Shown here: positions 1-64,000 of the stretch, one piece after another | How the letters are laid out: each line of letters begins with the position of its first letter | Position numbering within the stretch: the stretch's first letter is position 1 | NCBI GenBank assembly: GCA_964371625.1 | Contig: CAYJMP010000001.1 | Location: 398,673 to 462,672 of the forward strand | DNA: 64,000 nt | Source: an uncultured Ignavibacteria bacterium | Lineage (GTDB): Bacteria; Zixibacteria; MSB-5A5; WJJR01 | Direction of reading: 5' to 3' | Position numbers and translations under genes: made by a program | Notes under the pieces: generated by a model | What the model was told of the DNA's origin: nothing | The model's input: the letters and a program-made list of their open reading frames with translations, nothing else | Database searches by the model: none

Positions 1-465
1 ATTCGCCGCTTGCGCGCGGACGATGCAATCACCTTGGCGCGTTACCGCTCGGTCCCCGAAGTCGCTCGGTTTCAGTCCTGGCCCGACTGCTCGCCACAAC
101 AAGCTCAGGATCTCATTACCGAAATGGATGAGTCATTTCCTGCCGCGACAGGGAAGTGGTTTCAATTCGGGATTGAGTTGAAGGAAACTGGTGCGCTGAT
201 TGGAGACATCGGCTTTCTCAACACCGATGAAGTAGGGAAGAGCTGGATTGGGTTCACCCTGGACTCGCAATACTGGCGTCGCGGATTAGCGACCGAAGCC
301 GTGGGTGCTGTTCTCGCGTTCTATTCCACTTTCGGGATCACGACAATTTGGGCGTCGACTGATCCCGCAAATACCGCCTCGCAGAGGGTGTTGGAGAAGC
401 TCGGGTTTGTCCTATACGAATCGTATGCCGAGGACGCCATCTACCGAAAGGCCGGTTGGCTGTAG
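1..465 (+). CDS. GNAT family N-acetyltransferase (RimJ/RimL-like), probably 5'-truncated by window edge
   Basis: ORF 10..465 begins at TTG and the frame is open to position 1. GNAT-like core (IGDIGF...SWIGF...RRGLATEAV...LGF). Confidence 0.6.
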   Translation: MRRLRADDAITLARYRSVPEVARFQSWPDCSPQQAQDLITEMDESFPAATGKWFQFGIELKETGALIGDIGFLNTDEVGKSWIGFTLDSQYWRRGLATEAVGAVLAFYSTFGITTIWASTDPANTASQRVLEKLGFVLYESYAEDAIYRKAGWL

Positions 466-565
466 ACTGGCCCGGGGAAGGTGTATGTCAGCCCCGCCTG
501 GCTACAAGTGTAAACCCCGGCAGGATGGACTCCGCCGGGGTCTAATCGTGATCTGATTCTGGTGG

Positions 566-769
566 TTAGATCTTCTGCACGTTGGCTGCCTGCGGACCCT
601 TCGGGCCTTCGGTGACATCGTACGACACCCGCTCGGCTTCCTTCAAACTGCGAAATCCTTCCGTCTGAATCGCCTGGTGATGCACGAAGACGTCCTTGCT
701 GCCATCTTCGGGGGTAATGAAACCGTACCCCTTGTCATCACTGAACCATTTGACTGTACCTTGTGCCAT
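566..769 (-). CDS. cold-shock protein (CspA family, 67 aa)
   Basis: [34 protein letters not shown] is a canonical CSD with RNP motifs. Internal ATG at 769 has AAGGA about 9 nt upstream. The 121-aa ORF is an upstream extension. Confidence 0.85.
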
Positions 770-966
770 CTTACACGTCCTTTGCTGCTGGGAACTATCG
801 GCGTTCCCGTCCGTTGGCCCCGACGGCCAGTGAAACCCGTCAAGCTCTTCGTGAAATGCCGTCGGGTGTAAGCCGTGCGGACAGTCTGAGAAAAGTCGGA
901 GGTCTCGTGTTCTAAAATGCAATATATCCAATCCGAATTACAAAGTCGACACCTGATATTCCCCGT

Positions 967-1200
967 TTAGAAGCGGTGCACGGCGGCAGCACATGGCCCG
1001 TTCAGACCATTGACGAGCTGGAACCGCACGCGCTCGCCGGCGACCAGAGTCCGGGGCGCCTCGTGCTTAATCGCGGCACGGGTCACGTAGACGTCCTTGC
1101 CGCCATCACGCGCGATCAGTCCCTTTCCAATGATCTCGTCGAACGACTTGACCGTTCCTTCGACAATCACTGCAACTTTCTGCATGAAGTTACTGACCAT
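967..1200 (-). CDS. cold-shock domain protein (paralog 2)
   Basis: VEGTVKSFDEIIGKGLIARDGGKDVYV is CSD-like. AAGGAAG sits 6 nt upstream of ATG 1200. Confidence 0.7.
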   Translation of the reverse strand: MVSNFMQKVAVIVEGTVKSFDEIIGKGLIARDGGKDVYVTRAAIKHEAPRTLVAGERVRFQLVNGLNGPCAAAVHRF

Positions 1201-1274
1201 GGCGATCTTCCTTTCAATAGACGGGACGATGCGGCATCCCTCCGTCGAAATCGATTCTGAGCACGATTGCTATA

Positions 1275-1508
1275 TCAAAACTTGCGTAAGGCCACAACTT
1301 GGGGACCCGTCGCCGCCTGAAACACCTGGAAGCGCACGCGCTGCCCGACGGTAAACTGCTTTGGACCGTGATGCTGGACGTCGTTGGGCGGCACAAACAG
1401 TTCGCGGCCGCCGCCTTCCGCGACGAAGCCGTATCCCTTGCCCACTTCAAATGACGTGACCATTCCGTTGATCACTTGAACCTGTTTCTCCAATTCGGTT
1501 CCTTCCAT
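1275..1508 (-). CDS. cold-shock domain protein (paralog 3)
   Basis: NGMVTSFEVGKGYGFVAEGGGRELFV is CSD-like. GGGAGGA sits 8 nt upstream of ATG 1508. Confidence 0.7.
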   Translation of the reverse strand: MEGTELEKQVQVINGMVTSFEVGKGYGFVAEGGGRELFVPPNDVQHHGPKQFTVGQRVRFQVFQAATGPQVVALRKF

Positions 1509-1786
1509 GACCCATCCTCCCACTGTAAAGACGAAACGGAGTCTCTGATCCGACCCTTAACGCTTCTCTGTAATTGCCGTAGGAGGGTTACTGCGCGGAC
1601 AGTTCAAGAAAAGGTCTGAGGCTTCGCTTACAGGGCCTTATACGCCGCCATTCCTCAGAATGTCGAACTTATTCGTGACGATTCCATGCTCTGGGACATG
1701 CCATGTATCTTGACACATCCCGATTCTCCAGTTCATTTGATCACTGAAGCTACTTGTCGGTAGCGGAGCCGACTGAGTGAAGGGGA

Positions 1787-2320
1787 ATGCTGATGCTTCG
1801 CGAGCGATTACTGGACCGCGATGAGGTCCCTCTGGTATGGACAATTGACCGCCGTGAGGTCATCGACAGGATCTACTATCTTGAGAATGGCGAGTTAGTG
1901 CTCAAGCCGGAGCATTACGACATGAGCGGTTGGCCAAACGGTGAAGCCGAGAAATACACGCCGATTCTGCTCGAAATCTATGACCGCGGTGGCTGGTTCT
2001 ACGGGGTCTTCTCAGAAACTGCATTGGTAGGTATCACGGTTCTCGATTGCCAGTTCATCGGAAAGCACCGCGAGCACTTGCAGCTTGAATTCCTCCATGT
2101 CAGCCGCGATTCCCGGGGCAGGGGACTGGGCAAGCGGCTTTTCGGACTCTCCAAACAAGAAGCGCGAGCGCGGGGTGCAAGATTCCTCTACATATCCGCG
2201 ACGCCATCGGAGCACACGGTGAATTTCTATTTGCGACTCGGTTGTCGGCTTGCCGCCGAGCCGGTGCCACATCTTCTCGCCCTCGAGCCAAATGACATCC
2301 ATCTCGAGTGCGAACTATAG
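1787..2320 (+). CDS. GNAT family N-acetyltransferase
   Basis: HVSRDSRGRGLGKRLF is an acetyl-CoA binding Q/RxxGxG/A motif. Length 177 aa. Confidence 0.65.
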   Translation: MLMLRERLLDRDEVPLVWTIDRREVIDRIYYLENGELVLKPEHYDMSGWPNGEAEKYTPILLEIYDRGGWFYGVFSETALVGITVLDCQFIGKHREHLQLEFLHVSRDSRGRGLGKRLFGLSKQEARARGARFLYISATPSEHTVNFYLRLGCRLAAEPVPHLLALEPNDIHLECEL

Positions 2321-2398
2321 CGCCATCCGGGCGCCGCGTAATTCGTACCAACTCAATCCTCATTCATGACCCTCCGACACCAATAGAAGGAGGGCACC

Positions 2399-3085
2399 AT
2401 GAACACTGTCTATGTTCCCAGCACAGGTGTGGAAGATTGGCGGACACGGCTCGCCGATCCCATCAAGCATTGGAAGCCCGGGTATTCTGCCCGTGCGCTC
2501 GCTTACTCGTGGTCGGAGGCAGGAAACCGGTTCCCCGCCAGTGTGGATGCCGTGTTGCGTTCTTCACCGATGTTTCGAGACATCGAGGTGCTTTTCAGTA
2601 TCCCCGAACATCAGGTCTCATTGCCGCCATTGAACGGCCATCCTTCACAGAACGATCTCTGGGTCATCGCGCGGACTGCGGGAGAATTGATTTCGATCGC
2701 CGTCGAGGGAAAAGTGCGGGAGCCATTCGGCCCGCGCGTGGGCGAGTGGCAATCGGACGAAACCCCGGGTCGGAGAGCCCGACTGGCATTCCTCGTCGGA
2801 CTGCTCGAACTGAAGGGATGTCAGCTTGACAATATTGCCTACCAATTGCTGCATCGGACGGCTTCCGCTATCATCGAAGCCAAACGCTTTGCAGCGAACA
2901 ACGCCATGATGCTCGTGCATTCGTTCAGTCAAGAAGGCGCGCACTTCGAAGACTATCAGAACTTCGTGTCGCTCTTTGATCGAATGCCCACTGCGCACGA
3001 CACGGTCTGCTCAGTTGGCGAGCGCTCGGGAGTATCGCTTCACTTCGCCTGGGTGACCGGAGACCCGAAGTATCTGGCGCGGTGA
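2399..3085 (+). CDS. hypothetical protein with putative PD-(D/E)xK nuclease-like core
   Basis: 228-aa ORF with RBS AGGAGGG upstream. Motif ...NDLWVIA-x13-IAVEGK fits D...(D/E)xK spacing. Confidence 0.5.
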   Translation: MNTVYVPSTGVEDWRTRLADPIKHWKPGYSARALAYSWSEAGNRFPASVDAVLRSSPMFRDIEVLFSIPEHQVSLPPLNGHPSQNDLWVIARTAGELISIAVEGKVREPFGPRVGEWQSDETPGRRARLAFLVGLLELKGCQLDNIAYQLLHRTASAIIEAKRFAANNAMMLVHSFSQEGAHFEDYQNFVSLFDRMPTAHDTVCSVGERSGVSLHFAWVTGDPKYLAR

Positions 3086-3113
3086 TAGGTCCATCTTTAG
3101 GGCGAAGACGGCC

Positions 3114-3599
3114 CTATTGCGTTATCTGTCCCCGGACTTCACCGATCGGGTTCTGCTCGGTGTGTATGTCGACATAGGCCAGCCCGTCGGCGAATATCGC
3201 GATCAATGCTGACATTGGCTGGTCGATCAGGGGCCCCCTGAAATCGGACGGCGTAATCGTGCCCCTGGCCAGGATTCCATCGTTGAGTCCGGGACGCACA
3301 TCTCCGTCGTAGAGATTCACGAGCAACTGTCCCAAGGAATCACCGCTCGACCCAGCATGAATGTGCGCATCGGTGATGTTCTCGATGTTTGTGACTGTCA
3401 GCGAGTACGACAGTTCATTGCCTGAGACGCTGAGCTGAAATACCGCGTCCGCATGCGCCGAAGTCCCGACGGCAGGATAGACATTCCCCCCGGTCAGGTG
3501 AGACTTGAAGTTCAGTGATTTGGCCGTAGAGCTGGCGAAATACGCAACGAGAGCGACAACTGCGGCGCTCACAAGTGCGGCGAGATAGTATCGTCTCAT
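3114..3599 (-). CDS. CHRD domain-containing secreted protein
   Basis: TDAHIHAGSSGDSLGQ...GEVRGQI is a CHRD signature. Signal peptide starts at MRRYYLAALVSAAVVALVA. GGAGGG RBS precedes ATG 3599. Confidence 0.75.
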   Translation of the reverse strand: MRRYYLAALVSAAVVALVAYFASSTAKSLNFKSHLTGGNVYPAVGTSAHADAVFQLSVSGNELSYSLTVTNIENITDAHIHAGSSGDSLGQLLVNLYDGDVRPGLNDGILARGTITPSDFRGPLIDQPMSALIAIFADGLAYVDIHTEQNPIGEVRGQITQ

Positions 3600-3777
3600 C
3601 GAACCCTCCAGGCGGACGGATTGTGGCCATGTCAGACTGGGATGCCCGTGCTTCACTTCTTCGATGTGCTGGCTCATCTGTCTTACACTCTGCGAAAGAT
3701 GCCGTTCCGCACAATTAGCTTGTACTTCACACCGCTTCGCCCGAGCGTCGGACAGTGCTCCGTTCGACTTCTTCAAG

Positions 3778-3919
3778 GGAGGGCGAGGCTCCTGCCGAGC
3801 CGCCGCACTTTGGAGGCACGAGCGACTCCAATCCTTAACCTCATTCCTCCACTCCCGAACTCATCGCAAGCGGCGCGCAGTCGTTGCTATAGCGGCTCGG
3901 CAGGAGCCTCGCCCTCCCA
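3778..3919. repeat. inverted-repeat element (27-bp perfect arms GGGAGGGCGAGGCTCCTGCCGAGCCGC separated by ~88 bp), MITE/REP-like
   Basis: Arms at 3778-3804 and 3893-3919 are exact reverse complements. A related copy lies at 21007-21080. Confidence 0.8.
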
Positions 3920-4046
3920 CACTCAGGGTGACTTTCAAGGGCCAAACAGGTTTAGCCACTGTTAGAGCGATCGGACCCCGCTGCCCACAATGGGCTGTCC
4001 TTGGCTTAATCTGATTGAGTACACTTCTGCTCGGAGGATAAAGCAA

Positions 4047-4502
4047 ATGCCGAGTGCAAACTCCAATATCACACTGCGCGAAATCACCAAAGACACAGTG
4101 CGGCAGATTGTGAAACTCAAGGTCAACCCCGACCAGGAGAGCTACGTGGCCTCGAATGGCATGTCGATCGCCGAGGCGCATTACTCGCCCGATGTCGCCT
4201 GGTTTCGCGCCGTGTACGCCGATGATACACCCGTCGGCTTTGTTATGCTCAGCGATGATGCGTCGAAGCCGGAGTACTACCTGTGGCGATTCATGATCGA
4301 TGCGCGGTTTCAACGGCAGGGCATCGGGGAGAAGGCGCTGGTGCTGGTGATCGACTACGTAAGGACTCGTCCGGGCGCGAAGGCGCTCGCGACCAGCGTG
4401 GTTCCCGGACCGCAATGCCCGGGCCCATTCTACGAGAAGATCGGATTTGTGTTCACCGGTGAAGTCGAGGATGACGAACTCGTGATGAAACTGGAATTGT
4501 AG
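4047..4502 (+). CDS. GNAT family N-acetyltransferase
   Basis: GGAGG RBS then ATG 4047. GNAT motif RFQRQGIGEKAL. Confidence 0.7.
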   Translation: MPSANSNITLREITKDTVRQIVKLKVNPDQESYVASNGMSIAEAHYSPDVAWFRAVYADDTPVGFVMLSDDASKPEYYLWRFMIDARFQRQGIGEKALVLVIDYVRTRPGAKALATSVVPGPQCPGPFYEKIGFVFTGEVEDDELVMKLEL

Positions 4503-4549
4503 GGGCAATCGCTTGCGGTCTTGGAACTCGAGGATTCGAATCCTCCAAA

Positions 4550-6589
4550 CTACCGGTACAGCGGAAACATCGTGGCAAGCGCCGCGAATTCGCCCACGAG
4601 CGGCAGGATGATGCGGATGCGATCGCGGTACGCCTTTAGTCCCGTCGCCAATGCATGAGCGGCGTCGTGCTCCATGTGGGCCAGACTCTCCATATTCAGC
4701 ACCACTCGATCATCCTTGCGCGCTAGTGTAGCGCGGAGATCCGCCACAAATTGTGCCGCAGCATCGGAATTGAGGCGCCCCTTGAGGTGTACCCAAACTG
4801 TCGAGGCGGGTCGGTGTTCCACGCGGATAGAGAGGCCAGTGGGGTGCTCGCCTGCAAACTTGCGCCATCCGCGTCTTGCGGGAACACCGTGCAATCGGAA
4901 CGAATGCCTCACCAAGGGGGGATGCTGGAAGAGGTTGAGTTTCAATGTTAATCCGGTCCAAAGTGCGAGTCCGACCGCGGCGACAGAGAGAAACCGTTCC
5001 CGCCAGGTTGGATTTCCGATCGCGGCATGAAGCCGCTTTTGAAGCTGCCCAATTCCACGCCGAACTGCAGCGGTCGGTCCGAGGAGCCGTCCGGCCAGGA
5101 AGATCGGGTAGGCATTCCGCAGATCACCGGCGATCCGCTCTGACTGCAATCGAAGGAACGGATTCGAAGAATCGTGGAGTTTTAGATAACCATCGAGCCA
5201 GCGTTCGACCGAGCGATAAAGGACTGGCCCCAACCGACGAAAATCCTCTTTGAAGCAATGCTCCTGTGCCGTTTCGATTTCGGCGGACGTCATCGTGGGA
5301 TGCGTGACCATCGCATAGAACCCCGTACCACGCAGGTAAAATCGTTCCGGGTCACTGGCCACTTCTGGCAGGAGACTGCCCTCACGAACGACTTGATCGT
5401 AGAACGGAGTGCCGGGACAAGGTCCGTAGATCAGAAACTGCGTCAGAACCGGGCGCAGGGCCAGCAGACCCGCAAGCTCCTCCTCGATAATCTCCGGGGT
5501 TTGGTAAGGGAAGCCCACAATCATCGATGCGAGAATCGTGATACCGTGTTCGCGGTATTCATTGAATATGTCCTCGACCGGGCGTCCCGCCTGCTTGGCA
5601 TACCCGGATCGCGTCCCCTCATAGCCGATCCACATCCCATCGATTCCCATTTCGAGGATCTCGGTCACGGTGTACTGGCTCAGGGCTTTGATGCTGGCAA
5701 AAATGAAGATCGAGAGGGGCTTTCCGCCGCGCAGAACGGCATCGCGGAATTCCAGGGCCCGACGGCGGTTGAGCAGGAAATCCTCGTCAATGATCAGGAT
5801 GGAGAGCTTGGGGTCGACCTCGAGGTAGCGTTCGACCACGTGATAGATGTCGGCCCCGGTGGGGAGCAGACGGATGTGTTTGCGTTTGAAGAAATGCGAC
5901 GTACAGCAAAAATCGCAACCGTTGGGGCATCCCAGACCGCCAAAGACGATCCCGGTTCGAGACGCTTCCCGTCCGAACACACGAAGTGGATTGATAATTA
6001 GCGGGTGGCGGTAGGGCATTTCGATTTCAGGCTCACCCAGCAGCCGCCGCATGAAGCCGACTCCCTCTTCGCGGCAGATGTGGTCGCAATAGGGGAGAAG
6101 CAGTTCGTCGGGAGCCACAGTGCCATATCCACCAAGGACGATCTGTGACTGCGGCGAGTACTCACGGATCAGCGCCACGACTTCCTTCATCCGGTGGTAT
6201 GTCGCCAACACGAATGACAGGCCGACAACCGCGTATCCGTTTGCCAACTCCCGGATGAGCTCCTTGCGGGAGGGATACTGGAGAACTGCCGTGGGGGCTT
6301 CCAGGTTCTCGGCAATATATTCCATGGAGAACTGAATGTGATGCGAACGGGGGCTAAACATCCCCTGGGCGCGCGTCACCTGCTCGTGGAGGAGCTCGTA
6401 GCCAACACTGGGGGAGTCGCCATAACGCACTCCCAGCGGGCGGCACACCGTTGTGAGCAAGACCTTCTTCGTCGCGCCAGCCATCCCCTCACATGGTATC
6501 AAGTCAGGTGTCTGGTTGTGGCTGCGCGCGCTTGGGGTCGTCATCATGTTATCCGAAGTCCCATAGTACGGTTGGATCGAATGCGACAC
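4550..6589 (-). CDS. B12-binding domain radical SAM protein with C-terminal STAS-like domain
   Basis: N-terminal B12-binding Rossmann-like region. CPNGCDFC matches CxxxCxxC. The ~200-aa C-terminal extension has a predicted TM helix and STAS-like pattern (VWVHLKGRLNSDAAAQFVADLRATL...VVLNMESLAHMEHDAAHAL). GTG start; internal MM start possible. Confidence 0.75.
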   Translation of the reverse strand: MSHSIQPYYGTSDNMMTTPSARSHNQTPDLIPCEGMAGATKKVLLTTVCRPLGVRYGDSPSVGYELLHEQVTRAQGMFSPRSHHIQFSMEYIAENLEAPTAVLQYPSRKELIRELANGYAVVGLSFVLATYHRMKEVVALIREYSPQSQIVLGGYGTVAPDELLLPYCDHICREEGVGFMRRLLGEPEIEMPYRHPLIINPLRVFGREASRTGIVFGGLGCPNGCDFCCTSHFFKRKHIRLLPTGADIYHVVERYLEVDPKLSILIIDEDFLLNRRRALEFRDAVLRGGKPLSIFIFASIKALSQYTVTEILEMGIDGMWIGYEGTRSGYAKQAGRPVEDIFNEYREHGITILASMIVGFPYQTPEIIEEELAGLLALRPVLTQFLIYGPCPGTPFYDQVVREGSLLPEVASDPERFYLRGTGFYAMVTHPTMTSAEIETAQEHCFKEDFRRLGPVLYRSVERWLDGYLKLHDSSNPFLRLQSERIAGDLRNAYPIFLAGRLLGPTAAVRRGIGQLQKRLHAAIGNPTWRERFLSVAAVGLALWTGLTLKLNLFQHPPLVRHSFRLHGVPARRGWRKFAGEHPTGLSIRVEHRPASTVWVHLKGRLNSDAAAQFVADLRATLARKDDRVVLNMESLAHMEHDAAHALATGLKAYRDRIRIILPLVGEFAALATMFPLYR

Positions 6590-6781
6590 AAGGATTGGAT
6601 TATCATATTTGTGTTACCGCCCCTTAATGGTGATAGTAATAGTCCTGATATTATCAATGACTGCGCGGGTCAGCCGCAAAGTCTGCAGAACAGCGATTGG
6701 CAGTTCGCGCAACATGTGATTAGATTCATCAGTGGCCGTGGCGGGCCAACTGTGACCTGCGCATCGAACCGAGGGACTTCT

Positions 6782-7618
6782 ATGGACAGCTCACTGACTG
6801 ACAAAGTCGCGCAATTGATGAACACCCACCGTTCGATCCGGCAGTACAAGCCGGACCCGCTCGATGATGCGCTGGTCGAGACCGTACTTCAGCAAGCGGT
6901 GGATGGTTCATCATCATCGGGGAACCTGAACACCTATTCGATGATCCTGACGCGCGACCGGGAGCGCAAGGCGCGGCTCTGTGTGTTGCATGGGGATCAG
7001 GAGATGATCGACCAGGCCCCGCTTCTTATCACGTTTTGCGCTGACACATACCGGACCCGGCGCTGGCTCCGTCTACGCGGAGCGCGTGACAACTTCAACA
7101 ACTTCGAAGGGTTTCTCGTTGCGGCGTTCGATGCGATCATTGTCGCGCAATCCGTGGCACTGGGATTCGAGTCCCACGGCCTCGGAATCTGCTTCCTCGG
7201 CACAACGCTTTGGGCCGCCGACCAAATCGCTGAGGTCCTGGAACTGCCCGAAACTTGCTTCCCCGTGACCAGTCTGGTGGTGGGAGTGCCGAACGAGGAC
7301 CCCGGCAAACGCGACCGTTTGCCTCTGCGGGCACTTGTCCACAGCGAAAAGTACCAAAAACTCACTGACGAACAATTTCTCGAGCACTTTTCCGAGCGCG
7401 AGGTCAGGGGGTGGAATCGCTATCGGTCGATGGGCGAGGAGATGGTTCGCGAGATGGAACGTCTGAATATCACCTCGCTGGCGCAGTACTACACCAGCGA
7501 GATCAAGTACTCCCCCGAAAACTCCCTGGCCGCGTCAAAGCGCCTGCTTGATCTGCTGGCGGTAAAGGGCTTTACACAGCGAGCCCCTAAGGGATCTGAC
7601 GCCAGTAGCGGCCGGTAG
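6782..7618 (+). CDS. nitroreductase family protein
   Basis: MDSSLTDKVAQLMNTHRSIRQYKPDPL is a nitroreductase N-terminus. The long ORF 6338.. is an upstream extension overlapping the radical SAM gene. ATG at 6782. Confidence 0.75.
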   Translation: MDSSLTDKVAQLMNTHRSIRQYKPDPLDDALVETVLQQAVDGSSSSGNLNTYSMILTRDRERKARLCVLHGDQEMIDQAPLLITFCADTYRTRRWLRLRGARDNFNNFEGFLVAAFDAIIVAQSVALGFESHGLGICFLGTTLWAADQIAEVLELPETCFPVTSLVVGVPNEDPGKRDRLPLRALVHSEKYQKLTDEQFLEHFSEREVRGWNRYRSMGEEMVREMERLNITSLAQYYTSEIKYSPENSLAASKRLLDLLAVKGFTQRAPKGSDASSGR

Positions 7619-7715
7619 ACGCGTGCGACAAAACGGTTGCCCAGTACCCTGTTCAATGGTATTATGCAACCACCCGGTTGCCTATTACCAACGCACCCGC
7701 GAGAGGAGGAGTGGA

Positions 7716-8168
7716 GTGGAAGATCGCATCGAAAAGAAAATTGAACTCAAGGCGCCGCTCGCCCGGGTCTGGCGGGCATTGACCGATTACCGCGAATTTG
7801 GCGAGTGGTTTCGCGTGAGATTGGATGGGCCATTTGTTCCGGGCCAACCGATCACGGGTCAGATCACCTACCCCGCCTACGAGCATCTCCATTTCGAAGC
7901 GGTGGTGCAGAAGATGGAGGTGGAACGCCTGTTTTCTTTCACTTGGCATCCGTATGGCATCGACCCCAACGTCGATTACTCGAAGGAGACGTCGACGGTT
8001 GTGGAATTCCGTTTGGAGAAGACGTCGGCAGGCACGTTGCTCACTGTCACCGAATCCGGATTTGACAAAATCCCAAGCGATCGCCGCCTCGAGGCATTCC
8101 GCATGAACAGCGAAGGCTGGGCGATCCAAGTGAAGAACATCGGGGAGTACCTTGCCAATGCTTCGTAG
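7716..8168 (+). CDS. SRPBCC/AHSA1 (activator of Hsp90 ATPase-like) domain protein
   Basis: IEKKIELKAPLARVWRALTDYREFGEWF is an AHSA1-like start. GAGGAGGA RBS sits 7 nt before GTG 7716. Overlaps the downstream ArsR regulator as in typical ArsR-AHSA1 pairs. Confidence 0.7.
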   Translation: MEDRIEKKIELKAPLARVWRALTDYREFGEWFRVRLDGPFVPGQPITGQITYPAYEHLHFEAVVQKMEVERLFSFTWHPYGIDPNVDYSKETSTVVEFRLEKTSAGTLLTVTESGFDKIPSDRRLEAFRMNSEGWAIQVKNIGEYLANAS

Positions 8169-8496
8169 ACAGCCGAGCGCGACAATTCAGCGCCCCGCGC
8201 CGCTGTTTGCGGCACTGGGGGATGAGACCCGTCTGCGGCTTGTTGCCACCCTCTCAGGCGGGCCGCCGCGTTCAATCGCGCAGCTCACGCTGGGATCACG
8301 CCTGACGCGACAGGCGATCACGAAGCATCTGCGGATCCTGGAAGGGGCGGGCTTTGTCCGCAGCACGCGTGCGGGCCGCGAAAGCCTGTTCGAATTCGAT
8401 CCGGCAGCACTTGACAGTTTGCAGGAATACCTTGGACGCGTGTCACACCAGTGGGATCAAGCGTTGGCAAGGCTGAAGTCGCTTGTCGAGCGCTAG
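8152..8496 (+). CDS. ArsR/SmtB family transcriptional regulator
   Basis: LFAALGDETRLRLVATLSGGPPRSIAQLTLGSRLTRQAITKHLRIL is a wHTH. Confidence 0.8.
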   Translation: MPMLRRQPSATIQRPAPLFAALGDETRLRLVATLSGGPPRSIAQLTLGSRLTRQAITKHLRILEGAGFVRSTRAGRESLFEFDPAALDSLQEYLGRVSHQWDQALARLKSLVER

Positions 8497-8532
8497 CGGG
8501 CTCAGGATCGTGAAACCGAGAATGGCGGAGCG

Positions 8533-9120
8533 TTGACAATCGGAGAAAAGCTGTTGGAAACCGACCGGCTCCGGCTTGAGCCTCTGATCGAGGCGCACGC
8601 TGCTGAGCTATTTGACCTGTACTCCGATCAGCGAATGTACGCGTTCATCCCACAGGAGCCGCCGGCCTCGCTTGCGGCCCTGGCCGCGCGTTTTCGATTT
8701 CTTCAAGCGCGGCGGTCTCCTTCAGGTGATGAAGACTGGTGGAATTGGGCGATCCGCCTGAAGTCGACAAGCGCCTGTATTGGGTGCGTGCAAGTGACTT
8801 TGGAGCGCGATGGTAGGGCGCAACTGGCCTATGACATCGGTGTGCCATATTGGAGACAGGGCTTTGCGACCGAAGCCTGTCGCAGCGTCATCGACACTCT
8901 GTTCTCAGGTGGGATTGATGAAGTCTGGGCGGAATTGGATTCTCGCAATCTGCCCTCGATCCGTCTCTTGGAGCGCCTCGGATTTGCGCGTGGCGCGCTG
9001 AAACGGGATGCGGACTTCTTCAAGGGGGCGGCAAGCGACGAGTGGACATACACACTGAATCGAAGAGATGGATTCCTGCTTGTCGAAGATCCCGAGAGAA
9101 GTCGAGGGACGCAGGAATGA
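8533..9120 (+). CDS. GNAT family N-acetyltransferase (RimJ-like)
   Basis: LRLEPLIEAHAAELF...VPYWRQGFATEA...LGF. TTG start. Confidence 0.65.
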   Translation: MTIGEKLLETDRLRLEPLIEAHAAELFDLYSDQRMYAFIPQEPPASLAALAARFRFLQARRSPSGDEDWWNWAIRLKSTSACIGCVQVTLERDGRAQLAYDIGVPYWRQGFATEACRSVIDTLFSGGIDEVWAELDSRNLPSIRLLERLGFARGALKRDADFFKGAASDEWTYTLNRRDGFLLVEDPERSRGTQE

Positions 9121-9224
9121 CCGATTGACGAAACGACTGACTCCGGAATGTAGCGGCACGGCCCTGTCGAAGACCCCCTTTTTGGGGGCCGCGCCCACTT
9201 GCGCGAGTCCACTCTCCACCAAAA

Positions 9225-9254
9225 AGCAAGTCAGGAGCCCAAAGGCGGGCTCCT
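9225..9254. terminator. bidirectional hairpin terminator
   Basis: GTCAGGAGCC-CAAAGGC-GGCTCCTGAC is a perfect 10-bp stem between convergent genes. Confidence 0.55.
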
Positions 9255-9281
9255 GACCTACTAAAAGGACTGCATTCCAAT

Positions 9282-9956
9282 CTACATGCCGAGGTAAAAC
9301 AGCGCGCCGACTTTGATGCCCACCCACTGCAAATGCTTTTGGGCTTCCACAGTCTCGTCATCTTCGCCGTCGGTTGTTACGTCAACATCTTTGCCGTCTG
9401 TGGCGATCGCGGTCCAGTTAGCTTCGACGAAAACAGAGATATTCTCGGCGACTTCATGAACCGCGCCAACCGCGAGCTCGGCCCCGGGGGCGATGGCAAT
9501 GTCAGCCTCGCTTTCGTAATCGCTGAACTCGATCTTGCCTTTCGCCTTGCCCATCAAGAGACCGGCGCGAGCATAGGGACGGGTCGTCATCGTCGGCATA
9601 AACAGATAACGGCCGAAGACACCGAATTCGAAAATCGTCCAATTGCCGCTCACGTCGTCGCCGAAGTTATCGGTATCCATGCCGAAACGGTCAAACATGA
9701 CACGTGCACCGACGGCCAAGTCATCGGTGACATAATATTCCCCCGATGCGCCGGCGGCGATGCCGAAAGTTGCTGCGGCACCTCCATCCTCATTCGAGGC
9801 CTTGAAATATTGGATTGGGAAACTGCCGCCGACGATCGGAGCGACGGCAATCGTGCCTTTCCTGCCCGCTGCCGGCGTTCCATCCTGAGCGGCTGCGCCG
9901 GTATATCCTACTGTACAGATCGCGATCGCAAATGCAAAACCTCGGACAATGCGCAT
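9282..9956 (-). CDS. outer-membrane beta-barrel (porin-like) protein
   Basis: Signal peptide MRIVRGFAFAIAICTVGYTGAAAQ. Alternating hydrophobic beta-strand pattern. Confidence 0.6.
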   Translation of the reverse strand: MRIVRGFAFAIAICTVGYTGAAAQDGTPAAGRKGTIAVAPIVGGSFPIQYFKASNEDGGAAATFGIAAGASGEYYVTDDLAVGARVMFDRFGMDTDNFGDDVSGNWTIFEFGVFGRYLFMPTMTTRPYARAGLLMGKAKGKIEFSDYESEADIAIAPGAELAVGAVHEVAENISVFVEANWTAIATDGKDVDVTTDGEDDETVEAQKHLQWVGIKVGALFYLGM

Positions 9957-10128
9957 ACGACCCTCCTCGTCTAAGCAGCCTAAAGGACGACGCATCCGTC
10001 GTTCATCGGGTCTGCCAGTCAATCATCATTCGATCTCCAAACACTACTGTAACTGGAGAAAGCTAACGCGAATCGTCGCGGATGCAAGCATGATTCGAAC
10101 CCACCCAGCGAGCAGAAAGACCTTCGGC

Positions 10129-10527
10129 CTATATCTTTCTCTGCAAACGGACCAGGGTGTTGCCGGACATGCCGGTCAAGACGATGTGGACGGTCCATGA
10201 ACCGGAAACGCCGGCGGCGGAAACAAAATCACCATTCTCGGTCAGACTTCGAGTGTACACCTGGGCGCTGTCGGCGTCAAAGACGGTTATCGTTGCCGAA
10301 CCGGCGGTGATGGATGAGTTCTGTTCAACGGTGGCCTGTGTTCCGGCATTCGGCCATGCGTAGCTGAAGGTAACCGTGGTGTCATCCATATTTGTGGCCC
10401 GGAACTGAAAGCTGTCAACCGCGATGATCACGCTTGGATCACCCGGCCCGGTCGAGTCATCGTCGCCACACGCCGCAAGTCCTAACGACAAGGCGCAAAC
10501 GATGGTCAGTAGTCCGCGGGAGAGCAT
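10129..10527 (-). CDS. lipoprotein, function unknown
   Basis: Lipobox LGLAAC follows the signal peptide. GGAGG RBS upstream of ATG 10527. Confidence 0.6.
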   Translation of the reverse strand: MLSRGLLTIVCALSLGLAACGDDDSTGPGDPSVIIAVDSFQFRATNMDDTTVTFSYAWPNAGTQATVEQNSSITAGSATITVFDADSAQVYTRSLTENGDFVSAAGVSGSWTVHIVLTGMSGNTLVRLQRKI

Positions 10528-10686
10528 GGTAGTCCTCCTTCGCTTTCGGGTAGAATGATACTGGTTATACAAGCGTCGAGTGCTGTGGTTCGGACGACCG
10601 TCCGCTCCGTGCCGATTTTTGTCGGCCGTCGAGTGTTCTGATTTCGTATTATTAGTGAAGTCTATGCGATCCAGGAGGAGGTCCGA

Positions 10687-10998
10687 ATGGCAACCACGAG
10701 CCGAATCGAAGAGTTCAAAATCAGCGGTGAGAAAGTCAAAGCGGGATTCAAGGATGCCGGTGAACAGCTCTCGGCGGAATTGAAACGCATCTTCGATGAC
10801 GTCCGCCGGGAAGGCGAGATCCGTCGCGTGATCATCAAGAACAAGGAAGGCAAGGTGCTGGTGGATCTTCCGGCCCTGACCGCCGGGGCGATCGGGGCCA
10901 TCAGTCTGATCGCGGCGCCGATTGTCACGATCCTGGCCGCGGCGGGCGCAATTGCGACCGATCTAACGGTCGTCATCGAAAAGGAAATCAAGGAGTAG
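10687..10998 (+). CDS. DUF4342-like small protein
   Basis: AGGAGGAGG RBS. RRVIIKNKEGKVLVDLPALTAGAIGAISLIAAPIV pattern recalled for DUF4342. Confidence 0.55.
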   Translation: MATTSRIEEFKISGEKVKAGFKDAGEQLSAELKRIFDDVRREGEIRRVIIKNKEGKVLVDLPALTAGAIGAISLIAAPIVTILAAAGAIATDLTVVIEKEIKE

Positions 10999-11023
10999 GA
11001 GAGAGCCGAGCGATTGAAGAAAT

Positions 11024-11050
11024 GGCCATCCTGCGCGCGGCAGGATGGCC
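11024..11050. terminator. bidirectional hairpin terminator
   Basis: GGCCATCCTGC-GCGC-GCAGGATGGCC is a perfect palindrome between convergent ORFs. Confidence 0.6.
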
Positions 11051-11065
11051 ATGTGGAAGCCGAGA

Positions 11066-11173
11066 TTACTTGTTTTTCTTTTCCCGCTTCAGTTTGCGCT
11101 TTTCCTTGGGATCAAGGACGCTCTTTTTCTGCACTTCGCGTTTGCCCTTGTCCTTCTTGCCCTTGTCACCCAT
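11066..11173 (-). CDS. small lysine-rich protein (35 aa), not in ORF track
   Basis: MGDKGKKDKGKREVQKKSVLDPKEKRKLKREKKNK. GGGAGA sits 6 nt upstream of ATG 11173. Terminator hairpin immediately downstream. Confidence 0.45.
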   Translation of the reverse strand: MGDKGKKDKGKREVQKKSVLDPKEKRKLKREKKNK

Positions 11174-11377
11174 TGCAGTTCTCCCGGTTTGAAGATGTGG
11201 ATGATTTGACCGCCTTCTTGTCCGGCTTCGGCCCTGGCCCGAACATTATATACCCGCGCAAACTGCGCAAGATTAAAAGCCACCACAACCTGAATACAAA
11301 TCGAGAAAGCCGATTGACCGCGGGATGCCGCCCCTGTCATCATGGACCTGACCGCGAAACCCGCGAGGGATGCCGAA

Positions 11378-11920
11378 ATGACCTCAGTCCGGACAACCAA
11401 GATCTATCAGCCCCCATCGCATGAACGAACCGACGCTCTATCGGGCGTGCCACTGGCATCGTTTACACACCGCGCACTCGCGCTGGCCATCGACTTTCTC
11501 ATCGCCGGCGCGGTATTTCTGCTGGTCGTCGTTTACGGCGGGAAACTCGCAATTTGGTCCGGCCTAATCAGGCCCAGCGCCGACATCAATCTGCAAATGA
11601 ACTTCTTCGGGAACTGGTACAGTGTCGTGTGGCTTGTGGCATATTTCACGCTGGCGGCATATTGGGGGAACGGCAAGACACCGGGGAAGACCCTCTTGCG
11701 GGTCAGAATCGTTTCACTCACTCATGAGCACCTGGGGTTTTGGCATACGTTGGAGCGGGCGCTGGGATACGGAGCCTCGACACTGGAATTCGGATTTGGC
11801 TTCTTTCAGTATTTCCTACGCGCCGACAAGAGGACCGTTCACGACCGGATCGCCGAGACCATCGTCGTTTTTGAACCGCCCCGGTCCGCGAGGCCTGAAA
11901 GCAAACTAAGAAAGAAGTGA
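11378..11920 (+). CDS. RDD family membrane protein
   Basis: HRALALAIDFLIAGAV...GKTPGKTLLRVRIV is an RDD domain. Confidence 0.7.
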   Translation: MTSVRTTKIYQPPSHERTDALSGVPLASFTHRALALAIDFLIAGAVFLLVVVYGGKLAIWSGLIRPSADINLQMNFFGNWYSVVWLVAYFTLAAYWGNGKTPGKTLLRVRIVSLTHEHLGFWHTLERALGYGASTLEFGFGFFQYFLRADKRTVHDRIAETIVVFEPPRSARPESKLRKK

Positions 11921-11929
11921 AAACCCCCG

Positions 11930-12634
11930 ATGAGCCACGCTCAGAGCCCCGAACAACAACGCGATCTCTGGACAGAGGTTGACCGCTATATCAGTGAACG
12001 GCTCGGGATGTCCGACCCCGCGCTCGAGGCTGCCCTGGCCGACAGTACCGCCGCCGAGATGCCGGCAATCAGCGTCAGCCCGCCTCAGGGGCGATTCCTA
12101 CAACTCCTGGCCGGCGCGATGCGGGCGCGGAATGTCTTGGAGATCGGGACTTTGGGCGGTTACAGCACAATATGCCTGGCTCGGGCACTTCCCAAAGACG
12201 GCCGCCTCATCACACTCGAGGCCGATCCCAAGCACGCCGCCATCGCCAGTTCCAACATTGCCCGTGCCGGGCTTCTCGATCTTGTCGATGTGCGCCTGGG
12301 AAAAGCACTCGACACTTTGCCGAGGCTGGCCGCGGAAGGACGCGGCCCCTTTGACTTCGTCTTTATCGACGCAGACAAAGAGAACATTCCCGCTTACTTC
12401 GAGTGGGCGTTGAAACTGTCCCGTCGTGGCGCCCTAATTGTCGTCGATAACGTCGTTCGTAAGGGAGAGGTGATCGACGTTGGCAGTGACGATCCCAGTG
12501 TCAGGGGTGTACGCCACTTCATGGACCAGCTCGCCGCCGATTCGCGTGTCAGCGCGACTGTTCTCCAGACCGTCGGGAGCAAGGGGTACGATGGCTTCGC
12601 AATAGCGTTGGTGACCGGAGATGGGGGCGCCTGA
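11930..12634 (+). CDS. class I SAM-dependent O-methyltransferase (family 3, caffeoyl-CoA OMT-like)
   Basis: VLEIGTLGGYSTICLA...FDFVFIDADKENIPAYFEWA. Confidence 0.8.
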   Translation: MSHAQSPEQQRDLWTEVDRYISERLGMSDPALEAALADSTAAEMPAISVSPPQGRFLQLLAGAMRARNVLEIGTLGGYSTICLARALPKDGRLITLEADPKHAAIASSNIARAGLLDLVDVRLGKALDTLPRLAAEGRGPFDFVFIDADKENIPAYFEWALKLSRRGALIVVDNVVRKGEVIDVGSDDPSVRGVRHFMDQLAADSRVSATVLQTVGSKGYDGFAIALVTGDGGA

Positions 12635-12635
12635 T

Positions 12636-13157
12636 ATGGCCCACGTCGTGTTTTTCCGGGCAGTTAATGTCGGCGGGCACCAGAGATTCCAGCCGAGCGT
12701 GTTGGCCGGCAAGCTCGCGCACCTTGATGTCGTCAACATCGGCGCCGCCGGGACTTTTGTAGTACGGGAAAAACAGAGCGAGCCGCAGCTACGTAAACAG
12801 ATACTAGAACTGCTCCCGTTCACCCCGGAACTAATGATCTGTCCGGCAAAAGACATACTGGTACTGGAAGACGCGAAGTGGCCCCGGGAGGCAATCGCGT
12901 CGGGCATACAGCGATACGTCAGCATCCTGGCTAAAGCACCGGGGAAAACGTCCAAGCTGCCCATCCAGGTTCCCGATGGGAGCAATTGGCAGGTCTCGGT
13001 GAGCGCAGTGATTGGGCGTTATGCGCTCTCGATACGTCGTCCGGGTGGGGAAAAGTTGGTCTATCCGAATGAAGTGATCGAGAAATCTCTTGGTATTCAC
13101 GCGACGACACGCAACTGGACAACAGTCACAAAAATAGGGGACATTCTGCGCACATAG
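12636..13157 (+). CDS. DUF1697 domain protein
   Basis: VFFRAVNVGG...NIGAAGTFVV...TTRNWTTV. Stop/start TGAtATG coupling with upstream OMT. Confidence 0.65.
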   Translation: MAHVVFFRAVNVGGHQRFQPSVLAGKLAHLDVVNIGAAGTFVVREKQSEPQLRKQILELLPFTPELMICPAKDILVLEDAKWPREAIASGIQRYVSILAKAPGKTSKLPIQVPDGSNWQVSVSAVIGRYALSIRRPGGEKLVYPNEVIEKSLGIHATTRNWTTVTKIGDILRT

Positions 13158-13172
13158 CGCGAGGGAGCAGCA

Positions 13173-13592
13173 ATGGCCGAGCTGAAGACCAAAGCAACCG
13201 ACGCCAGTGTCACCAAGTTCATCAACAGTGTAGCCGATGAAGCCAAGCGTAACGATTGCTTCAAACTCGTTGAGATCATGCGCGAGATCACCAAGGCTGA
13301 GCCGAAAATGTGGGGGCCGAGCATCGTCGGTTTCGGTAGCTACCATTACAAGTACGCCAGCGGTCACGAGGGCGACTGCTGTATCACCGGCTTCTCACCG
13401 AGGAAGGATGCGCTAACGCTTTACGTCATGGCCGGCCTCCACGAACAAACCGAGTTGCTCAAATCGTTGGGCAAACATAAGGCCGGCAAAGGTTGTCTCT
13501 ACATCAAGAAGCTCGAGGACGTGCACCTGACGACACTCAAAAAGATCATCCGAACTGGGGTGAAGTCTGTGGCGAAACTCCGGACAGATTAG
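13173..13592 (+). CDS. DUF1801 (YdhG-like) domain protein
   Basis: MWGPSIVGFGSYHYKYASGHEGD...GFSPRKDALTLYV. Confidence 0.65.
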   Translation: MAELKTKATDASVTKFINSVADEAKRNDCFKLVEIMREITKAEPKMWGPSIVGFGSYHYKYASGHEGDCCITGFSPRKDALTLYVMAGLHEQTELLKSLGKHKAGKGCLYIKKLEDVHLTTLKKIIRTGVKSVAKLRTD

Positions 13593-13652
13593 CCGCGACT
13601 GGGGAGCAGAAAGGTCCAGTTGGTCCTATATGACCGATAGCGTATAAGTGGT

Positions 13653-13835
13653 ATGGACAGCGACCAATCCGCCAATCCGTCGGCCGACATGCGGCCGAGC
13701 GCATCCGATCTCGCCATCATGTGGCGCTGCCTCAAATGCGGCGAGATGTGGCATGATCGCGGCGACCCCTTGCCTGCGCAGTGCCCGAACTGTGGTGCGG
13801 CGAAAACAGAATTCGAACTTATTCAGGAAGATTGA
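13653..13835 (+). CDS. zinc-ribbon small protein
   Basis: CLKCGEMW...CPNCGA are two CxxC pairs. Confidence 0.45.
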   Translation: MDSDQSANPSADMRPSASDLAIMWRCLKCGEMWHDRGDPLPAQCPNCGAAKTEFELIQED

Positions 13836-13862
13836 GGCGGAGTCTGAATCTGGAGATCGATC

Positions 13863-14777
13863 TCAGTGATCGAGACCGAACAGCGTCTTTGCATTCTCGG
13901 ACATGATCGCCGCACGAGCATGCTCTGACAAACCAAGTCGCTCCAGGACGTCTGATTGTTCTTCGAGCACAGGTTTACGCCAGCCACGCGGGAAGAAATC
14001 CGAATCACTCCCAAAAAGAACTCGCCCGGGGCCGAATACTTCAATCGTGCGCTCGAACGCGTGCGTGAGGTCGTTGAATTCAGACTGATCGAGCAGCCAG
14101 TTGTTCGAGGATGACGTGTCAACGTGCACATTCGGGCACTGCAGGCCGATTTTGAGAAGCTGGGGGAGACAGCCGCTGCCGAAACTGAGGACGACAAACG
14201 GCACGGTCGGAAAATCGGCCGCGGGTTGATGCAGGTCGGCCGGGTCGGCGTAGCGCCAATCATAGACGTCCGGCAAGCCCCACCAGCGGCGCGCCGCCAG
14301 GCGCAAGCGTCCCGTGTGAACGTAAACGACCAGGCGATGCTTCCGCGCAATCCGATAGATTGGATACAACCGCTCTGAGGCCATCGAGAACTTGAACATC
14401 GACGGATAGAGCATGATGCCGCGAAATCCCCATTCGACCACAGCATGCTCGACCAATTCCTCGGCAACAGCCAGATACGGATTCACGGTCGCCACCCCGA
14501 TGAACCGATCGGGGTAGATCCGTAAAGCCGAACTGACCGAGACTTCGTCGCCGGGCATCATCGAAACGACCACGGCACGTGAGATGCTGTGCCGATCGAG
14601 CTCGATCACCCAGCGATCGGCCAGACGCACCGGATCGAGAGGCGGCGGCTCGAAATGATGGCGTTTGGCCTGTTCGGAAATGAAAATGTCTACGTCTTGG
14701 AAAGCTTGGCGCTGTTGGGTGAGGAGTCGCAGGTAGTTGTGCGAAATGAAATGCACATGCGAATCAACGACTTCCAT
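13863..14777 (-). CDS. amidohydrolase family (TIM-barrel metal-dependent hydrolase) protein
   Basis: MEVVDSHVHF start is an HxH metal ligand. Length 304 aa. Confidence 0.7.
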   Translation of the reverse strand: MEVVDSHVHFISHNYLRLLTQQRQAFQDVDIFISEQAKRHHFEPPPLDPVRLADRWVIELDRHSISRAVVVSMMPGDEVSVSSALRIYPDRFIGVATVNPYLAVAEELVEHAVVEWGFRGIMLYPSMFKFSMASERLYPIYRIARKHRLVVYVHTGRLRLAARRWWGLPDVYDWRYADPADLHQPAADFPTVPFVVLSFGSGCLPQLLKIGLQCPNVHVDTSSSNNWLLDQSEFNDLTHAFERTIEVFGPGRVLFGSDSDFFPRGWRKPVLEEQSDVLERLGLSEHARAAIMSENAKTLFGLDH

Positions 14778-15390
14778 GAGGTACAGCCCCCAAGTTGAGA
14801 GTGCCACGCGACAGAATGAGAAAATCGCGGCAGAAGGGAGACTTGGCAAGAACCAAGTGGCACTTCAGGCCAAGTTAAGACGACTTTGGAGTCATCGGCC
14901 GTTTCATCGAGGCCACAATATGACATAATGTATATTCTCAGAACATGTAGCTCCGAAGCAGGACGGCTGTATTCCCGATAGAATATGGGCAAGCGACCAC
15001 GATGTGCCAAGTCCCGACAGACCCCCCTGATCCGAACACATGTCCTGTCAGTCGTAAGTTATTGTATTTTCTAGTAGTTGAATTCCTCTCTTCGTCGGTC
15101 ACTTTAATTGGCTGCATGGCCGGAGCTTTGCTCGCCTCTATGAGTGAGGGCACAGATCCCCGTCCGTGCATCTCAGATTCGGACTGGTCTTGCGGGGGCT
15201 TTCACACGATGCACCCTCCCTCTCCGGGTGGTGGTTGGTATGGTAGTGAGGAAGCAGGGGCGGCACGATTGCCGCCCCTGTCGCGTTCTGGTCTCCCCAC
15301 GACGACAGAAGCCTCAGTAGCGCAGGCCTCCCAGCCTGCGGCAAACAGCCCGAAAGCGTGTTCTCCCAACTGAGATTCAAGTCGGATTCA

Positions 15391-15422
15391 AGAACGAAGG
15401 CCGCCATAGCACCATGGCGGCC
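15391..15422. terminator. hairpin terminator downstream of pilin gene
   Basis: AAGGCCGCCAT-AGCACC-ATGGCGGCCTT. Confidence 0.5.
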
Positions 15423-15456
15423 TTCACGAGGAAGAAGTAATGGGGCAAGATGGCTT

Positions 15457-15969
15457 TTATTGGCCGTACGGGAAATACCCCTCGACCATACGGACGCGTC
15501 CAGTCGATGCCAGAACATCAACTGTGTAGGTTACGGAATTGTCTTCGGCGTTCAGGCAGACGGCGCCAGACTCGGCCGAGGTGCCATCTGGGTTAAAGAT
15601 GACATCCTGATTAGCAAACGAGTTGTGCGACACCGACACGCGGGAGCCGAGACTCCCGGTGGCCATGACGGAATCACCAGTGTTGTGGAGGTTGTTGGCG
15701 GGATTGTTGTCGAGAAAGAGCGTCCATATTCCGTTGCCCGCATCGATACAAAGTCCGGCGGGTTCTTTGCGCGCGACCGCCAGTGAGCGCGCTTCACGCA
15801 ATTTCGAAACGACTTCACGGACCTGGGCCTGGGTCTCCAGTCGCGGCATCTGTTCGAACCACGAGGGCGCCGCCAGCGACGCCATGAGTCCGATCATTAC
15901 CAAGACAATCATCATCTCCATCATGGAGAATCCGCGTTCATCTCGTATCTGTCGCATGGCCGTCACCAT
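15457..15969 (-). CDS. type IV pilin-like / pseudopilin (GspH/FimT-type) protein
   Basis: GFSMMEMMIVLVMIGLMASLAAPSW is a prepilin N-methylation/cleavage motif. GAAGGAG RBS. Confidence 0.8.
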   Translation of the reverse strand: MVTAMRQIRDERGFSMMEMMIVLVMIGLMASLAAPSWFEQMPRLETQAQVREVVSKLREARSLAVARKEPAGLCIDAGNGIWTLFLDNNPANNLHNTGDSVMATGSLGSRVSVSHNSFANQDVIFNPDGTSAESGAVCLNAEDNSVTYTVDVLASTGRVRMVEGYFPYGQ

Positions 15970-16446
15970 TCTGTCTGCTCCTTCAAACTGAACAACGAGT
16001 TTACTCTCGCAGATAATGATGCAAGGGCTGTGCCATGACTCGTTCGCATAGCCCCGATTCCAGACCTTGGCATAAGACTATGAACCAATGGCGCTTATTC
16101 GCCTCTCCCCGCTCTGATACCTGAATGGACGATCCTGCCCGCGTCCGAACCGGCACGGGAGTATGGGGCGTGCCCTATACAGGTTTCCAACGAGTCGTTA
16201 ACATCTAAGGTGGATACTGCGTCTGTAGCACAGAAGTGGAGAAGCAGGACGGCGATGCAGAACCGGACAGGCTCTCCCCTGCTTCGTTATCCAGGAAGGG
16301 GAGCCAAGAACATTGGAGCGGAGTGAAGCGCGGCTTTAAGCAAAGCCGCATGGCAGTGGCGTGGACCGAGCTGCTCATCACCTATTGAATCAAAGACGAT
16401 GGAGAGTGTCGTTGACCTGAGGTGGCCGGCAAGCCACCTTCGCAAA

Positions 16447-16983
16447 ATGGAGCGAGAGTCCGCATTGGTCACGGTGTCGCCGGATGCGGGTCTCGTTGCT
16501 CTGGCCCGTACGGGCGATCGCGACGCCTTCGCGCAGTTGCACCGTTCCTATTCCTCCATGGTGCACGGTATCCTGCTGGCCCGTGTGCCGCGCGGTGAGG
16601 TTGACGATCTCGCGCAGGATGTCTTCATTACCGCCATGGAGCGGCTCGGCTCGCTTCGCGATGAGAACGCCTTTGGTGGCTGGTTGGCCGCGATCGCGCG
16701 TAACCGCGCCACCGATTTTCATCGCCAGAAGCGCGACGAAGTCGAACTGCTCGATGACGGGCACCACGATCCCTCATCGCACAACGATTCCGAGGCAACG
16801 CATGTCCTGATGTTGGTACGCTCGCTGCCGGAAGCTTACCGAGAGACACTGGTCTTACGATTGGTTGAAGGAATGACCGGGCCGGAGATTGCCGAGCGCA
16901 CCGGACTCACGCCCGGGTCGGTACGAGTGAATCTGCATCGTGGGATGCAATTGTTGCGTGAAAAGCTGGGATGGACCAAATGA
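16447..16983 (+). CDS. RNA polymerase sigma-70 factor, ECF subfamily
   Basis: Region 2 (DLAQDVFITAMERL) and region 4 (TGPEIAERTGLTPGSVRVNLHR) are present. Confidence 0.85.
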   Translation: MERESALVTVSPDAGLVALARTGDRDAFAQLHRSYSSMVHGILLARVPRGEVDDLAQDVFITAMERLGSLRDENAFGGWLAAIARNRATDFHRQKRDEVELLDDGHHDPSSHNDSEATHVLMLVRSLPEAYRETLVLRLVEGMTGPEIAERTGLTPGSVRVNLHRGMQLLREKLGWTK

Positions 16984-18002
16984 GCCGAGACAACGATTAT
17001 CTATGGGATGGATCAGGACCGGTGGACCCGGAGGTCAAGCGACTCGAGGAACTCCTGGGGCAGTTTCGCGCTGACCCCTTAGCCTCTCCCCTGTCGACTC
17101 CCGAACGCCGGCCAGTCGCGCTCTGGATCATGCTACCCATCGCCGCAGCCGCCACGTTTTTGATCGCCATCTTCGGCGGCCGAGACTCCGGCTCCAGTCT
17201 CGCATCCAATTGGACTGTCCAGCGCGTGACGGGTGCGCCCACGATTGATGCCGAGCGGATTCTCGTTTCCGCAACCGCCGGCGAAGGAACCTGGATCGAG
17301 ACCGACGACTCCTCCGAAGCGGTTATCACCGTTGGCACAATCGGCCGCGTGCAGGTTGAGCCGAATTCGCGTGTGCAGTTGATTCGCACGCGCGAGCGTG
17401 ACCATCGACTGAGCCTGACCAAAGGGACGGTACAGGCCACCACCTGGGCGCCGCCGCGCTTGTTTTTTGTCGAGACGCCATCGGCGACCGCCACCGATTT
17501 GGGCTGTACCTACACGCTGACTGTCGACGAACGCGGCAATGGACGTCTGTGTGTTACTGCCGGTCAGGTCGCGCTCGAACGCGAGAGTCAGGAGGCGGTA
17601 GTTCCCTCCGGCGCAGTCTGCGAAACGCGCATGGGGATCGGGCCTGGCACACCGTATTTCGGGGGCTCTTCTGAAGAATTTCGCGCGGCGCTAGCACGGT
17701 TTGATTTTGAAGGGGCCAGTGACTCCGACTTGGAGACAGTCCTGCACGAATCGAACATGTGTGAGCTCTTTACCCTCTGGCGCCTGTTACAGCGTGTCCC
17801 GCGCAGCAATCGCGCCATGGTGTTTGATCGCATGGCGCAGATCCTGCCGCCGCCAGCCGGAGTGACACGCGAGGGCGTACTTGCGCTGGATCAGGGGATG
17901 CTTGAAGTCTGGGAGACTCAGTTCTCGCGCGACGAGTTCATGCCCTGTCTGACCTCGTGTACGGCGCAGGCAGGTTCTGTGTCGGAGTGTCTCGGATCGT
18001 AG
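16980..18002 (+). CDS. anti-sigma factor, FecR-like domain, single TM
   Basis: ATGA overlap with sigma gene. TM helix ALWIMLPIAAAATFLIAIF. FecR-like beta-rich periplasmic part. Confidence 0.7.
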   Translation: MSRDNDYLWDGSGPVDPEVKRLEELLGQFRADPLASPLSTPERRPVALWIMLPIAAAATFLIAIFGGRDSGSSLASNWTVQRVTGAPTIDAERILVSATAGEGTWIETDDSSEAVITVGTIGRVQVEPNSRVQLIRTRERDHRLSLTKGTVQATTWAPPRLFFVETPSATATDLGCTYTLTVDERGNGRLCVTAGQVALERESQEAVVPSGAVCETRMGIGPGTPYFGGSSEEFRAALARFDFEGASDSDLETVLHESNMCELFTLWRLLQRVPRSNRAMVFDRMAQILPPPAGVTREGVLALDQGMLEVWETQFSRDEFMPCLTSCTAQAGSVSECLGS

Positions 18003-18414
18003 CTCCCATCTCCACCCAACGGCTGCTTTGCGAGGTTGCCACCAGAGCCGGGGCTAGCGAGCGCGGCAATGTGTTTGAGTCGCCCACCCCTGAAACTTTC
18101 TTCCATCCCTATTCGTACTGCTAATGTTCACGCGACGCCCTCACGTCGCATCGGATCGAAACGACCCAAGTCGGGAGAGTTTTTATCTGCTTATGACCCT
18201 GACCTAACCGAGTGCATGATGCACCGTCTAAGTTCATGTAACAGGTCAGAGCCATCGGAGGGAGCGCAAGCAAGACAGTTAGTGATCGATTTCAAGTAGA
18301 GAACTGAAGAGTCCCAAGTCAGCGTCGGTACACGCAGCGTCCTTGAGACATCAGGGCGCCACAGACGCGCCAGACCCTGAAAAAGGAACGGCGTGTCACC
18401 GGGAAGGGCGAGAT

Positions 18415-20892
18415 ATGTCCATGAGTTCGGATCGCATTCGATTAATCGCGGCAATCATCTTACTCGGATTGCTTTCTCTTCAACCAGCCTCTGGATTGTG
18501 TGCGGAGGGGGGCAACGCACCCGACTCCACAATCAAAGCCGATCCAACCCGCGAGGTGATTGCGATCCGCCGCCTGGGGGAGTTCAAGCTCGACGGCCTC
18601 TTGGATGAGAAATTCTGGCAGGAGGCGCCCTCTGCCAACGGATTCAAACAGACCTGGCCCAAGGAGGGCCAATGCGCGAGTGAGTCGACGCTGGTCAAAC
18701 TGGCCTACGACGACGAAGCGCTCTATGTCGGCATCACCTGCTTTGACTCCAAACCCGACCAGATTCGACGCCGTCTGACCCGTCGCGACCGTTCCAGCGA
18801 AGCCGACTTCGTTCAGATCGCAATCGACTCCTATAATGATAAGCAGACGGCGTATGCCTTCAACGTAAACGCCTCCGGTGTTCAGCGCGATTTGTACATC
18901 TATAACAACAATTGGACGGATGACACTTGGGATGCAGTCTGGGAATCGAAAGTGAAAGATCTACCCCAAGGCTGGACCGTCGAAATGAAGATCCCCTATC
19001 ACTGTTTGCGATTCCCGCCGAAATCGGAACAGGAATGGGGCATCGACTTCATTCGCTACATTTCGCGCAATGATGAGACCGCGCGTTGGCAATTTGTCCC
19101 GCGAGCTGAGGCCTCAGGCGTGTCCCGCTACGGTGTGTTGCGGGGTATCCAGCAGATCGACCCACCCCGCCATCTTGAGGTGCTGCCCTACACCACCAGC
19201 AAGGTCAAAACCGAACCGAAACGACTCGGGAACCCCGATGGTCGCGAAGGGCTCCAGGACGTCGGCGCCGATTTCAAGTGGGCGATTTCGAACAACACTG
19301 TGTTGGACGCGACGATCAATCCCGATTTCGGCCAGGTTGAAGCCGATGGCACAGTACTCAATCTTGGCCGTACAGAGACATTCTACCCGGAGAAACGGCC
19401 GTTCTTCCTGGAAGGGCTTCAACTGTACGACACTCCCTTTAACCTCTTTTACTCGCGTCGCATCGGCGGCCCCACACGCAGCCCAGCCGGTGCGGCATCT
19501 GAAGACATGGTCGTCAAACAGCCCGAGGCATCGACGATACTCTATGCGGGCAAACTCTCGGGAAAGACTCACGGCGGGCTTTCGTATTCGATGGTCAATG
19601 CCATCACGACCGATGAGCATGCCGAGTATCTGGGTACCAACGACAATGGCGACACTGTGACCTTCCGTGAACGGGTCGCCGAGCGCAGCGCCGCCAACAT
19701 CGCCCGCGTAAAACAGGACTTCCTAGGCAACTCCTCCGTCGGCCTGACGTTGACCTCGTTGCTTAAAGACGAACGTGGGCCCTCTTACGCCGGAGCGGTC
19801 GACTGGTCACTGCGGACGAAGAAGAACAACTACGGTACGCGCGGACAACTTGGCGCCACCGATCCCGGATGGATGGCGCCCGGATGGGGTGTATGGCTGT
19901 TGGCCGAAAAGCTCTCCGGTAAGCACGCCCTCGGTGAAATGGGTTTCGAGTACAATGACCGTGCTTTCGACTACAACGATCTGGGGTTCATTGGACGCGC
20001 CGACTATGTCGGCGGCTGGAACTGGATGCAGTATCGGACGGAAAAGGGATTTGGCCCCATCAGTCGCACATGGAACAACTTCAACGCCTGGTACAATTGG
20101 ACAAACGCCGGTGACCGGCTGAACCTCGGCGGCAACTGGAACGGTCAGGTGCAGTTCAAGAACCTCTGGTATCTTGGCGGCGGCCATGAAGAAACCGCCG
20201 CCAGATACGATGATCGCGAGATCGGCAACGGAGTCCTTGTCCGCAATCCCGCCGCATCCTATACTTGGATCTGGGCCGAGACGGACTATCGCAAACCGAT
20301 CAGCGGCAATTTCAACTACTATTGGGGATCGGAACGTGACGGCGCGCAGAACGATTACGACCTCTTTCTTACAGTTCGTCCATCGACCAGCATGGAGTTC
20401 TCATTCGGCCCCAGCTACGGATTGAGTTGGAATTCCTCCCGCTACATCACCACGGTTGACCCCAGCCAGAGCACGCCCGGCGGCTATCTTTTCGCCGAGC
20501 AGAATGCGGAACAGTTCTCCCTCACGATGCGAGCGATCGCGACTTTCACAACAAACCTGTCCGTTCAGCTTTATGGCCAGCCGTTTATCGCCCACATCAC
20601 ACATCACAACTACAAGTACTGGAATGGCGACAACGATTACACCCAGGCGCCCGATCAATCTCTGAATGGGACCCCCGACGACCCGGATTTCTCGCTTCTG
20701 AGCTTCAATGCCAATGCGGTGATCCGGTGGGAGTATCGTCCGGGATCGACGATCTTCCTGGTCTGGTCGCAGGTTCGTGATGACTTCAGCGAGGTACCGC
20801 AATTCACCTTCCGCCGAGGTATGAATGAGCTGTTCGATCTGGGTTCTCGCAACGTCTTCATGATCAAGATGAACTATTGGTGGAATATCTGA
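18415..20892 (+). CDS. CBM9-like / DUF5916 domain protein (large secreted, probable outer-membrane)
   Basis: Signal peptide. LDGLLDEKFWQEAP...LAYDDEALYVGITCFD...DFVQIAIDSYNDKQTAYAFNVNASG is a CBM family 9-like N-domain. 825 aa. Confidence 0.6.
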   Translation: MSMSSDRIRLIAAIILLGLLSLQPASGLCAEGGNAPDSTIKADPTREVIAIRRLGEFKLDGLLDEKFWQEAPSANGFKQTWPKEGQCASESTLVKLAYDDEALYVGITCFDSKPDQIRRRLTRRDRSSEADFVQIAIDSYNDKQTAYAFNVNASGVQRDLYIYNNNWTDDTWDAVWESKVKDLPQGWTVEMKIPYHCLRFPPKSEQEWGIDFIRYISRNDETARWQFVPRAEASGVSRYGVLRGIQQIDPPRHLEVLPYTTSKVKTEPKRLGNPDGREGLQDVGADFKWAISNNTVLDATINPDFGQVEADGTVLNLGRTETFYPEKRPFFLEGLQLYDTPFNLFYSRRIGGPTRSPAGAASEDMVVKQPEASTILYAGKLSGKTHGGLSYSMVNAITTDEHAEYLGTNDNGDTVTFRERVAERSAANIARVKQDFLGNSSVGLTLTSLLKDERGPSYAGAVDWSLRTKKNNYGTRGQLGATDPGWMAPGWGVWLLAEKLSGKHALGEMGFEYNDRAFDYNDLGFIGRADYVGGWNWMQYRTEKGFGPISRTWNNFNAWYNWTNAGDRLNLGGNWNGQVQFKNLWYLGGGHEETAARYDDREIGNGVLVRNPAASYTWIWAETDYRKPISGNFNYYWGSERDGAQNDYDLFLTVRPSTSMEFSFGPSYGLSWNSSRYITTVDPSQSTPGGYLFAEQNAEQFSLTMRAIATFTTNLSVQLYGQPFIAHITHHNYKYWNGDNDYTQAPDQSLNGTPDDPDFSLLSFNANAVIRWEYRPGSTIFLVWSQVRDDFSEVPQFTFRRGMNELFDLGSRNVFMIKMNYWWNI

Positions 20893-20945
20893 TCGGCCCG
20901 CGTTTATTTCCCCGCTTCGCGATCCCGCATGCCCCAATGTAGGGC

Positions 20946-23732
20946 ATGCGGGATGCTTCACTTGGAGACAATGTCATCGTGGATATCGCCAATGGGTCGG
21001 TCCGAAGAGCAGGCTCGGCAGTAGCCTCGCCCTCCCAATTCGTTCGGTGTGGGCCAGGCTTCCGCCGAGCCTGCTGTCTCTCAACAATCGGGCTCATCGG
21101 CACCCTGCTTCTCCCTCTATTGGCAAATGCCCAACTCGGAGCGCCGAAATTGCGCAAGGCGATGACGGCCTCACGAATCCCCAATGGCGCCATGGAAATG
21201 GATGGCCGCCTTGACGAATCATTCTGGCAAACGGTTCAGATGGTTTCTGATTTCTCGCAAAAGGAACCGGATGAAGGCGAGCCGGCGCGCGAACGCACTG
21301 AGGTCGGCTTTGTGTACGATGACGACGCAATCTATGTCGGGGCACGGATGTACTCCGATCATCCGGATTCGTTACGTCTCGATGTGAACCGCCGCGACAA
21401 CCCCGGCAACAGCGAGCAGATGATTGTGTCGATCGACTCCTACCTGGACCGGCGTACCTGCTTCGATTTCGGCGTCTCGGCGGCGGGTGTTCGCACCGAC
21501 CGTTATCATGCGGCAGACGACGAATACGATCGCAACACGTCATTCAATCCGGTGTGGGATGCACACTCGCACGTCGACTCGCTGGGTTGGACCTGCGAAA
21601 TGCGGATCCCGTTTTCGCAAGTACGGTTCATTGACAGGCCCGACCAAGTCTGGGGCGTCAACATGAACCGTTGGATCCCGGCCCGAAACGAGGATGACTT
21701 CTGGGTGGCAGTTCCGCGCAACGAAACTGGCTGGTCGTCTTGGTTTGGCGAACTGCACGGAATCTCCGGTGTGAAGCCGGCTCGACGGATCGAGCTTCTC
21801 CCCTACGTGGCCAGTGATGCCCGTTTCGAATCTGGGCACGATACAGAGGATCCATACCACGACGGCAGCGACTTCGACGGCCGCGCCGGCGCTGATCTCA
21901 AGATGGGGCTGGGACCCAATCTCACTCTCGATGCCACTATCAATCCCGATTTCGGGCAAGTGGAAGCCGATCCGGCGGAGGTCAATCTCACGGCATACGA
22001 AACGGCTTTCTCGGAAAAACGTCCCTTCTTCATCGAAGGAAGCCGGCTGTTTGAAGTAGAAGGGCCGACATACTTCTATTCGCGACGGATCGGCGCGCCG
22101 CCGCGCGGCCCGGCCGGGGGTCGGTTTGTCGATTATCCCGGCAACGCGACGATTCTCGGCGCCGCCAAGATAACTGGGCGCACCTCTAAGGGGCTCTCGG
22201 TCGGCGTGTTAAGCGCCGTGACCGCCCGCAAGCACGCCAAGATATTCACGACCGATCCCAACCGGGACTCCATCGTCGAAGTCGAACCGGCGACCGGCTA
22301 CGGCGTCGCCCGCTTGCAGCAGGAATTCGGCGCCAGCCAATCGACCGCCGGGATCATGCTGACCGGCGTCAAGCGCGACCTCGATGACAACGACCCGCTC
22401 TCGTCCCTCCTGCGGCAAAACGCGGTGAGCGGCAATCTGGACTGGACTCTGAGATTCAAGGGCGGAGCTTACGATATCATTGGGTACAGCGGGTTCAGTC
22501 ACGTAGAGGGGACAAAAGCGTCGATCTTGCGCGCTCAGCTTTCGAGCGCGCGTTACTTCCAACGCCCCGATGCTGGGTACGTCGAGGTGGACACCAACGC
22601 GACCTCACTATCGGGATATACACTTGGGCTCCGCGGGGGCAAACGATCCGGCCGGCACTGGTTGTGGGGAGGCGGGTTCGCCTTTGAGTCTCCCGGTTTC
22701 GAGTTGAATGATGCCGGCATTCTCAGTCAGGCCGACGATTTTGAAGCGTGGAATCACGTCATCTATCGAGAGCAGACGCCGGGGAAACTCTTCCGTCGTT
22801 ACGAAATCCAATTATCGCAGAATTCGTTCTGGAATTACTCGGCCGTCAAGGCGCCGTCGAACGATCCTTCGCACATGCTGACCTTCGCCGAGCTCAACCT
22901 CGACGTCACATTTCGCAATTTCTGGAGCGCGCATTATTACCTCGGTTACGATTGGCCCGGTTTGAGCGACAATCTGACACGAGGCGGGCCCTTGGCTGGA
23001 ACGCCGCAGGGGATCTTCACGGAAATCTCGGCGAGCAACAACTTCACGAGCCGCACGAGCCTGTCCGCTTTTGTCTTCTATTTCAGCAACGACATCGGCA
23101 GTTGGGAGCAGACATTTGGGTTCTCGGTCGGGGGACGGGTGCGCAACCGCCTTTCCTATTCGATAGAGCCGCGCCTCAACCGCGAGGTCGACTCGCGGCA
23201 ATTTGTGACCGCGATCCATCCTTCCGAAGAGCAGGACGGCAATCCGGAGACATTCGGAAATCGCTATGTGTTCGGCAACATCTACCGATCGCAGATCTCC
23301 GCGCAGATCCGCGTGAACTATTTCTTTACACCCGATCTGAGCCTGGAATGCTACGCAGAACCATTCGCCGCCAGCGGCGAGTACCGGTCCTTCGGGGAAT
23401 TGCCTGTGCCGGGAAGCCGCGATCTCAAGGGGTATGGCGTCGACGGTCGGACAATTGCTGAAGTCGAAGACAACCTCTATGAGGTCACCGACGGCACAGA
23501 GACCTTCACGTTCTCGGCGGAGGATTTCGGAATCCAGTCATTCCGGAGTAATGTCGTGCTTCGTTGGGAGTTCCGACCCGGCAGTACGTTCTATCTCGTG
23601 TGGCAGCAGGACCGGGCCGGGTTTGAAGAACCGGGTCGGCGAGTGCGGCTGAAATCCCTGCAGGATGCGGTCTCAGCGGACGGCGTCAATCTCTTCGCAA
23701 TCAAGCTCAGCTATTGGATTCCCATCTCTTAG
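20946..23732 (+). CDS. CBM9-like / DUF5916 domain protein, tandem paralog (start uncertain)
   Basis: Same N-domain pattern (MDGRLDESFWQ...VYDDDAIYVGARMYSD...MIVSIDSYLDRRTCFDFGVSAAG). The first ~45 codons overlap a repeat element, so the true start is probably downstream. Confidence 0.6.
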   Translation: MRDASLGDNVIVDIANGSVRRAGSAVASPSQFVRCGPGFRRACCLSTIGLIGTLLLPLLANAQLGAPKLRKAMTASRIPNGAMEMDGRLDESFWQTVQMVSDFSQKEPDEGEPARERTEVGFVYDDDAIYVGARMYSDHPDSLRLDVNRRDNPGNSEQMIVSIDSYLDRRTCFDFGVSAAGVRTDRYHAADDEYDRNTSFNPVWDAHSHVDSLGWTCEMRIPFSQVRFIDRPDQVWGVNMNRWIPARNEDDFWVAVPRNETGWSSWFGELHGISGVKPARRIELLPYVASDARFESGHDTEDPYHDGSDFDGRAGADLKMGLGPNLTLDATINPDFGQVEADPAEVNLTAYETAFSEKRPFFIEGSRLFEVEGPTYFYSRRIGAPPRGPAGGRFVDYPGNATILGAAKITGRTSKGLSVGVLSAVTARKHAKIFTTDPNRDSIVEVEPATGYGVARLQQEFGASQSTAGIMLTGVKRDLDDNDPLSSLLRQNAVSGNLDWTLRFKGGAYDIIGYSGFSHVEGTKASILRAQLSSARYFQRPDAGYVEVDTNATSLSGYTLGLRGGKRSGRHWLWGGGFAFESPGFELNDAGILSQADDFEAWNHVIYREQTPGKLFRRYEIQLSQNSFWNYSAVKAPSNDPSHMLTFAELNLDVTFRNFWSAHYYLGYDWPGLSDNLTRGGPLAGTPQGIFTEISASNNFTSRTSLSAFVFYFSNDIGSWEQTFGFSVGGRVRNRLSYSIEPRLNREVDSRQFVTAIHPSEEQDGNPETFGNRYVFGNIYRSQISAQIRVNYFFTPDLSLECYAEPFAASGEYRSFGELPVPGSRDLKGYGVDGRTIAEVEDNLYEVTDGTETFTFSAEDFGIQSFRSNVVLRWEFRPGSTFYLVWQQDRAGFEEPGRRVRLKSLQDAVSADGVNLFAIKLSYWIPIS
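21007..21080. repeat. partial copy of the 3778-3919 inverted-repeat element
   Basis: GAAGAGCAGGCTCGGCAGTAGCCTCGCCCTCCC plus inverted arm GCCGAGCCTGCT. Confidence 0.65.
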
Positions 23733-23771
23733 GCCGGACACGTGCCGCGACTGCTCTGCGTTCTGCATCTT

Positions 23772-24206
23772 TTAAGCTGGGAGAATCTCAACCAGTGTGA
23801 TCTCAAAGGTCAAATCCTTACCAGCCAGCGGATGGTTGGCATCGACGGTGATCGAGGCATCCGTAACACTCGTAATCACGACGACAAAGTCGCTGCCGTC
23901 AGGCCGCTGTGAGCGCAGGCGTTCGCCGACTTGCGGATTCATCCCCGGCTCAAGCTGATCCCGTCCGACATCGATCAAGAGTTCCTGACGGTGCGGACCG
24001 TAAGCGTCGACAAAGGGAATCTTCGCGGTGCGCATTTCTCCGGGATTCATGCCTAAGACAGCGGTTTCGAATCCCGGGATCACCATTCCTTCGCCGAGTG
24101 TGACTTCGAATGGCTCTCCCCCATGCGAACTGTCAAAGACCGTGCCATCATCGAGTTTGCCGGTGTAATGCACCGTGACCGTATCGCCATTTTTCGCTTC
24201 TGCCAT
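23772..24206 (-). CDS. FKBP-type peptidyl-prolyl cis-trans isomerase (SlyD-like)
   Basis: GDTVTVHYTGKLDDGTVFDSS...VIPGFE...G. Confidence 0.8.
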   Translation of the reverse strand: MAEAKNGDTVTVHYTGKLDDGTVFDSSHGGEPFEVTLGEGMVIPGFETAVLGMNPGEMRTAKIPFVDAYGPHRQELLIDVGRDQLEPGMNPQVGERLRSQRPDGSDFVVVITSVTDASITVDANHPLAGKDLTFEITLVEILPA

Positions 24207-24340
24207 CGTTCATCCTTTCTTTCGCCGGATTCAGCCCAAGCGAAACCTACCTGTTCCAGGGGGAGAAGACAAGGCGCTTGGAGGGCAGTTGCCGACGACT
24301 ACCTGTATCCTTATCATCGCTGGGGGCAATGGAGGGTTTT

Positions 24341-25009
24341 ATGAGAAAGATCACTATCCTGGCAGCCGCGCTTTTGCTCCTGAGTCCGATCGGCGCCTTC
24401 GCTCAAAGTGGATTGGATTCGGGAATTGTTCTCATCCCGTTGCGTTCCCTTGACGAGATTCAGGGCGAAATCACAGCAGCGAAAACTCGGCTGCAGACCG
24501 CCGACGCCATGGTGGCCGTGACCGAAGGGGCTGAAAAACAGGCGCAATTACAGATCGACCCGTGGACAAAACAGATCGACCTGATCAAAGCCAAGGTGGA
24601 GGCCGCGAAGAAAGAGAAGAACGAATCGGCCAAGGTGGCCCTGGAGGCCGAGAAGGACGCACTCGAACGTCGGAAGAAACTGGCGGAAAACAACTACGAT
24701 CTCCGCAAAGCCGAGACAGATTTGGCCAGGGCCCACTCCGCATGGATCTCTGCACAAATTAAGTCCTGGGAGTTGGAGTCTGAGTTGGCCAAGAGGCGTG
24801 TCGAGCGCGAGGGCTTGGTGAAAAGCGGCACATCAGGCGTCGGTCTCGCCTCGGTCGATCAGGTCATTCGTGACCTTGAAAAGAAGGCACTCGAAGCCCA
24901 GAAGAACGAAGCCGACAAGGCCGGCGAACGCGCTGACAAAGAGAAGAACGTCGTCAGCAAGCGGCTCGCGATTCTTGAGACTCAGAGCAAAATCATGACC
25001 GGTAAGTAG
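24341..25009 (+). CDS. secreted coiled-coil protein (possibly Skp/OmpH-like)
   Basis: Signal peptide MRKITILAAALLLLSPIGAFA. K/E-rich heptad-like remainder. GGAGGG RBS. Confidence 0.45.
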   Translation: MRKITILAAALLLLSPIGAFAQSGLDSGIVLIPLRSLDEIQGEITAAKTRLQTADAMVAVTEGAEKQAQLQIDPWTKQIDLIKAKVEAAKKEKNESAKVALEAEKDALERRKKLAENNYDLRKAETDLARAHSAWISAQIKSWELESELAKRRVEREGLVKSGTSGVGLASVDQVIRDLEKKALEAQKNEADKAGERADKEKNVVSKRLAILETQSKIMTGK

Positions 25010-25065
25010 GTTCCGCGATCAGCGAATTCCTCGGGGCGATCCGGCGGATCGCCCTGCTGCCTTAT

Positions 25066-26217
25066 CTACGACAGACGCGGCGGCTCTTCCAAGATATCCA
25101 AGATTGCCCGAGCGCAGTAAATGCGATCACGACGGGCCTCGCTGGTCCGCATCAGGATTTTGGCGCGCTCGAGTTTTTCGACGGCGCGTTGGGCGGTAGT
25201 GAATGCCACGCGCAGCCGACGGGCAACACCCTTGATCGTGCAAAACGGATTCTCGGCGAGCAGATCGATGAGCTGGGCCGGGACCTTCGAGGGCGCGCCG
25301 ATGATGTGTTTGCGCCACTTGACCAGAAGCGTATTCACCCTCTCGGCGCGACTGATCGCATCCTCCGACTGACGCGCCACGCCGTTGAGAAAGTACTCCA
25401 CCCAGTCGCCCCAGCGTCCCTCTTCGGTTACGCCGCGCAGACGGTCGTAGTAGTCGCGACGGGTCGCCTCGAAGAACGCCGACAGGTACAGAAGCGGTGA
25501 CGGCAGAACTTTGCGCTCTACCAGAAAGAGAGTGATGAGTAAACGTCCGACGCGTCCGTTGCCGTCAAGAAACGGATGGATCGCTTCGAACTGGTAGTGC
25601 CCGAGGGCGATCTGCACCAGGGGCGGCATGGTACGGATGTGCATGAACTTCTCCCACGCGTCAAGCGCGGCGGCCATTTCCTGCGGCGGTGGTGGAATGT
25701 ATGTCGCATTCTCGATCTTGCTTCCCGGCGCGCCGATCCAATTCTGCGTGCGACGGAACTCTCCCGGCGTCGCCATGTTTCCGCGTACTCCGGTCATGAG
25801 CTTCTTATGAAGTTCGCGCACCAATCGCAGCGACAGAGGCAACGTCTTCAGTCGCTTAATCCCCTCTTCGAGAGCCATGACATAGTTGCCGACCTCTCGC
25901 AGATCATCGGGGCTGCGTTCGATCACCGCACCTGCTTCGGCAGCGAGGATCTCGCCCAAGGTGGCCTGTGTTCCTTCAATCCGGCTCGAGAGAACCGCCT
26001 CACGCGCGATAAACGGCCGCATCAGTAAATGCGGATTCGGCAGGCGTCTTCCCTCTCCCGCCAGACGTCCGATCAATCGGTCGGCTTCGGACAGCGCGCG
26101 GACCAACTCCGGCGTCCAAGTGATATCCGTCGGTGGCGGATCCGGGAGGAAGGCGCTGTATCCCTCTCCTAGTTTGAGAAGCCGCCCCGGACGTGTCGTT
26201 TTTGCCTTCGCTGCCAT
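25066..26217 (-). CDS. Fic family protein (AMPylation/adenylyltransferase domain)
   Basis: HPFLDGNGRVGRL matches the Fic motif HPFx[DE]GNGR. C-terminal wHTH-like tail. Confidence 0.85.
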   Translation of the reverse strand: MAAKAKTTRPGRLLKLGEGYSAFLPDPPPTDITWTPELVRALSEADRLIGRLAGEGRRLPNPHLLMRPFIAREAVLSSRIEGTQATLGEILAAEAGAVIERSPDDLREVGNYVMALEEGIKRLKTLPLSLRLVRELHKKLMTGVRGNMATPGEFRRTQNWIGAPGSKIENATYIPPPPQEMAAALDAWEKFMHIRTMPPLVQIALGHYQFEAIHPFLDGNGRVGRLLITLFLVERKVLPSPLLYLSAFFEATRRDYYDRLRGVTEEGRWGDWVEYFLNGVARQSEDAISRAERVNTLLVKWRKHIIGAPSKVPAQLIDLLAENPFCTIKGVARRLRVAFTTAQRAVEKLERAKILMRTSEARRDRIYCARAILDILEEPPRLS

Positions 26218-26235
26218 TGTCTCCCCTCAAGTCAG

Positions 26236-26320
26236 GGCGAAAATAGCCCCAACTCTTATTTTCGGAATAACATCAAAACGAAAATAGCCCGCCAGCGCTA
26301 TTTTCGCCCGCGAAAACACC
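26236..26320. promoter_or_regulatory. three copies of the GCGAAAATAGC-like half-site, two forming a perfect palindrome CGAAAATAGC-N8-GCTATTTTCG, in the Fic 5' region
   Basis: Half-site at 26238-26250 and palindrome at 26279-26306, 20-90 bp upstream of the Fic start codon. Confidence 0.45.
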
Positions 26321-26548
26321 GATGCGCTTAATTAGCGGGGTAAACGGATGCGGCACAACGTACGCTTTAAGTAATGGTCGGAAACGGTTGTGTGACGGCC
26401 TGTTCCGACGCCAGCGGATAGGGGCGCGATGAATTGTCCGATGGGCGGCAGGCTCACGCGAGGATTCCCATTGGCAAGTGTGGCACCGATGCATAGGTTT
26501 GGCACGCAAACGGAAACTGCGACCATCACCCTAATTGCGGGGGAAACG

Positions 26549-27019
26549 ATGCCTGCGAAAAAAGCGAAGCCGAAAAAGAAAGCTGTAAAGAAGGCGGTAA
26601 AGAAGCCCGCCAAGAAGAAAGTGGCCAAGAAGCCGATCAAGAAGGCGGCCAAGAAGAAAGTTGCGAAGAAAATCGTGAAGAAAGCTGCCAAGAAACCGGC
26701 GAAGAAGGTCGCGAAGAAGACGGCCCCCAAAGTAAAGAAGCCGGCAAAGGCTGCGGCGCCGAAGGGTAAACCAGTGATCTTCACGCTCGACGCGCCGTAT
26801 GGTTGGGATGTCGCCTTGGCGGGTACTTTCAATAACTGGGAACCGCGCGCGATGATCAAGGACACCGACGGCCTCTGGCGCCTCAGTGTCAATCTCACCC
26901 CTGGAACCTATCAGTATCGATTTCTCGTCGACACCGAATGGCGCGAGGATCCGGCCAATCCGAACAAGACCATAAACGAGTACGGCAGCTTTAACTCGAT
27001 CGTCGAAGTACCGAAGTGA
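26549..27019 (+). CDS. histone H1-like Lys/Ala-repeat N-terminus fused to CBM48 glycogen-binding domain
   Basis: About 75 aa of (AKK/PAKK) repeats, then GTFNNWEP...DGLWRLSVNLTPGTYQYRFLVDTEWREDPANP, an AMPK-beta/CBM48-like fold. Confidence 0.65.
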   Translation: MPAKKAKPKKKAVKKAVKKPAKKKVAKKPIKKAAKKKVAKKIVKKAAKKPAKKVAKKTAPKVKKPAKAAAPKGKPVIFTLDAPYGWDVALAGTFNNWEPRAMIKDTDGLWRLSVNLTPGTYQYRFLVDTEWREDPANPNKTINEYGSFNSIVEVPK

Positions 27020-27037
27020 TCATGCGAAACTTCAGGC

Positions 27038-27075
27038 CGGGAGCCCGACACTCCGGTCGGGCTCCCGGTTTTTAT
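27038..27075 (+). terminator. rho-independent terminator
   Basis: CCGGGAGCCCGAC-ACTC-CGGTCGGGCTCCCGG followed by TTTTTATTT. Confidence 0.8.
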
Positions 27076-27097
27076 TTGAAACCCACCAGGCCGCATT

Positions 27098-28969
27098 TTA
27101 TGGGCACGGCTGGCAGAATTCGGCTGCCGGGCTCGCATTGCGAAAAGCGACATTGACCGTTTTAACCACGTCGATGATATCAGTCGAAGATGTGCAGTCC
27201 ACGTCGGTTGTCTCATGATCACAATTGACGTTGGGATCGGGGATCGCCGCAAGAGCTCGAAACGCAACGTTGATTACCTGCACAACATCGACGATGTCGC
27301 GAAAGCCGTCGCAGGCGCCGGGATCGGCGTGGCAGTCACAGACGCACTGGCAGGCGTCGCCTATGCCATCGTTGTCGGCGTCGGCCTGATCGGGATTGGC
27401 AAGTGCCGGGCAATTATCGAAGCAGGAGATTCCGTCGCCATCCGGATCGGCGCACACCTCGACAATGGTCAGCGTCTGATTGACCGGGACATTGGCGCTG
27501 TCGGTTACCGACCCCGATGGCCACTCGACACGGAACGAGTCAATCACGGTCGCATCGCCCAGCCCGAAATGAACGATCAGACTGTTGTGACAGAGAAAAC
27601 TGTTCTGGGTTTGGATCTCACGGTGCTGGCGCGTGGCGATTCCATTGATTGTAGCCCACAGCCAGATTGTCGCTCCGATCGCGGCGCCGTTGCTCTGCTG
27701 ACCGACGCACTTGATCTTCAACCAGTTCAGTAAACCATCGGTGTCGTTGCGGAGAAGATAGCGACGCGATGCGCCGACACCCGCAACGAAGAGGTCGAGG
27801 TCGCCATCCTCGTCCATGTCCCCTGCCGTCGCGCCATAACTCGACGTGGGCTCTCCATTGACTTCGAAGAGCGTCAGGGATGTGAACGTCCCATCACCAT
27901 TATTATGGTAGTAGCTGTTTCGGGCATTGTTGTCGTTTGTCACAAAGCAGTCACGATCGCCGTCGTTGTCAAAGTCCTCCCAGATATTGGCCAATGAAAT
28001 GAAGGCATCGGTGGCGATGGCCCCGGTCGTGATCTGCGTGTAGACGCCGCCGTCATTGCGATAGAGATCATTGGGACGGATCCCGGGACTGGCGCCACCC
28101 CAGTTGGTGCGATAGGCGTCCAGATCGCCGTCGTTGTCGTAATCGACCCAGTTCCAAACCTGTCCATCGGCGACGTCGGTTGCGATGGGCGCGGTCGTAA
28201 TCTTGGTGAACCCTGCAGTCCCGCTCTCAATCAAGTGATTGTGATAGAGAAAGTCAGGAGCCGGAGACGGCGATGCCGGCCCACTGCCGATGAACAAATC
28301 GATATCGCCGTCCAGGTCATAGTCGGACCAATTCAAACTCGTGAACGGTTCGAATTCCGAGACGACCGCGCCTGTGTCGACACGCGTGAATGTGTAGTTG
28401 GGCGGGCCATCGTTATGAAACATCTGATTCTTGCTCCCCGGCGCCGGTACAAACCCGGTCGGGAAGGCGATGATGAGATCAATGTTCCCGTCGTTATCGT
28501 AGTCTCCCCATCCCGGACTCCAGCCGCGCGTGTCGGTTGTGCCGATGTCGGGAACGGTCACCTTCGTGAACCACGGCGGCGCACCGTTGTTGCGATAAAG
28601 ACCTGAAGTATTGCCGGCAATGAAGCAATCAAGATCACCGTCGTTGTCATAGTCGCCCCAGGCAACTCCGCGAAACAATCCCGGGTCCGAAGAGATGGCG
28701 CCGGCGTCGACCGCCGTCAGACGCGTGAATGCCCCGCCGCCATCATTGTGGTAGAGGAAGTTGGCGTTTTGATTCACGACTAACAGGTCCTCGCGACCGT
28801 CGCCGTCATAGTCTCCCCAGGCACACCCGGTGTAGGCAGTGATGGTCGAGTCAGTAGCGACGGGGTTGCCGAGATCGGTGATCCGCGTAAAGCCCTGCGC
28901 CCATGTTGACGTGGGCGCACTCAGCGCTGTCATGATGACGAGCGCCGCTGTCAGGTTGAACAGTTGCAT
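27098..28969 (-). CDS. FG-GAP repeat (integrin-alpha/CRTAC1-like) secreted protein with TSP type-3 and dockerin-like C-terminus
   Basis: Repeated WGDYDNDGDLD/WVDYDNDGDLD beta-propeller blades. C-terminal DPDGDGISCFDNCPALANPDQADADNDGIGD. Confidence 0.75.
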   Translation of the reverse strand: MQLFNLTAALVIMTALSAPTSTWAQGFTRITDLGNPVATDSTITAYTGCAWGDYDGDGREDLLVVNQNANFLYHNDGGGAFTRLTAVDAGAISSDPGLFRGVAWGDYDNDGDLDCFIAGNTSGLYRNNGAPPWFTKVTVPDIGTTDTRGWSPGWGDYDNDGNIDLIIAFPTGFVPAPGSKNQMFHNDGPPNYTFTRVDTGAVVSEFEPFTSLNWSDYDLDGDIDLFIGSGPASPSPAPDFLYHNHLIESGTAGFTKITTAPIATDVADGQVWNWVDYDNDGDLDAYRTNWGGASPGIRPNDLYRNDGGVYTQITTGAIATDAFISLANIWEDFDNDGDRDCFVTNDNNARNSYYHNNGDGTFTSLTLFEVNGEPTSSYGATAGDMDEDGDLDLFVAGVGASRRYLLRNDTDGLLNWLKIKCVGQQSNGAAIGATIWLWATINGIATRQHREIQTQNSFLCHNSLIVHFGLGDATVIDSFRVEWPSGSVTDSANVPVNQTLTIVEVCADPDGDGISCFDNCPALANPDQADADNDGIGDACQCVCDCHADPGACDGFRDIVDVVQVINVAFRALAAIPDPNVNCDHETTDVDCTSSTDIIDVVKTVNVAFRNASPAAEFCQPCP

Positions 28970-29210
28970 GGATTGGCTCCTACCGAATGATGTAACTGTG
29001 TGTGTTTTACGGAGAGAACTCCGCTCGCTGTACCGTTTGGATTACGAGTGAGCGGGTCCTCCATTCCCGGCTGTTCAGCCAGTGCGCGAATGGTGCAGCC
29101 AACGGTCGGATTGCGTATGCCAACGGCAACGCGGGGTTGGTATTTCAGTTCAAAATGAACCCGGCCCCATCGAGAATGGGGATCGTGCGTATATTGCAAA
29201 GTGAGGAACG

Positions 29211-30365
29211 ATGGCGCGGGCATTCTTTCACAGTGAGACAATGGCTTTGCTGCGCGAGCTATTGCGCGGACGTGTGCTGCGGTGGCTCGTGCTGGTCGTG
29301 TTTTGGCTTGCGATCGGCGTACTGTCCGCTCTGCATTGGCAGCTTTTCTTTACCGGGCAAGACCCGTACAGCCTGTGGGAGCTATATCGCATTAAAATTG
29401 CCCTCTGGTATGTCTGGGGTCTGTTGACGCCAATCATCCTGTGGCTGGGATGGCGCTACCCGGTGGGTGGAGCACGGACACTCCGACATTTGCTGCTTCT
29501 TCTCCCCATCAGTGTCGTCTTCACAGTTGCTTATCTGGCAATCTACTCCGCGCTGCTCATCGTCAATGTTCCCGACGCGCCAGGCGTGTTTCAATCCCAT
29601 CGGGCGATGTTCCTCTGGACAATCGGGGCTCATTCGACGTGGTACTTTCTTGCCTTCTGGGCGACGATCGGCGTCGAACATACGGTGGCATTCTACCGCC
29701 GTTACCATGAACGGCAGTTGGCGGCTTCACGGCTGGAAGCGCAGTTGGCGGACGCGCAATTGAGCGTGCTGCGCAGTCAGCTCCAGCCGCATTTTCTCTT
29801 CAATACGCTTCATTCGATCATGGCCCTCATCAACAAGAGCGACACAAAGGCGGCAAAGGAAATGCTTGCCGGACTGTCCGATCTCCTGCGTCACGCCCTT
29901 GACCATGTTCATCGGCATGAGGTCTTGCTTCGGGAGGAACTGAATCTCGTCCGCCAGTACATCGCAATTGAACAGGTGCGGTTTGCGGATAGATTGACAG
30001 TAGAGTGGCACGTGGATCAAGAAGCCGAATCTGCTTATGTGCCGCCTTTCATTCTACAGCCGTTGGCTGAGAATGCCATCCGACACGGCATTGAGAAGCA
30101 ACCCGGCGCGGGTTTTCTGACAGTGCAATGCCGGCGCGAAACCGGAAGGCTGTTGCTCTCGTTTCGAGACAACGGACTCGGCTTCCCTCCCGCCGCAAAC
30201 GAGCCAAGGAGAAACGGTCATGGCCTTGGCGACATGAGGGCGCGGCTAGATGTGCTTTACCCAGCAAACTATTCGCTGGACATGGATCGGGCAGCGGAAG
30301 GTGGCACAGTCGTGCGACTTTCAATCCCCTACAACCTGGAACCCGCTCTCCGGCCAACCGAATGA
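29211..30365 (+). CDS. sensor histidine kinase, LytS/YehU family
   Basis: Multiple N-terminal TM helices. LQPHFLFNTLHSI is a His_kinase (LytS-type) H-box. HATPase GxG region. Confidence 0.8.
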   Translation: MARAFFHSETMALLRELLRGRVLRWLVLVVFWLAIGVLSALHWQLFFTGQDPYSLWELYRIKIALWYVWGLLTPIILWLGWRYPVGGARTLRHLLLLLPISVVFTVAYLAIYSALLIVNVPDAPGVFQSHRAMFLWTIGAHSTWYFLAFWATIGVEHTVAFYRRYHERQLAASRLEAQLADAQLSVLRSQLQPHFLFNTLHSIMALINKSDTKAAKEMLAGLSDLLRHALDHVHRHEVLLREELNLVRQYIAIEQVRFADRLTVEWHVDQEAESAYVPPFILQPLAENAIRHGIEKQPGAGFLTVQCRRETGRLLLSFRDNGLGFPPAANEPRRNGHGLGDMRARLDVLYPANYSLDMDRAAEGGTVVRLSIPYNLEPALRPTE

Positions 30366-31156
30366 ACCGTATCCGCATCGTCATTTGCGACGACGAACCC
30401 TTGGCGCTCGAATATCTACGCACTCTGCTCGAGTCCGAGCCGGATTGCGACTTGGTCGCTCAATGCAAAGACGTCGACGAGGCAATTCTCGCCATTGAGA
30501 CGCAGGCCCCCGATCTGGTGTTCCTAGACATCCAGATGCCCGGGCAAAGCGGACTGGAGATCATCGAAGAAATCGGACTCGAGGATATGCCCTACACGGT
30601 CTTCGTAACCGCGCATGACCGCTATGCGATTCCGGCGTTCGAGCGACAGGCGCTCGACTACCTGCTCAAGCCATTCACAGAAGACCGATTCCGTCAGACG
30701 ATGCGCCGCATGCGGGAGCAATTAACTTTGCGGCGGGATGCACAATGGGCAGTCAGGCTCCGTGCTGTCCTCGTCGACACGACTCCGCCCGCAGAGATTG
30801 TCACTGCAGAATCGAAGAGCATCGTCGACATCATTCCCGTGCGGTTGGGCGGTCGTACCGTACTGCTGCGGACATCCGAGATTGAGTGGATAGAAGCCGC
30901 CGACTGTTACGTCAACCTGCGCAGAGGGAAAGAGCGCTTCCTGCATCGGGAAGCCATGCAGTCCTTGGAAGCGCGTCTTGATCCGCAGAAGTTCATCCGC
31001 GTACATCGAGGCGCGATGATTAACGTGGATTATGCCCGGGAATTGCGCACAGAGGCGAGCGGCGCCGTTTCAATTATCATGAAAGATGGCACATCGCTGC
31101 CTCTCAGTCGGCGACGGAAGCGGGACGTTGAGCGACTCCTCGGGGGGACGAGTTAG
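30362..31156 (+). CDS. LytTR family two-component response regulator
   Basis: ATGA overlap with the kinase. REC domain (DDEPLALEYL...FLDIQMPGQSG) plus LytTR DNA-binding domain. Confidence 0.85.
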   Translation: MNRIRIVICDDEPLALEYLRTLLESEPDCDLVAQCKDVDEAILAIETQAPDLVFLDIQMPGQSGLEIIEEIGLEDMPYTVFVTAHDRYAIPAFERQALDYLLKPFTEDRFRQTMRRMREQLTLRRDAQWAVRLRAVLVDTTPPAEIVTAESKSIVDIIPVRLGGRTVLLRTSEIEWIEAADCYVNLRRGKERFLHREAMQSLEARLDPQKFIRVHRGAMINVDYARELRTEASGAVSIIMKDGTSLPLSRRRKRDVERLLGGTS

Positions 31157-32367
31157 AAAGCCGATGAGTGTAATGCCGAGTGCGCGCTCTTGTACGCCCG
31201 CTTAAGCAGCGCCTGAAAGTGATAGACCCCTTCCTCGCACTCAACTGAGAACCGTCCCCGGTCGTATGCGCGTGAGGCCAAGCCGCGCTGAACGTGCTCG
31301 CAGATCTCGACGTCTTCGATCTGGATCTTGTGCGCGTACTCGATATCGGCTTCGGCGCGCTGTTTCGACTCGGTCGAGGCGATGTCATCATAGAAATAGT
31401 CGAAGACTACCTGGCAGCGATCGACGGCGACGGGGATCACGCGGTTGGTCTGCAGGCGTCCCGGAATGATATTGAGCATAAAGTTTGGCCAGATGAAGTA
31501 GTAATACGCTTCTCCCCCGTTTGCGCCATAGAGATTGTCCCCGGACTGAAAAGGACTGTACTGAAGTGAGTGAAACTTCGAAGTCTCGGTCGCGTACTTC
31601 TGCAAGTCGAGGAGATTACATAGCTCCGGATGCACGTGAGGAAGGTGATACCCTTCGAGATAGTTATCGACATACGCCTTCCAATTGCACCGTACTTCAT
31701 AAGAGACGCGCTTGTAGAAGTGCATGTTCGCAAGCAAGCTGATCCCGCCCCGCAGGATTCGCCCGCTGATTCCATCCACGAAATCACTCAAGGCCGCCTC
31801 AGTATCGCTTAGTCGCACCCAGACAATGTCCTCCCAGGCGGCCACAGGCAATGGGACAAGACCATAGTCCTTTTTATCAAAGAGGTCGACACGGTCCCAG
31901 CGTGGTACACCGCGCAATGAGCCGTCCAAGTGGTAGGTCCAGCCGTGGTACTTGCATTGGAGCATCTTGCAGTTGCCATCCTGGGTCATGAGCGGTCCCC
32001 CGCGATGGCGGCAGACATTATAGAAGGCGCGCAATTGTACATCCTTGTCGCGGACCACGAGCACGGGATTGTCAGCGATGGTCGCGGTGATGCAATCGCC
32101 GGCTCCCCGCAATTGCGACAAGTGCCCGATCGCCTGCCAATTCCGCGCGAAGATATATTCCTGGTCAAATTCGTGGTAGCCGGGAAACGTGTACCAACTT
32201 GAGGGAACAGTCTGCTCCGCGGAAATCGGACGCGAACTGAAATGCTCCGGTGAGAAATCAGGCAATGTGTCGAAACGTGGCGAACGAGGTCTCATTGCGG
32301 GAATGTAGCCTTCGTTTATCGTGATTTCAATGGCGAGAGAAAAGGCGCTGCGGGGTTCCGGGGCCAT
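31153..32367 (-). CDS. Rieske [2Fe-2S] aromatic-ring-hydroxylating oxygenase alpha-subunit-like protein
   Basis: CRHRGGPL...CKYHGWTY is a Rieske CxH...CxxH motif. Mononuclear-iron catalytic domain downstream. Confidence 0.8.
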   Translation of the reverse strand: MAPEPRSAFSLAIEITINEGYIPAMRPRSPRFDTLPDFSPEHFSSRPISAEQTVPSSWYTFPGYHEFDQEYIFARNWQAIGHLSQLRGAGDCITATIADNPVLVVRDKDVQLRAFYNVCRHRGGPLMTQDGNCKMLQCKYHGWTYHLDGSLRGVPRWDRVDLFDKKDYGLVPLPVAAWEDIVWVRLSDTEAALSDFVDGISGRILRGGISLLANMHFYKRVSYEVRCNWKAYVDNYLEGYHLPHVHPELCNLLDLQKYATETSKFHSLQYSPFQSGDNLYGANGGEAYYYFIWPNFMLNIIPGRLQTNRVIPVAVDRCQVVFDYFYDDIASTESKQRAEADIEYAHKIQIEDVEICEHVQRGLASRAYDRGRFSVECEEGVYHFQALLKRAYKSAHSALHSSAF

Positions 32368-32499
32368 CCCGGAACGACTTGTCCCACGTGAATGGCATGG
32401 CCTTTTCAGGGGACTTCACGGTCCCAAGTGCGTACAATTAAGGAAATCGCGTCAGGGTATTTCTGGAAGCATTGTGCCCCAATCCAAAGGAGGAGCGGT

Positions 32500-33180
32500 A
32501 TGTCGCGCAAAATGTATTCGCCGATTGTCTTAACGCTCTTGATCGTCACGGCACTCGCCGGATGCTCGAAGGAAAGCGCCGACAGCGCGCAGTCAGGCGC
32601 GAGCGGTGCGAAACCCGACAATTCGGGGTCCACGGCTCGTGCAAGGGTTCAGAACGTCTCAATCCCATCGGGAACAACAATGGTCGTGGCACTGGATGAA
32701 CGGCTGAGCACCGAAACCCATCATTCCGGTGATCGGTTCAGAGCCCGCACGACGAATGCGATTGTTATCGACCGAGCGACCGTCCTGCCGGCCGGGTCGA
32801 CAGTCAACGGCCACCTGACGAATGTCGAAGAACCGCATCGGACGTCCGGCAAAGCGCAAATGACCCTGGCCTTTGACGAGATCGTCGATGCCAACGGCAA
32901 GACACATTCGATTTCAGCGGGACCGATCGTCCTCGAAGGCAAAGGCGACGCGATCAGCGATGAAGAAAAAGTTGCTGGCGGCGCCGTGATCGGCGGCATC
33001 ATTGGCGCGCTTAGCAGCAAGGACAAAGCCAAGGGCGCGGCCGTCGGCGCTGCGGCCGGCGCCGCAGCAGGCGGTGCGGTGGCCTTGGCGACCAAGGGTG
33101 GGCAACTTGAGCTTCCCGCAGGCCAGCAGTTCCAAGTCGAGCTGACAAAGTCGCTCGAAATGCAGGTCGCTACTCGTTAA
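32500..33180 (+). CDS. lipoprotein with C-terminal glycine-zipper (paralog A)
   Basis: AAAGGAGGAG RBS. Lipobox LAGC. GGAVIGGIIGALSSKDKAKGAAVGAAAGAAAGGAVALA is a glycine zipper. Confidence 0.7.
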   Translation: MSRKMYSPIVLTLLIVTALAGCSKESADSAQSGASGAKPDNSGSTARARVQNVSIPSGTTMVVALDERLSTETHHSGDRFRARTTNAIVIDRATVLPAGSTVNGHLTNVEEPHRTSGKAQMTLAFDEIVDANGKTHSISAGPIVLEGKGDAISDEEKVAGGAVIGGIIGALSSKDKAKGAAVGAAAGAAAGGAVALATKGGQLELPAGQQFQVELTKSLEMQVATR

Positions 33181-33308
33181 GCTAAGTTGTCACTCGCCGT
33201 CCCTGAAAATCAACAGGGCCCCACAGGTCATTGAGGGGCCCTGTTGCTATTCGCCCTACCGAGCAGCACCGTGAGGCTCAAATGAAGCCACGCTGCCCGG
33301 TGAAAAAA

Positions 33309-33677
33309 TCACTCAGGTACGATGAACACCGAGTTCTCGACGCCATAGCGGTTCACGGTCTTGTTCGGATTTGCGGGGTCGGTCCCCCAAACACCATCGA
33401 TCATGACACGGTACTCGTACTCCCCCGGCGACAAACGTTGTGCGATGCCCCATACCCCGGTTGTGTCGCGGTACATTCGCACGGGTCGCCAACTGGTAAA
33501 TGTACCTGCAATGGCGACCGCTTCGGCGGCGGGAGAGTCGCAGACGAATGTCACGAGCCGCTCACTGAGAGGTTCGGCCCGATGTGTCTGGAGCGCGGCC
33601 CGATCGCTCATCATCAGAGCCGCTGTCCGCGCTTCGATTCCCGCAACCGCGGGGATGGATGACCCAAGATCCGCCAT
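33309..33677 (-). CDS. CBM48 glycogen-binding domain protein (small, standalone)
   Basis: AIAGTFTSWRPVRMYRDTTGVWGIAQRLSPGEYEYRVMIDGVWGTDPANP is paralogous to the C-terminal domain of 26549..27019. Confidence 0.65.
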   Translation of the reverse strand: MADLGSSIPAVAGIEARTAALMMSDRAALQTHRAEPLSERLVTFVCDSPAAEAVAIAGTFTSWRPVRMYRDTTGVWGIAQRLSPGEYEYRVMIDGVWGTDPANPNKTVNRYGVENSVFIVPE

Positions 33678-34586
33678 CTTCCGATCCTTTCCCTTGGCGT
33701 GTTGCCTTACTAATCGGTCGATTGACAATCCGCGGAGGCGATGACTTTTGAAGAGGTAATCGGCGGACGACGAGAGGTAGACCCAAAAAGCGAGCGCGCT
33801 GAACTGCGAACTCAGACTTTATACGTGGGACCGACGGTTCTCGGTTCAGTTTCTCATCTTATCGCTCAGAAATTCGCAGCGACCGGCGTTAGGGTTGATT
33901 GCGTGAACATCCGCTGTTCCCGTATTGGACATCAGGATCTGGCCGGGTCCGGAAGCTCACCGTTAAAGCACTGCATGAATTCAGCGCTGCAATCGCCGAG
34001 AAGTGTTAGGGCAAAGCTGATCCATTAAAGCATATCTTCAACATGCACGGAACGAACACGCCGCGCGTCCCACCCCGCAGCTTTCGCAGGAACCGCGAGC
34101 GCTAGCGAAAGCCATGCCAACTGCTCAGCAACGATCTCGCCTGTCGTCTGTCAGGACCGGCGCGGTTCCTAGAGGTTGGAACAGGATGAACACAATCCTG
34201 TTTTTGCCCACACACTTAACCTTCCCATATTAATGCTGAAATTGAAATCGGCAATCACGGCGCATTGAGCCAATTCGGTGTGACTAATTGCCCGATCGGC
34301 GGCGCCGCAAATTTTGCGGACAATTTGGAGTATTCTTGGATCTTTTGCGGGAACACCGCTGTACACCGTCTTGATTAATGCGGGCGCAGGTCCGGTCCGC
34401 AATGCTCGAATTCCCGAGTGGGTGGCATACTCACATGCTGAAGTTGATCGTGCGGTTACCCCTCTGAAGTGCTGGCAGTTCGTCTCGAACATCGCACTTA
34501 CAACAGAAGAGATGAAGCCGTGAGTCACGTGGATCATTGCTTTAGGAGATCACGGGACCTGATCACCCTACCCAGAGGAGGAAGCC

Positions 34587-34901
34587 GTGCAGATCACAGA
34601 AGTGCGGGTCAGCCTGCGCGAAGAAGAGAAGCTCAAGGCCTTCGCCAATGTCACGTTCGATGGTGCGTTCGTCGTCCGGGGACTTAAGGTCATCTTTGGC
34701 GACAATGGGTTCTTTATTTCCATGCCGTCCCGCAAACGTGTCGACGGCACGCATCAGGATGTGTGCCATCCGATCAATACTCAGATGCGGGAGTTGCTGG
34801 AGAATGCCGTCCTCGAGGCCTATGCCGCGGCGCTGAAACTCACGGGCAATGGGTCGGGGCAGTTGGGGACGTCGATGGAGTCGTCCTCGTATGCGGCTTG
34901 A
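34587..34901 (+). CDS. spoVG: septation protein SpoVG
   Basis: MQITEVRVSLREEEKLKAFANVTFDGAFVVRGLKVIFGDNGFFISMPSRKRVDGTHQDVCHPIN is canonical SpoVG. GGAGGA RBS then GTG start. Confidence 0.85.
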   Translation: MQITEVRVSLREEEKLKAFANVTFDGAFVVRGLKVIFGDNGFFISMPSRKRVDGTHQDVCHPINTQMRELLENAVLEAYAAALKLTGNGSGQLGTSMESSSYAA

Positions 34902-35258
34902 ACTCCGGGGAAGCAACCTGGATGTCGTTGTAGTACGAGAATGCGCGGCCGCCAAATGGCGGTCGCCTACAGAATATCAAGTGTCACGTCATGCACGCGC
35001 GACGGACTTGACTACGGCCGTCACGTTGGGGCGTGACGACCGCAGATGACGGACGATCGGCTTGGCTGCCGCCGAAGCTAATCCAAAAAGACGAAGGCGA
35101 GTTCATTGGCACGGACTCGCCTTCTGACTTTGCCCGCGCCGATATCATCATCTCAACAGAATTCTTCACGGGGCGGAAACAGTTGAACGGGAGTTCGAGA
35201 TCGACGTTGTCCCATTTCGCGTGTAGAAAGCAATAACACAACGGAAAGGGGGCAGTCG

Positions 35259-35864
35259 ATGCCAAACCTACTCCCGCGCACAGCGCGCACAGCGGCCGTT
35301 GCCGCGTGTGCATGCCTCGCATTGGCGAGTTGCCAACCCAGGTCAAAGTCTCAGCCGGAGGTCAAGATACCTTCCGGCACCACCATCACCGTAGCGCTGG
35401 ATCAGCCATTGCGCACGACATCGAATGCGGTGGGGGACGAGTTCATCTCCCGCACCACGGAGCCGATTGTCATCAGCGGGATGACCGCCCTCCCGGCGGG
35501 CGCCCCAGTTCGCGGTAAGATCGTCGACGTCGAGAAACCCGACGACTACGGCGGCAAACCAAGAATGACGCTCGCCTTCGAGGAGATCATCGATGCGTCG
35601 GGCGACGACAAAGATCTGAACGCCGCGCCCATCGCACTCATCGGCGGAGACGAGAAGGGCCAGTCCGTCATCGACGATGTGATCCGTGCGATTAAGGGCC
35701 CGGGCGAACTGATCGGAGGCGACGGCGGCATCCATGACGATAGCGCTGTAGCGGTTCCAACCGAAGACTATCATCTCGCGCTCGACGCCGGGCAAAGGTT
35801 CGCCATTCAACTTGAAAGTGATCTCGAAGTTGCCCTGGTCGCCCCCAACGAGCCGCCGCGTTAA
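35259..35864 (+). CDS. lipoprotein paralog B (shares N-domain with 32500 and 39846 lipoproteins, lacks glycine zipper)
   Basis: Lipobox LALASC. IPSGTTITVALDQPLRTTSNAVGDEF...PAGAPVRGKI...MTLAFEEIIDASG aligns with paralogs A and C. Confidence 0.65.
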   Translation: MPNLLPRTARTAAVAACACLALASCQPRSKSQPEVKIPSGTTITVALDQPLRTTSNAVGDEFISRTTEPIVISGMTALPAGAPVRGKIVDVEKPDDYGGKPRMTLAFEEIIDASGDDKDLNAAPIALIGGDEKGQSVIDDVIRAIKGPGELIGGDGGIHDDSAVAVPTEDYHLALDAGQRFAIQLESDLEVALVAPNEPPR

Positions 35865-35939
35865 TCGGCGGATGCGGCCCCGTGATCCTTGCTCGACAAC
35901 ACACTTCGCACTTGGGATAGGGCGGGCCGGTGTCTCGCC

Positions 35940-36380
35940 CTATCCCCTGTCGGGACTGGCGGCATGGTCCGCCTCCACCGATGTCTTCGCGCCAGGTGAG
36001 AGTTTGTCCGCCGTTTGTGCGAGATGGCGGAAACGCTGGTACAGATGCTCCAACTCATGCTCCGAGAGATCTTCTATGTCGATCAACCGGTTTGACGCTC
36101 CCTCAACGGCCGCGATCAGCTCGTTCAGCTTCAGTTGAAGCGCGCGGGTATCCTTATTCTGAGTATGCTGAATGAGAAAGACCATCAAGAAGGTGATGAT
36201 GGTCGTCCCGGTGTTGACCACCAGTTGCCACGTGTCCGAAAAGCCGAAGATCGGTCCAGTCAGAAGCCAGAGGACGATGGTCCCAATCGCCAGGAAGAAC
36301 GCCCAGACATTACCGGCCCCGACCACGGCCCGTGAGGCCACCGCCTCAAAACTGTCCTCGATTTTTTCGTTCAGCCTCAT
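35940..36380 (-). CDS. low-affinity iron permease family membrane protein
   Basis: WAFFLAIGTIVLWLLTGPIFGFSDTWQLVVNTGTTIITFLMVFLIQHTQNKD matches the PF04120-like signature. Confidence 0.65.
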   Translation of the reverse strand: MRLNEKIEDSFEAVASRAVVGAGNVWAFFLAIGTIVLWLLTGPIFGFSDTWQLVVNTGTTIITFLMVFLIQHTQNKDTRALQLKLNELIAAVEGASNRLIDIEDLSEHELEHLYQRFRHLAQTADKLSPGAKTSVEADHAASPDRG

Positions 36381-36608
36381 CGCAATTTCTCCCCTCAGAC
36401 GCTGGTGAGCGCCTCGGCCATGATGGCGCGAATGTGCCTACGGCTCAGCCCCGTGATCGTCTTACCGGATGCCCCATCAAAAGATCCTGATCGCTTTGGC
36501 ATAAGTGCATGATCTGGCTGCTGGGAATCATGCACATCGAATTGAAGTGATGTGGAATGGGACGATGCCAGGCAAGGGTAGTATAAACAGGAAAGACCGG
36601 GAGGCAGT

Positions 36609-36977
36609 ATGTGGCATACGGAAATCGATACGGCCATGCAACAATGCATCGCGCATTGCCAGTCGTGCGCGGCGGTTTGCACAGAGACATCGCAACACTG
36701 TCTGCGGAAGGGAGGCCAGCATGCGGCCTTGGATCGAATCGCATTAATGCAACTCTGCGCCGGGATTTGCGACTTGGCCGCGAAATCTATGCAGCTTGGC
36801 GCGCGCTCCCACCATGCGTTCTGCCGGCTCTGTTCGTCGATCTGCGATGACTGCGCCAGCGATTGCGAGTCAATGGGGGCCGATGACTTGATGCTCGACT
36901 GCGCGCGTGTCTGCCGCGAGTGTTCGGAATCGTGCGCGACAATGGCCGGCGCCGAATTGCGGGCCGTCGCGTCTTAA
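36609..36977 (+). CDS. cysteine-rich four-helix-bundle copper-binding protein (DUF326-like)
   Basis: Repeated CxxC / CxxxC spacing across about 120 aa (CIAHCQSCAAVC...CAGICDLAA...CRLCSSICDDCASDC...CARVCRECSESC). Confidence 0.65.
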   Translation: MWHTEIDTAMQQCIAHCQSCAAVCTETSQHCLRKGGQHAALDRIALMQLCAGICDLAAKSMQLGARSHHAFCRLCSSICDDCASDCESMGADDLMLDCARVCRECSESCATMAGAELRAVAS

Positions 36978-37032
36978 GTCCCTAGCTCACCTGGCTCAGA
37001 ATTGACCGACGCCCTGTCATCGGAGGTGTCTG

Positions 37033-37344
37033 ATGAGAATCAAGTCCTGGAACAGGCATCGAATTATCGTGCTCTGGTGTCTCTCGATCATCGCTGTCGT
37101 CATCTTCTGGTCGCTGGGAAGCGCTCTCTACGACCGGAACCCGGTGACCGGGTGGTGGGTTGCCGTCCTGAGTGCATGGCTGTTCTTGCCAGCGCTCGTG
37201 GTAAATTGGGCTTGGCTAAGCGCACAGGAGCAACAAGGCAATCGCCATCCTGCCAAGGCGGGCTTGCTCATGTTCGCGGCCCCCATGTTTGTCCTCTGGA
37301 TCGCCTTCGTGGCGAAATCAGTCGGGCAGGTTATGATCGAATAA
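37033..37344 (+). CDS. hypothetical membrane protein (3 TM)
   Basis: Hydrophobic segments. No recognised family. Confidence 0.5.
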   Translation: MRIKSWNRHRIIVLWCLSIIAVVIFWSLGSALYDRNPVTGWWVAVLSAWLFLPALVVNWAWLSAQEQQGNRHPAKAGLLMFAAPMFVLWIAFVAKSVGQVMIE

Positions 37345-37383
37345 CCGTCTTAGTAGGGACACACTGCAGACTCGAGGTGAATC

Positions 37384-37581
37384 ATGTATCAGGACAAGGA
37401 ACCGAACACACCGACTCCCCCGAATACTCCGCCCTTTCCGCCGCCGAACCCGCACCCGCCGCCACCTAACCCCTCGCCGCCGCCTAAGCCCGGAGTCCCG
37501 CCGGATCCTATCGCGCCGCCGGCACCATCCCGCATCGACCCTCCCGATCCGCGGCATAAAAAAGTCGCCCCGCCGACCTGA
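37384..37581 (+). CDS. proline-rich small protein (hypothetical)
   Basis: GAGGTGA RBS then ATG. Low-complexity PPxP repeats. Could be a spurious ORF in GC-rich DNA. Confidence 0.3.
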   Translation: MYQDKEPNTPTPPNTPPFPPPNPHPPPPNPSPPPKPGVPPDPIAPPAPSRIDPPDPRHKKVAPPT

Positions 37582-37707
37582 GGTAGAAGGAACTCATGCA
37601 ACTGGCCGGGGTGTAATAATGTGATAAGTGCCACTGATCTTCACCTCGCCAGACCAATTAGACAGAACCTACGGCATTACGAACGAATTCTCTCGAAGGG
37701 GGCAGGC

Positions 37708-38553
37708 ATGCGTCGCATGAGGTTGTCCGTCTTGGTAATGGCCCTGGCTGCAATTGCGGTTGTAGGGTGCAGTGATGATGACGAAGAGGTGATCGACAAG
37801 TTCGTTGCCGAGTTGAGCGCTTCTGGCGAGATTCCGCCGGCTTACCCGGCGACTCTGACCGCCAACATGGTCGGCGGAGCAGAAGTGCCGGCCGTGACCA
37901 CAGGCATGACCGGGATCGCGACACTGACACCGGGCGTTAACTCACTGGCTTACTCGATTACCCTGACCAACGCGACGGCAGTGATCTCGGCTCACATCCA
38001 TGACGGAGCTCCGGGTGAAAATGGCGACGTCCTCTCCCCGCTGTTTACGGGTCCTACGACCGGCGACACCGCCGGCTTGCTGGTGGCCGGGACGATCTCT
38101 ACCCTGCCGCCCGCCATGGCGTCATGGGACGCGTACTTCACGAAGATCCGCAATGGCGATGCCTATGCGAATGTGCACACAACCGCTCATTCGGGTGGCG
38201 AAATACGCGCACAGTCCAACATTGTTGGGAATGCGCGTTTCGAGCTGAACGGCGCTGCCGTTCAGTACGAGATCAAAGTCTACAACGCCCTTGGTGTCAT
38301 CAGCGCCCACATTCATGCGGGCGATGAGACGGTTGCCAATGGCCCGGTGCAGGTGGCGCTCTACAATAATGCCGGCGGCAGCGCGCTAATCAATGGCACG
38401 CTGGTTTCGGGTGAGTTTGACGAGAGCGACATTACCGGCGAGATGACCTTCGACGAATTGGTCGAGGCTATGAAAGACGGCGACGTCTATGTGAATGTGC
38501 ACACGTTGGCCTTTACCGGCGGCGCGATGCGCGGCCAAGTCGGTCCCGAATAA
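37708..38553 (+). CDS. tandem CHRD-domain lipoprotein
   Basis: Lipobox VVGCSDDDEE. Two CHRD units (AHIHDGAPGENGDV and AHIHAGDETVANGPV) each ending GGxxRGQ. Confidence 0.75.
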   Translation: MRRMRLSVLVMALAAIAVVGCSDDDEEVIDKFVAELSASGEIPPAYPATLTANMVGGAEVPAVTTGMTGIATLTPGVNSLAYSITLTNATAVISAHIHDGAPGENGDVLSPLFTGPTTGDTAGLLVAGTISTLPPAMASWDAYFTKIRNGDAYANVHTTAHSGGEIRAQSNIVGNARFELNGAAVQYEIKVYNALGVISAHIHAGDETVANGPVQVALYNNAGGSALINGTLVSGEFDESDITGEMTFDELVEAMKDGDVYVNVHTLAFTGGAMRGQVGPE

Positions 38554-38656
38554 CGACCTGTGTAGAGGTCAGAGGACGGGCATAAAGCCCGCGCCGCAAC
38601 AACCCGGATCGGTCATAGTGGCGCGGGCTTCTCTGCTTACGAGACCATGCAGGATG

Positions 38657-39691
38657 CTACCGGCGCAGGCCTAACTCCCCAACTACCACGACACCTTCCT
38701 CCTGATCGTCGTTCAAATCTTGCACGACCGGGACTCGCACGTTCAGGATGACGTTGATCATCGGTGTGGCGAGCCAACGCACTCCCGGCGTCAGGTACGC
38801 GACACTTCCCCCGGTGTTTTCCAAGTCTTCACCGGCAAACTGGTCCCGCGCTGCATACCGGCCGTTCATTTCGGCTGAGATGCCCCAGGTCGTACTCAGA
38901 CGGTACAGCAAGCCCAGATTGTAGAGATAGGCCGCGCCGTAGAGATAATCGTGATCGTTCTCCGCGGTCGCCCGTACATAGCTGCTGGCGTACGCGGACA
39001 ATGACATGGTCGTGCGCGAGAGGATCGCGCCAATCTGCCCGCCCCAAGAGCCTGTGCCCGGCTGCAGGTGCTCATCAATCCGAACACCATCTTCCTCGAC
39101 CCCGTTTCGCCCACTTGGCGTCTTGACCCCCACGACCAAGGCGGCGTCATACGAGACGTTCGGACGAGAGATGATTTCGTGGGACAGCACGGCGGCGACC
39201 TCCACGTCGCCCAATCCAGAGGCCGATTCACGCGCCTCGACGCCCTCGGTGACCGTCGTGAGACGTCGCACCACAAGCGGCGCTTTAGCGAAGACCGTGA
39301 TGTGATTGCTCACGCCATAAGACCCGCGCAATGTAAGCCGGTGCTCATGGAGCCGGACCTGTTCGGCCTCTTCGTGAGCCACGCCCGCTGGATTGATTCG
39401 GGCAACGGCATCCAGACCGTGGGCCGTCGGGCCGCTGGTTTTGGTCATGTACTGTTCCTGGAAGGTCAGTTCGAGCCGGTGGCTCAGTAGGGCGCGATCG
39501 CCGGTGTAGAAGAACAGATCTTCACCGCAGAGACAGATCGAGCACGCCGTTGCCTCGTGAATCGGAGCCAGCATGAAAAACGAGACCGCCAGAGTAATTG
39601 CGCTCAGCGCGCGGATGCCGCAGTTCACAGTTAGCCTCCCTGCCTGCAAGTTGGTCTCTCGACACATATCAGAACCGCTTCCGTAAAGCAC
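38657..39691 (-). CDS. outer-membrane beta-barrel protein (transporter-like; start uncertain)
   Basis: Signal-like N-terminus. Amphipathic beta-strand periodicity. C-terminal aromatic-rich strand. Family not assigned. Confidence 0.45.
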   Translation of the reverse strand: MLYGSGSDMCRETNLQAGRLTVNCGIRALSAITLAVSFFMLAPIHEATACSICLCGEDLFFYTGDRALLSHRLELTFQEQYMTKTSGPTAHGLDAVARINPAGVAHEEAEQVRLHEHRLTLRGSYGVSNHITVFAKAPLVVRRLTTVTEGVEARESASGLGDVEVAAVLSHEIISRPNVSYDAALVVGVKTPSGRNGVEEDGVRIDEHLQPGTGSWGGQIGAILSRTTMSLSAYASSYVRATAENDHDYLYGAAYLYNLGLLYRLSTTWGISAEMNGRYAARDQFAGEDLENTGGSVAYLTPGVRWLATPMINVILNVRVPVVQDLNDDQEEGVVVVGELGLRR

Positions 39692-39845
39692 TTTCGGCCG
39701 ACAACTTAGGAGACACTCAAAGGCGATTCAATTGGAGAAACAACCTCGCAGCACGTGTATAAGTAGATAAGTAGAGTAGAATCTCGCAGGCCGACGCCGT
39801 GCTCCGTCCCATGGCAATCCCTAAGATTCTGAAACCGAAGGAGGA

Positions 39846-40514
39846 ATGGCCATGAAAAGGACATACCAACTGTCCGGCACTCTTTGCCTCATCGGACTCC
39901 TGACACTCTCCGGGTGCTCGACCACATCGAACCAGTCGACGGGTACAGGCGTCATCCGTAGCGAGAACGCCACAAGTACGCGACTGGCCACTGTTCCGTC
40001 TGGGACGACCATGGTGGTCAGCCTCGATGAACCGCTGTCCACACGTACGCACAAGACTGGCGATTGGTTCACTGCGCACACCATCAGGCCATTGAGCGTC
40101 GAAGGACGGACGGTATTCCCGGCTGGCTCAGAAGTGCGCGGCCAACTCACACATGATAGGCAGCCCGGCCGCACTTCGGGCAAAGCCGAGATGACGATCT
40201 CATTTGAGCAGATTGTCGATGTCAACGGTCGCCAGCAGAATATCTCGTCCGAGATGATTCCCCTGGTCGGGGCCGACGAGAAAATTAGCGACGAAGAGAA
40301 GGTCGCCGGCGGCGCTGTGATCGGCGGGATTATCGGCGCGTTAACGAGCAAGAAGAAGACCAAAGGCGCCGTCACAGGCGCGCTTGGCGGGGCAGCGGCC
40401 GGTGGAGCCATCGCGCTGGCGACAAGAGGGAATCAAATCGATCTGCCGGCGGGACAGCGATTCGAGGTTGCACTGACTCGTACGGTCGAAGTCCCGATTA
40501 CCCGCGTCGATTAG
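39846..40514 (+). CDS. lipoprotein with C-terminal glycine-zipper (paralog C)
   Basis: Lipobox LTLSGC. GGAVIGGIIGALTSKKKTKGAVTGALGGAAAGGAIALA is nearly identical to the zipper of paralog A. Confidence 0.7.
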   Translation: MAMKRTYQLSGTLCLIGLLTLSGCSTTSNQSTGTGVIRSENATSTRLATVPSGTTMVVSLDEPLSTRTHKTGDWFTAHTIRPLSVEGRTVFPAGSEVRGQLTHDRQPGRTSGKAEMTISFEQIVDVNGRQQNISSEMIPLVGADEKISDEEKVAGGAVIGGIIGALTSKKKTKGAVTGALGGAAAGGAIALATRGNQIDLPAGQRFEVALTRTVEVPITRVD

Positions 40515-40591
40515 GCGCCGTCACGTCACGACGCTTAGACACTCTGGCCGCGACGATTCGCGGCCGGAGTGTTCAATGTCAACCCCGGGTT

Positions 40592-40903
40592 CTACGCCAA
40601 GTGGGCAACCGCTTGTCGCTTGAATTCTCGACGTTTGGCGCTCGTGAGAATCGTGGATGGCAATCTCTGACTCATCCGGTCCAGGAATGCTTCTGCCTCT
40701 TCTTCCACGATGCGCTTCTTTCGCTCCGGGTACTCACGGAAAATAATCGTGTCGATGGCGGAGCGAATGATAGCCGCCACAGAGACGCCCTGCCTGTCGG
40801 CAATTCGTCGGAGCGCCGAAAGCTCTTCCGGTTGCAGAATCATGGAAAATGGCATCAACTTCGCTTTGCTGGCGGCCCAGCGAGTCAGACGGTATCGGGG
40901 CAT
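40592..40903 (-). CDS. ribbon-helix-helix (CopG-like) DNA-binding protein
   Basis: FSMILQPEELSALRRIADRQGVSVAAIIRSAIDTII is a beta-strand plus two helices. GAGGAGGAG RBS before ATG 40903. Confidence 0.55.
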   Translation of the reverse strand: MPRYRLTRWAASKAKLMPFSMILQPEELSALRRIADRQGVSVAAIIRSAIDTIIFREYPERKKRIVEEEAEAFLDRMSQRLPSTILTSAKRREFKRQAVAHLA

Positions 40904-40966
40904 ATCTCCTCCTCGTAGCACTAACAACGCAATTCGTCGCGACAGTGGGTGCCGACGACCTGAATC

Positions 40967-41401
40967 TCAGGTGACAGGGGGTATACCTTCGTTGGGGGCG
41001 ATCTCCGGGGGCAACCCCAGCCACTCACGGGCTTGATCCATCGAGCGAAAGACACGAAACTCATCCTCGGCATCGATCCGTCCCAATTCGAACATTCTCG
41101 CCAAGCCGTAGATTGTGTCATTCGGCGCCACAAACGCGCGCTTGGAGCCATGACCGTACGGATTCCCCGAGATCAGGGCGCGGATCCCCTGGGGCGTGGC
41201 CTTAACCTCAGTCACCGCGCGGCCATCGACCAATTGCGACAGTCCGGGATGAAACAGTGGGTCCCGGCTCACGGATTCCTGATGGTTCACTAAATCCTCG
41301 TCGGTAACCGTCCCCGTGCCAACACTGAAGACGATCCCGAGCTCGGTGTCGATGCGATACGATGCGGACACGCGGCACCTCCTCGCGGCATACACGGCCA
41401 A
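40967..41401 (-). CDS. hypothetical protein, STAS/SpoIIAA-like pattern
   Basis: VGTGTVTDEDL...LVDGRAVTEV...GIRAL...RVFRSMDQAREWL resembles a STAS fold. Weak call. Confidence 0.35.
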   Translation of the reverse strand: MAVYAARRCRVSASYRIDTELGIVFSVGTGTVTDEDLVNHQESVSRDPLFHPGLSQLVDGRAVTEVKATPQGIRALISGNPYGHGSKRAFVAPNDTIYGLARMFELGRIDAEDEFRVFRSMDQAREWLGLPPEIAPNEGIPPVT

Positions 41402-41491
41402 GACCTAACTTCTATCACTACCATTCAAATACGCGGAATGTAACGTAAGCCTCTGACTTTCCATTTGTCAATGGGAGGAAGTTGGCACAGA

Positions 41492-42484
41492 TCAGGCCGG
41501 TTCTTGAGCTGCTAATTCCAACTGCGCCACAATCCGGCGCGTGATCTCCGGCGCGTTGCCGCCGGCGCGGTTATTGACCACGGTGATCGTCGGCAACGCG
41601 ATGTCCAGACCGCTGCGAATGATGAACGCCGCATCCCTGTACATGTCGGGGAGTTCATCGACGAGGCGGTCGAACGGCGAGTAGCGTGCGTACGTGTCCT
41701 CGTAATTCGCCTTGAGTGGTGTGAGCAACCGCGTCAGGCCCAGACCCGAAGTGAACCCCCCTGCCTGCTCCCACTGCCGTCTCAGGCTCGGGAGCCAGGT
41801 CCAATGCGAAAACACATTGCCAATCCGTTTCTGGCGCAGAAAGTCGAAGTAGGCCGGCGTTTTCAGCCGGTCGGTACGCTCTTCGATGTGATAACGGTCA
41901 TCTTTCGGCATGGCATTGAAAAACGTTGCCAGTCTGTCGATGTTCTGGTCCGGAGGCAGGCACTCATCCTTGCGCTGATACCCCTTTTCGAAGACGAAAG
42001 CGGCGATTCGACTACCCAGCAGGCCAAGTGCGGGTTCATAGAACTGACGTATGAATCGATCGGGATCGAGATAACTCTCATTCCCGCGCCGCACACGCTT
42101 TCCCTCGACCGAACGCCACTGCGCGGTTGCCGTGATCGTCTCCGGGACTTTCAGAATGACTTTGCCGTCCGATGGGATATGTTTGGCGTATTCGACCAAG
42201 GGCAGATAGTTGCGCGATGGCTCTCCTTTTTCGTCCAGCAGGAAGGCATAGAACGTGAAGTCGATCTCCAGGGCGCCGTAATGCTCGAAGTACTCTGCCA
42301 CAGTTTTGACCGGCAGCTTCTCCTCGACGAACTTCTCCCCCCTGATCGTCTTTTCACTTCGCGTGATTTTGTAGTCCGCATCAGATGCGTATATCTGGCC
42401 AATCCACCCGGCATAGCGGTCACTCGCCGTGGCGAATTCGACTCCGGGACTGAGATTGCGAAAGCTGTAGCTCGATTGTGACAT
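41492..42484 (-). CDS. DUF72 domain protein
   Basis: ATASDRYAGWIGQIY...YFEHYGALEIDFTFYA matches the DUF72 N-terminal signature. Confidence 0.7.
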   Translation of the reverse strand: MSQSSYSFRNLSPGVEFATASDRYAGWIGQIYASDADYKITRSEKTIRGEKFVEEKLPVKTVAEYFEHYGALEIDFTFYAFLLDEKGEPSRNYLPLVEYAKHIPSDGKVILKVPETITATAQWRSVEGKRVRRGNESYLDPDRFIRQFYEPALGLLGSRIAAFVFEKGYQRKDECLPPDQNIDRLATFFNAMPKDDRYHIEERTDRLKTPAYFDFLRQKRIGNVFSHWTWLPSLRRQWEQAGGFTSGLGLTRLLTPLKANYEDTYARYSPFDRLVDELPDMYRDAAFIIRSGLDIALPTITVVNNRAGGNAPEITRRIVAQLELAAQEPA

Positions 42485-42511
42485 ATGTCGAAGCGGGAGT
42501 TCTTCTCGCCT

Positions 42512-42859
42512 TCATCTTCCCTTGATTTCGACACTCACGACATGAATCGCGACATCGCCGACGTTTTCCAGTGAATGCGGCGGCAGAGGCTCGGACCAAG
42601 TGGCTTTGGGAGTCGGCCCTTTCGGTTTCTGGCGCGTGTCGACCAGGACGTTACCATTGGCATCGCGGCGGACAAAATCGGTGAACGAGATGATGTGGTA
42701 GACACTGGGCCAGCGGTGAGTATGCACCGGCGTGGTTTCGCCCGGTTCGATTCGAGTGTCCAGGACACGGACGTGCTCGTTCTCAAGCAGGACGATGTGA
42801 TGTCTCGGGGCGGCGACGACGGCATCCAATTCGGGCGGCCAGGCAAGGGTGTCAGGCAT
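42512..42859 (-). CDS. cupin domain protein
   Basis: GETTPVHTHRWPSVYHII contains the cupin metal-binding motif. Confidence 0.65.
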   Translation of the reverse strand: MPDTLAWPPELDAVVAAPRHHIVLLENEHVRVLDTRIEPGETTPVHTHRWPSVYHIISFTDFVRRDANGNVLVDTRQKPKGPTPKATWSEPLPPHSLENVGDVAIHVVSVEIKGR

Positions 42860-42933
42860 GCTAAACTCCGATACATGGTGATGCGCTCACGCGCGGCCCT
42901 CTTGCAATTACGGCTTCGCCGCCGCGAGCCTAC

Positions 42934-43407
42934 TTATTCTGCAGCGGTTTGCAGGAGACGCTTCTTCATGCACACGCTGTTTTCCACACCCTGGTATTGA
43001 CCGTAGTTCGGCATGAGCGTGTAACCGCTCTTTGTGTACAAGCGAATCGCCTCCGGCTGTTTCTTGCCGGTTTCGAGGATACACTCGGCAAATCCCAGCT
43101 CTTGGGCCCACTTCTCCAGCTCGTGGAGAACCTCGCCCGCGATGCCCTGCCCACGATACTCCAGAGGTACAAACATCCGTTTAATTTCAGCCACCGCATC
43201 CGAATACTTCTTGACCGCGCCACAACCGACCGGCAACTCGTCCTGGTAGGCAACTACGACATGCGCCAGCGAATCGATCTTGTTAAACGTGGCATAAAAT
43301 CCATGCTCTTCGCCATCACGGACGCTGAGTTCCTGATCGAGTAAAGCGACAAGGCCCCGGAAATCTGGATTGGCCGAATCCGTTCGGATGATGCTTTTCT
43401 GTACCAT
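42934..43407 (-). CDS. GNAT family N-acetyltransferase
   Basis: MVQKS... start at ATG 43407. VPLEYRGQGIAGEVL. The long ORF to 43680 is an upstream extension. Confidence 0.7.
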   Translation of the reverse strand: MVQKSIIRTDSANPDFRGLVALLDQELSVRDGEEHGFYATFNKIDSLAHVVVAYQDELPVGCGAVKKYSDAVAEIKRMFVPLEYRGQGIAGEVLHELEKWAQELGFAECILETGKKQPEAIRLYTKSGYTLMPNYGQYQGVENSVCMKKRLLQTAAE

Positions 43408-43489
43408 GGGTTTCTGGTCGGCAATACTGGTTGGCGCCCCTGGCTCGGCGCACCGTTGGCCCCAGCCGATTGGATAATACGACCCGGGA

Positions 43490-44302
43490 TCACTCGTCGA
43501 TGGGGTTTTCGACCAAGTAGGCGAATCTCGAAAGGCGTCTTTCGCTTGAGAGGTCGCACACGGCCGCAAAAAACCGCTGCAGCCCCGCAAAACGCTCTTC
43601 GCCCTCAACGCGCACCAGGTCGGCTTTGTGCGCCGCTCGCGCCGCATGCCACCGCCCCGACACCAGCGCGGTGTTGGCACTTACATCCTCCTGGCGGATG
43701 AGCCGGAACCCCGCCTGCTTTATGAATTGCTCGTTCAGTCCGGGCGGCACAAAGAGAAATATTCCGATCGAACTTCTCAGCGCCAATTCATCGTTGGTGA
43801 CCGGACCGGTTACGACCACCGGATCGGTGAATAGCGCCCGATTGCCGGGGCGCAGAACTCGGCGCCACTCGCGTAGGACAGCAAGCCGATCCGGGAAATG
43901 ATTCATCGAATCCATGCAGAGCAAGCCGTCGAAAGTCCCGGCGTCGAAGGGCAGCGGGCTGTTGGCATCGGCAACATTGAAGCGCACCCGGTCGGACATA
44001 CCGGCCCTTGCCGCCATCTCGTTGGCCGTGGACACTCCGTGTTCGTTGGCATCGATCCCGGTCATCCTGCACCCGGTGGTGTGAGCCAAGTAAAGCGCCG
44101 GCCCGCCAGAACCACTGGCGACTTCGAGCACATGACTGTCGGCGGTTAGATTCAGATCGGGAAGTAGACGCTCGTACTCATCGACAGTTATCCAGCTGTT
44201 CTGCCCGATATCGGCACCAAATGTCTCCTTACGGATAGCATTAGACACCTGGTCTGTGAAGTGGCTGTAGGCGTTGTAGAAGAAATCGACCCGGTCCGCC
44301 AT
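43490..44302 (-). CDS. class I SAM-dependent methyltransferase
   Basis: VLEVASGSGGPALYLA is motif I. Motif post-I D. Confidence 0.8.
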   Translation of the reverse strand: MADRVDFFYNAYSHFTDQVSNAIRKETFGADIGQNSWITVDEYERLLPDLNLTADSHVLEVASGSGGPALYLAHTTGCRMTGIDANEHGVSTANEMAARAGMSDRVRFNVADANSPLPFDAGTFDGLLCMDSMNHFPDRLAVLREWRRVLRPGNRALFTDPVVVTGPVTNDELALRSSIGIFLFVPPGLNEQFIKQAGFRLIRQEDVSANTALVSGRWHAARAAHKADLVRVEGEERFAGLQRFFAAVCDLSSERRLSRFAYLVENPIDE

Positions 44303-44332
44303 GAGATGTTCTCCGATTGCCTCGATAATCTC

Positions 44333-45277
44333 TTATTGAACCATTCCGAATCGAGGTCTGATCCCAAGGTCGATCATGACCGCGCCATCCCAGAAAGGTG
44401 CATTCCCGATCAGCCCCGTCGCCGGAAACGGCCATTGCTCGAAGAGTCTTGGTTGCTCCGCCAGATAGTACACCTGTGGTTCAGGAACCCGAGCCGAGCC
44501 GATAACCAGCGCGCCCTTTGCGGGAGCGCCAAGGGCCGTGACTTTGCTTCCCCAGGAGTTGACCTCCCAGCGTGTCGACGCCTGCGCGGGGCCATTGCAT
44601 CCGGTCAGTTCCACCCACTTGGCGGAATCCACGGTGAGATGGAACGCGCTCGCCCCCGTGTCGAAGAAGACGGCGGGCACTGTCTTGCCATCGAGAATCA
44701 CGGTCAAAAAGAATTTTCCATCGCGGAGTTCACCTGGCGTCCAGGTCGTCCGTTGCAGGAGCCACGCTGGCGCATCGCCGAGATTCATCAGGGCCAGCCG
44801 CCGGCCCGGATAATCAATCAATACAAGACGTCCGGCCAGCAGATCGAGACCCAATGAACCGATCACCTCGCCTTTGGCGTCGGCATCCGCATCGGAGCGA
44901 ATCCAGGTTGGCCCCAACCGCATGCCGCCGATCCTAAAGTCCCGCACATGGTACATCCCGTCCTGTGTCTCCCACTTACGAATGAATGGGGTGTCGCCAT
45001 AGATGAGTGTCACATCCAGCCCTGTGTCAAACTGGAACCAGCCCCTGGTGCCATCGAGATCCACCGGAATGCGCATGGCCGCGCGGTCGGATACGCCCTC
45101 AGCTTTCGCCCATTCGAATATCGCGTGCGGCAGCACTTCGAAGAGAGAATCAAGCCGTCGAGTTAGATCAGGCTCGGGATTCCCCTGCGCCGCGCGCCCG
45201 GAAACGAATACAAACAGGATTGGCAGGCAACATGCCATGACCGTGCGCATCGTACGATTTCTGGCGGTGGCAACCAT
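44333..45277 (-). CDS. secreted aspartyl protease with two D-T-G active-site motifs (bilobal pepsin-like or tandem retropepsin-like)
   Basis: Signal peptide. FQFDTGLDVTL and FFDTGASAFHL lie about 145 aa apart. Confidence 0.65.
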   Translation of the reverse strand: MVATARNRTMRTVMACCLPILFVFVSGRAAQGNPEPDLTRRLDSLFEVLPHAIFEWAKAEGVSDRAAMRIPVDLDGTRGWFQFDTGLDVTLIYGDTPFIRKWETQDGMYHVRDFRIGGMRLGPTWIRSDADADAKGEVIGSLGLDLLAGRLVLIDYPGRRLALMNLGDAPAWLLQRTTWTPGELRDGKFFLTVILDGKTVPAVFFDTGASAFHLTVDSAKWVELTGCNGPAQASTRWEVNSWGSKVTALGAPAKGALVIGSARVPEPQVYYLAEQPRLFEQWPFPATGLIGNAPFWDGAVMIDLGIRPRFGMVQ

Positions 45278-45525
45278 CTTCGACTCCCTCCGGACACTCC
45301 GACCCAGACTAATCGCAGCTACGCGATGGAGCTCTCAATCTGATTTCTTCTGGCGCAATGCGCAAGGTGGGCGTGCGCCCCACGGCTTGCCATGAGTAAG
45401 CTACCTATCAGTTCGTCGTCGGGGCAACTCGAATGCCTGACCGGTGGCTAGCGGGACGTGCCGGCTGCCCCTGACGCCCTCGCCAGAGTCACCCACGAGC
45501 GTGCACCGCTTCGGGGGAAGGGAGC

Positions 45526-46926
45526 TCACTTGTAGCCGAATATCACCGGAAACACGATCACGACCAGCGCCGCCCACACACAGAAGATCGGCAAGTAGGA
45601 AGTCTGCCACCGTTCGAGCGAAGCGAACGTACCCCTCCCCCGGAGAAAGTGAGTGTAGAGCCACGCCGACCAGGCGAGGTTGACAAGCAACAGGATGTTC
45701 TCGCCTAGCGCGGCCGTCCTGTTGGGAGTGAAGCCATATTCGGTGATGCGCGCGCCGATGGCCGCCAGCGCGAAGCCGTCGACAACGAGGGCGCTTAGCA
45801 CCAGCAGAAGCTGAAGTCTGTCGAAGATTCCTGGAGGCGTAAACGGATCGCGCGCCGAAACCGAATACAGCATTAGCGCGAGGACGAGCACAAGCAGGAG
45901 ATCGAAGGCGATGAGCACTTCACGTTCTACGTTAATGCCACGGCCTGTCACAGCCATGGTAACCAGGAAGACCAGGAGCACAATGGTGAACAGTGGCGTG
46001 AAAATGCGCGTCAAGACTGGCGCCATATTCTCGATCACGTCTTGTTTGGCTTCGACCAGCCAGGCGCCGACAAGAACTGCACCCATGGCACCGCATGGTA
46101 TTATCCACTGCCCCGCAAGCCACTCGACTTTGTAGCCAATTGCTTCGAACATCAGCAATGTGATGCCTGTAAGCACGCCGCCGCCGAGCGCCATCAGGAC
46201 GAAGTAGATGAACAGCTCTCCAGTGAATCGTACAAAGTTCATGCGCGCGCCGGATGACCGCCACTGACCGCCGACATAAGCGACTCCCACCGCAAGCCAC
46301 AGCGCAATCGGCATATGGAGCACCGACAGAACTTCGGTGTGGCTATCGGCTCCCTCGTAGTCCGCCGCCGGTGTGAACGGATAGACATTGGCGAATACGG
46401 CGGCCACGCCAAAGGCCAGGAGCAGCACAATACTCTCCATTGCGCTCAGGTGCCGCTTCCAGGCAAAATAGGCGGTGAGCAGCGGCAAGATGAAAAGCGG
46501 GATGTTGTGCGCGTAGAATGCCGCATGCGCATCGTCGCCAAGATGATGCCCGAAGAGTTCCGGGATCTTGATGGCAATGCCGGCGAGCACGGCGAGCCCG
46601 AGCACGACCATGAACTCAACCCGGCTCGAGTCTTTCGGCTTTCCCTCTGTATCGGCGCCGATGACGAGCTGCTTCCACAGCCGCTCAGAATGCTCCCGCG
46701 CGAATTCGCGCGATAAAGCATCGAGATTGCCCATCCGCTTCACTGCCACGAGAAATGCTTCGTCCACGGCCAGGCCGGAATCCACCAGTGCCGCCACCTG
46801 ATCGCGAAGGTGCGTCTCCAGTTCCTCGACGTCGGGTTTGTGAATCGTCTGATGCCGACGCAGATAGTCGCGCCACGCGGATATTTGTTGTTCGAGCGAG
46901 TCGTCGTTGGTGAGAGCGTTCATTGC
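45526..46926 (-). CDS. DUF4153-like polytopic membrane protein
   Basis: GGAGGG RBS. More than 8 TM helices. Downstream of and co-directional with a PadR regulator, the typical context for this family. Confidence 0.55.
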   Translation of the reverse strand, partial: AMNALTNDDSLEQQISAWRDYLRRHQTIHKPDVEELETHLRDQVAALVDSGLAVDEAFLVAVKRMGNLDALSREFAREHSERLWKQLVIGADTEGKPKDSSRVEFMVVLGLAVLAGIAIKIPELFGHHLGDDAHAAFYAHNIPLFILPLLTAYFAWKRHLSAMESIVLLLAFGVAAVFANVYPFTPAADYEGADSHTEVLSVLHMPIALWLAVGVAYVGGQWRSSGARMNFVRFTGELFIYFVLMALGGGVLTGITLLMFEAIGYKVEWLAGQWIIPCGAMGAVLVGAWLVEAKQDVIENMAPVLTRIFTPLFTIVLLVFLVTMAVTGRGINVEREVLIAFDLLLVLVLALMLYSVSARDPFTPPGIFDRLQLLLVLSALVVDGFALAAIGARITEYGFTPNRTAALGENILLLVNLAWSAWLYTHFLRGRGTFASLERWQTSYLPIFCVWAALVVIVFPVIFGYK

Positions 46927-46968
46927 ATACCCTCCACGGAGTCTGTTAAAACACTCATGCACTCGGCG

Positions 46969-47108
46969 CAAAGATCAAACAAGGATTGCCGGACACGGTC
47001 GGCTCGGCGAAGAGCAGCCGAGCCTCCTCGCAATGACGTTGAGCAGCTTGCATTCGAAAGCTCCGTCATTGCGAGGACCGAAGGGACGAAGCAATCTTTG
47101 TTTGACTG
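46969..47108. repeat. MITE-like element with nested inverted repeats (outer CAAACAAGGATTGC, inner CCTCGCAATGACG)
   Basis: A second copy lies at 55715-55849. Sits between the PadR stop and DUF4153 start. Confidence 0.8.
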
Positions 47109-47126
47109 TACCCAAATGCTGCTCCT

Positions 47127-47501
47127 TCAACCGGCCCCCATGGCCGGCTTCAATCCCTCTCCCCTTGCCACAGCTACCACCGACCAGATTTCGCGCAGCG
47201 CGGCGTCGACCGCCTGCCACTGACGCCTGTGGGCTTCCAGTTGCGCGCGCCCTGACTTGGTGATGTTGTAATATTTGCGAACGCGCCCGGTCTCTGAGCC
47301 CTTTTGCGTCGCCTTGATGTAGCCAAGCCGCTCAAGCCGGTGCAGAACCGGGTAGAGCATCCCATCAGTCCACTGGAGATGCCCGCCCGAAAGCTCGGCC
47401 ACCCGCTTGAGGATGGCATACCCGTAGCTCTCCCCCTCGGACAGGATGGCCAACACGAGGGGTGTGGCAGAAGCGGCGACGAGGTCTTTGCTGATCTCCA
47501 T
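47127..47501 (-). CDS. PadR family transcriptional regulator
   Basis: LVLAILSEGESYGYAILKRV...DGMLYPVLHRLERLGYI. Confidence 0.85.
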   Translation of the reverse strand: MEISKDLVAASATPLVLAILSEGESYGYAILKRVAELSGGHLQWTDGMLYPVLHRLERLGYIKATQKGSETGRVRKYYNITKSGRAQLEAHRRQWQAVDAALREIWSVVAVARGEGLKPAMGAG

Positions 47502-47633
47502 ACGTAGAACCATTATACATTGCAGTTCTATGTATGTCAACCAACAAAGTTCCGGGAAGTTCGAGTAGAGGCCACTTTGAGGTGATAAATCGAGGCCGTG
47601 TACCTCATCCTCCGCGGATCGAGCACCCGGCCT

Positions 47634-48005
47634 CTAACTCGAAGTATCGGCGGTTCTCTTGCGAAGTTCGTCTAGTTCTTTGAAATGATGTCGGATGAAC
47701 CCGACTTGGACGATGATCAGCGCACCGAGGATGTACGCCGTCCAATGAGGCAATCCGTCAATTTCAAGGTACAGATAAGAACCGATTATCGCGATTCCTG
47801 CCGCGATTACCGTCATCCCATAAGTCATGACGCCGGTCCACAAGAACACCGCACTGACCAAGTACAGTATGACCTTCACAACCCACGAATCAAACCACAG
47901 GGCTGCCGCGAGGAATATAACAATCGGCATCAGTCCCCTGGCGAGGACCACAGGTGATAGCCAAACGAATTCCCTCGTCCCAAGCTCCTCTAACTCCAGC
48001 GTCAT
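47634..48005 (-). CDS. hypothetical membrane protein (3-4 TM)
   Basis: Hydrophobic helices. No family assigned. Confidence 0.5.
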   Translation of the reverse strand: MTLELEELGTREFVWLSPVVLARGLMPIVIFLAAALWFDSWVVKVILYLVSAVFLWTGVMTYGMTVIAAGIAIIGSYLYLEIDGLPHWTAYILGALIIVQVGFIRHHFKELDELRKRTADTSS

Positions 48006-48117
48006 ATCCGAATGTCACCGCCTTCCCTCTGCCACGGAGATTTCCATCGCGAGCGAGCCGAATTTCCTACGGCCAGTCGGGGCCCCGTAGACTCGAGGCG
48101 TTGGGGCGACCCAGCCG

Positions 48118-49014
48118 CTAACTCCTTTGCCTCCCGAGCGACGCGATTGCAGCCTTGAGAACTTGCAGACAGATTTCTGCAGTGTGCCTATCGGGGTTGA
48201 AGCCAGAAGACAATTGTTGATACGGATGAATGTAATTGCGAAAGTCCCTTAGAGCATGGCTAAACTTCTTCACATCGAGCCCAAGATAATCGAGCTCGCA
48301 GGCAACATCTATAAGTTGAGCTAGAGTCCATTCATGAAACTGCCGGACCTTTCCACTCGGATCTCTGGGACTATTTGGTGCCTGGTTGAATTCTCGCGGA
48401 TTCGCGCACGCGACTCCAAGAAGTAGTCCTTCTAACACACTTCCGCAATGGAATATGACCGCAAGCGGGGAATCCGCTTCTGCGCAACGAACAGCCTCCG
48501 CGATCCTCCCCTCCAGGACTAGGATGAACGGTCCTGCAGAAGAAATCTGACTTAGCGATACCGCTCCGAAATCCTTCTTTAGGAACTCGTTCCCGGAATC
48601 CTTCTGCTGGGCCTGCTTGCCAAGAAGTTTCTCTACACTCCGATTTGCGCGTTCAAGCAAAGCGGAGTCATTCGGAGTTGGGGTCGGTGACTTGTATCGC
48701 CAATAATCGAGCCGTTCAGAAAGCACCTTGCCGACTAACTGGTCATTTTCGCGCTCGATGAACGCCCGCAGTCGCTTGGCCTTAGAGTCCCCATTGAACG
48801 CGTACTTTTCGGCATAGATATCGACCCCGACCGTCTCACGGAAAAACTCAGAGAACGTGCGATTGGAAAAATCCAATACATAGCCCCCCGCCATGCCGAG
48901 AAGCTGCTCAATGCAATCCCTGTCAACCAGTTTCAGGCTGCTCAACGAACAACTCCAATCAGGTTCTGTCAAGCGAGTGGCCCTGACGTCCTCGTCAGGG
49001 CCCACTTGACTCAC
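48118..49014 (-). CDS. hypothetical protein with C-terminal HEPN-like Rx4-6H motif (Abi-like?)
   Basis: LRDFRNYIHPYQQ followed by a final helix. Lower-GC segment. The 5' end overlaps a REP palindrome, so the true start is probably internal (e.g. ATG 48894). Confidence 0.45.
   Translation of the reverse strand: MSQVGPDEDVRATRLTEPDWSCSLSSLKLVDRDCIEQLLGMAGGYVLDFSNRTFSEFFRETVGVDIYAEKYAFNGDSKAKRLRAFIERENDQLVGKVLSERLDYWRYKSPTPTPNDSALLERANRSVEKLLGKQAQQKDSGNEFLKKDFGAVSLSQISSAGPFILVLEGRIAEAVRCAEADSPLAVIFHCGSVLEGLLLGVACANPREFNQAPNSPRDPSGKVRQFHEWTLAQLIDVACELDYLGLDVKKFSHALRDFRNYIHPYQQLSSGFNPDRHTAEICLQVLKAAIASLGRQRS
48979..49003. repeat. REP-like palindrome GGCCCTGACG-N4-CGTCAGGGCC (family A)
   Basis: Many further copies are listed in the findings. 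Confidence 0.75.
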
Positions 49015-49195
49015 GTATCATAGGCAGCTGCAGCACCATCACGACAGCCCCCTCGTCTTATGAGCCCTCGACATCGATTTGATCTGCACCTATAGTAAAC
49101 CCTGACGAGGGCGTCAGGGCCACTATCTTTTCGGATCGGTCACACAAGATATTCAGGGCCTCTCAGGGCGACTCGTCCGTGTGTGGGCTTATTTC

Positions 49196-49678
49196 TCAGT
49201 TGCCTTTTCGGGGAATCCTAGAGAAGACAATACCTAGGAATAGGAGCAAACCCAGCTTAGCCCAGTCAAGCACGCTAGCTTCGCCAGCCCCGATCTTCGC
49301 AATCGACGTGGGCAAGCCAATCGGGGAAATCAACCACGCGACAATGAACGGCAGAACAAACAAAATAAGTCGCATTAAAGGCATATGCACCTCCTTGATT
49401 TCTGCTATGTACTCATTCCACGACGTGATCCTTGCTCTCCACCAATACCGCCTTTCCGTCATGATCACGGCTCTCACCAGACATATTTCGCCGGCGTACG
49501 CCGTCACTCCGCGTAATCTGTCCTGTGTCATCGCGTGTTTGATCCCGATTCGAACGGCGCCCAAGATTAGCCATTCCGTCCCAAGCAAAGCACTCCGAGA
49601 CGAAGGCCTCATAGCGATCTTGCACTTCATTGCAGATGGCGTATTGCGCTCATTCTGGCTATCCGGGCACTTGCCCAA
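49196..49678 (-). CDS. hypothetical protein with C-terminal 2-TM segment
   Basis: ORF only. Low-GC island. Possibly two small genes. Confidence 0.3.
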   Translation of the reverse strand: MGKCPDSQNERNTPSAMKCKIAMRPSSRSALLGTEWLILGAVRIGIKHAMTQDRLRGVTAYAGEICLVRAVIMTERRYWWRARITSWNEYIAEIKEVHMPLMRLILFVLPFIVAWLISPIGLPTSIAKIGAGEASVLDWAKLGLLLFLGIVFSRIPRKGN

Positions 49679-49686
49679 GGAGTGCC

Positions 49687-50139
49687 TCAGCTTTTTGGGT
49701 TATTTTCTGCCAGAATACTTAGGATTGTCCATTGTCCTCCTTCTTTCGTGAGCGTGAAAACCGTTCGAAAATCTGTGCGCCAGGTTTCGGTGTGTCCAGT
49801 CACCAGCACCACCGCCAAATTGTCCCCATGGGGAACGGTGCTAATCTCATCGACGACATGAGCCCACTGCTTTTCCGTTCCCAACCACTTTATGAATTCT
49901 TCGGCAGGCTTGGTCGAGAGGCTAGATGGCCCTCCCCCACTACCGAACGCAGCAACGTATGACACCGGAGAAAAGAACAACTCCCGCATTTCATCGAATC
50001 GCTTGTTAGTGATGTCATCAAAATAAGTTCTGACGACTGACTCGGGGCCGGTCGCGGATTTGCCTGTCACGTACGCGTGGCTGACTGCGATCGCGAACAA
50101 CATCAGCACTGTCGAAATTGCAAGCCTGAGTGTTGTCAT
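49687..50139 (-). CDS. secreted NTF2-like / SnoaL-like fold protein
   Basis: Signal peptide. ~130 aa with alpha+beta cone pattern. Confidence 0.45.
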   Translation of the reverse strand: MTTLRLAISTVLMLFAIAVSHAYVTGKSATGPESVVRTYFDDITNKRFDEMRELFFSPVSYVAAFGSGGGPSSLSTKPAEEFIKWLGTEKQWAHVVDEISTVPHGDNLAVVLVTGHTETWRTDFRTVFTLTKEGGQWTILSILAENNPKS

Positions 50140-50429
50140 AAGCCTCTCCTGACTGATTGAGTGATATAGTTACGAGCGTGGATTGATCGCTTGCTCATGC
50201 CGCGTGCCCCACGACGGGAGGCCCTGACACCCTCGTCATGGCTCGCATAGCTCACGTATCGGAGGCAGTCATACCATCATCACTGGAATGCCTTCGCGTC
50301 ATGGGCTTTCGGCGTCGATTCGATACGTGCCTAAAATAAACCCTGACGAGGGCGTCAGGGCCACACTTTTGGGGATCGGTGTCACAAGATTGTCAGGGAC
50401 TGTCAGGGCCCCCCGCAATCTCAGTAGAG

Positions 50430-50515
50430 TAGGGTGGGCACGCTCTTTGAGCCCACCGTCTCCCCCACACAATCCAAAAGCGGTGGGCGCCAAGAGCGCG
50501 CCCACCCTACGCCCT
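50430..50515. repeat. REP-like palindrome pair AGGGTGGGCGCGCTCTTTGCGCCCACC (family B)
   Basis: Copies at 52380-52490, 56455-56492 and 63735-63790. Confidence 0.75.
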
Positions 50516-51739
50516 CTCGCCGGCTGGTATCGCGGCTCGGCGCAGAGTGACGAGCGTGATCTCGGACGGCTGTCCTATGCGCACTGGCGGACCCCAGTAT
50601 CCCGTTCCGCGAGACACATACACCCACATATTCTCGTGACGATGCAGTCCGGAGATATACGGTTGCGCCAGCCGCGCCAGGTTGTCCCACGGGAAAAACT
50701 GTCCGCCGTGCGTGTGCCCCGACAATTGCAGGTCGAATCCGGCGGCGGCCGCGGCATCGACGCTTTTCGGTTGATGTGCCAATAGAATTCGTACCACGCC
50801 GTCAGGCGCCCCGGCGATTGCCGCTTGCGGGCTGCTTGTCTGATCGGCGAAGTAACCACCCGCACTTAGGTCGGTCACTCCCGCGACGACAATCCGCGCG
50901 CCGTCTTTTTCGATCACACGGTGCGCATTCAAGAGGATGTCCCAACCGAGCCGGGCAACCTCGTCAAGCCAGGGCATGACACCCGAGTAGTAATCGTGGT
51001 TTCCGGTGACGAAAAACCGCCCGTAACGCGCATCGAGGTCGGCGAGGGGCGCCGTATCCTCGCGCAGCTGCGGCACACTGCCATCGACCAAGTCTCCCGT
51101 AAACGCGACCATATCTGCCCCGGTGCGGCCCGTAGCCTGGGCCACCATCTCGACCCAGTCGCGTTTGATCGTCGGCCCGACATGCAAATCGGAAATCTGG
51201 GCAATCTTGAATCCGTCAAACTGCGGCGGCAGGTTGGGAATCGGAATGTCGACAGGGAGAACACGCGGCTGTCGGCGCGCTTCGAACACGCCAACCCCGG
51301 TCAGCATCCCGGAAAGCCCGACCACGGCAAGGCTCGAACCCGCGATCAGCAATTTGCGACGATCCGCGTCGATCTCCGCAGGTGCTTCCGCTTTCGGTGA
51401 GAAGAGTTTCTTTGCGAGATGGACAATGGCACGGACGATTCGCACAAGCAGGTAAATCAGATCCCGCCCAATCGTCAGCACCGCCAAGACCGAGAAAAAC
51501 CCCATGGCGACAAATCCCGCCCACGCGAACGCTTCGGGGAAGAAACGTCCCCGCAGGAAAATCTGGATTATCATGGGCGACGCGGTAAGCACGAACGACA
51601 ACGCGACCAGTATCCATCCGAGCCGTCGACGTGACCGCGAAAGGCCGCTGGACGACACCAGACGTCGCCCAACGTAGACATGCGCAAGTCCAATGATGCT
51701 GGTGAAGATGAGTAAGAAGGCGAGGAATCTCATGATCAA
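50507..51739 (-). CDS. membrane-anchored metallophosphoesterase (calcineurin-like)
   Basis: ISDLHVG...GDLVDG...GNHDYY...GHTHGG. N-terminal TM helices. Confidence 0.8.
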   Translation of the reverse strand: MIMRFLAFLLIFTSIIGLAHVYVGRRLVSSSGLSRSRRRLGWILVALSFVLTASPMIIQIFLRGRFFPEAFAWAGFVAMGFFSVLAVLTIGRDLIYLLVRIVRAIVHLAKKLFSPKAEAPAEIDADRRKLLIAGSSLAVVGLSGMLTGVGVFEARRQPRVLPVDIPIPNLPPQFDGFKIAQISDLHVGPTIKRDWVEMVAQATGRTGADMVAFTGDLVDGSVPQLREDTAPLADLDARYGRFFVTGNHDYYSGVMPWLDEVARLGWDILLNAHRVIEKDGARIVVAGVTDLSAGGYFADQTSSPQAAIAGAPDGVVRILLAHQPKSVDAAAAAGFDLQLSGHTHGGQFFPWDNLARLAQPYISGLHRHENMWVYVSRGTGYWGPPVRIGQPSEITLVTLRRAAIPAGERA

Positions 51740-51900
51740 GCGCGGCCCCCCGGTGGCGAGGGGCCGAGGTCATTATACATTCAATCCAGCGCCCCGGCGC
51801 TGGTTGTTTCGACCTTGCAATTGTTCACTCATTTGTTCGGATTAACATTTCCACGGCAGGGCTGTGTAGCAACCGGCGTGATACTCGCGGCGATCTTAGA

Positions 51901-52362
51901 TCAGCCCTTTCTGACACTTGTCCATGTCACGATGAGTAATGCCGCGAGCTCAACGATCGCCCTCCAAATATGCAGCGTCCACCACTGGTCTCTGAGGTCA
52001 GTCCAATTGGCCGGGAGAGAAGCGGAATTCCATGTTAGCACGATGTCGTCTATCGGTTTGTTCCCGAACCTTGTAATGAGAATGCACGCGATGAAGAGCC
52101 CTGCGGCCGCCAGCAGGCCGATAAATACGAGGTTGTTGCGTCTTTCAAGAAATGCCAACGTCAGTGTGATGATTGTCGCCGCTACAACAAGGACCACCAT
52201 CAACACTCTTAAGCCATGCAACATATTCTGCTGCTGCTCAACATAGGTTGAGGGCGAAAGACCTTGCGGATTGAAGCCGATCCATATTCCAAGACTGACT
52301 CCCGCAAGGATCGCAGCCAGCATGATATCAAGGGTCCGAATGATTCCACGCGACATACCCAC
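51901..52362 (-). CDS. DUF1772 (anthrone oxygenase-like) membrane protein
   Basis: 4 TM. FGNKPID...W...RDQWWTLHIWR pattern. Confidence 0.55.
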   Translation of the reverse strand: MGMSRGIIRTLDIMLAAILAGVSLGIWIGFNPQGLSPSTYVEQQQNMLHGLRVLMVVLVVAATIITLTLAFLERRNNLVFIGLLAAAGLFIACILITRFGNKPIDDIVLTWNSASLPANWTDLRDQWWTLHIWRAIVELAALLIVTWTSVRKG

Positions 52363-52518
52363 CGCCTTCTTCCATCAGATCGTAGGGTGGGCGCGCTCTT
52401 TGCGCCCGCCACTCTTGCGCACGGGAAAGGGTGGGCGCCCTTTCGACTTCTCTCAGGGTCTTCGACAAAGAGCGCGCCCACCGTACGACTGCCATGCCGG
52501 TCCATCCGCTGTCAATCC

Positions 52519-53610
52519 CTACACGACCGCAACCTTCACGCAGTGAATCGGCGGGAGCGCATCGAAGAGGCATGTCCACTCCTCGCCGCCGTCGTGTCCC
52601 ATCCACAATTGCCCGGTCGTACTCCCCATGTAGAGCGCCGGCGATTTCAGGTCGTCGATGTCGAGCGCGTCGCGCAAGACAGTGAAGTAGGTATCCTTCT
52701 TCGGGAATCCTTTGGCCAATCGCTTCCACGAATCGCCGCCGTTCTCGGTACGCCAAACCGCAGGGGCGCCATCGGGACAGGTCCGCGTCATGGGAACCAG
52801 CGGCACGACATACGCGACATCGGGATTGTGCGGATGCACCACGATCGGAAAGCCGAAATCGGACGGCAGCCCCTTGGCGATTGAGCGCCAGGTATGCCCA
52901 TGGTCGTCGCTGCGCAGGACGCCGATTCCGGGGCGTTCATCCCAGCCGCCGTGGTTTTGTAAGTAGAAACGGCCGGGCGCATCAGGGTGCGTTGCGATTT
53001 TGTGCACGCACTGCCCCCACTCCGGATATGGATCTGGCTCAAACCCAGCGCCGATCCCGTTGTTGGCGGGCTGGAAGGTCTGACCGCGATCTTCGCTCAT
53101 GTAGTGTCCGCCGGTCGAGATGCCCAGATGGATGCGCTGGCCGTCCTTGATGATGGTGTGCATGCACAAACCGCCCGCACCGGGTTGCCACTGCCGCGCG
53201 TGCTCATGGTTGCTGATCCCCAGAATCATCTCCCAGGAATCGCCGGCGTCATCGCTGTGGAACAGCGCCGCCGGCTCGACACCGCAATAAAGGTCCTTGG
53301 AGTCGTACCCCGCCTCCAACGACCAGATGTTCGCCAAGGCGCGTCCATCATCTTTCGGGAAGGCAGGGGCCGACTTGGTCTCCTTAAACGATTTGCCGAG
53401 ATCGGTCGAGCGCAACACCTTCATGCCAAAGAATGGATTGCAGCTCGACGCGTAGATGCTTAGTTTCTTGCGCGTGTCGACCAGCGCGGAGTAGACGGCC
53501 ACACCCTGTCCGAATGGTCCGCGCAGCTCAAACCGTTTGCGGGTCTTGGCCGCCTCGGCGACAAACAACCCCTTCTTCGTGCCAATGCAGAGAATCACAC
53601 GCTCCGGCAT
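52519..53610 (-). CDS. BNR/sialidase-fold (exo-alpha-sialidase-like) beta-propeller protein
   Basis: Repeated S/T-x-D-x-G-x-T-W Asp-box-like motifs (SDDAGDSW, SEDRGQTF, SDDHGHTW, TENGGDSW). Confidence 0.65.
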   Translation of the reverse strand: MPERVILCIGTKKGLFVAEAAKTRKRFELRGPFGQGVAVYSALVDTRKKLSIYASSCNPFFGMKVLRSTDLGKSFKETKSAPAFPKDDGRALANIWSLEAGYDSKDLYCGVEPAALFHSDDAGDSWEMILGISNHEHARQWQPGAGGLCMHTIIKDGQRIHLGISTGGHYMSEDRGQTFQPANNGIGAGFEPDPYPEWGQCVHKIATHPDAPGRFYLQNHGGWDERPGIGVLRSDDHGHTWRSIAKGLPSDFGFPIVVHPHNPDVAYVVPLVPMTRTCPDGAPAVWRTENGGDSWKRLAKGFPKKDTYFTVLRDALDIDDLKSPALYMGSTTGQLWMGHDGGEEWTCLFDALPPIHCVKVAVV

Positions 53611-53611
53611 C

Positions 53612-53887
53612 TTACCCTCCCGAAACCGCGGTCATGATCGTAACCACGTCCCCCGGCGTTAACTGTGTCGAAAGCCCCTGCGGGCCGCGCACAAGTGACT
53701 TGTTGATGAATACATTGATGTGACGACGCACCATACCGGTCTCATCACAGACATTGCGGTACAAAAGCGGATACTGCGCTTCGATCACATTGAGCGCCGC
53801 CGTGACTGTTGACGCCGCTACAGCCAGATCGCGAGTTCCCCCGCAGGTATCGCGCAGTTGGCTGGGGATGCGGACGGTTATTGTCAT
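53612..53887 (-). CDS. MoaD/ThiS-family ubiquitin-like protein ending in Gly-Gly
   Basis: 91 aa. C-terminal ...IMTAVSGG. Stop is 2 nt upstream of the start of the next gene. Confidence 0.65.
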   Translation of the reverse strand: MTITVRIPSQLRDTCGGTRDLAVAASTVTAALNVIEAQYPLLYRNVCDETGMVRRHINVFINKSLVRGPQGLSTQLTPGDVVTIMTAVSGG

Positions 53888-54020
53888 GATTGAGGCTCCA
53901 CGTCACAGATGGGATTGGAGCGCCACACCCGGACGAAGCACATCGTTATACAAATAAAATGGCTGCCACAGGGCCCTGTCAATCATCTCCCGGGGCGATT
54001 TCCAGGGTAAGACTTGCGGG

Positions 54021-55109
54021 TCATCCTTGCTTCGGTACGACCCTCTTGTGGAGGACCTCGAGCATAAGCACGCGCTCGGACCCCTTGAGGGACCAGACGC
54101 GCTGGCGCAGTGCTTCTCCCGCTTCGAAATCGAAGCGCACGATGTGAGAGACGATTCGCTCGCCTTCGTAGCCATCAAGGTTAATTTGCAAGCCGCCGCT
54201 GTCGAGCACGATTACGTCCCCCTCGTAGACGCCGCCATAGTTCGACAGCGCCAGGCAGCGCAGTCCATCGGTTCCCACGTGGTGGTAGAAGTACACATCG
54301 AGCGTATGTATCTGCTTGCCGCTGCCCGTCACGTCGACCGTGCGCCCATAGACATACTCGGCAATGGGGACAAACTCGAAAGTGGATTGAATGTGAAAGG
54401 CCTCTCCACTCTCACCTTTGCCCTTGGCATCCCAAGTGCGGCCCACGAACGATTCGAAGATTCTCAGTTCCTCCGGGAGTTTCAGCGCTTCTTCTGGGAT
54501 TCTCGTGCCTGTCGCGGCGGGGTCGTTGACGCGAAAATGATCCCAGTCGGCCAGTGGCTGGTAGCCGCCCGGACCAGTTGATTCCAGAAGCGTCGCGTGG
54601 TATTTGTCGGGACCTTCGAAAATCGAACGCGAGCGCAAATTGCGGGGGCCGCGAGGCTGGTAGAGGTCGAAGATGGCGTCCGAAGTGTCGCCATCGAACC
54701 TGATCGTGCCATCGCCCACGCCTCTGCCGATCCCGGGGATGTTGGGGTGCATGCTCAGGAGTAAGACTTGGTTGCGCCCCGGATGCCAGTATACGACCTG
54801 CAGTGCTCGCCATGGACTACCGTCCGCGGCTTCGCCCTCGGTCATCATGCGGAGCGAGTGCTTACCCGGGCCCCAGTGCCAGCTGTCATATAAGCTCGTC
54901 CCGCTTTGAGCAGTCATCTTCCACTCACCGCCGAGCATGCGTGCGAAGTTTGCCAATGGTTCTGCAGATAGAACGGGCGGGCGCGGCGAGATCTGAGGAT
55001 CTCCTGCCTCGACTTTGGTCGCAGCGTCCGGTTTCGAATCCTGTGCAGCGGTACACGCGCACAGCACGGCCATGAGGAGCAGTATGATGAGGGTACAGTG
55101 GAATCGCAT
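54021..55109 (-). CDS. hypothetical secreted protein
   Basis: Signal peptide plus lipobox-like LCAC. No family recognised. Confidence 0.5.
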   Translation of the reverse strand: MRFHCTLIILLLMAVLCACTAAQDSKPDAATKVEAGDPQISPRPPVLSAEPLANFARMLGGEWKMTAQSGTSLYDSWHWGPGKHSLRMMTEGEAADGSPWRALQVVYWHPGRNQVLLLSMHPNIPGIGRGVGDGTIRFDGDTSDAIFDLYQPRGPRNLRSRSIFEGPDKYHATLLESTGPGGYQPLADWDHFRVNDPAATGTRIPEEALKLPEELRIFESFVGRTWDAKGKGESGEAFHIQSTFEFVPIAEYVYGRTVDVTGSGKQIHTLDVYFYHHVGTDGLRCLALSNYGGVYEGDVIVLDSGGLQINLDGYEGERIVSHIVRFDFEAGEALRQRVWSLKGSERVLMLEVLHKRVVPKQG

Positions 55110-55147
55110 GGTCTGGCCGGGTCGACTTCCCTCGAGCCGTTTGGCTT

Positions 55148-55648
55148 TTATGCCTGACGTATGTCCGACGTTTCCCAGCCCGGCAACGCGGCCGCCTGCT
55201 TCACCCACGTCGCAAACTGCGCCTCGTCGAGCTGGTCGTCCTCGCGAATGTCGAAGTAGCGCACATCCTTACTCTTGGACTCACCCGGAGGAAGCGGACG
55301 CAGCGACGCACCGCGGAAGAAACACACCTTAATGTAGTTTGTGTAGCAATGGAAACTCAGGAACCACCCCTGGCCCTCGATCCCATAAAACGGGGAGTTC
55401 CATTTGACCGCCTTGCGAACGTTGGGCACGTTGCGCACGATGAGCCCATCGAGGAGCTTCCCAATGTCGCGCTTCCAGCCGGGCATCGCGGCGATGTACG
55501 CCTGCACCGGGGCGTTGCCGTCGCCCTTCGCGATCTGTGGGTTGCCGCCTGAAAGAAGTTTCACGGGCTTCGCAGCGACCCGCTTGGCAGCCTTCGTAGT
55601 GACTTTCGTTGATTTCTTCGAGGTCTTTTTCGCCGTCTTGCCGACCAT
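55148..55648 (-). CDS. DUF1801-like protein with Lys-rich N-terminal tail
   Basis: MVGKTAKKTSKKSTKVTTKAAKR... then a YdhG-like core. GGAG 8 nt upstream. Confidence 0.55.
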   Translation of the reverse strand: MVGKTAKKTSKKSTKVTTKAAKRVAAKPVKLLSGGNPQIAKGDGNAPVQAYIAAMPGWKRDIGKLLDGLIVRNVPNVRKAVKWNSPFYGIEGQGWFLSFHCYTNYIKVCFFRGASLRPLPPGESKSKDVRYFDIREDDQLDEAQFATWVKQAAALPGWETSDIRQA

Positions 55649-55714
55649 TGTGTTCACTCCAGGCTTCGTGGCCCTGACGTGCTCTTGGGGCGCGTTAAAA
55701 AAGTCAAAAAAGGA

Positions 55715-55849
55715 GCAACAAGGATTGCTTCGTCGGTCGACGATAGAGCTGTCTTCCTCCTCGCAATGACGGTGATTCTCTTTGTGTTAAGAAGAGGATC
55801 GTCATTGCGAGGAGGAGCGCTCTTTGCGACGACGAAGCAATCTTTGTTG
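55715..55849. repeat. MITE-like element, second copy of the 46969-47108 family
   Basis: Outer IR AGCAACAAGGATTGCTTCGTCG/CGACGAAGCAATCTTTGTTGCT. Inner IR CCTCCTCGCAATGACG/CGTCATTGCGAGGAGG. Confidence 0.8.
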
Positions 55850-55879
55850 CTTTTTGTGACGCTGAACATACCACTCTGT

Positions 55880-56317
55880 CTACCGTTCCTTCGCCAGCGC
55901 ATTCGCGGCCACCGCCGCCTTCACAAGCGCCTTGAACGCGCGCGCGTCGATCCGCTCCCCTTCCGCAATGTCGATCGCTCTTCGCGTGTTGCCTTCCAAA
56001 CTGGCATTGAAGAGGCGCGATGGGTCCGGAATGCTGGCGCCCCGGGCGAACGTAAGCTTCACGACCTTCTTGTAAGTCTCCCCGGTGCAGACGATCCCGT
56101 CATGCGACCAGACCGGAACTCCTGTCGGATTCGACGGCTTCTTCCATTTCCGTTCCTCGATCATCCCGGGGTCGGCCTCGAAGATCAGCGTCCGCATGTG
56201 GGCCAGGGTTGCCTGGAGCCAGTCGCTCATTTCCGCGGTTTTCTTGTCGACCCGCTTGCGCGTTGTGGCGGTCTTCTTGGCAGTCTTCGCTGATTTCCTG
56301 GATGTCTTGCCGGCCAT
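55880..56317 (-). CDS. DUF1801-like protein with Lys-rich N-terminal tail (paralog)
   Basis: MAGKTSRKSAKTAKKTATTRKR... then a YdhG-like core. AGGAGGG RBS. Confidence 0.55.
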   Translation of the reverse strand: MAGKTSRKSAKTAKKTATTRKRVDKKTAEMSDWLQATLAHMRTLIFEADPGMIEERKWKKPSNPTGVPVWSHDGIVCTGETYKKVVKLTFARGASIPDPSRLFNASLEGNTRRAIDIAEGERIDARAFKALVKAAVAANALAKER

Positions 56318-56546
56318 TGTGTTCATACCCTCCTGATACACTCCTATATAACAATCGATGGGTTGCCCTCACAACCCGCAGATTGCGAGCATAGACGATC
56401 GATTGCCGGCTGGTTGCTCTCCCGTGGGAACGCCAATCTCCTGATTGGCGACACAAAGAAAGGTGGGTCCCAAGAGCGGACCCACCCTACGAACACGCCA
56501 GTCTCTCGTCATCCCAGATCGACTGAATTGCCCCACGTACGGGCCG

Positions 56547-57164
56547 CTAATTCATCGTCGCGCTGAAGCGGACGCCGACACTGGCGCCACTCCATTTGTC
56601 ATCGTTGTTGCCATCGGGAATCGAGTGCACGCCGAGCGATCCCGCCACTCCCAATGCCCATTTCCGCCCGACCCACCATTCTTTGCCAATGGCCAGTTCA
56701 GCAGCGACACCTTCATCAGATTCCACTTTTCTGAATTGGTCGGGATCGAAAGTCAACGAGGCCACACCGACCGAGCCGGACAGGTAGAGATTGGCGGGCA
56801 TTACGTAGTAGGTCAGGCCCACTCCCAGTGCGCCCATGGTGAGGTCGCCATCCAGTTCTCGCTCGACATCGTTGATCTCGGCGTCGGGATCCGTGATTCC
56901 CCAGCCCAAAATCGTGCCGTGCACGGCCAGATTGGGCGCGACCATAGCGCCAAATGCGAAGTTGAAGTCGCCGGAGGGACCGGAGAGTTTGTATTCGTCA
57001 TTCTCGTCATCCAGTTTCGTGGCGGCGCCCCCAACTCCCCCCGAAAGGCGCATAAAGAAGCCACCGATGTGATCGCGGTCGCCGGCCTGGGCAACATTGG
57101 CCAGGCAGAACACGGCCAGCATGGCGAAGGCGATGAATCCGACAAATCGTGTGCGAGACTGCAT
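56547..57164 (-). CDS. small outer-membrane beta-barrel protein (OmpW/OmpA-like 8-strand)
   Basis: AGGAGG RBS. Signal peptide ending AQA. C-terminal ...RFSATMN. Confidence 0.6.
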   Translation of the reverse strand: MQSRTRFVGFIAFAMLAVFCLANVAQAGDRDHIGGFFMRLSGGVGGAATKLDDENDEYKLSGPSGDFNFAFGAMVAPNLAVHGTILGWGITDPDAEINDVERELDGDLTMGALGVGLTYYVMPANLYLSGSVGVASLTFDPDQFRKVESDEGVAAELAIGKEWWVGRKWALGVAGSLGVHSIPDGNNDDKWSGASVGVRFSATMN

Positions 57165-57362
57165 GTGACGCCTCCTGAGTTGTGCGTAATTCATTTCACT
57201 GTATTGACTCACCTATGAACCGAAAGAATCCTACCCCATCGAGATGGTTTCCGAGAATGTAGCCACTCGGTCGGCATGTCGGCTATCAGATTTGATACCT
57301 GATGAGTACGAAACCGGACGGGTTGCCCTGATGCCCTCGTCATGCCAGCCGGTCGTAAGTGA

Positions 57363-57845
57363 TCACCCCGCGGCCAGCGCTCGCTTGAGTAGCGATATCT
57401 GGCCCGCATGATACAGGTTGTGCTGTGTCACACCGATGAACTGAGTGTACGCTGTGTCTGGGACCTCCGGGACGAGCGGCAGATCGAGCCGCTCTGCCGA
57501 AAATGCGCGCACCGCTTCTCGGAGCTGCTGATTCAACCCGCGGAGTGATTCGATAGCGTGCTGCCAGTTTTCGGCTGTCGCTGGCGGACATGGAGGCCAA
57601 CCCTCTTCCGGCGTGAGCGGGCGCCCATCTCCCGCCAGTCTGCGCAGCATTAGAGTGTAGTCGCTGCTGATGTGCAGGACGAGCTCCCAAATGCTGTGTG
57701 CATCCGGAATTGGATGGCTGCTGGCTTGCTCAGCCGACACACCGGCAAGCGCTTCGAGTACGGAAGGGCCGTGCCATGCCTCACCCTCAAGCGCCAACCG
57801 AAGCTGTTCTTCCAACCGCATCATCTCGCCGGCCATTACATTCAC
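57363..57845 (-). CDS. DinB/YfiT-like (DinB_2) four-helix-bundle metalloenzyme-fold protein
   Basis: HxxxE...H pattern (WHGPSVLEAL...HISSDY...YHAGQI). Confidence 0.6.
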   Translation of the reverse strand: MNVMAGEMMRLEEQLRLALEGEAWHGPSVLEALAGVSAEQASSHPIPDAHSIWELVLHISSDYTLMLRRLAGDGRPLTPEEGWPPCPPATAENWQHAIESLRGLNQQLREAVRAFSAERLDLPLVPEVPDTAYTQFIGVTQHNLYHAGQISLLKRALAAG

Positions 57846-57903
57846 TCACCTTTCTATCGGGACGGTCAGGGCTTGTCCGCCGCTGGCGGGCCACGCGTCG
57901 GCT

Positions 57904-58284
57904 CTAGTCAGCGCCACCGGGCCGCGGCTGTCCGACCAAGGTCCCGGCAAAGAGCAACATACCCAGGATAATGGGAGGGCCACCGATTATGAGCCGCGTG
58001 GAGACAGGCGCTCCACGGGTAAATGATGCCAATCCGCCGAACAACGATATTCCCACGAGGATTAGCAATACGGATGCGAGTCTTGGCCAGCGCCAAGAGG
58101 TAACGAGGAGTATGGCGACTCCCCCTCCGCGCGTGAGAAGCGTCGGAATGCCCTCTGCGGTGAATCCTTCCGCCCAGCGAGAGGCGATGATGAACAGCAG
58201 CCAAAGCCCTCCCAAGAGAGTGATCAGAATGCGTGTGACCAGCAGCAAGCGCCGGGTTGTCCGAACTGGCTGATCGTTGACCAT
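57904..58284 (-). CDS. hypothetical membrane protein (4 TM)
   Basis: Hydrophobic helices. Confidence 0.5.
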   Translation of the reverse strand: MVNDQPVRTTRRLLLVTRILITLLGGLWLLFIIASRWAEGFTAEGIPTLLTRGGGVAILLVTSWRWPRLASVLLILVGISLFGGLASFTRGAPVSTRLIIGGPPIILGMLLFAGTLVGQPRPGGAD

Positions 58285-58337
58285 ACAGTGACCTCCCCGG
58301 GTGCCTCACACTTACAGTGTAAACAGCTTGCTGTGAG

Positions 58338-58503
58338 GCGTAACTCAAGACACGGAGCAATCCGCAATCTCATCACAGGAGAGCTCCCGCCTATCGGGAG
58401 TTTGTTGCGGATTCGATATGCGCGTAAAGTAAACCATCCCACGGTCCCGAGCAAGTCGAGGGAGACGAGGGCGTCAGGGTTTGTCCGCCTCTGGCGGGCC
58501 ACA
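58338..58503 (+). repeat. left copy of ~166-bp direct repeat (internally palindromic) flanking thioredoxin/peptide cassette
   Basis: About 95% identical to 59735-59900. Contains hairpin GCAATCCGCAA...TTGCGGATTCG and a REP-A tail. Confidence 0.85.
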
Positions 58504-58620
58504 CATTTGGGAATTGGGCACACATACTTCCATAAGCCCCTCAGGGCACCCGTCCGCCACCCGCTCCCCGGCCGCCCGTCGTGGTCTCAGACCAAGGCGG
58601 GTCGTCACGTATGGAAACTC

Positions 58621-58649
58621 TTGACTTAGATTTTTGAGTTCTCTATAAG
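58621..58649 (+). promoter_or_regulatory. sigma70-type promoter TTGACT-N17-TATAAG
   Basis: Exact -35, 17-bp spacer, and 5/6 match at -10 in a locally AT-rich stretch just upstream of the thioredoxin-like gene. Confidence 0.6.
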
Positions 58650-58659
58650 ATTATGCGAA

Positions 58660-59307
58660 TTGATCGGTCACAGGCCGAGTACCTCATCGGGTGTCGAATT
58701 GACGGGACGACGCAAAGCCCTTAAGCTCGTTGCGCTATTTGTGCTGGTTGGCTTAGTGGGCTCTGCCCTGGGAGTCGGCTCCGGAAGTGCCTACAGGTGG
58801 TGGAGGTCGCATAGGGCGCAAGAAGCGATGGCTGATAGTATGAACGCGTACTTGGCGCAGCGGATTCACGGCTTCGGAATAGGAGACATGTTTCCTGACA
58901 TTCCGCTGCAGCCTCCGAATGGCGGACCCGCATCAATGATCGGTGATCTATTGCCCAATGGCGGGCTTGTCTACTATGCCTCTCCGGGTTGTGGTTCGTG
59001 TCGCGAATCCCTCGCCGACCTGCAGTATGTCCTAGACGCACGGGATACGGCCACCTTGGATATACTGGTAATTGCCGTCGGCACCATGGAGGATGGAGCG
59101 CAGTTCCTCACGTCTACCGGATTCAAACAACCGTTTGTGATGGACATACAGAATTCACTTTCAGTTGAGTATGGAGTTGAGATTTTCCCTACCTACTTTT
59201 GCTTGGACGAGAACCTAAGAGTTCTGTCATTTGGCACGGACGCTACGTCGGCACAACGGCTTTCGGATATCATATTCGAGTGTGCAACTAACGAGCCACG
59301 ACTCTAG
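58660..59307 (+). CDS. membrane-anchored TlpA/ResA-like thiol:disulfide oxidoreductase (thioredoxin fold)
   Basis: N-terminal TM anchor. YASPGCGSCRE is a CxxC active site. TTG start at 58660 or 58699. Confidence 0.7.
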   Translation: MIGHRPSTSSGVELTGRRKALKLVALFVLVGLVGSALGVGSGSAYRWWRSHRAQEAMADSMNAYLAQRIHGFGIGDMFPDIPLQPPNGGPASMIGDLLPNGGLVYYASPGCGSCRESLADLQYVLDARDTATLDILVIAVGTMEDGAQFLTSTGFKQPFVMDIQNSLSVEYGVEIFPTYFCLDENLRVLSFGTDATSAQRLSDIIFECATNEPRL

Positions 59308-59328
59308 AGGAAAGGAGGTGAGAATCGT

Positions 59329-59601
59329 ATGAATCGTCGGTCAACAGTTACAGCATCACTTCTGCTGTTCACATTCGCGTTCTCGGTTGCATTTGGTGTG
59401 GTACTTACGCAACCAGAGGAGTCAGGGGCGTTGGAATGCGCGCCGTGCAATTGCTTTGCCGGGGGTTGCTATGGGTCAATCGGCCCTCACACGAACTGGA
59501 TCTGTCAACCCAGCACCCGCGTGCAGTGCTACATGGCGAACGAGCCACCGTGGTTTCCTGAGTATGTGCCTCCGTATTGCGGGGCCCACTGCCCGTACTA
59601 A
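59329..59601 (+). CDS. secreted cysteine-rich peptide precursor (8 Cys in ~55-aa mature region)
   Basis: AGGAGGTGA RBS 7 nt from ATG. Signal peptide. CAPCNCFAGGCYG...C...C...CGAHCPY. Confidence 0.65.
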   Translation: MNRRSTVTASLLLFTFAFSVAFGVVLTQPEESGALECAPCNCFAGGCYGSIGPHTNWICQPSTRVQCYMANEPPWFPEYVPPYCGAHCPY

Positions 59602-59618
59602 AGAGTAGTTCTCGGAGT

Positions 59619-59649
59619 CAAGCCGGGACGATCAGTGAGTCCCGGCTTG
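59619..59649 (+). terminator. rho-independent terminator
   Basis: AAGCCGGGAC-loop-GTCCCGGCTT then a T-containing tail. Confidence 0.55.
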
Positions 59650-59734
59650 GCCGTTTAATGTGGCGGCGTGCCTTGACACGAGCCAAGAGCAGTGGACGGG
59701 TGGCCCTGACGAAGGCTCTATCTCGTCAGAGCTT

Positions 59735-59900
59735 GCGTAACTCAAGACACGGAGCAATCCGCAATCTCATCACAAGAGAGCTCCCGCCTATCGGAAGTTT
59801 GTTGCGGATTCGATATGCGCCTAAAGTAAACCACCAAACGGTCCCGAGCAAGTCGAGGGAGACGAGGGCGTCAGGGTCTGTCCGCCTCTGGCGGGCCACC
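59735..59900 (+). repeat. right copy of ~166-bp direct repeat
   Basis: See 58338-58503. Confidence 0.85.
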
Positions 59901-59917
59901 CCCGGCGAGTCGCAAGA

Positions 59918-60454
59918 TTAAGCAGGAACGTAGATCAACCTGATCACATCCTCGGCAATCCGATCGTTCGACACAAGGCGGAGCGGCGGCCGGGGTCCGG
60001 CGAAGTATGGCGATCCGTGACCAAGCACGACGGGGTGCAGGTAGATTCGATACTCATCGATCAGGCCAAGTTCGGTGAGGCTATGCGCCAGGTTCGGGCC
60101 GGCAACTTCGATCTCCCCGTCGCGCTCGGCCTTCAGCTTGCGGATCGCGCTCTCAAGATCATCCGCAATAAGCCTGGCGTTGGGGCCGACCGACTTCAAA
60201 GATCGCGAGACGACCCATTTCGGTTGCTTGCGCCATGCTAACGCAAAGGCGCGTTCCTCGGAATCCCATTCAGGATGATCGTCGTCCCAGTAACGCATGA
60301 TCTCATACATTTTGCGACCGTACAGACTGCCCGCCTGACGCTGGGCCTCCTCGATGAAGTGACGGAAGAGCAAAGGGCCCGGCGCAAACGCCGTATGGTC
60401 GACGTAGCCGTCCAGGGACTGGTTCATTCCGAACACGAGCTTGGCCATACCCAC
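59918..60454 (-). CDS. dihydrofolate reductase-like (RibD C-terminal domain) family protein
   Basis: MAKLVFGMNQSLDGYV start. Length ~178 aa. Confidence 0.7.
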   Translation of the reverse strand: MGMAKLVFGMNQSLDGYVDHTAFAPGPLLFRHFIEEAQRQAGSLYGRKMYEIMRYWDDDHPEWDSEERAFALAWRKQPKWVVSRSLKSVGPNARLIADDLESAIRKLKAERDGEIEVAGPNLAHSLTELGLIDEYRIYLHPVVLGHGSPYFAGPRPPLRLVSNDRIAEDVIRLIYVPA

Positions 60455-60544
60455 TTCCTTTTCTTACGCCGACTGCGCTACAGCCCTGCCGAAGGGGCGA
60501 CACAAAAACGGTGCGTGCCCTTCGGAAACGCACGCACCCTACAA

Positions 60545-61048
60545 TTAGAACGACCAATTGACGATCGGGAAGACCGGGAACTGACCGCCTTGTTTGATGA
60601 AGTTCAAAAGCCCGATCTGCAGGCCCTTCATGGTCACCGCGTAATTGACAAACCCAAGTTGAAATCCACTGGCGTGTCCGGCATAGTTCACGACGCCCCA
60701 TTGGAAACCTTCCATCTTCCCCTTCGTCACGTTCACCCATGTATCCTGGAAGCCGGTAAAGTCGGCATCAACAATGCCAACGAATCCAAACTGCGCACCC
60801 TTGGATACACCCGTCGTTGCATGACTGACCAACCCGATGTCCAAACCGGTGACGGTCGTGTTTTTCCCGTACAGGAGACTCAGCCGGCCACCCCCAATGG
60901 CTTCGTCCTCCGAGACCAGCTGAATGGGTGGAAACAATGAGAGCTGAATCGGCTTCGACCCTGCCAGCGCCGGCCGTGTGAACAGAAGTACAGAAAGGAT
61001 CACAAAGCCGGTTAGACTGCGCATTCCATTGGCCACTTTCTCCTCCAT
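60545..61048 (-). CDS. secreted repeat protein (GxQxGxVN repeats), unknown function
   Basis: Signal peptide. Repeats GFQWGVVNYAG / GFQLGFVNYAV / GLQIGLLNFIK. Confidence 0.45.
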   Translation of the reverse strand: MEEKVANGMRSLTGFVILSVLLFTRPALAGSKPIQLSLFPPIQLVSEDEAIGGGRLSLLYGKNTTVTGLDIGLVSHATTGVSKGAQFGFVGIVDADFTGFQDTWVNVTKGKMEGFQWGVVNYAGHASGFQLGFVNYAVTMKGLQIGLLNFIKQGGQFPVFPIVNWSF

Positions 61049-61211
61049 TCATTTGACATCCGTGCAAGTCGTGAATTCTATCAGATAAACGTCATGCGGT
61101 CATACAGCAAGCCAAGAAACTCCGCTGTTGGGTTAGGCGCAAGCGTTCAGCATTTCCCGATGCGGTGGCCCACCCCGCCGCGCGCGTTAGACGGCACCGA
61201 CATTGCGCGCG

Positions 61212-61577
61212 CTAAAGGCGCCTTGCCCGCCACCAACAAACCAAGAACAGAATAGCTGGTAACGCATACGCCATGGCCATGAAGATTATGGCACCGGGCT
61301 TTACATCTGTTTGCAGCCCAAGAACGCAATAGCCGATGAGGCTACCCAACGCCACTAACCCTCCGGGACCTTCCCACTTCCAGGCCATAGTGAGGCCGAT
61401 GAAGGCCAAGAACAGCGCGAACGTCATCGGTATCCGGTCACCTGGGATTGCCCCTTTCTGGATCAAGTCAGGCACGAAGAAAACCAAGAACCCAAGGATG
61501 AAAAGTGCCCCAGCGATTCTCGCCGTCCAGCGAATCGCGGTCGCCGGACGTGTCGACGTTAGTCCACGGTCGTCCAC
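61212..61577 (-). CDS. hypothetical membrane protein (4 TM)
   Basis: Hydrophobic helices. Confidence 0.45.
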   Translation of the reverse strand: MDDRGLTSTRPATAIRWTARIAGALFILGFLVFFVPDLIQKGAIPGDRIPMTFALFLAFIGLTMAWKWEGPGGLVALGSLIGYCVLGLQTDVKPGAIIFMAMAYALPAILFLVCWWRARRL

Positions 61578-61744
61578 GTGTACCTCCCGCCGTGAGGATT
61601 CGCGGCTGGGTCGCCCTGAAGAGGAGACATCTCGTCAGGGTTCGTTTTAATCATGCTTCAGACACAACATTGTACGTTTACACATATTCGAACTCCACTA
61701 GCTCTTGCGCGCTGCCCTCCCAGCCCGGACTAACGCTCGAATGA

Positions 61745-61987
61745 TCAGTCCTTTCTTCGGGCGATCTCTTCCTTGATTTTCTTTCCACCAATCAACATTG
61801 CGATGGTGACAATACCTAAACCTGCAAATCCAGCCGCAGAGGCGGAAATAGACGGTGATTTCCCGTAGAAGCGGGTGATTAAGATGGAGATAATTGCAGC
61901 AGACCAACAGACAGTCAATACAACTTTGCCGGTCTTTACTTTCCTCTTTAGTTCTTCTGTACTCTGTGCTCTGATGTCTTTGCCCAT
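61745..61987 (-). CDS. small membrane protein (2 TM)
   Basis: GGAG RBS then ATG 61987. Lower-GC segment. Confidence 0.4.
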   Translation of the reverse strand: MGKDIRAQSTEELKRKVKTGKVVLTVCWSAAIISILITRFYGKSPSISASAAGFAGLGIVTIAMLIGGKKIKEEIARRKD

Positions 61988-62153
61988 TGCCACAATTCTC
62001 CGTACATGAGTCTTTAGTACCCGCACTGCCCGGGTACCCGATCCGCTGCGGCGGACTGTGGGAGTCCATCCTTCGCGATTTGATCGTCAACAAACATTAA
62101 GTTCCAGTATCGACTAGCTCACCGCAAGCGGTGGGGTGTCTGGCCACAACTCA

Positions 62154-62906
62154 TCACCGCCTCATCAGCGCGAACACGCCCCACCCCAGGTATTCACGTG
62201 TGTAAGCGGCGTAGTGCTCGGGTCCCGAGGTCAGTTTGGCGCGAACTTCTTTCGCGAACTCGTCGTCGGGATTGGCTTCAAGCCATCGGCGCATGGTGAG
62301 CCATTGAGACGCCTCGTATCTGTCCCAGCTGTCCTGGTCTGCCAAGACCATTTCCACGACGTCGTAGCCATGGCGGCCAAATGATGCGAGAAGTTCAGGA
62401 AGCATGAGAAAGTCGGAGATGGAGCCGGCCTCACACTCCTTGGCCACATCTTCCGTCGGCGGTAACTGCCGCCAGTAGGGCTCGCCGATGAGGATGATCC
62501 CTCCGGTGCGGAGGCTCTGCGCCACAAGCTCTATAGTGCCGATGACTCCCCCACCGATCCATGTAGCACCGATACAGGCCGCCACATCGACCTTCTCGTC
62601 CGAGACGTAGCCAGTAGCATCGCCGTGGATGAACTTGACGCGATCGGCGACGCCAAGTTCTTCCGCGCGGAGTTTCGCTTGCTCGGTGAACAACTGGCTC
62701 ATGTCGATGCCGGTGCCGCTGATTCCGTAATCGCGTGCCCAGGTGCACAGCATCTCCCCCGAACCGCTGCCGAGGTCAAGCACTCGCGTAAGCGTCCCCG
62801 TATCCAGGCGCAGCGCCGCGCCGAGAGTGGCGAGCTTTTCGGGCGTGAACGGGTTATGGATGCGGTGAGCACTTTCGGTGATGTTGAAGATCCGTGGAAT
62901 GTCCAT
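62154..62906 (-). CDS. class I SAM-dependent methyltransferase
   Basis: VLDLGSGSGEM is motif I. IHGDA. Confidence 0.8.
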   Translation of the reverse strand: MDIPRIFNITESAHRIHNPFTPEKLATLGAALRLDTGTLTRVLDLGSGSGEMLCTWARDYGISGTGIDMSQLFTEQAKLRAEELGVADRVKFIHGDATGYVSDEKVDVAACIGATWIGGGVIGTIELVAQSLRTGGIILIGEPYWRQLPPTEDVAKECEAGSISDFLMLPELLASFGRHGYDVVEMVLADQDSWDRYEASQWLTMRRWLEANPDDEFAKEVRAKLTSGPEHYAAYTREYLGWGVFALMRR

Positions 62907-63077
62907 TTCGGGAAATCTCCTTATGGGTGCTACAGGTGGCCCTGACCGCTCTTAGTCAGGGCTCGCGTAACTCACCTTGGAATGGCACACATGTTCTCTC
63001 ATCGCAATGGCTTTTCTGTCTCAAAGGTGCATACGTGAACCCTGACGCGAAGAGCGCGTCAGGGCCACGAAAAGAAA

Positions 63078-63674
63078 TCAAAATGACCCTGTCTTCACCT
63101 CGCCTGCCCGTTTGTAGTTGGCGACAATGACTCCACTCGGCGACACTTTGCTGTCGGTCAGCCTGAATGCCGCTGGGGTTGCGCCTTCGGCGAACAAGCG
63201 TTTTCCGGGACCGAGCGTGACGGGAAAGATCTTGAGCCAGAACTCGTCGACCAGATCATGCGCAAGCAGCGTCTGAATCAAGTTGCCGCTGCCGTGCACC
63301 TGCAGGTCGGGACCATCTTGCGTCTTCAGTTTCTTGACGGCGTCGGCGACATCACCCTGCAACTGCACCGATTTGTCCCATGTGAGTTTCTGAGGCGTGC
63401 GTGAGGCGACATACTTGGTTGCGGTGTCGAATGCCGGGATGACGCCGGGATGTTGGGGCCAATACGAGGCGAAGATGTCGTAGGTCTTCCTTCCGAGCAA
63501 TAGATCGAGCGGGCCTTTCATCTGTTCGTCCATGACGCCGTGGGCGAATTCGTCGAAGTACGGCACCGTCCACCCGCCATGCGTGAACACGCCGGACGTG
63601 TCCTCCTCGGGTCCGCCGGGCGCCTGCATGACGCCGTCGAGAGAGAGGAATGAAAGAACAATGAGTTTGCGCAT
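63078..63674 (-). CDS. dihydrofolate reductase-like (RibD C-terminal domain) family protein, secreted/paralog
   Basis: MRKLIVLSFLSLDGVMQAPGG start. Paralog of 59918..60454. Confidence 0.7.
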   Translation of the reverse strand: MRKLIVLSFLSLDGVMQAPGGPEEDTSGVFTHGGWTVPYFDEFAHGVMDEQMKGPLDLLLGRKTYDIFASYWPQHPGVIPAFDTATKYVASRTPQKLTWDKSVQLQGDVADAVKKLKTQDGPDLQVHGSGNLIQTLLAHDLVDEFWLKIFPVTLGPGKRLFAEGATPAAFRLTDSKVSPSGVIVANYKRAGEVKTGSF

Positions 63675-64000
63675 TGTGATCTCCTATTTGAAAGCTCTCG
63701 TAGGGTGCGTGCGGCTTTACTGCAGAACCCACCACTTTCTACTCGTTGGGACCAGAAACGGTGGGTGCAAAGAGCGCACCCACCCTACAGGTCTTTTTGG
63801 ATCGGTCACGCATGATCGCTTTGTCTGTCACGGCCACCCGTCGAGGTCTGTCAGGGCTTGTCCGCCTCGGGCGGGCCACCCCGCCGCCTGGGCTTGTTTC
63901 GCTTCCCGATGCTCTATAACTTGCGGCACAAATGCACCACCACTCTATCCAAGTGAGGAGCAGGAGGGCATCATGACCGCGTCCGTCATAGGCAGAGTGA

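Follow-up and report, generated by a model that had tools for sequence, protein, structure and literature searches.

Genes and candidate expression signals at the locus

We analysed a 64,000-nt stretch of DNA from an uncultured bacterium (hereafter the window) and observed, towards its right-hand end, a pair of genes on the strand opposite to all of their neighbours. The upstream gene encodes a thioredoxin-fold oxidoreductase, referred to here as the redoxin, and the downstream gene encodes a small Cys-rich peptide. The two genes and the signals around them are as follows.

58621-58649, + strand: candidate sigma-70-like promoter, TTGACT-17 nt-TATAAG, locally AT-rich (sequence reading)
58699-59307, + strand: redoxin, a thioredoxin-fold oxidoreductase of the ResA/CcmG/TlpA class, 202 aa with TTG 58699 as probable start
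59312-59321, + strand: Shine-Dalgarno sequence AAGGAGGTGA of the peptide gene (sequence reading)
59329-59601, + strand: Cys-rich peptide precursor of 90 aa, candidate exported protein with a Sec-type signal and 8 Cys
59617-59651, + strand: 13-bp-stem hairpin 3' of the peptide gene, candidate terminator (z = -4.7)

An initial annotation of this DNA had equipped the pair with its own promoter, a strong ribosome-binding site ahead of the peptide gene and a terminator. The ribosome-binding site was confirmed as AAGGAGGTGA. The promoter hexamers are present as described, with TTGACT at 58621-58626, a 17-nt spacer and TATAAG at 58644-58649, but a consensus scan does not call the site because the final T is missing from the -10 hexamer. 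Similarly, the hairpin downstream of the peptide gene is there, but its U-tail is weak (GGCCGUUUAAUG) and a terminator scan makes no call. Judged by their sequences, a promoter and a terminator function are plausible for these two sites.

Around the pair lies a series of small accessory genes that share one orientation. Paralogue pairs are among the genes of this region, which include DinB, two DUF1801, two RibD_C, two DUF7670, GNAT and methyltransferase genes. The GC content of the redoxin-peptide pair is 0.535, compared to 0.576 for the window, and equally low values are found in 2.7% of same-sized windows. Its two genes have GC3 values of 0.58 and 0.62, compared to 0.68 ± 0.07. Since the host carries outer-membrane beta-barrel genes, it is probably diderm.

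A thioredoxin-fold protein with a predicted membrane anchor

The redoxin reading frame is open from TTG 58660 to 59307 and can encode the 215 aa first reported for it. However, the first residue of the homologues corresponds to window residue ~14. TTG 58699 is therefore the probable start, which gives 202 aa. Public gene calls of the redoxin are truncated to 123-159 aa, and every one of them cuts into the membrane anchor. We also considered P0002-P0006, which share the 90% cluster of the redoxin, as evidence of strain diversity; these entries come from the same organism and differ in their start-codon calls.

Several methods agreed with the earlier description of the protein as a membrane-anchored, TlpA/ResA-like CxxC protein of the thioredoxin fold, the anchoring being predicted. 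The sequence matches Pfam Redoxin (PF08534; 30.8 bits, cut-off 26.6) and AhpC-TSA (PF00578; 27.3 bits, cut-off 26), and a profile search of the PDB matched Etrx, ResA, StoA and DsbE. The AlphaFold2 (AF2) model has a pLDDT of 75 overall and 80-90 in the thioredoxin domain, which follows a long N-terminal helix. Foldseek placed ResA, DsbE, SdbA, Etrx2, StoA and TlpA at the top of its matches to this model, with a probability of 1.00 and target-normalised TM-scores of 0.76-0.84 for ResA, DsbE, SdbA and Etrx2. Scores against the NCBIfam ResA and StoA models fall far under their cut-offs, so the redoxin is an equivalog of neither.

In the 215-aa numbering, the protein has a predicted, GxxxG-like transmembrane segment at ~20-42, the active-site motif CGSC at 111-114 and a cis-Pro loop, YGVEIFPTYF. 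C111, C114 and P177 are invariant in 5/5 aligned redoxin sequences, as are G34, L37, G38, G42 and Y45 of the transmembrane region in the same five-sequence alignment. The conserved hydrophobic segment is preceded by RRK and lies within an AF2 helix spanning residues 17-68. By the positive-inside rule, the catalytic domain would be located outside the cytoplasm.

A secreted-type peptide with eight cysteines

The peptide precursor has a predicted Sec-type signal at residues ~1-23, ending in AFG, and a mature part of ~67 aa. All 8 Cys lie C-terminal to the hydrophobic N-terminus. The signal sequence, which reads AFSFAFG at its end, is conserved in the relatives described below, including FAFS in its h-region, which is in line with the small secreted 8-Cys protein that had been proposed; export is predicted. 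Within the mature part, the motif C37-x2-C40-N41-C42 (CxxCNC) is invariant. The four complete sequences have 8, 8, 10 and 10 Cys, and this even count fits full disulfide pairing. The mature peptide contains few His or Met and no known metal-binding family signature.

The 8-Cys pattern had not been recognised as a known family in the initial annotation, and we found no match to it in Pfam, NCBIfam or the PDB. By sequence, the peptide founds a small, previously undescribed family characterised by CxxCNC and 8-10 Cys. The AF2 model has a pLDDT of 54 and is confident for the N-terminal helix at residues 3-26 alone. Two candidate resemblances were rejected. The 1572-aa protein P0007 (8 matching stretches, E = 2e-14, 26% identical) was discarded since its score is a sum over identical tandem Ig-like repeats. 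A likeness to cytochrome c (PDB 4xxl, E = 0.55) stems from the signal peptide and leaves the CxxC motifs unaligned. When metagenomes were scanned with the peptide pattern, none of the 600 pattern matches was confirmed.

The gene pair is rare and conserved

Word-indexed searches gave self-matches only, for the peptide as well as for the redoxin, and the relatives were found by exhaustive phmmer and profile searches. Phmmer against 1.84 billion cluster representatives recovered just two true relatives of the peptide, P0008 and P0009, both encoded directly downstream of an AhpC-TSA/Redoxin gene. A search with a profile of the redoxin alignment added P0012 and P0013, and the next scores fall from 200 to 41 bits. 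Exhaustive searches, covering about 15 billion proteins, thus gave the redoxin subfamily just four members besides that of the window.

At all four homologous loci the peptide gene starts 19-42 nt downstream of the redoxin gene, and the corresponding gap in the window is 21 nt. The proposal that the two genes form a unit is borne out by this arrangement, in which a family peptide gene directly follows the redoxin gene at 5/5 loci of the subfamily. The neighbouring genes differ among the five loci and are unrelated. We observed no transporter or immunity-like gene and no metal-resistance gene adjacent to the pair at any of the five loci, nor a CcdA or DsbD gene in their vicinity. Four of the five loci lie on contigs of only 1.3-3.5 kb, so more distant mobile elements or repeats may exist there. 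In conclusion, the redoxin and the Cys-rich peptide are a rare, conserved two-gene unit. Its inversion relative to the neighbouring genes, its low GC and GC3 and its patchy, very rare distribution make the unit look acquired, probably by horizontal transfer.

Proposed role of the redoxin-peptide pair

We consider it reasonably likely that the pair is a self-contained, acquired module, composed of an anchored periplasmic oxidoreductase and a dedicated disulfide-rich secreted substrate, and that the repeats flanking it (see below) are not among its components. The redoxin would be a type-II membrane-anchored CxxC enzyme that faces the periplasm. Its dedicated substrate would be the peptide, which would be exported by Sec and have 8 Cys in about 67 residues. 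We infer both this enzyme-substrate relation and the redox direction: once the peptide enters the periplasm, its four disulfides would be formed or shuffled by the anchored redoxin. The outcome would be a compact disulfide-rich secreted product, which might be bacteriocin-, toxin- or signal-like.

Relatives of ResA, CcmG and TlpA are typically reductants and not oxidants, and this makes the redox direction of the redoxin uncertain. ResA and CcmG, for example, reduce apocytochromes. Alternatively, the redoxin could be a reductant that keeps the thiols of the peptide reduced, so that they can bind a metal (Cu, Zn, Cd, Hg) or some other ligand that reacts with thiols, in which case the peptide would be a periplasmic metallothionein-like buffer or chaperone. 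The nearest structural and sequence relatives (ResA, DsbE/CcmG, TlpA, StoA, Etrx) are mainly reductants, and TlpA acts in this way on ScoI and CoxB (PMC6696091). The invariant, CxxC-containing peptide motif and the origin of one homologous locus, a sample from mining-impacted (Hg) rice paddies, also point in this direction. However, the Cys number is even in every complete peptide, the mature peptide has few His/Met and carries no known metal-binding signature, metal-resistance genes adjoin none of the five loci, and the top structural matches include SdbA, an oxidant of the same fold. We judge this reading to be the less probable one, while assigning it an appreciable chance.

The flanking repeats belong to a local repeat family

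The redoxin-peptide pair is bracketed by two direct repeats, R1 and R2, which have relatives elsewhere in the window. The repeats, their adjoining modules and the other family members are listed below.

45469-45488, - strand: solo copy of the hairpin-A core
48970-49125, + strand: E49, family member that lacks the two R-type inserts, with terminal inverted hairpins
50211-50366, + strand: E50, family member with a long-hairpin fold (z = -5.2)
57326-57341, - strand: solo copy of the hairpin-A core, right behind the DinB stop codon
57865-57894, + strand: solo hairpin-B module, between DinB and DUF7670
58303-58339, + strand: hairpin GCCTCACA...TGTGAGGC, immediately left of R1 (folding, alignment)
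58338-58502, + strand: R1, the left 165-nt direct repeat (repeat finding, alignment, folding), composed in order of box A, the central hairpin 58359-58413, box B TAAAGTAAACC at 58425, a 26-nt insert, the GACGAGGGCGTCAGGG core at 58464 and hairpin B GTCCGCCTCTGGCGGGC at 58483-58499
58503-58565, + strand: right-flank module of R1, ACATTTGGGAATTGGGCACACATAC...CTCAGGGC (alignment)
59698-59734, + strand: hairpin at the left end of the R2 element, GTGGCCCTGACG...CGTCAGAGC, with homologous left ends in E49 and E50
59735-59899, + strand: R2, the right 165-nt direct repeat, with the same module set as R1
63850-63879, + strand: solo hairpin-B module with a CTTTTTGGATCGGTCAC module upstream

Repeat finding in the window gave a length of 165 nt, an identity of 96% and a direct orientation for R1 and R2, with 1397 nt from start to start, close to the ~166 bp and ~95% identity given previously. 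The long internal hairpin attributed to the repeats was also recovered: in R1, the fold at 58359-58413 has -24.6 kcal/mol and z = -3.4, and 0 of 200 shuffled sequences fold equally well. GTGG-CCCTGACGnnnnCGTCAGGG and GTGG-CCCGCCAGAGGCGGAC lie on the complementary strand of R1 and R2. The left-end hairpin at 59698-59734, which the initial annotation had overlooked, precedes R2 and is absent from R1. In the alignment, the position at which R2, E49 and E50 have the GTGGCCCTGACG left-end hairpin is occupied at R1 by the hairpin at 58303-58339, whose fold is unexceptional (-13.7 kcal/mol, z = -0.9). On the other side, the right flank of R1 is homologous to those of E49 and E50, so the R1 element reaches past the block of R1/R2 identity.

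R1, R2, E49 and E50 can be aligned end to end, with ~80 invariant columns, and the ends of the repeat read GTGGCCCTGACG...CGTCAGGGCCAC. A third R-type copy, 83% identical to R2, lies at window-equivalent 66241-66518, and there is a further solo module at 65380. The family has about 10 sites within 45-66.5 kb and fills many spacers of this 21-kb region; about half of the region's spacers carry no repeat element. The elements are strictly intergenic and take the form of singlets, inverted doublets of 150-250 nt (E49, E50, L010) or module mosaics. E49 and E50 are a second bracketing pair and enclose two minus-strand genes that form a low-GC3 unit. In the 77 kb of contiguous sequence, all sites of the family fall within 45-66.5 kb, with a uniform orientation, and none lies in the other 53 kb sampled.

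A scan of genome contigs detected the 30-nt repeat terminus in one Ignavibacteria MAG and one Zixibacteria MAG, the phyla being those of the MAG labels; no contig of the source genome was among the matches. In the Ignavibacteria MAG it occurs 10 times on 9 contigs, between ordinary large genes of mixed orientation. The organism-specific repeat pattern had no match in the metagenome contigs scanned, and the core sequence of the repeat did not occur in the literature searched. Neither the repeat nor the redoxin or peptide was found in the viral contigs searched, and hence there is no sign of phage carriage. Known RNA families were considered as well and rejected: the repeats have no Rfam match at gathering thresholds, permissive thresholds gave only chance matches to miRNA hairpins, and the RNAalifold covariation term is +3.7 for five copies. 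The regional clustering of the family, its single orientation and its presence in MAGs labelled as different phyla make up a secondary puzzle.

The repeats are not components of the module

R1 and R2 are 96% identical to each other, whereas neither exceeds 83% identity to any other family member, a pattern that would agree with a duplication linked to the module's arrival. The initial annotation had gone further and viewed the whole as a mobile cargo module bounded by the repeats. The acquired look of the unit (inverted, low in GC and GC3, rare) stands, but the repeats do not hold up as a cassette boundary. As ends of a mobile cassette, they would allow R-cassette-R to excise as a circle with one R and to re-insert at another R. 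This would agree with the direct orientation and high identity of R1 and R2, the closest pair in the family, with the inverted and compositionally atypical DNA that they enclose, and with the low-GC3 gene unit likewise bracketed by E49 and E50. However, the four homologous gene pairs (L016-L019, on contigs of 1.3-3.5 kb) have neither R-type repeats nor any other flanking direct repeat, and many spacers in the region have repeats but no redoxin-peptide cargo, which does not support the suggested association of the repeats with the gene pair.

Further observations argue against such mobility. About 37 window ORFs scanned with Pfam and the called genes of L001, L020 and L021, which together cover -7.6 to 69.6 kb (77 kb), included no recombinase, integrase or transposase. 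All 23 assemblies of this organism that were compared via the flanking DUF7670 gene keep one arrangement, and the empty sites that had been suggested as a check were not found among them. In addition, R1 lacks the left-end hairpin of R2. We therefore regard excision and re-insertion of a repeat-bounded cassette as unlikely. The repeats are members of a local host repeat family and not components of the redoxin-peptide module. R1 and R2 are two recently duplicated or gene-converted copies within this modular palindromic family, which is REP/REPIN-like or MITE-like, and at most they provide homology for recombination around the module.

An ordinary genome-wide REP family would not usually show such regional confinement and a single orientation, which leaves room for an array-type role. 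The 45-69 kb interval might then be an undescribed gene-cassette array, in which the palindromic repeats are recombination sites, the recombinase is encoded elsewhere, and the exchanged small accessory units include the redoxin-peptide pair, inverted and with a promoter of its own, and the pair bracketed by E49 and E50. The sites of this array would be the uniformly oriented, modular repeats of 150-200 nt, with their GTGG-headed hairpins A/B and box A/box B. We think this very unlikely; if true, the 30-nt terminus shared with MAGs labelled as other phyla would indicate a widespread cassette-exchange system. It is highly improbable that 41-69 kb is an integron-type array with the repeats as attC sites and the pair as an inverted cassette with its own promoter: the succession of small accessory genes in one orientation, paralogue pairs among them, and the region-confined, singly oriented imperfect palindromes of 150-200 nt in many spacers would fit such an array, but searches from -7.6 to 69.6 kb detected neither a tyrosine recombinase nor IntI, inspection of the repeats by eye revealed no attC-type cores, RYYYAAC...GTTRRRY being missing at the element ends, the sole AAC/GTT-like motifs (GTTTA...TAAAC) run opposite to the attC order, an element is missing from about half of the spacers, and the termini in the Ignavibacteria MAG lie between large mixed-orientation genes on 9 contigs.

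Significance and comparison with known systems

If our reading of the gene pair as an oxidoreductase with its own substrate is right, it would be a minimal, portable enzyme-plus-substrate unit in probably diderm uncultured bacteria. The redoxins also define a distinct subfamily of ResA-like proteins, for which gene order hints at the substrate, a clue seldom available among such enzymes. The peptide might provide a new scaffold for antimicrobials, toxins or signals, and the two genes together could be used as a compact system for making disulfide-rich peptides. Such a module fits a known theme and does not overturn current understanding.

The repeats share features with several classes of element. 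REPs are short imperfect palindromes with a conserved 5' GTAG or GTGG. Like REP, REPIN and BIME sequences, the repeats comprise short GC-rich imperfect palindromes headed by GTGG (GTGG-CCCTGACG..., GTGG-CCCGCCAGAGGCGGAC); unlike REP/REPIN systems, they come with no RAYT or transposase gene seen in 77 kb and, in the 77 kb sampled, are confined to 21 kb in uniform orientation. MITEs measure 100-300 bp and have terminal inverted repeats (TIRs). E49 and E50 have MITE-like TIRs of ~24 nt, and the L010 element is 250 bp long with a 34-nt TIR, whereas R1 has no left terminal repeat. Inspection of E49, E50 and L010 revealed no target-site duplications, and the loci contain no transposase. Small co-oriented genes, oriented imperfect palindromes and an inverted unit with its own promoter-like site are reminiscent of integron cassettes, which differ in having IntI and R''/R' cores; the many empty spacers and the dispersal in another genome are further differences.

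With ResA, CcmG, TlpA, StoA, Etrx and SdbA, which are extracytoplasmic thiol-disulfide oxidoreductases with a membrane or lipid anchor, the redoxin shares the thioredoxin fold with a ResA-type insertion, the CxxC motif and the cis-Pro loop YGVxxFPxxFxxD. It also shares the N-terminal anchor and an external catalytic domain, both of which are predicted for the redoxin. Its identity to the solved structures is 17-21%. The usual W before the first Cys is replaced by G or D in the redoxin subfamily. Also unlike these proteins, the subfamily varies in the CxxC dipeptide (GS, ES, YW, GA) and carries a long conserved helix that links anchor and domain. Its partner is a Cys-rich peptide gene instead of cytochrome c maturation, Sco/Cox or sporulation genes.

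In its gene order, the pair resembles bacteriocin systems of Firmicutes. PedC belongs to pediocin, BdbA/BdbB to sublancin 168 and BlpG to thermophilin. These systems use double-glycine leaders, dedicated ABC transporters and immunity genes, whereas the redoxin-peptide pair has a Sec-type signal, a probably diderm host and no adjacent transporter or immunity gene. PedC, BdbA and BlpG are CxxC thioredoxin-fold proteins that are encoded together with disulfide-containing bacteriocins and are thought to ensure that their disulfides form correctly (PMC4919988). In the same way, a gene for a Cys-containing, predicted secreted peptide adjoins a gene for a CxxC thioredoxin-fold protein at 5/5 loci of the family described here.

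The gene pair, its signals and the flanking repeats

We confirmed the observation of a gene pair bracketed by two structured direct repeats, previously put at ~95% identity; the interpretation offered in the initial annotation was partly supported. On re-search, the left and right copies (R1 and R2) are 96% identical in direct orientation, 1397 nt apart from start to start, and the internal hairpin is genuine in both (58359-58413: -24.6 kcal/mol, z = -3.4).

Features of the gene pair and its flanks
58338-58502: R1, direct repeat copy, 165 nt (repeat search)
58621-58649, + strand: promoter-like TTGACT-17 nt-TATAAG (read from sequence)
58660-59307, + strand: redoxin ORF with CGSC motif
59312-59321, + strand: Shine-Dalgarno AAGGAGGTGA
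59329-59601, + strand: 90-codon peptide ORF, 8 Cys after a hydrophobic N-terminus
59617-59651, + strand: 13-bp hairpin 3' of the peptide ORF
59735-59899: R2, direct repeat copy, 165 nt (repeat search)

The proposed promoter is present, but a consensus scan did not call it because its -10 hexamer lacks the final T. Likewise, the proposed terminator has a clear hairpin (z = -4.7), but its U-tract is weak and a terminator scan missed it.

The redoxin and the peptide form a conserved module

The redoxin scored above the Pfam thresholds for both Redoxin and AhpC-TSA, and far under the NCBIfam cut-offs for ResA and StoA. A redoxin-subfamily profile matched Etrx1/2, ResA, StoA and DsbE-like proteins in the PDB, and the AF2 model (mean pLDDT 75; catalytic domain 80-90; long N-terminal helix, residues 17-68) superposed best on ResA, DsbE/CcmG, SdbA, Etrx2, StoA and TlpA. 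The earlier label of a TlpA-like, membrane-anchored CxxC oxidoreductase is therefore correct. Alignment showed that the transmembrane segment is conserved among homologues, with invariant G34, L37, G38, G42 and Y45. Since the homologues' N-termini align with about residue 14 of the window redoxin, its true start is probably TTG 58699, giving 202 aa. Gene callers overlooked this non-ATG start; in all public assemblies the protein is called from internal ATGs, at 123, 155 or 159 aa, without the conserved anchor.

Word-indexed homology searches with the peptide and the redoxin returned self-matches only. Exhaustive phmmer against 1.84 billion representatives recovered two genuine small relatives of the peptide, P0008 and P0009 (45-49% identical); another match, P0007, was rejected as a false positive with a score inflated by repeats. 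Directly upstream of both relatives lies an AhpC-TSA/Redoxin gene whose product aligns full-length with the window redoxin, anchor included. A profile search with the redoxin alignment added two further subfamily members, P0012 and P0013, below which scores dropped from 200 bits to 41, the latter for a generic Kouleothrix redoxin. Each of these two is also followed by a family peptide gene, the copy at L019 being cut by the contig end. The pairing thus holds at 5/5 loci, with intergenic distances of 19-42 nt. Neighbouring genes are unrelated between loci: DUF7670 and RibD_C in the window, an HTH protein and an unknown protein at L016, and two Cys-rich lipoprotein-like paralogues and a TetR regulator at L017; L018 and L019 are 1.3-1.4 kb contigs, too short for any informative neighbour. 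By these sequence comparisons, the redoxin-peptide pair is a conserved module. The L017 paralogues (169-1405; 191 and 207 aa; ~72% DNA identity over 179 nt) adjoin the pair and could be further extracytoplasmic thiol-rich substrates.

The peptide had no match in Pfam, NCBIfam or the PDB, in agreement with its earlier description as an 8-Cys peptide of unrecognised family. A likeness to cytochrome c (E = 0.55) was rejected, as the match was due only to the signal peptide. The AF2 model is confident in the N-terminal helix only. Family invariants in the alignment are FAFS in the signal h-region, A34 and C37-x2-C40-N41-C42, and the complete members carry 8, 8, 10 and 10 Cys.

R1 and R2 belong to a wider repeat family

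The repeats had been taken for cassette ends. This did not hold: R-type, E-type or any other flanking direct repeats were missing from L016-L019, all on short contigs, and R1 and R2 fall into a wider family. The window contains 9 sites with the 16-nt core GACGAGGGCGTCAGGG (0.06 expected by chance) and 4 with the hairpin-B module (0.03 expected); just beyond the window, 6.5 kb rightward, a third R-type copy shares 83% identity with R2 (L001 16913-17190). A related pair, E49 and E50 (150 nt, 73% identical, terminal inverted hairpins on each), flanks two minus-strand genes.

The E49/E50 pair
48970-49125: E49, pairs with E50
~49200-49384, - strand: small membrane protein
49687-50139, - strand: Lumazine_bd_2/SnoaL-like 150-aa protein, GC3 atypically low (0.57)
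50211-50366: E50, pairs with E49

R1, R2, E49 and E50 align end to end as homologues, right flanks included, in the order left hairpin, box A, variable central hairpin, box B (TAAARTAAACC), right hairpin and CCAC; the R-type has this layout plus two additional inserts. The family's left-end hairpin is present at R2 (59698-59734) and missing from R1. The repeats matched no Rfam family and covariation across five copies did not support an RNA fold, so we treated them as DNA repeats. The terminus TAAACCCTGACGAGGGCGTCAGGG was found in 10 copies on 9 contigs of one Ignavibacteria-labelled MAG, and also in a Zixibacteria MAG, lying between ordinary genes that vary in size and orientation; one occurrence is an element of 250 bp whose terminal inverted repeat measures 34 nt. 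GTGG heads the R/E-family palindromes, as it does those of REP elements. Taken together, the sequence data identify R1 and R2 as host elements rather than cassette ends or module parts.

In the Zixibacteria MAG, the hairpin-A terminus occurs twice as a direct tandem repeat with copies 152 nt apart (L006 277-296 and 429-448); doublets of the family can thus be direct or inverted. The window also carries GGGAGGGCGAGGCTCCTGCCGAGCCGC, a palindromic repeat of another kind, and its inverse, ~90 nt from each other (3777-3805 and 3892-3918); this repeat recurs at 96% identity at L003 6949-6977, in the same Ignavibacteria MAG as the R/E terminus. At least two repeat families are therefore common to the two genomes.

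The module lies in a repeat-rich accessory region

Joining L021, the window and L001 gave 77.2 kb of contiguous sequence. All ~10 element sites fall within 45.4-66.5 kb (~21 kb; window 45400-63900 plus L001 15880-17260) and the other 53 kb holds none; by our own arithmetic, the chance of such clustering under uniform scatter is ~1e-5. The elements share one orientation (box B 5/5, hairpin-B 6/6), antisense to the surrounding gene run. This run, which starts at ~41 kb and continues until the sampled sequence ends at 69.6 kb, consists of small co-oriented minus-strand accessory genes and includes paralogues (DUF7670 x2, RibD_C x2, DUF1801 x2, methyltransferases). It looks like a cassette array. 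Hallmarks of a classical integron are nevertheless lacking: the 77 kb encode no integrase or other recombinase, RYYYAAC/GTTRRRY (attC) cores are missing at element ends, and about half of the spacers hold no element. Metagenome contigs scanned with the repeat pattern gave no match, and the matches among genome contigs included none from the source genome. A long hairpin-like element (55702-55861), which had chance miRNA-precursor matches in a permissive Rfam scan only, lies in the spacer that separates the two DUF1801 paralogues.

Within this run, the module is the only multi-gene plus-strand unit. Its GC is 0.535 versus 0.576 for the window, a value as low in just 2.7% of equal-sized windows, and its GC3 is 0.58 and 0.62 versus 0.68 ± 0.07 in neighbouring genes. 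Because of this strand and composition, and of its rarity (five loci among ~15 billion proteins, in differing contexts), horizontal acquisition is likely. The earlier proposal of mobile or recombinable cargo fared less well: besides the lack of a recombinase in the 77 kb, we found no empty site, the arrangement being identical in all 23 contigs of the organism read. Viral contigs contained neither module nor repeat. The 96% identity of R1 to R2, versus at most 83% to other family copies, points to recent local duplication or gene conversion, which may or may not date from module insertion.

Elsewhere, a B12-binding radical SAM protein (679-aa ORF) adjoins a nitroreductase-family protein, with GNAT genes near (window 4550-7618); together these may form a small modification cluster with no link to the module. 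Three 49-nt direct repeats (27935-28661; 71-73% identical) inside an FG-GAP/ASPIC-UnbV protein gene (27098-28969) most likely correspond to FG-GAP repeats within the encoded protein. Left of the window, L021 8168-9110 carries three tandem cold-shock-domain genes (67, 77 and 77 aa).

Discussion

We consider it reasonably probable overall that the anchored redoxin serves the co-translated, Sec-exported peptide as a dedicated partner in the periplasm. We favour disulfide formation or isomerisation by the redoxin, which would yield a secreted peptide with four disulfides. The main functional rival, that the redoxin reductively maintains a thiol-rich, metal-binding peptide, seems unlikely. Most close relatives of the redoxin are reductants, and TlpA, which acts on ScoI and CoxB (PMC6696091), offers a model for such a role, but the mature peptide region lacks metal-site signatures and every complete family member has an even Cys count. 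The same two features favour disulfide formation, as do SdbA, an oxidant of the redoxin's fold class, among the top structural matches, and the precedent of PedC, BdbA and BlpG, thiol-disulfide oxidoreductases paired with secreted peptides (PMC4919988). The redoxin anchor (GxxxG-like) and the peptide signal h-region (AFSFAFG) are unusually conserved; from this conservation alone, we speculate that the two could contact each other within the membrane before signal cleavage. In conclusion, the module, embedded in a repeat-rich accessory region, would be a new and very rare variation on the known theme of a dedicated thiol-disulfide oxidoreductase accompanying its Cys-rich secreted substrate.
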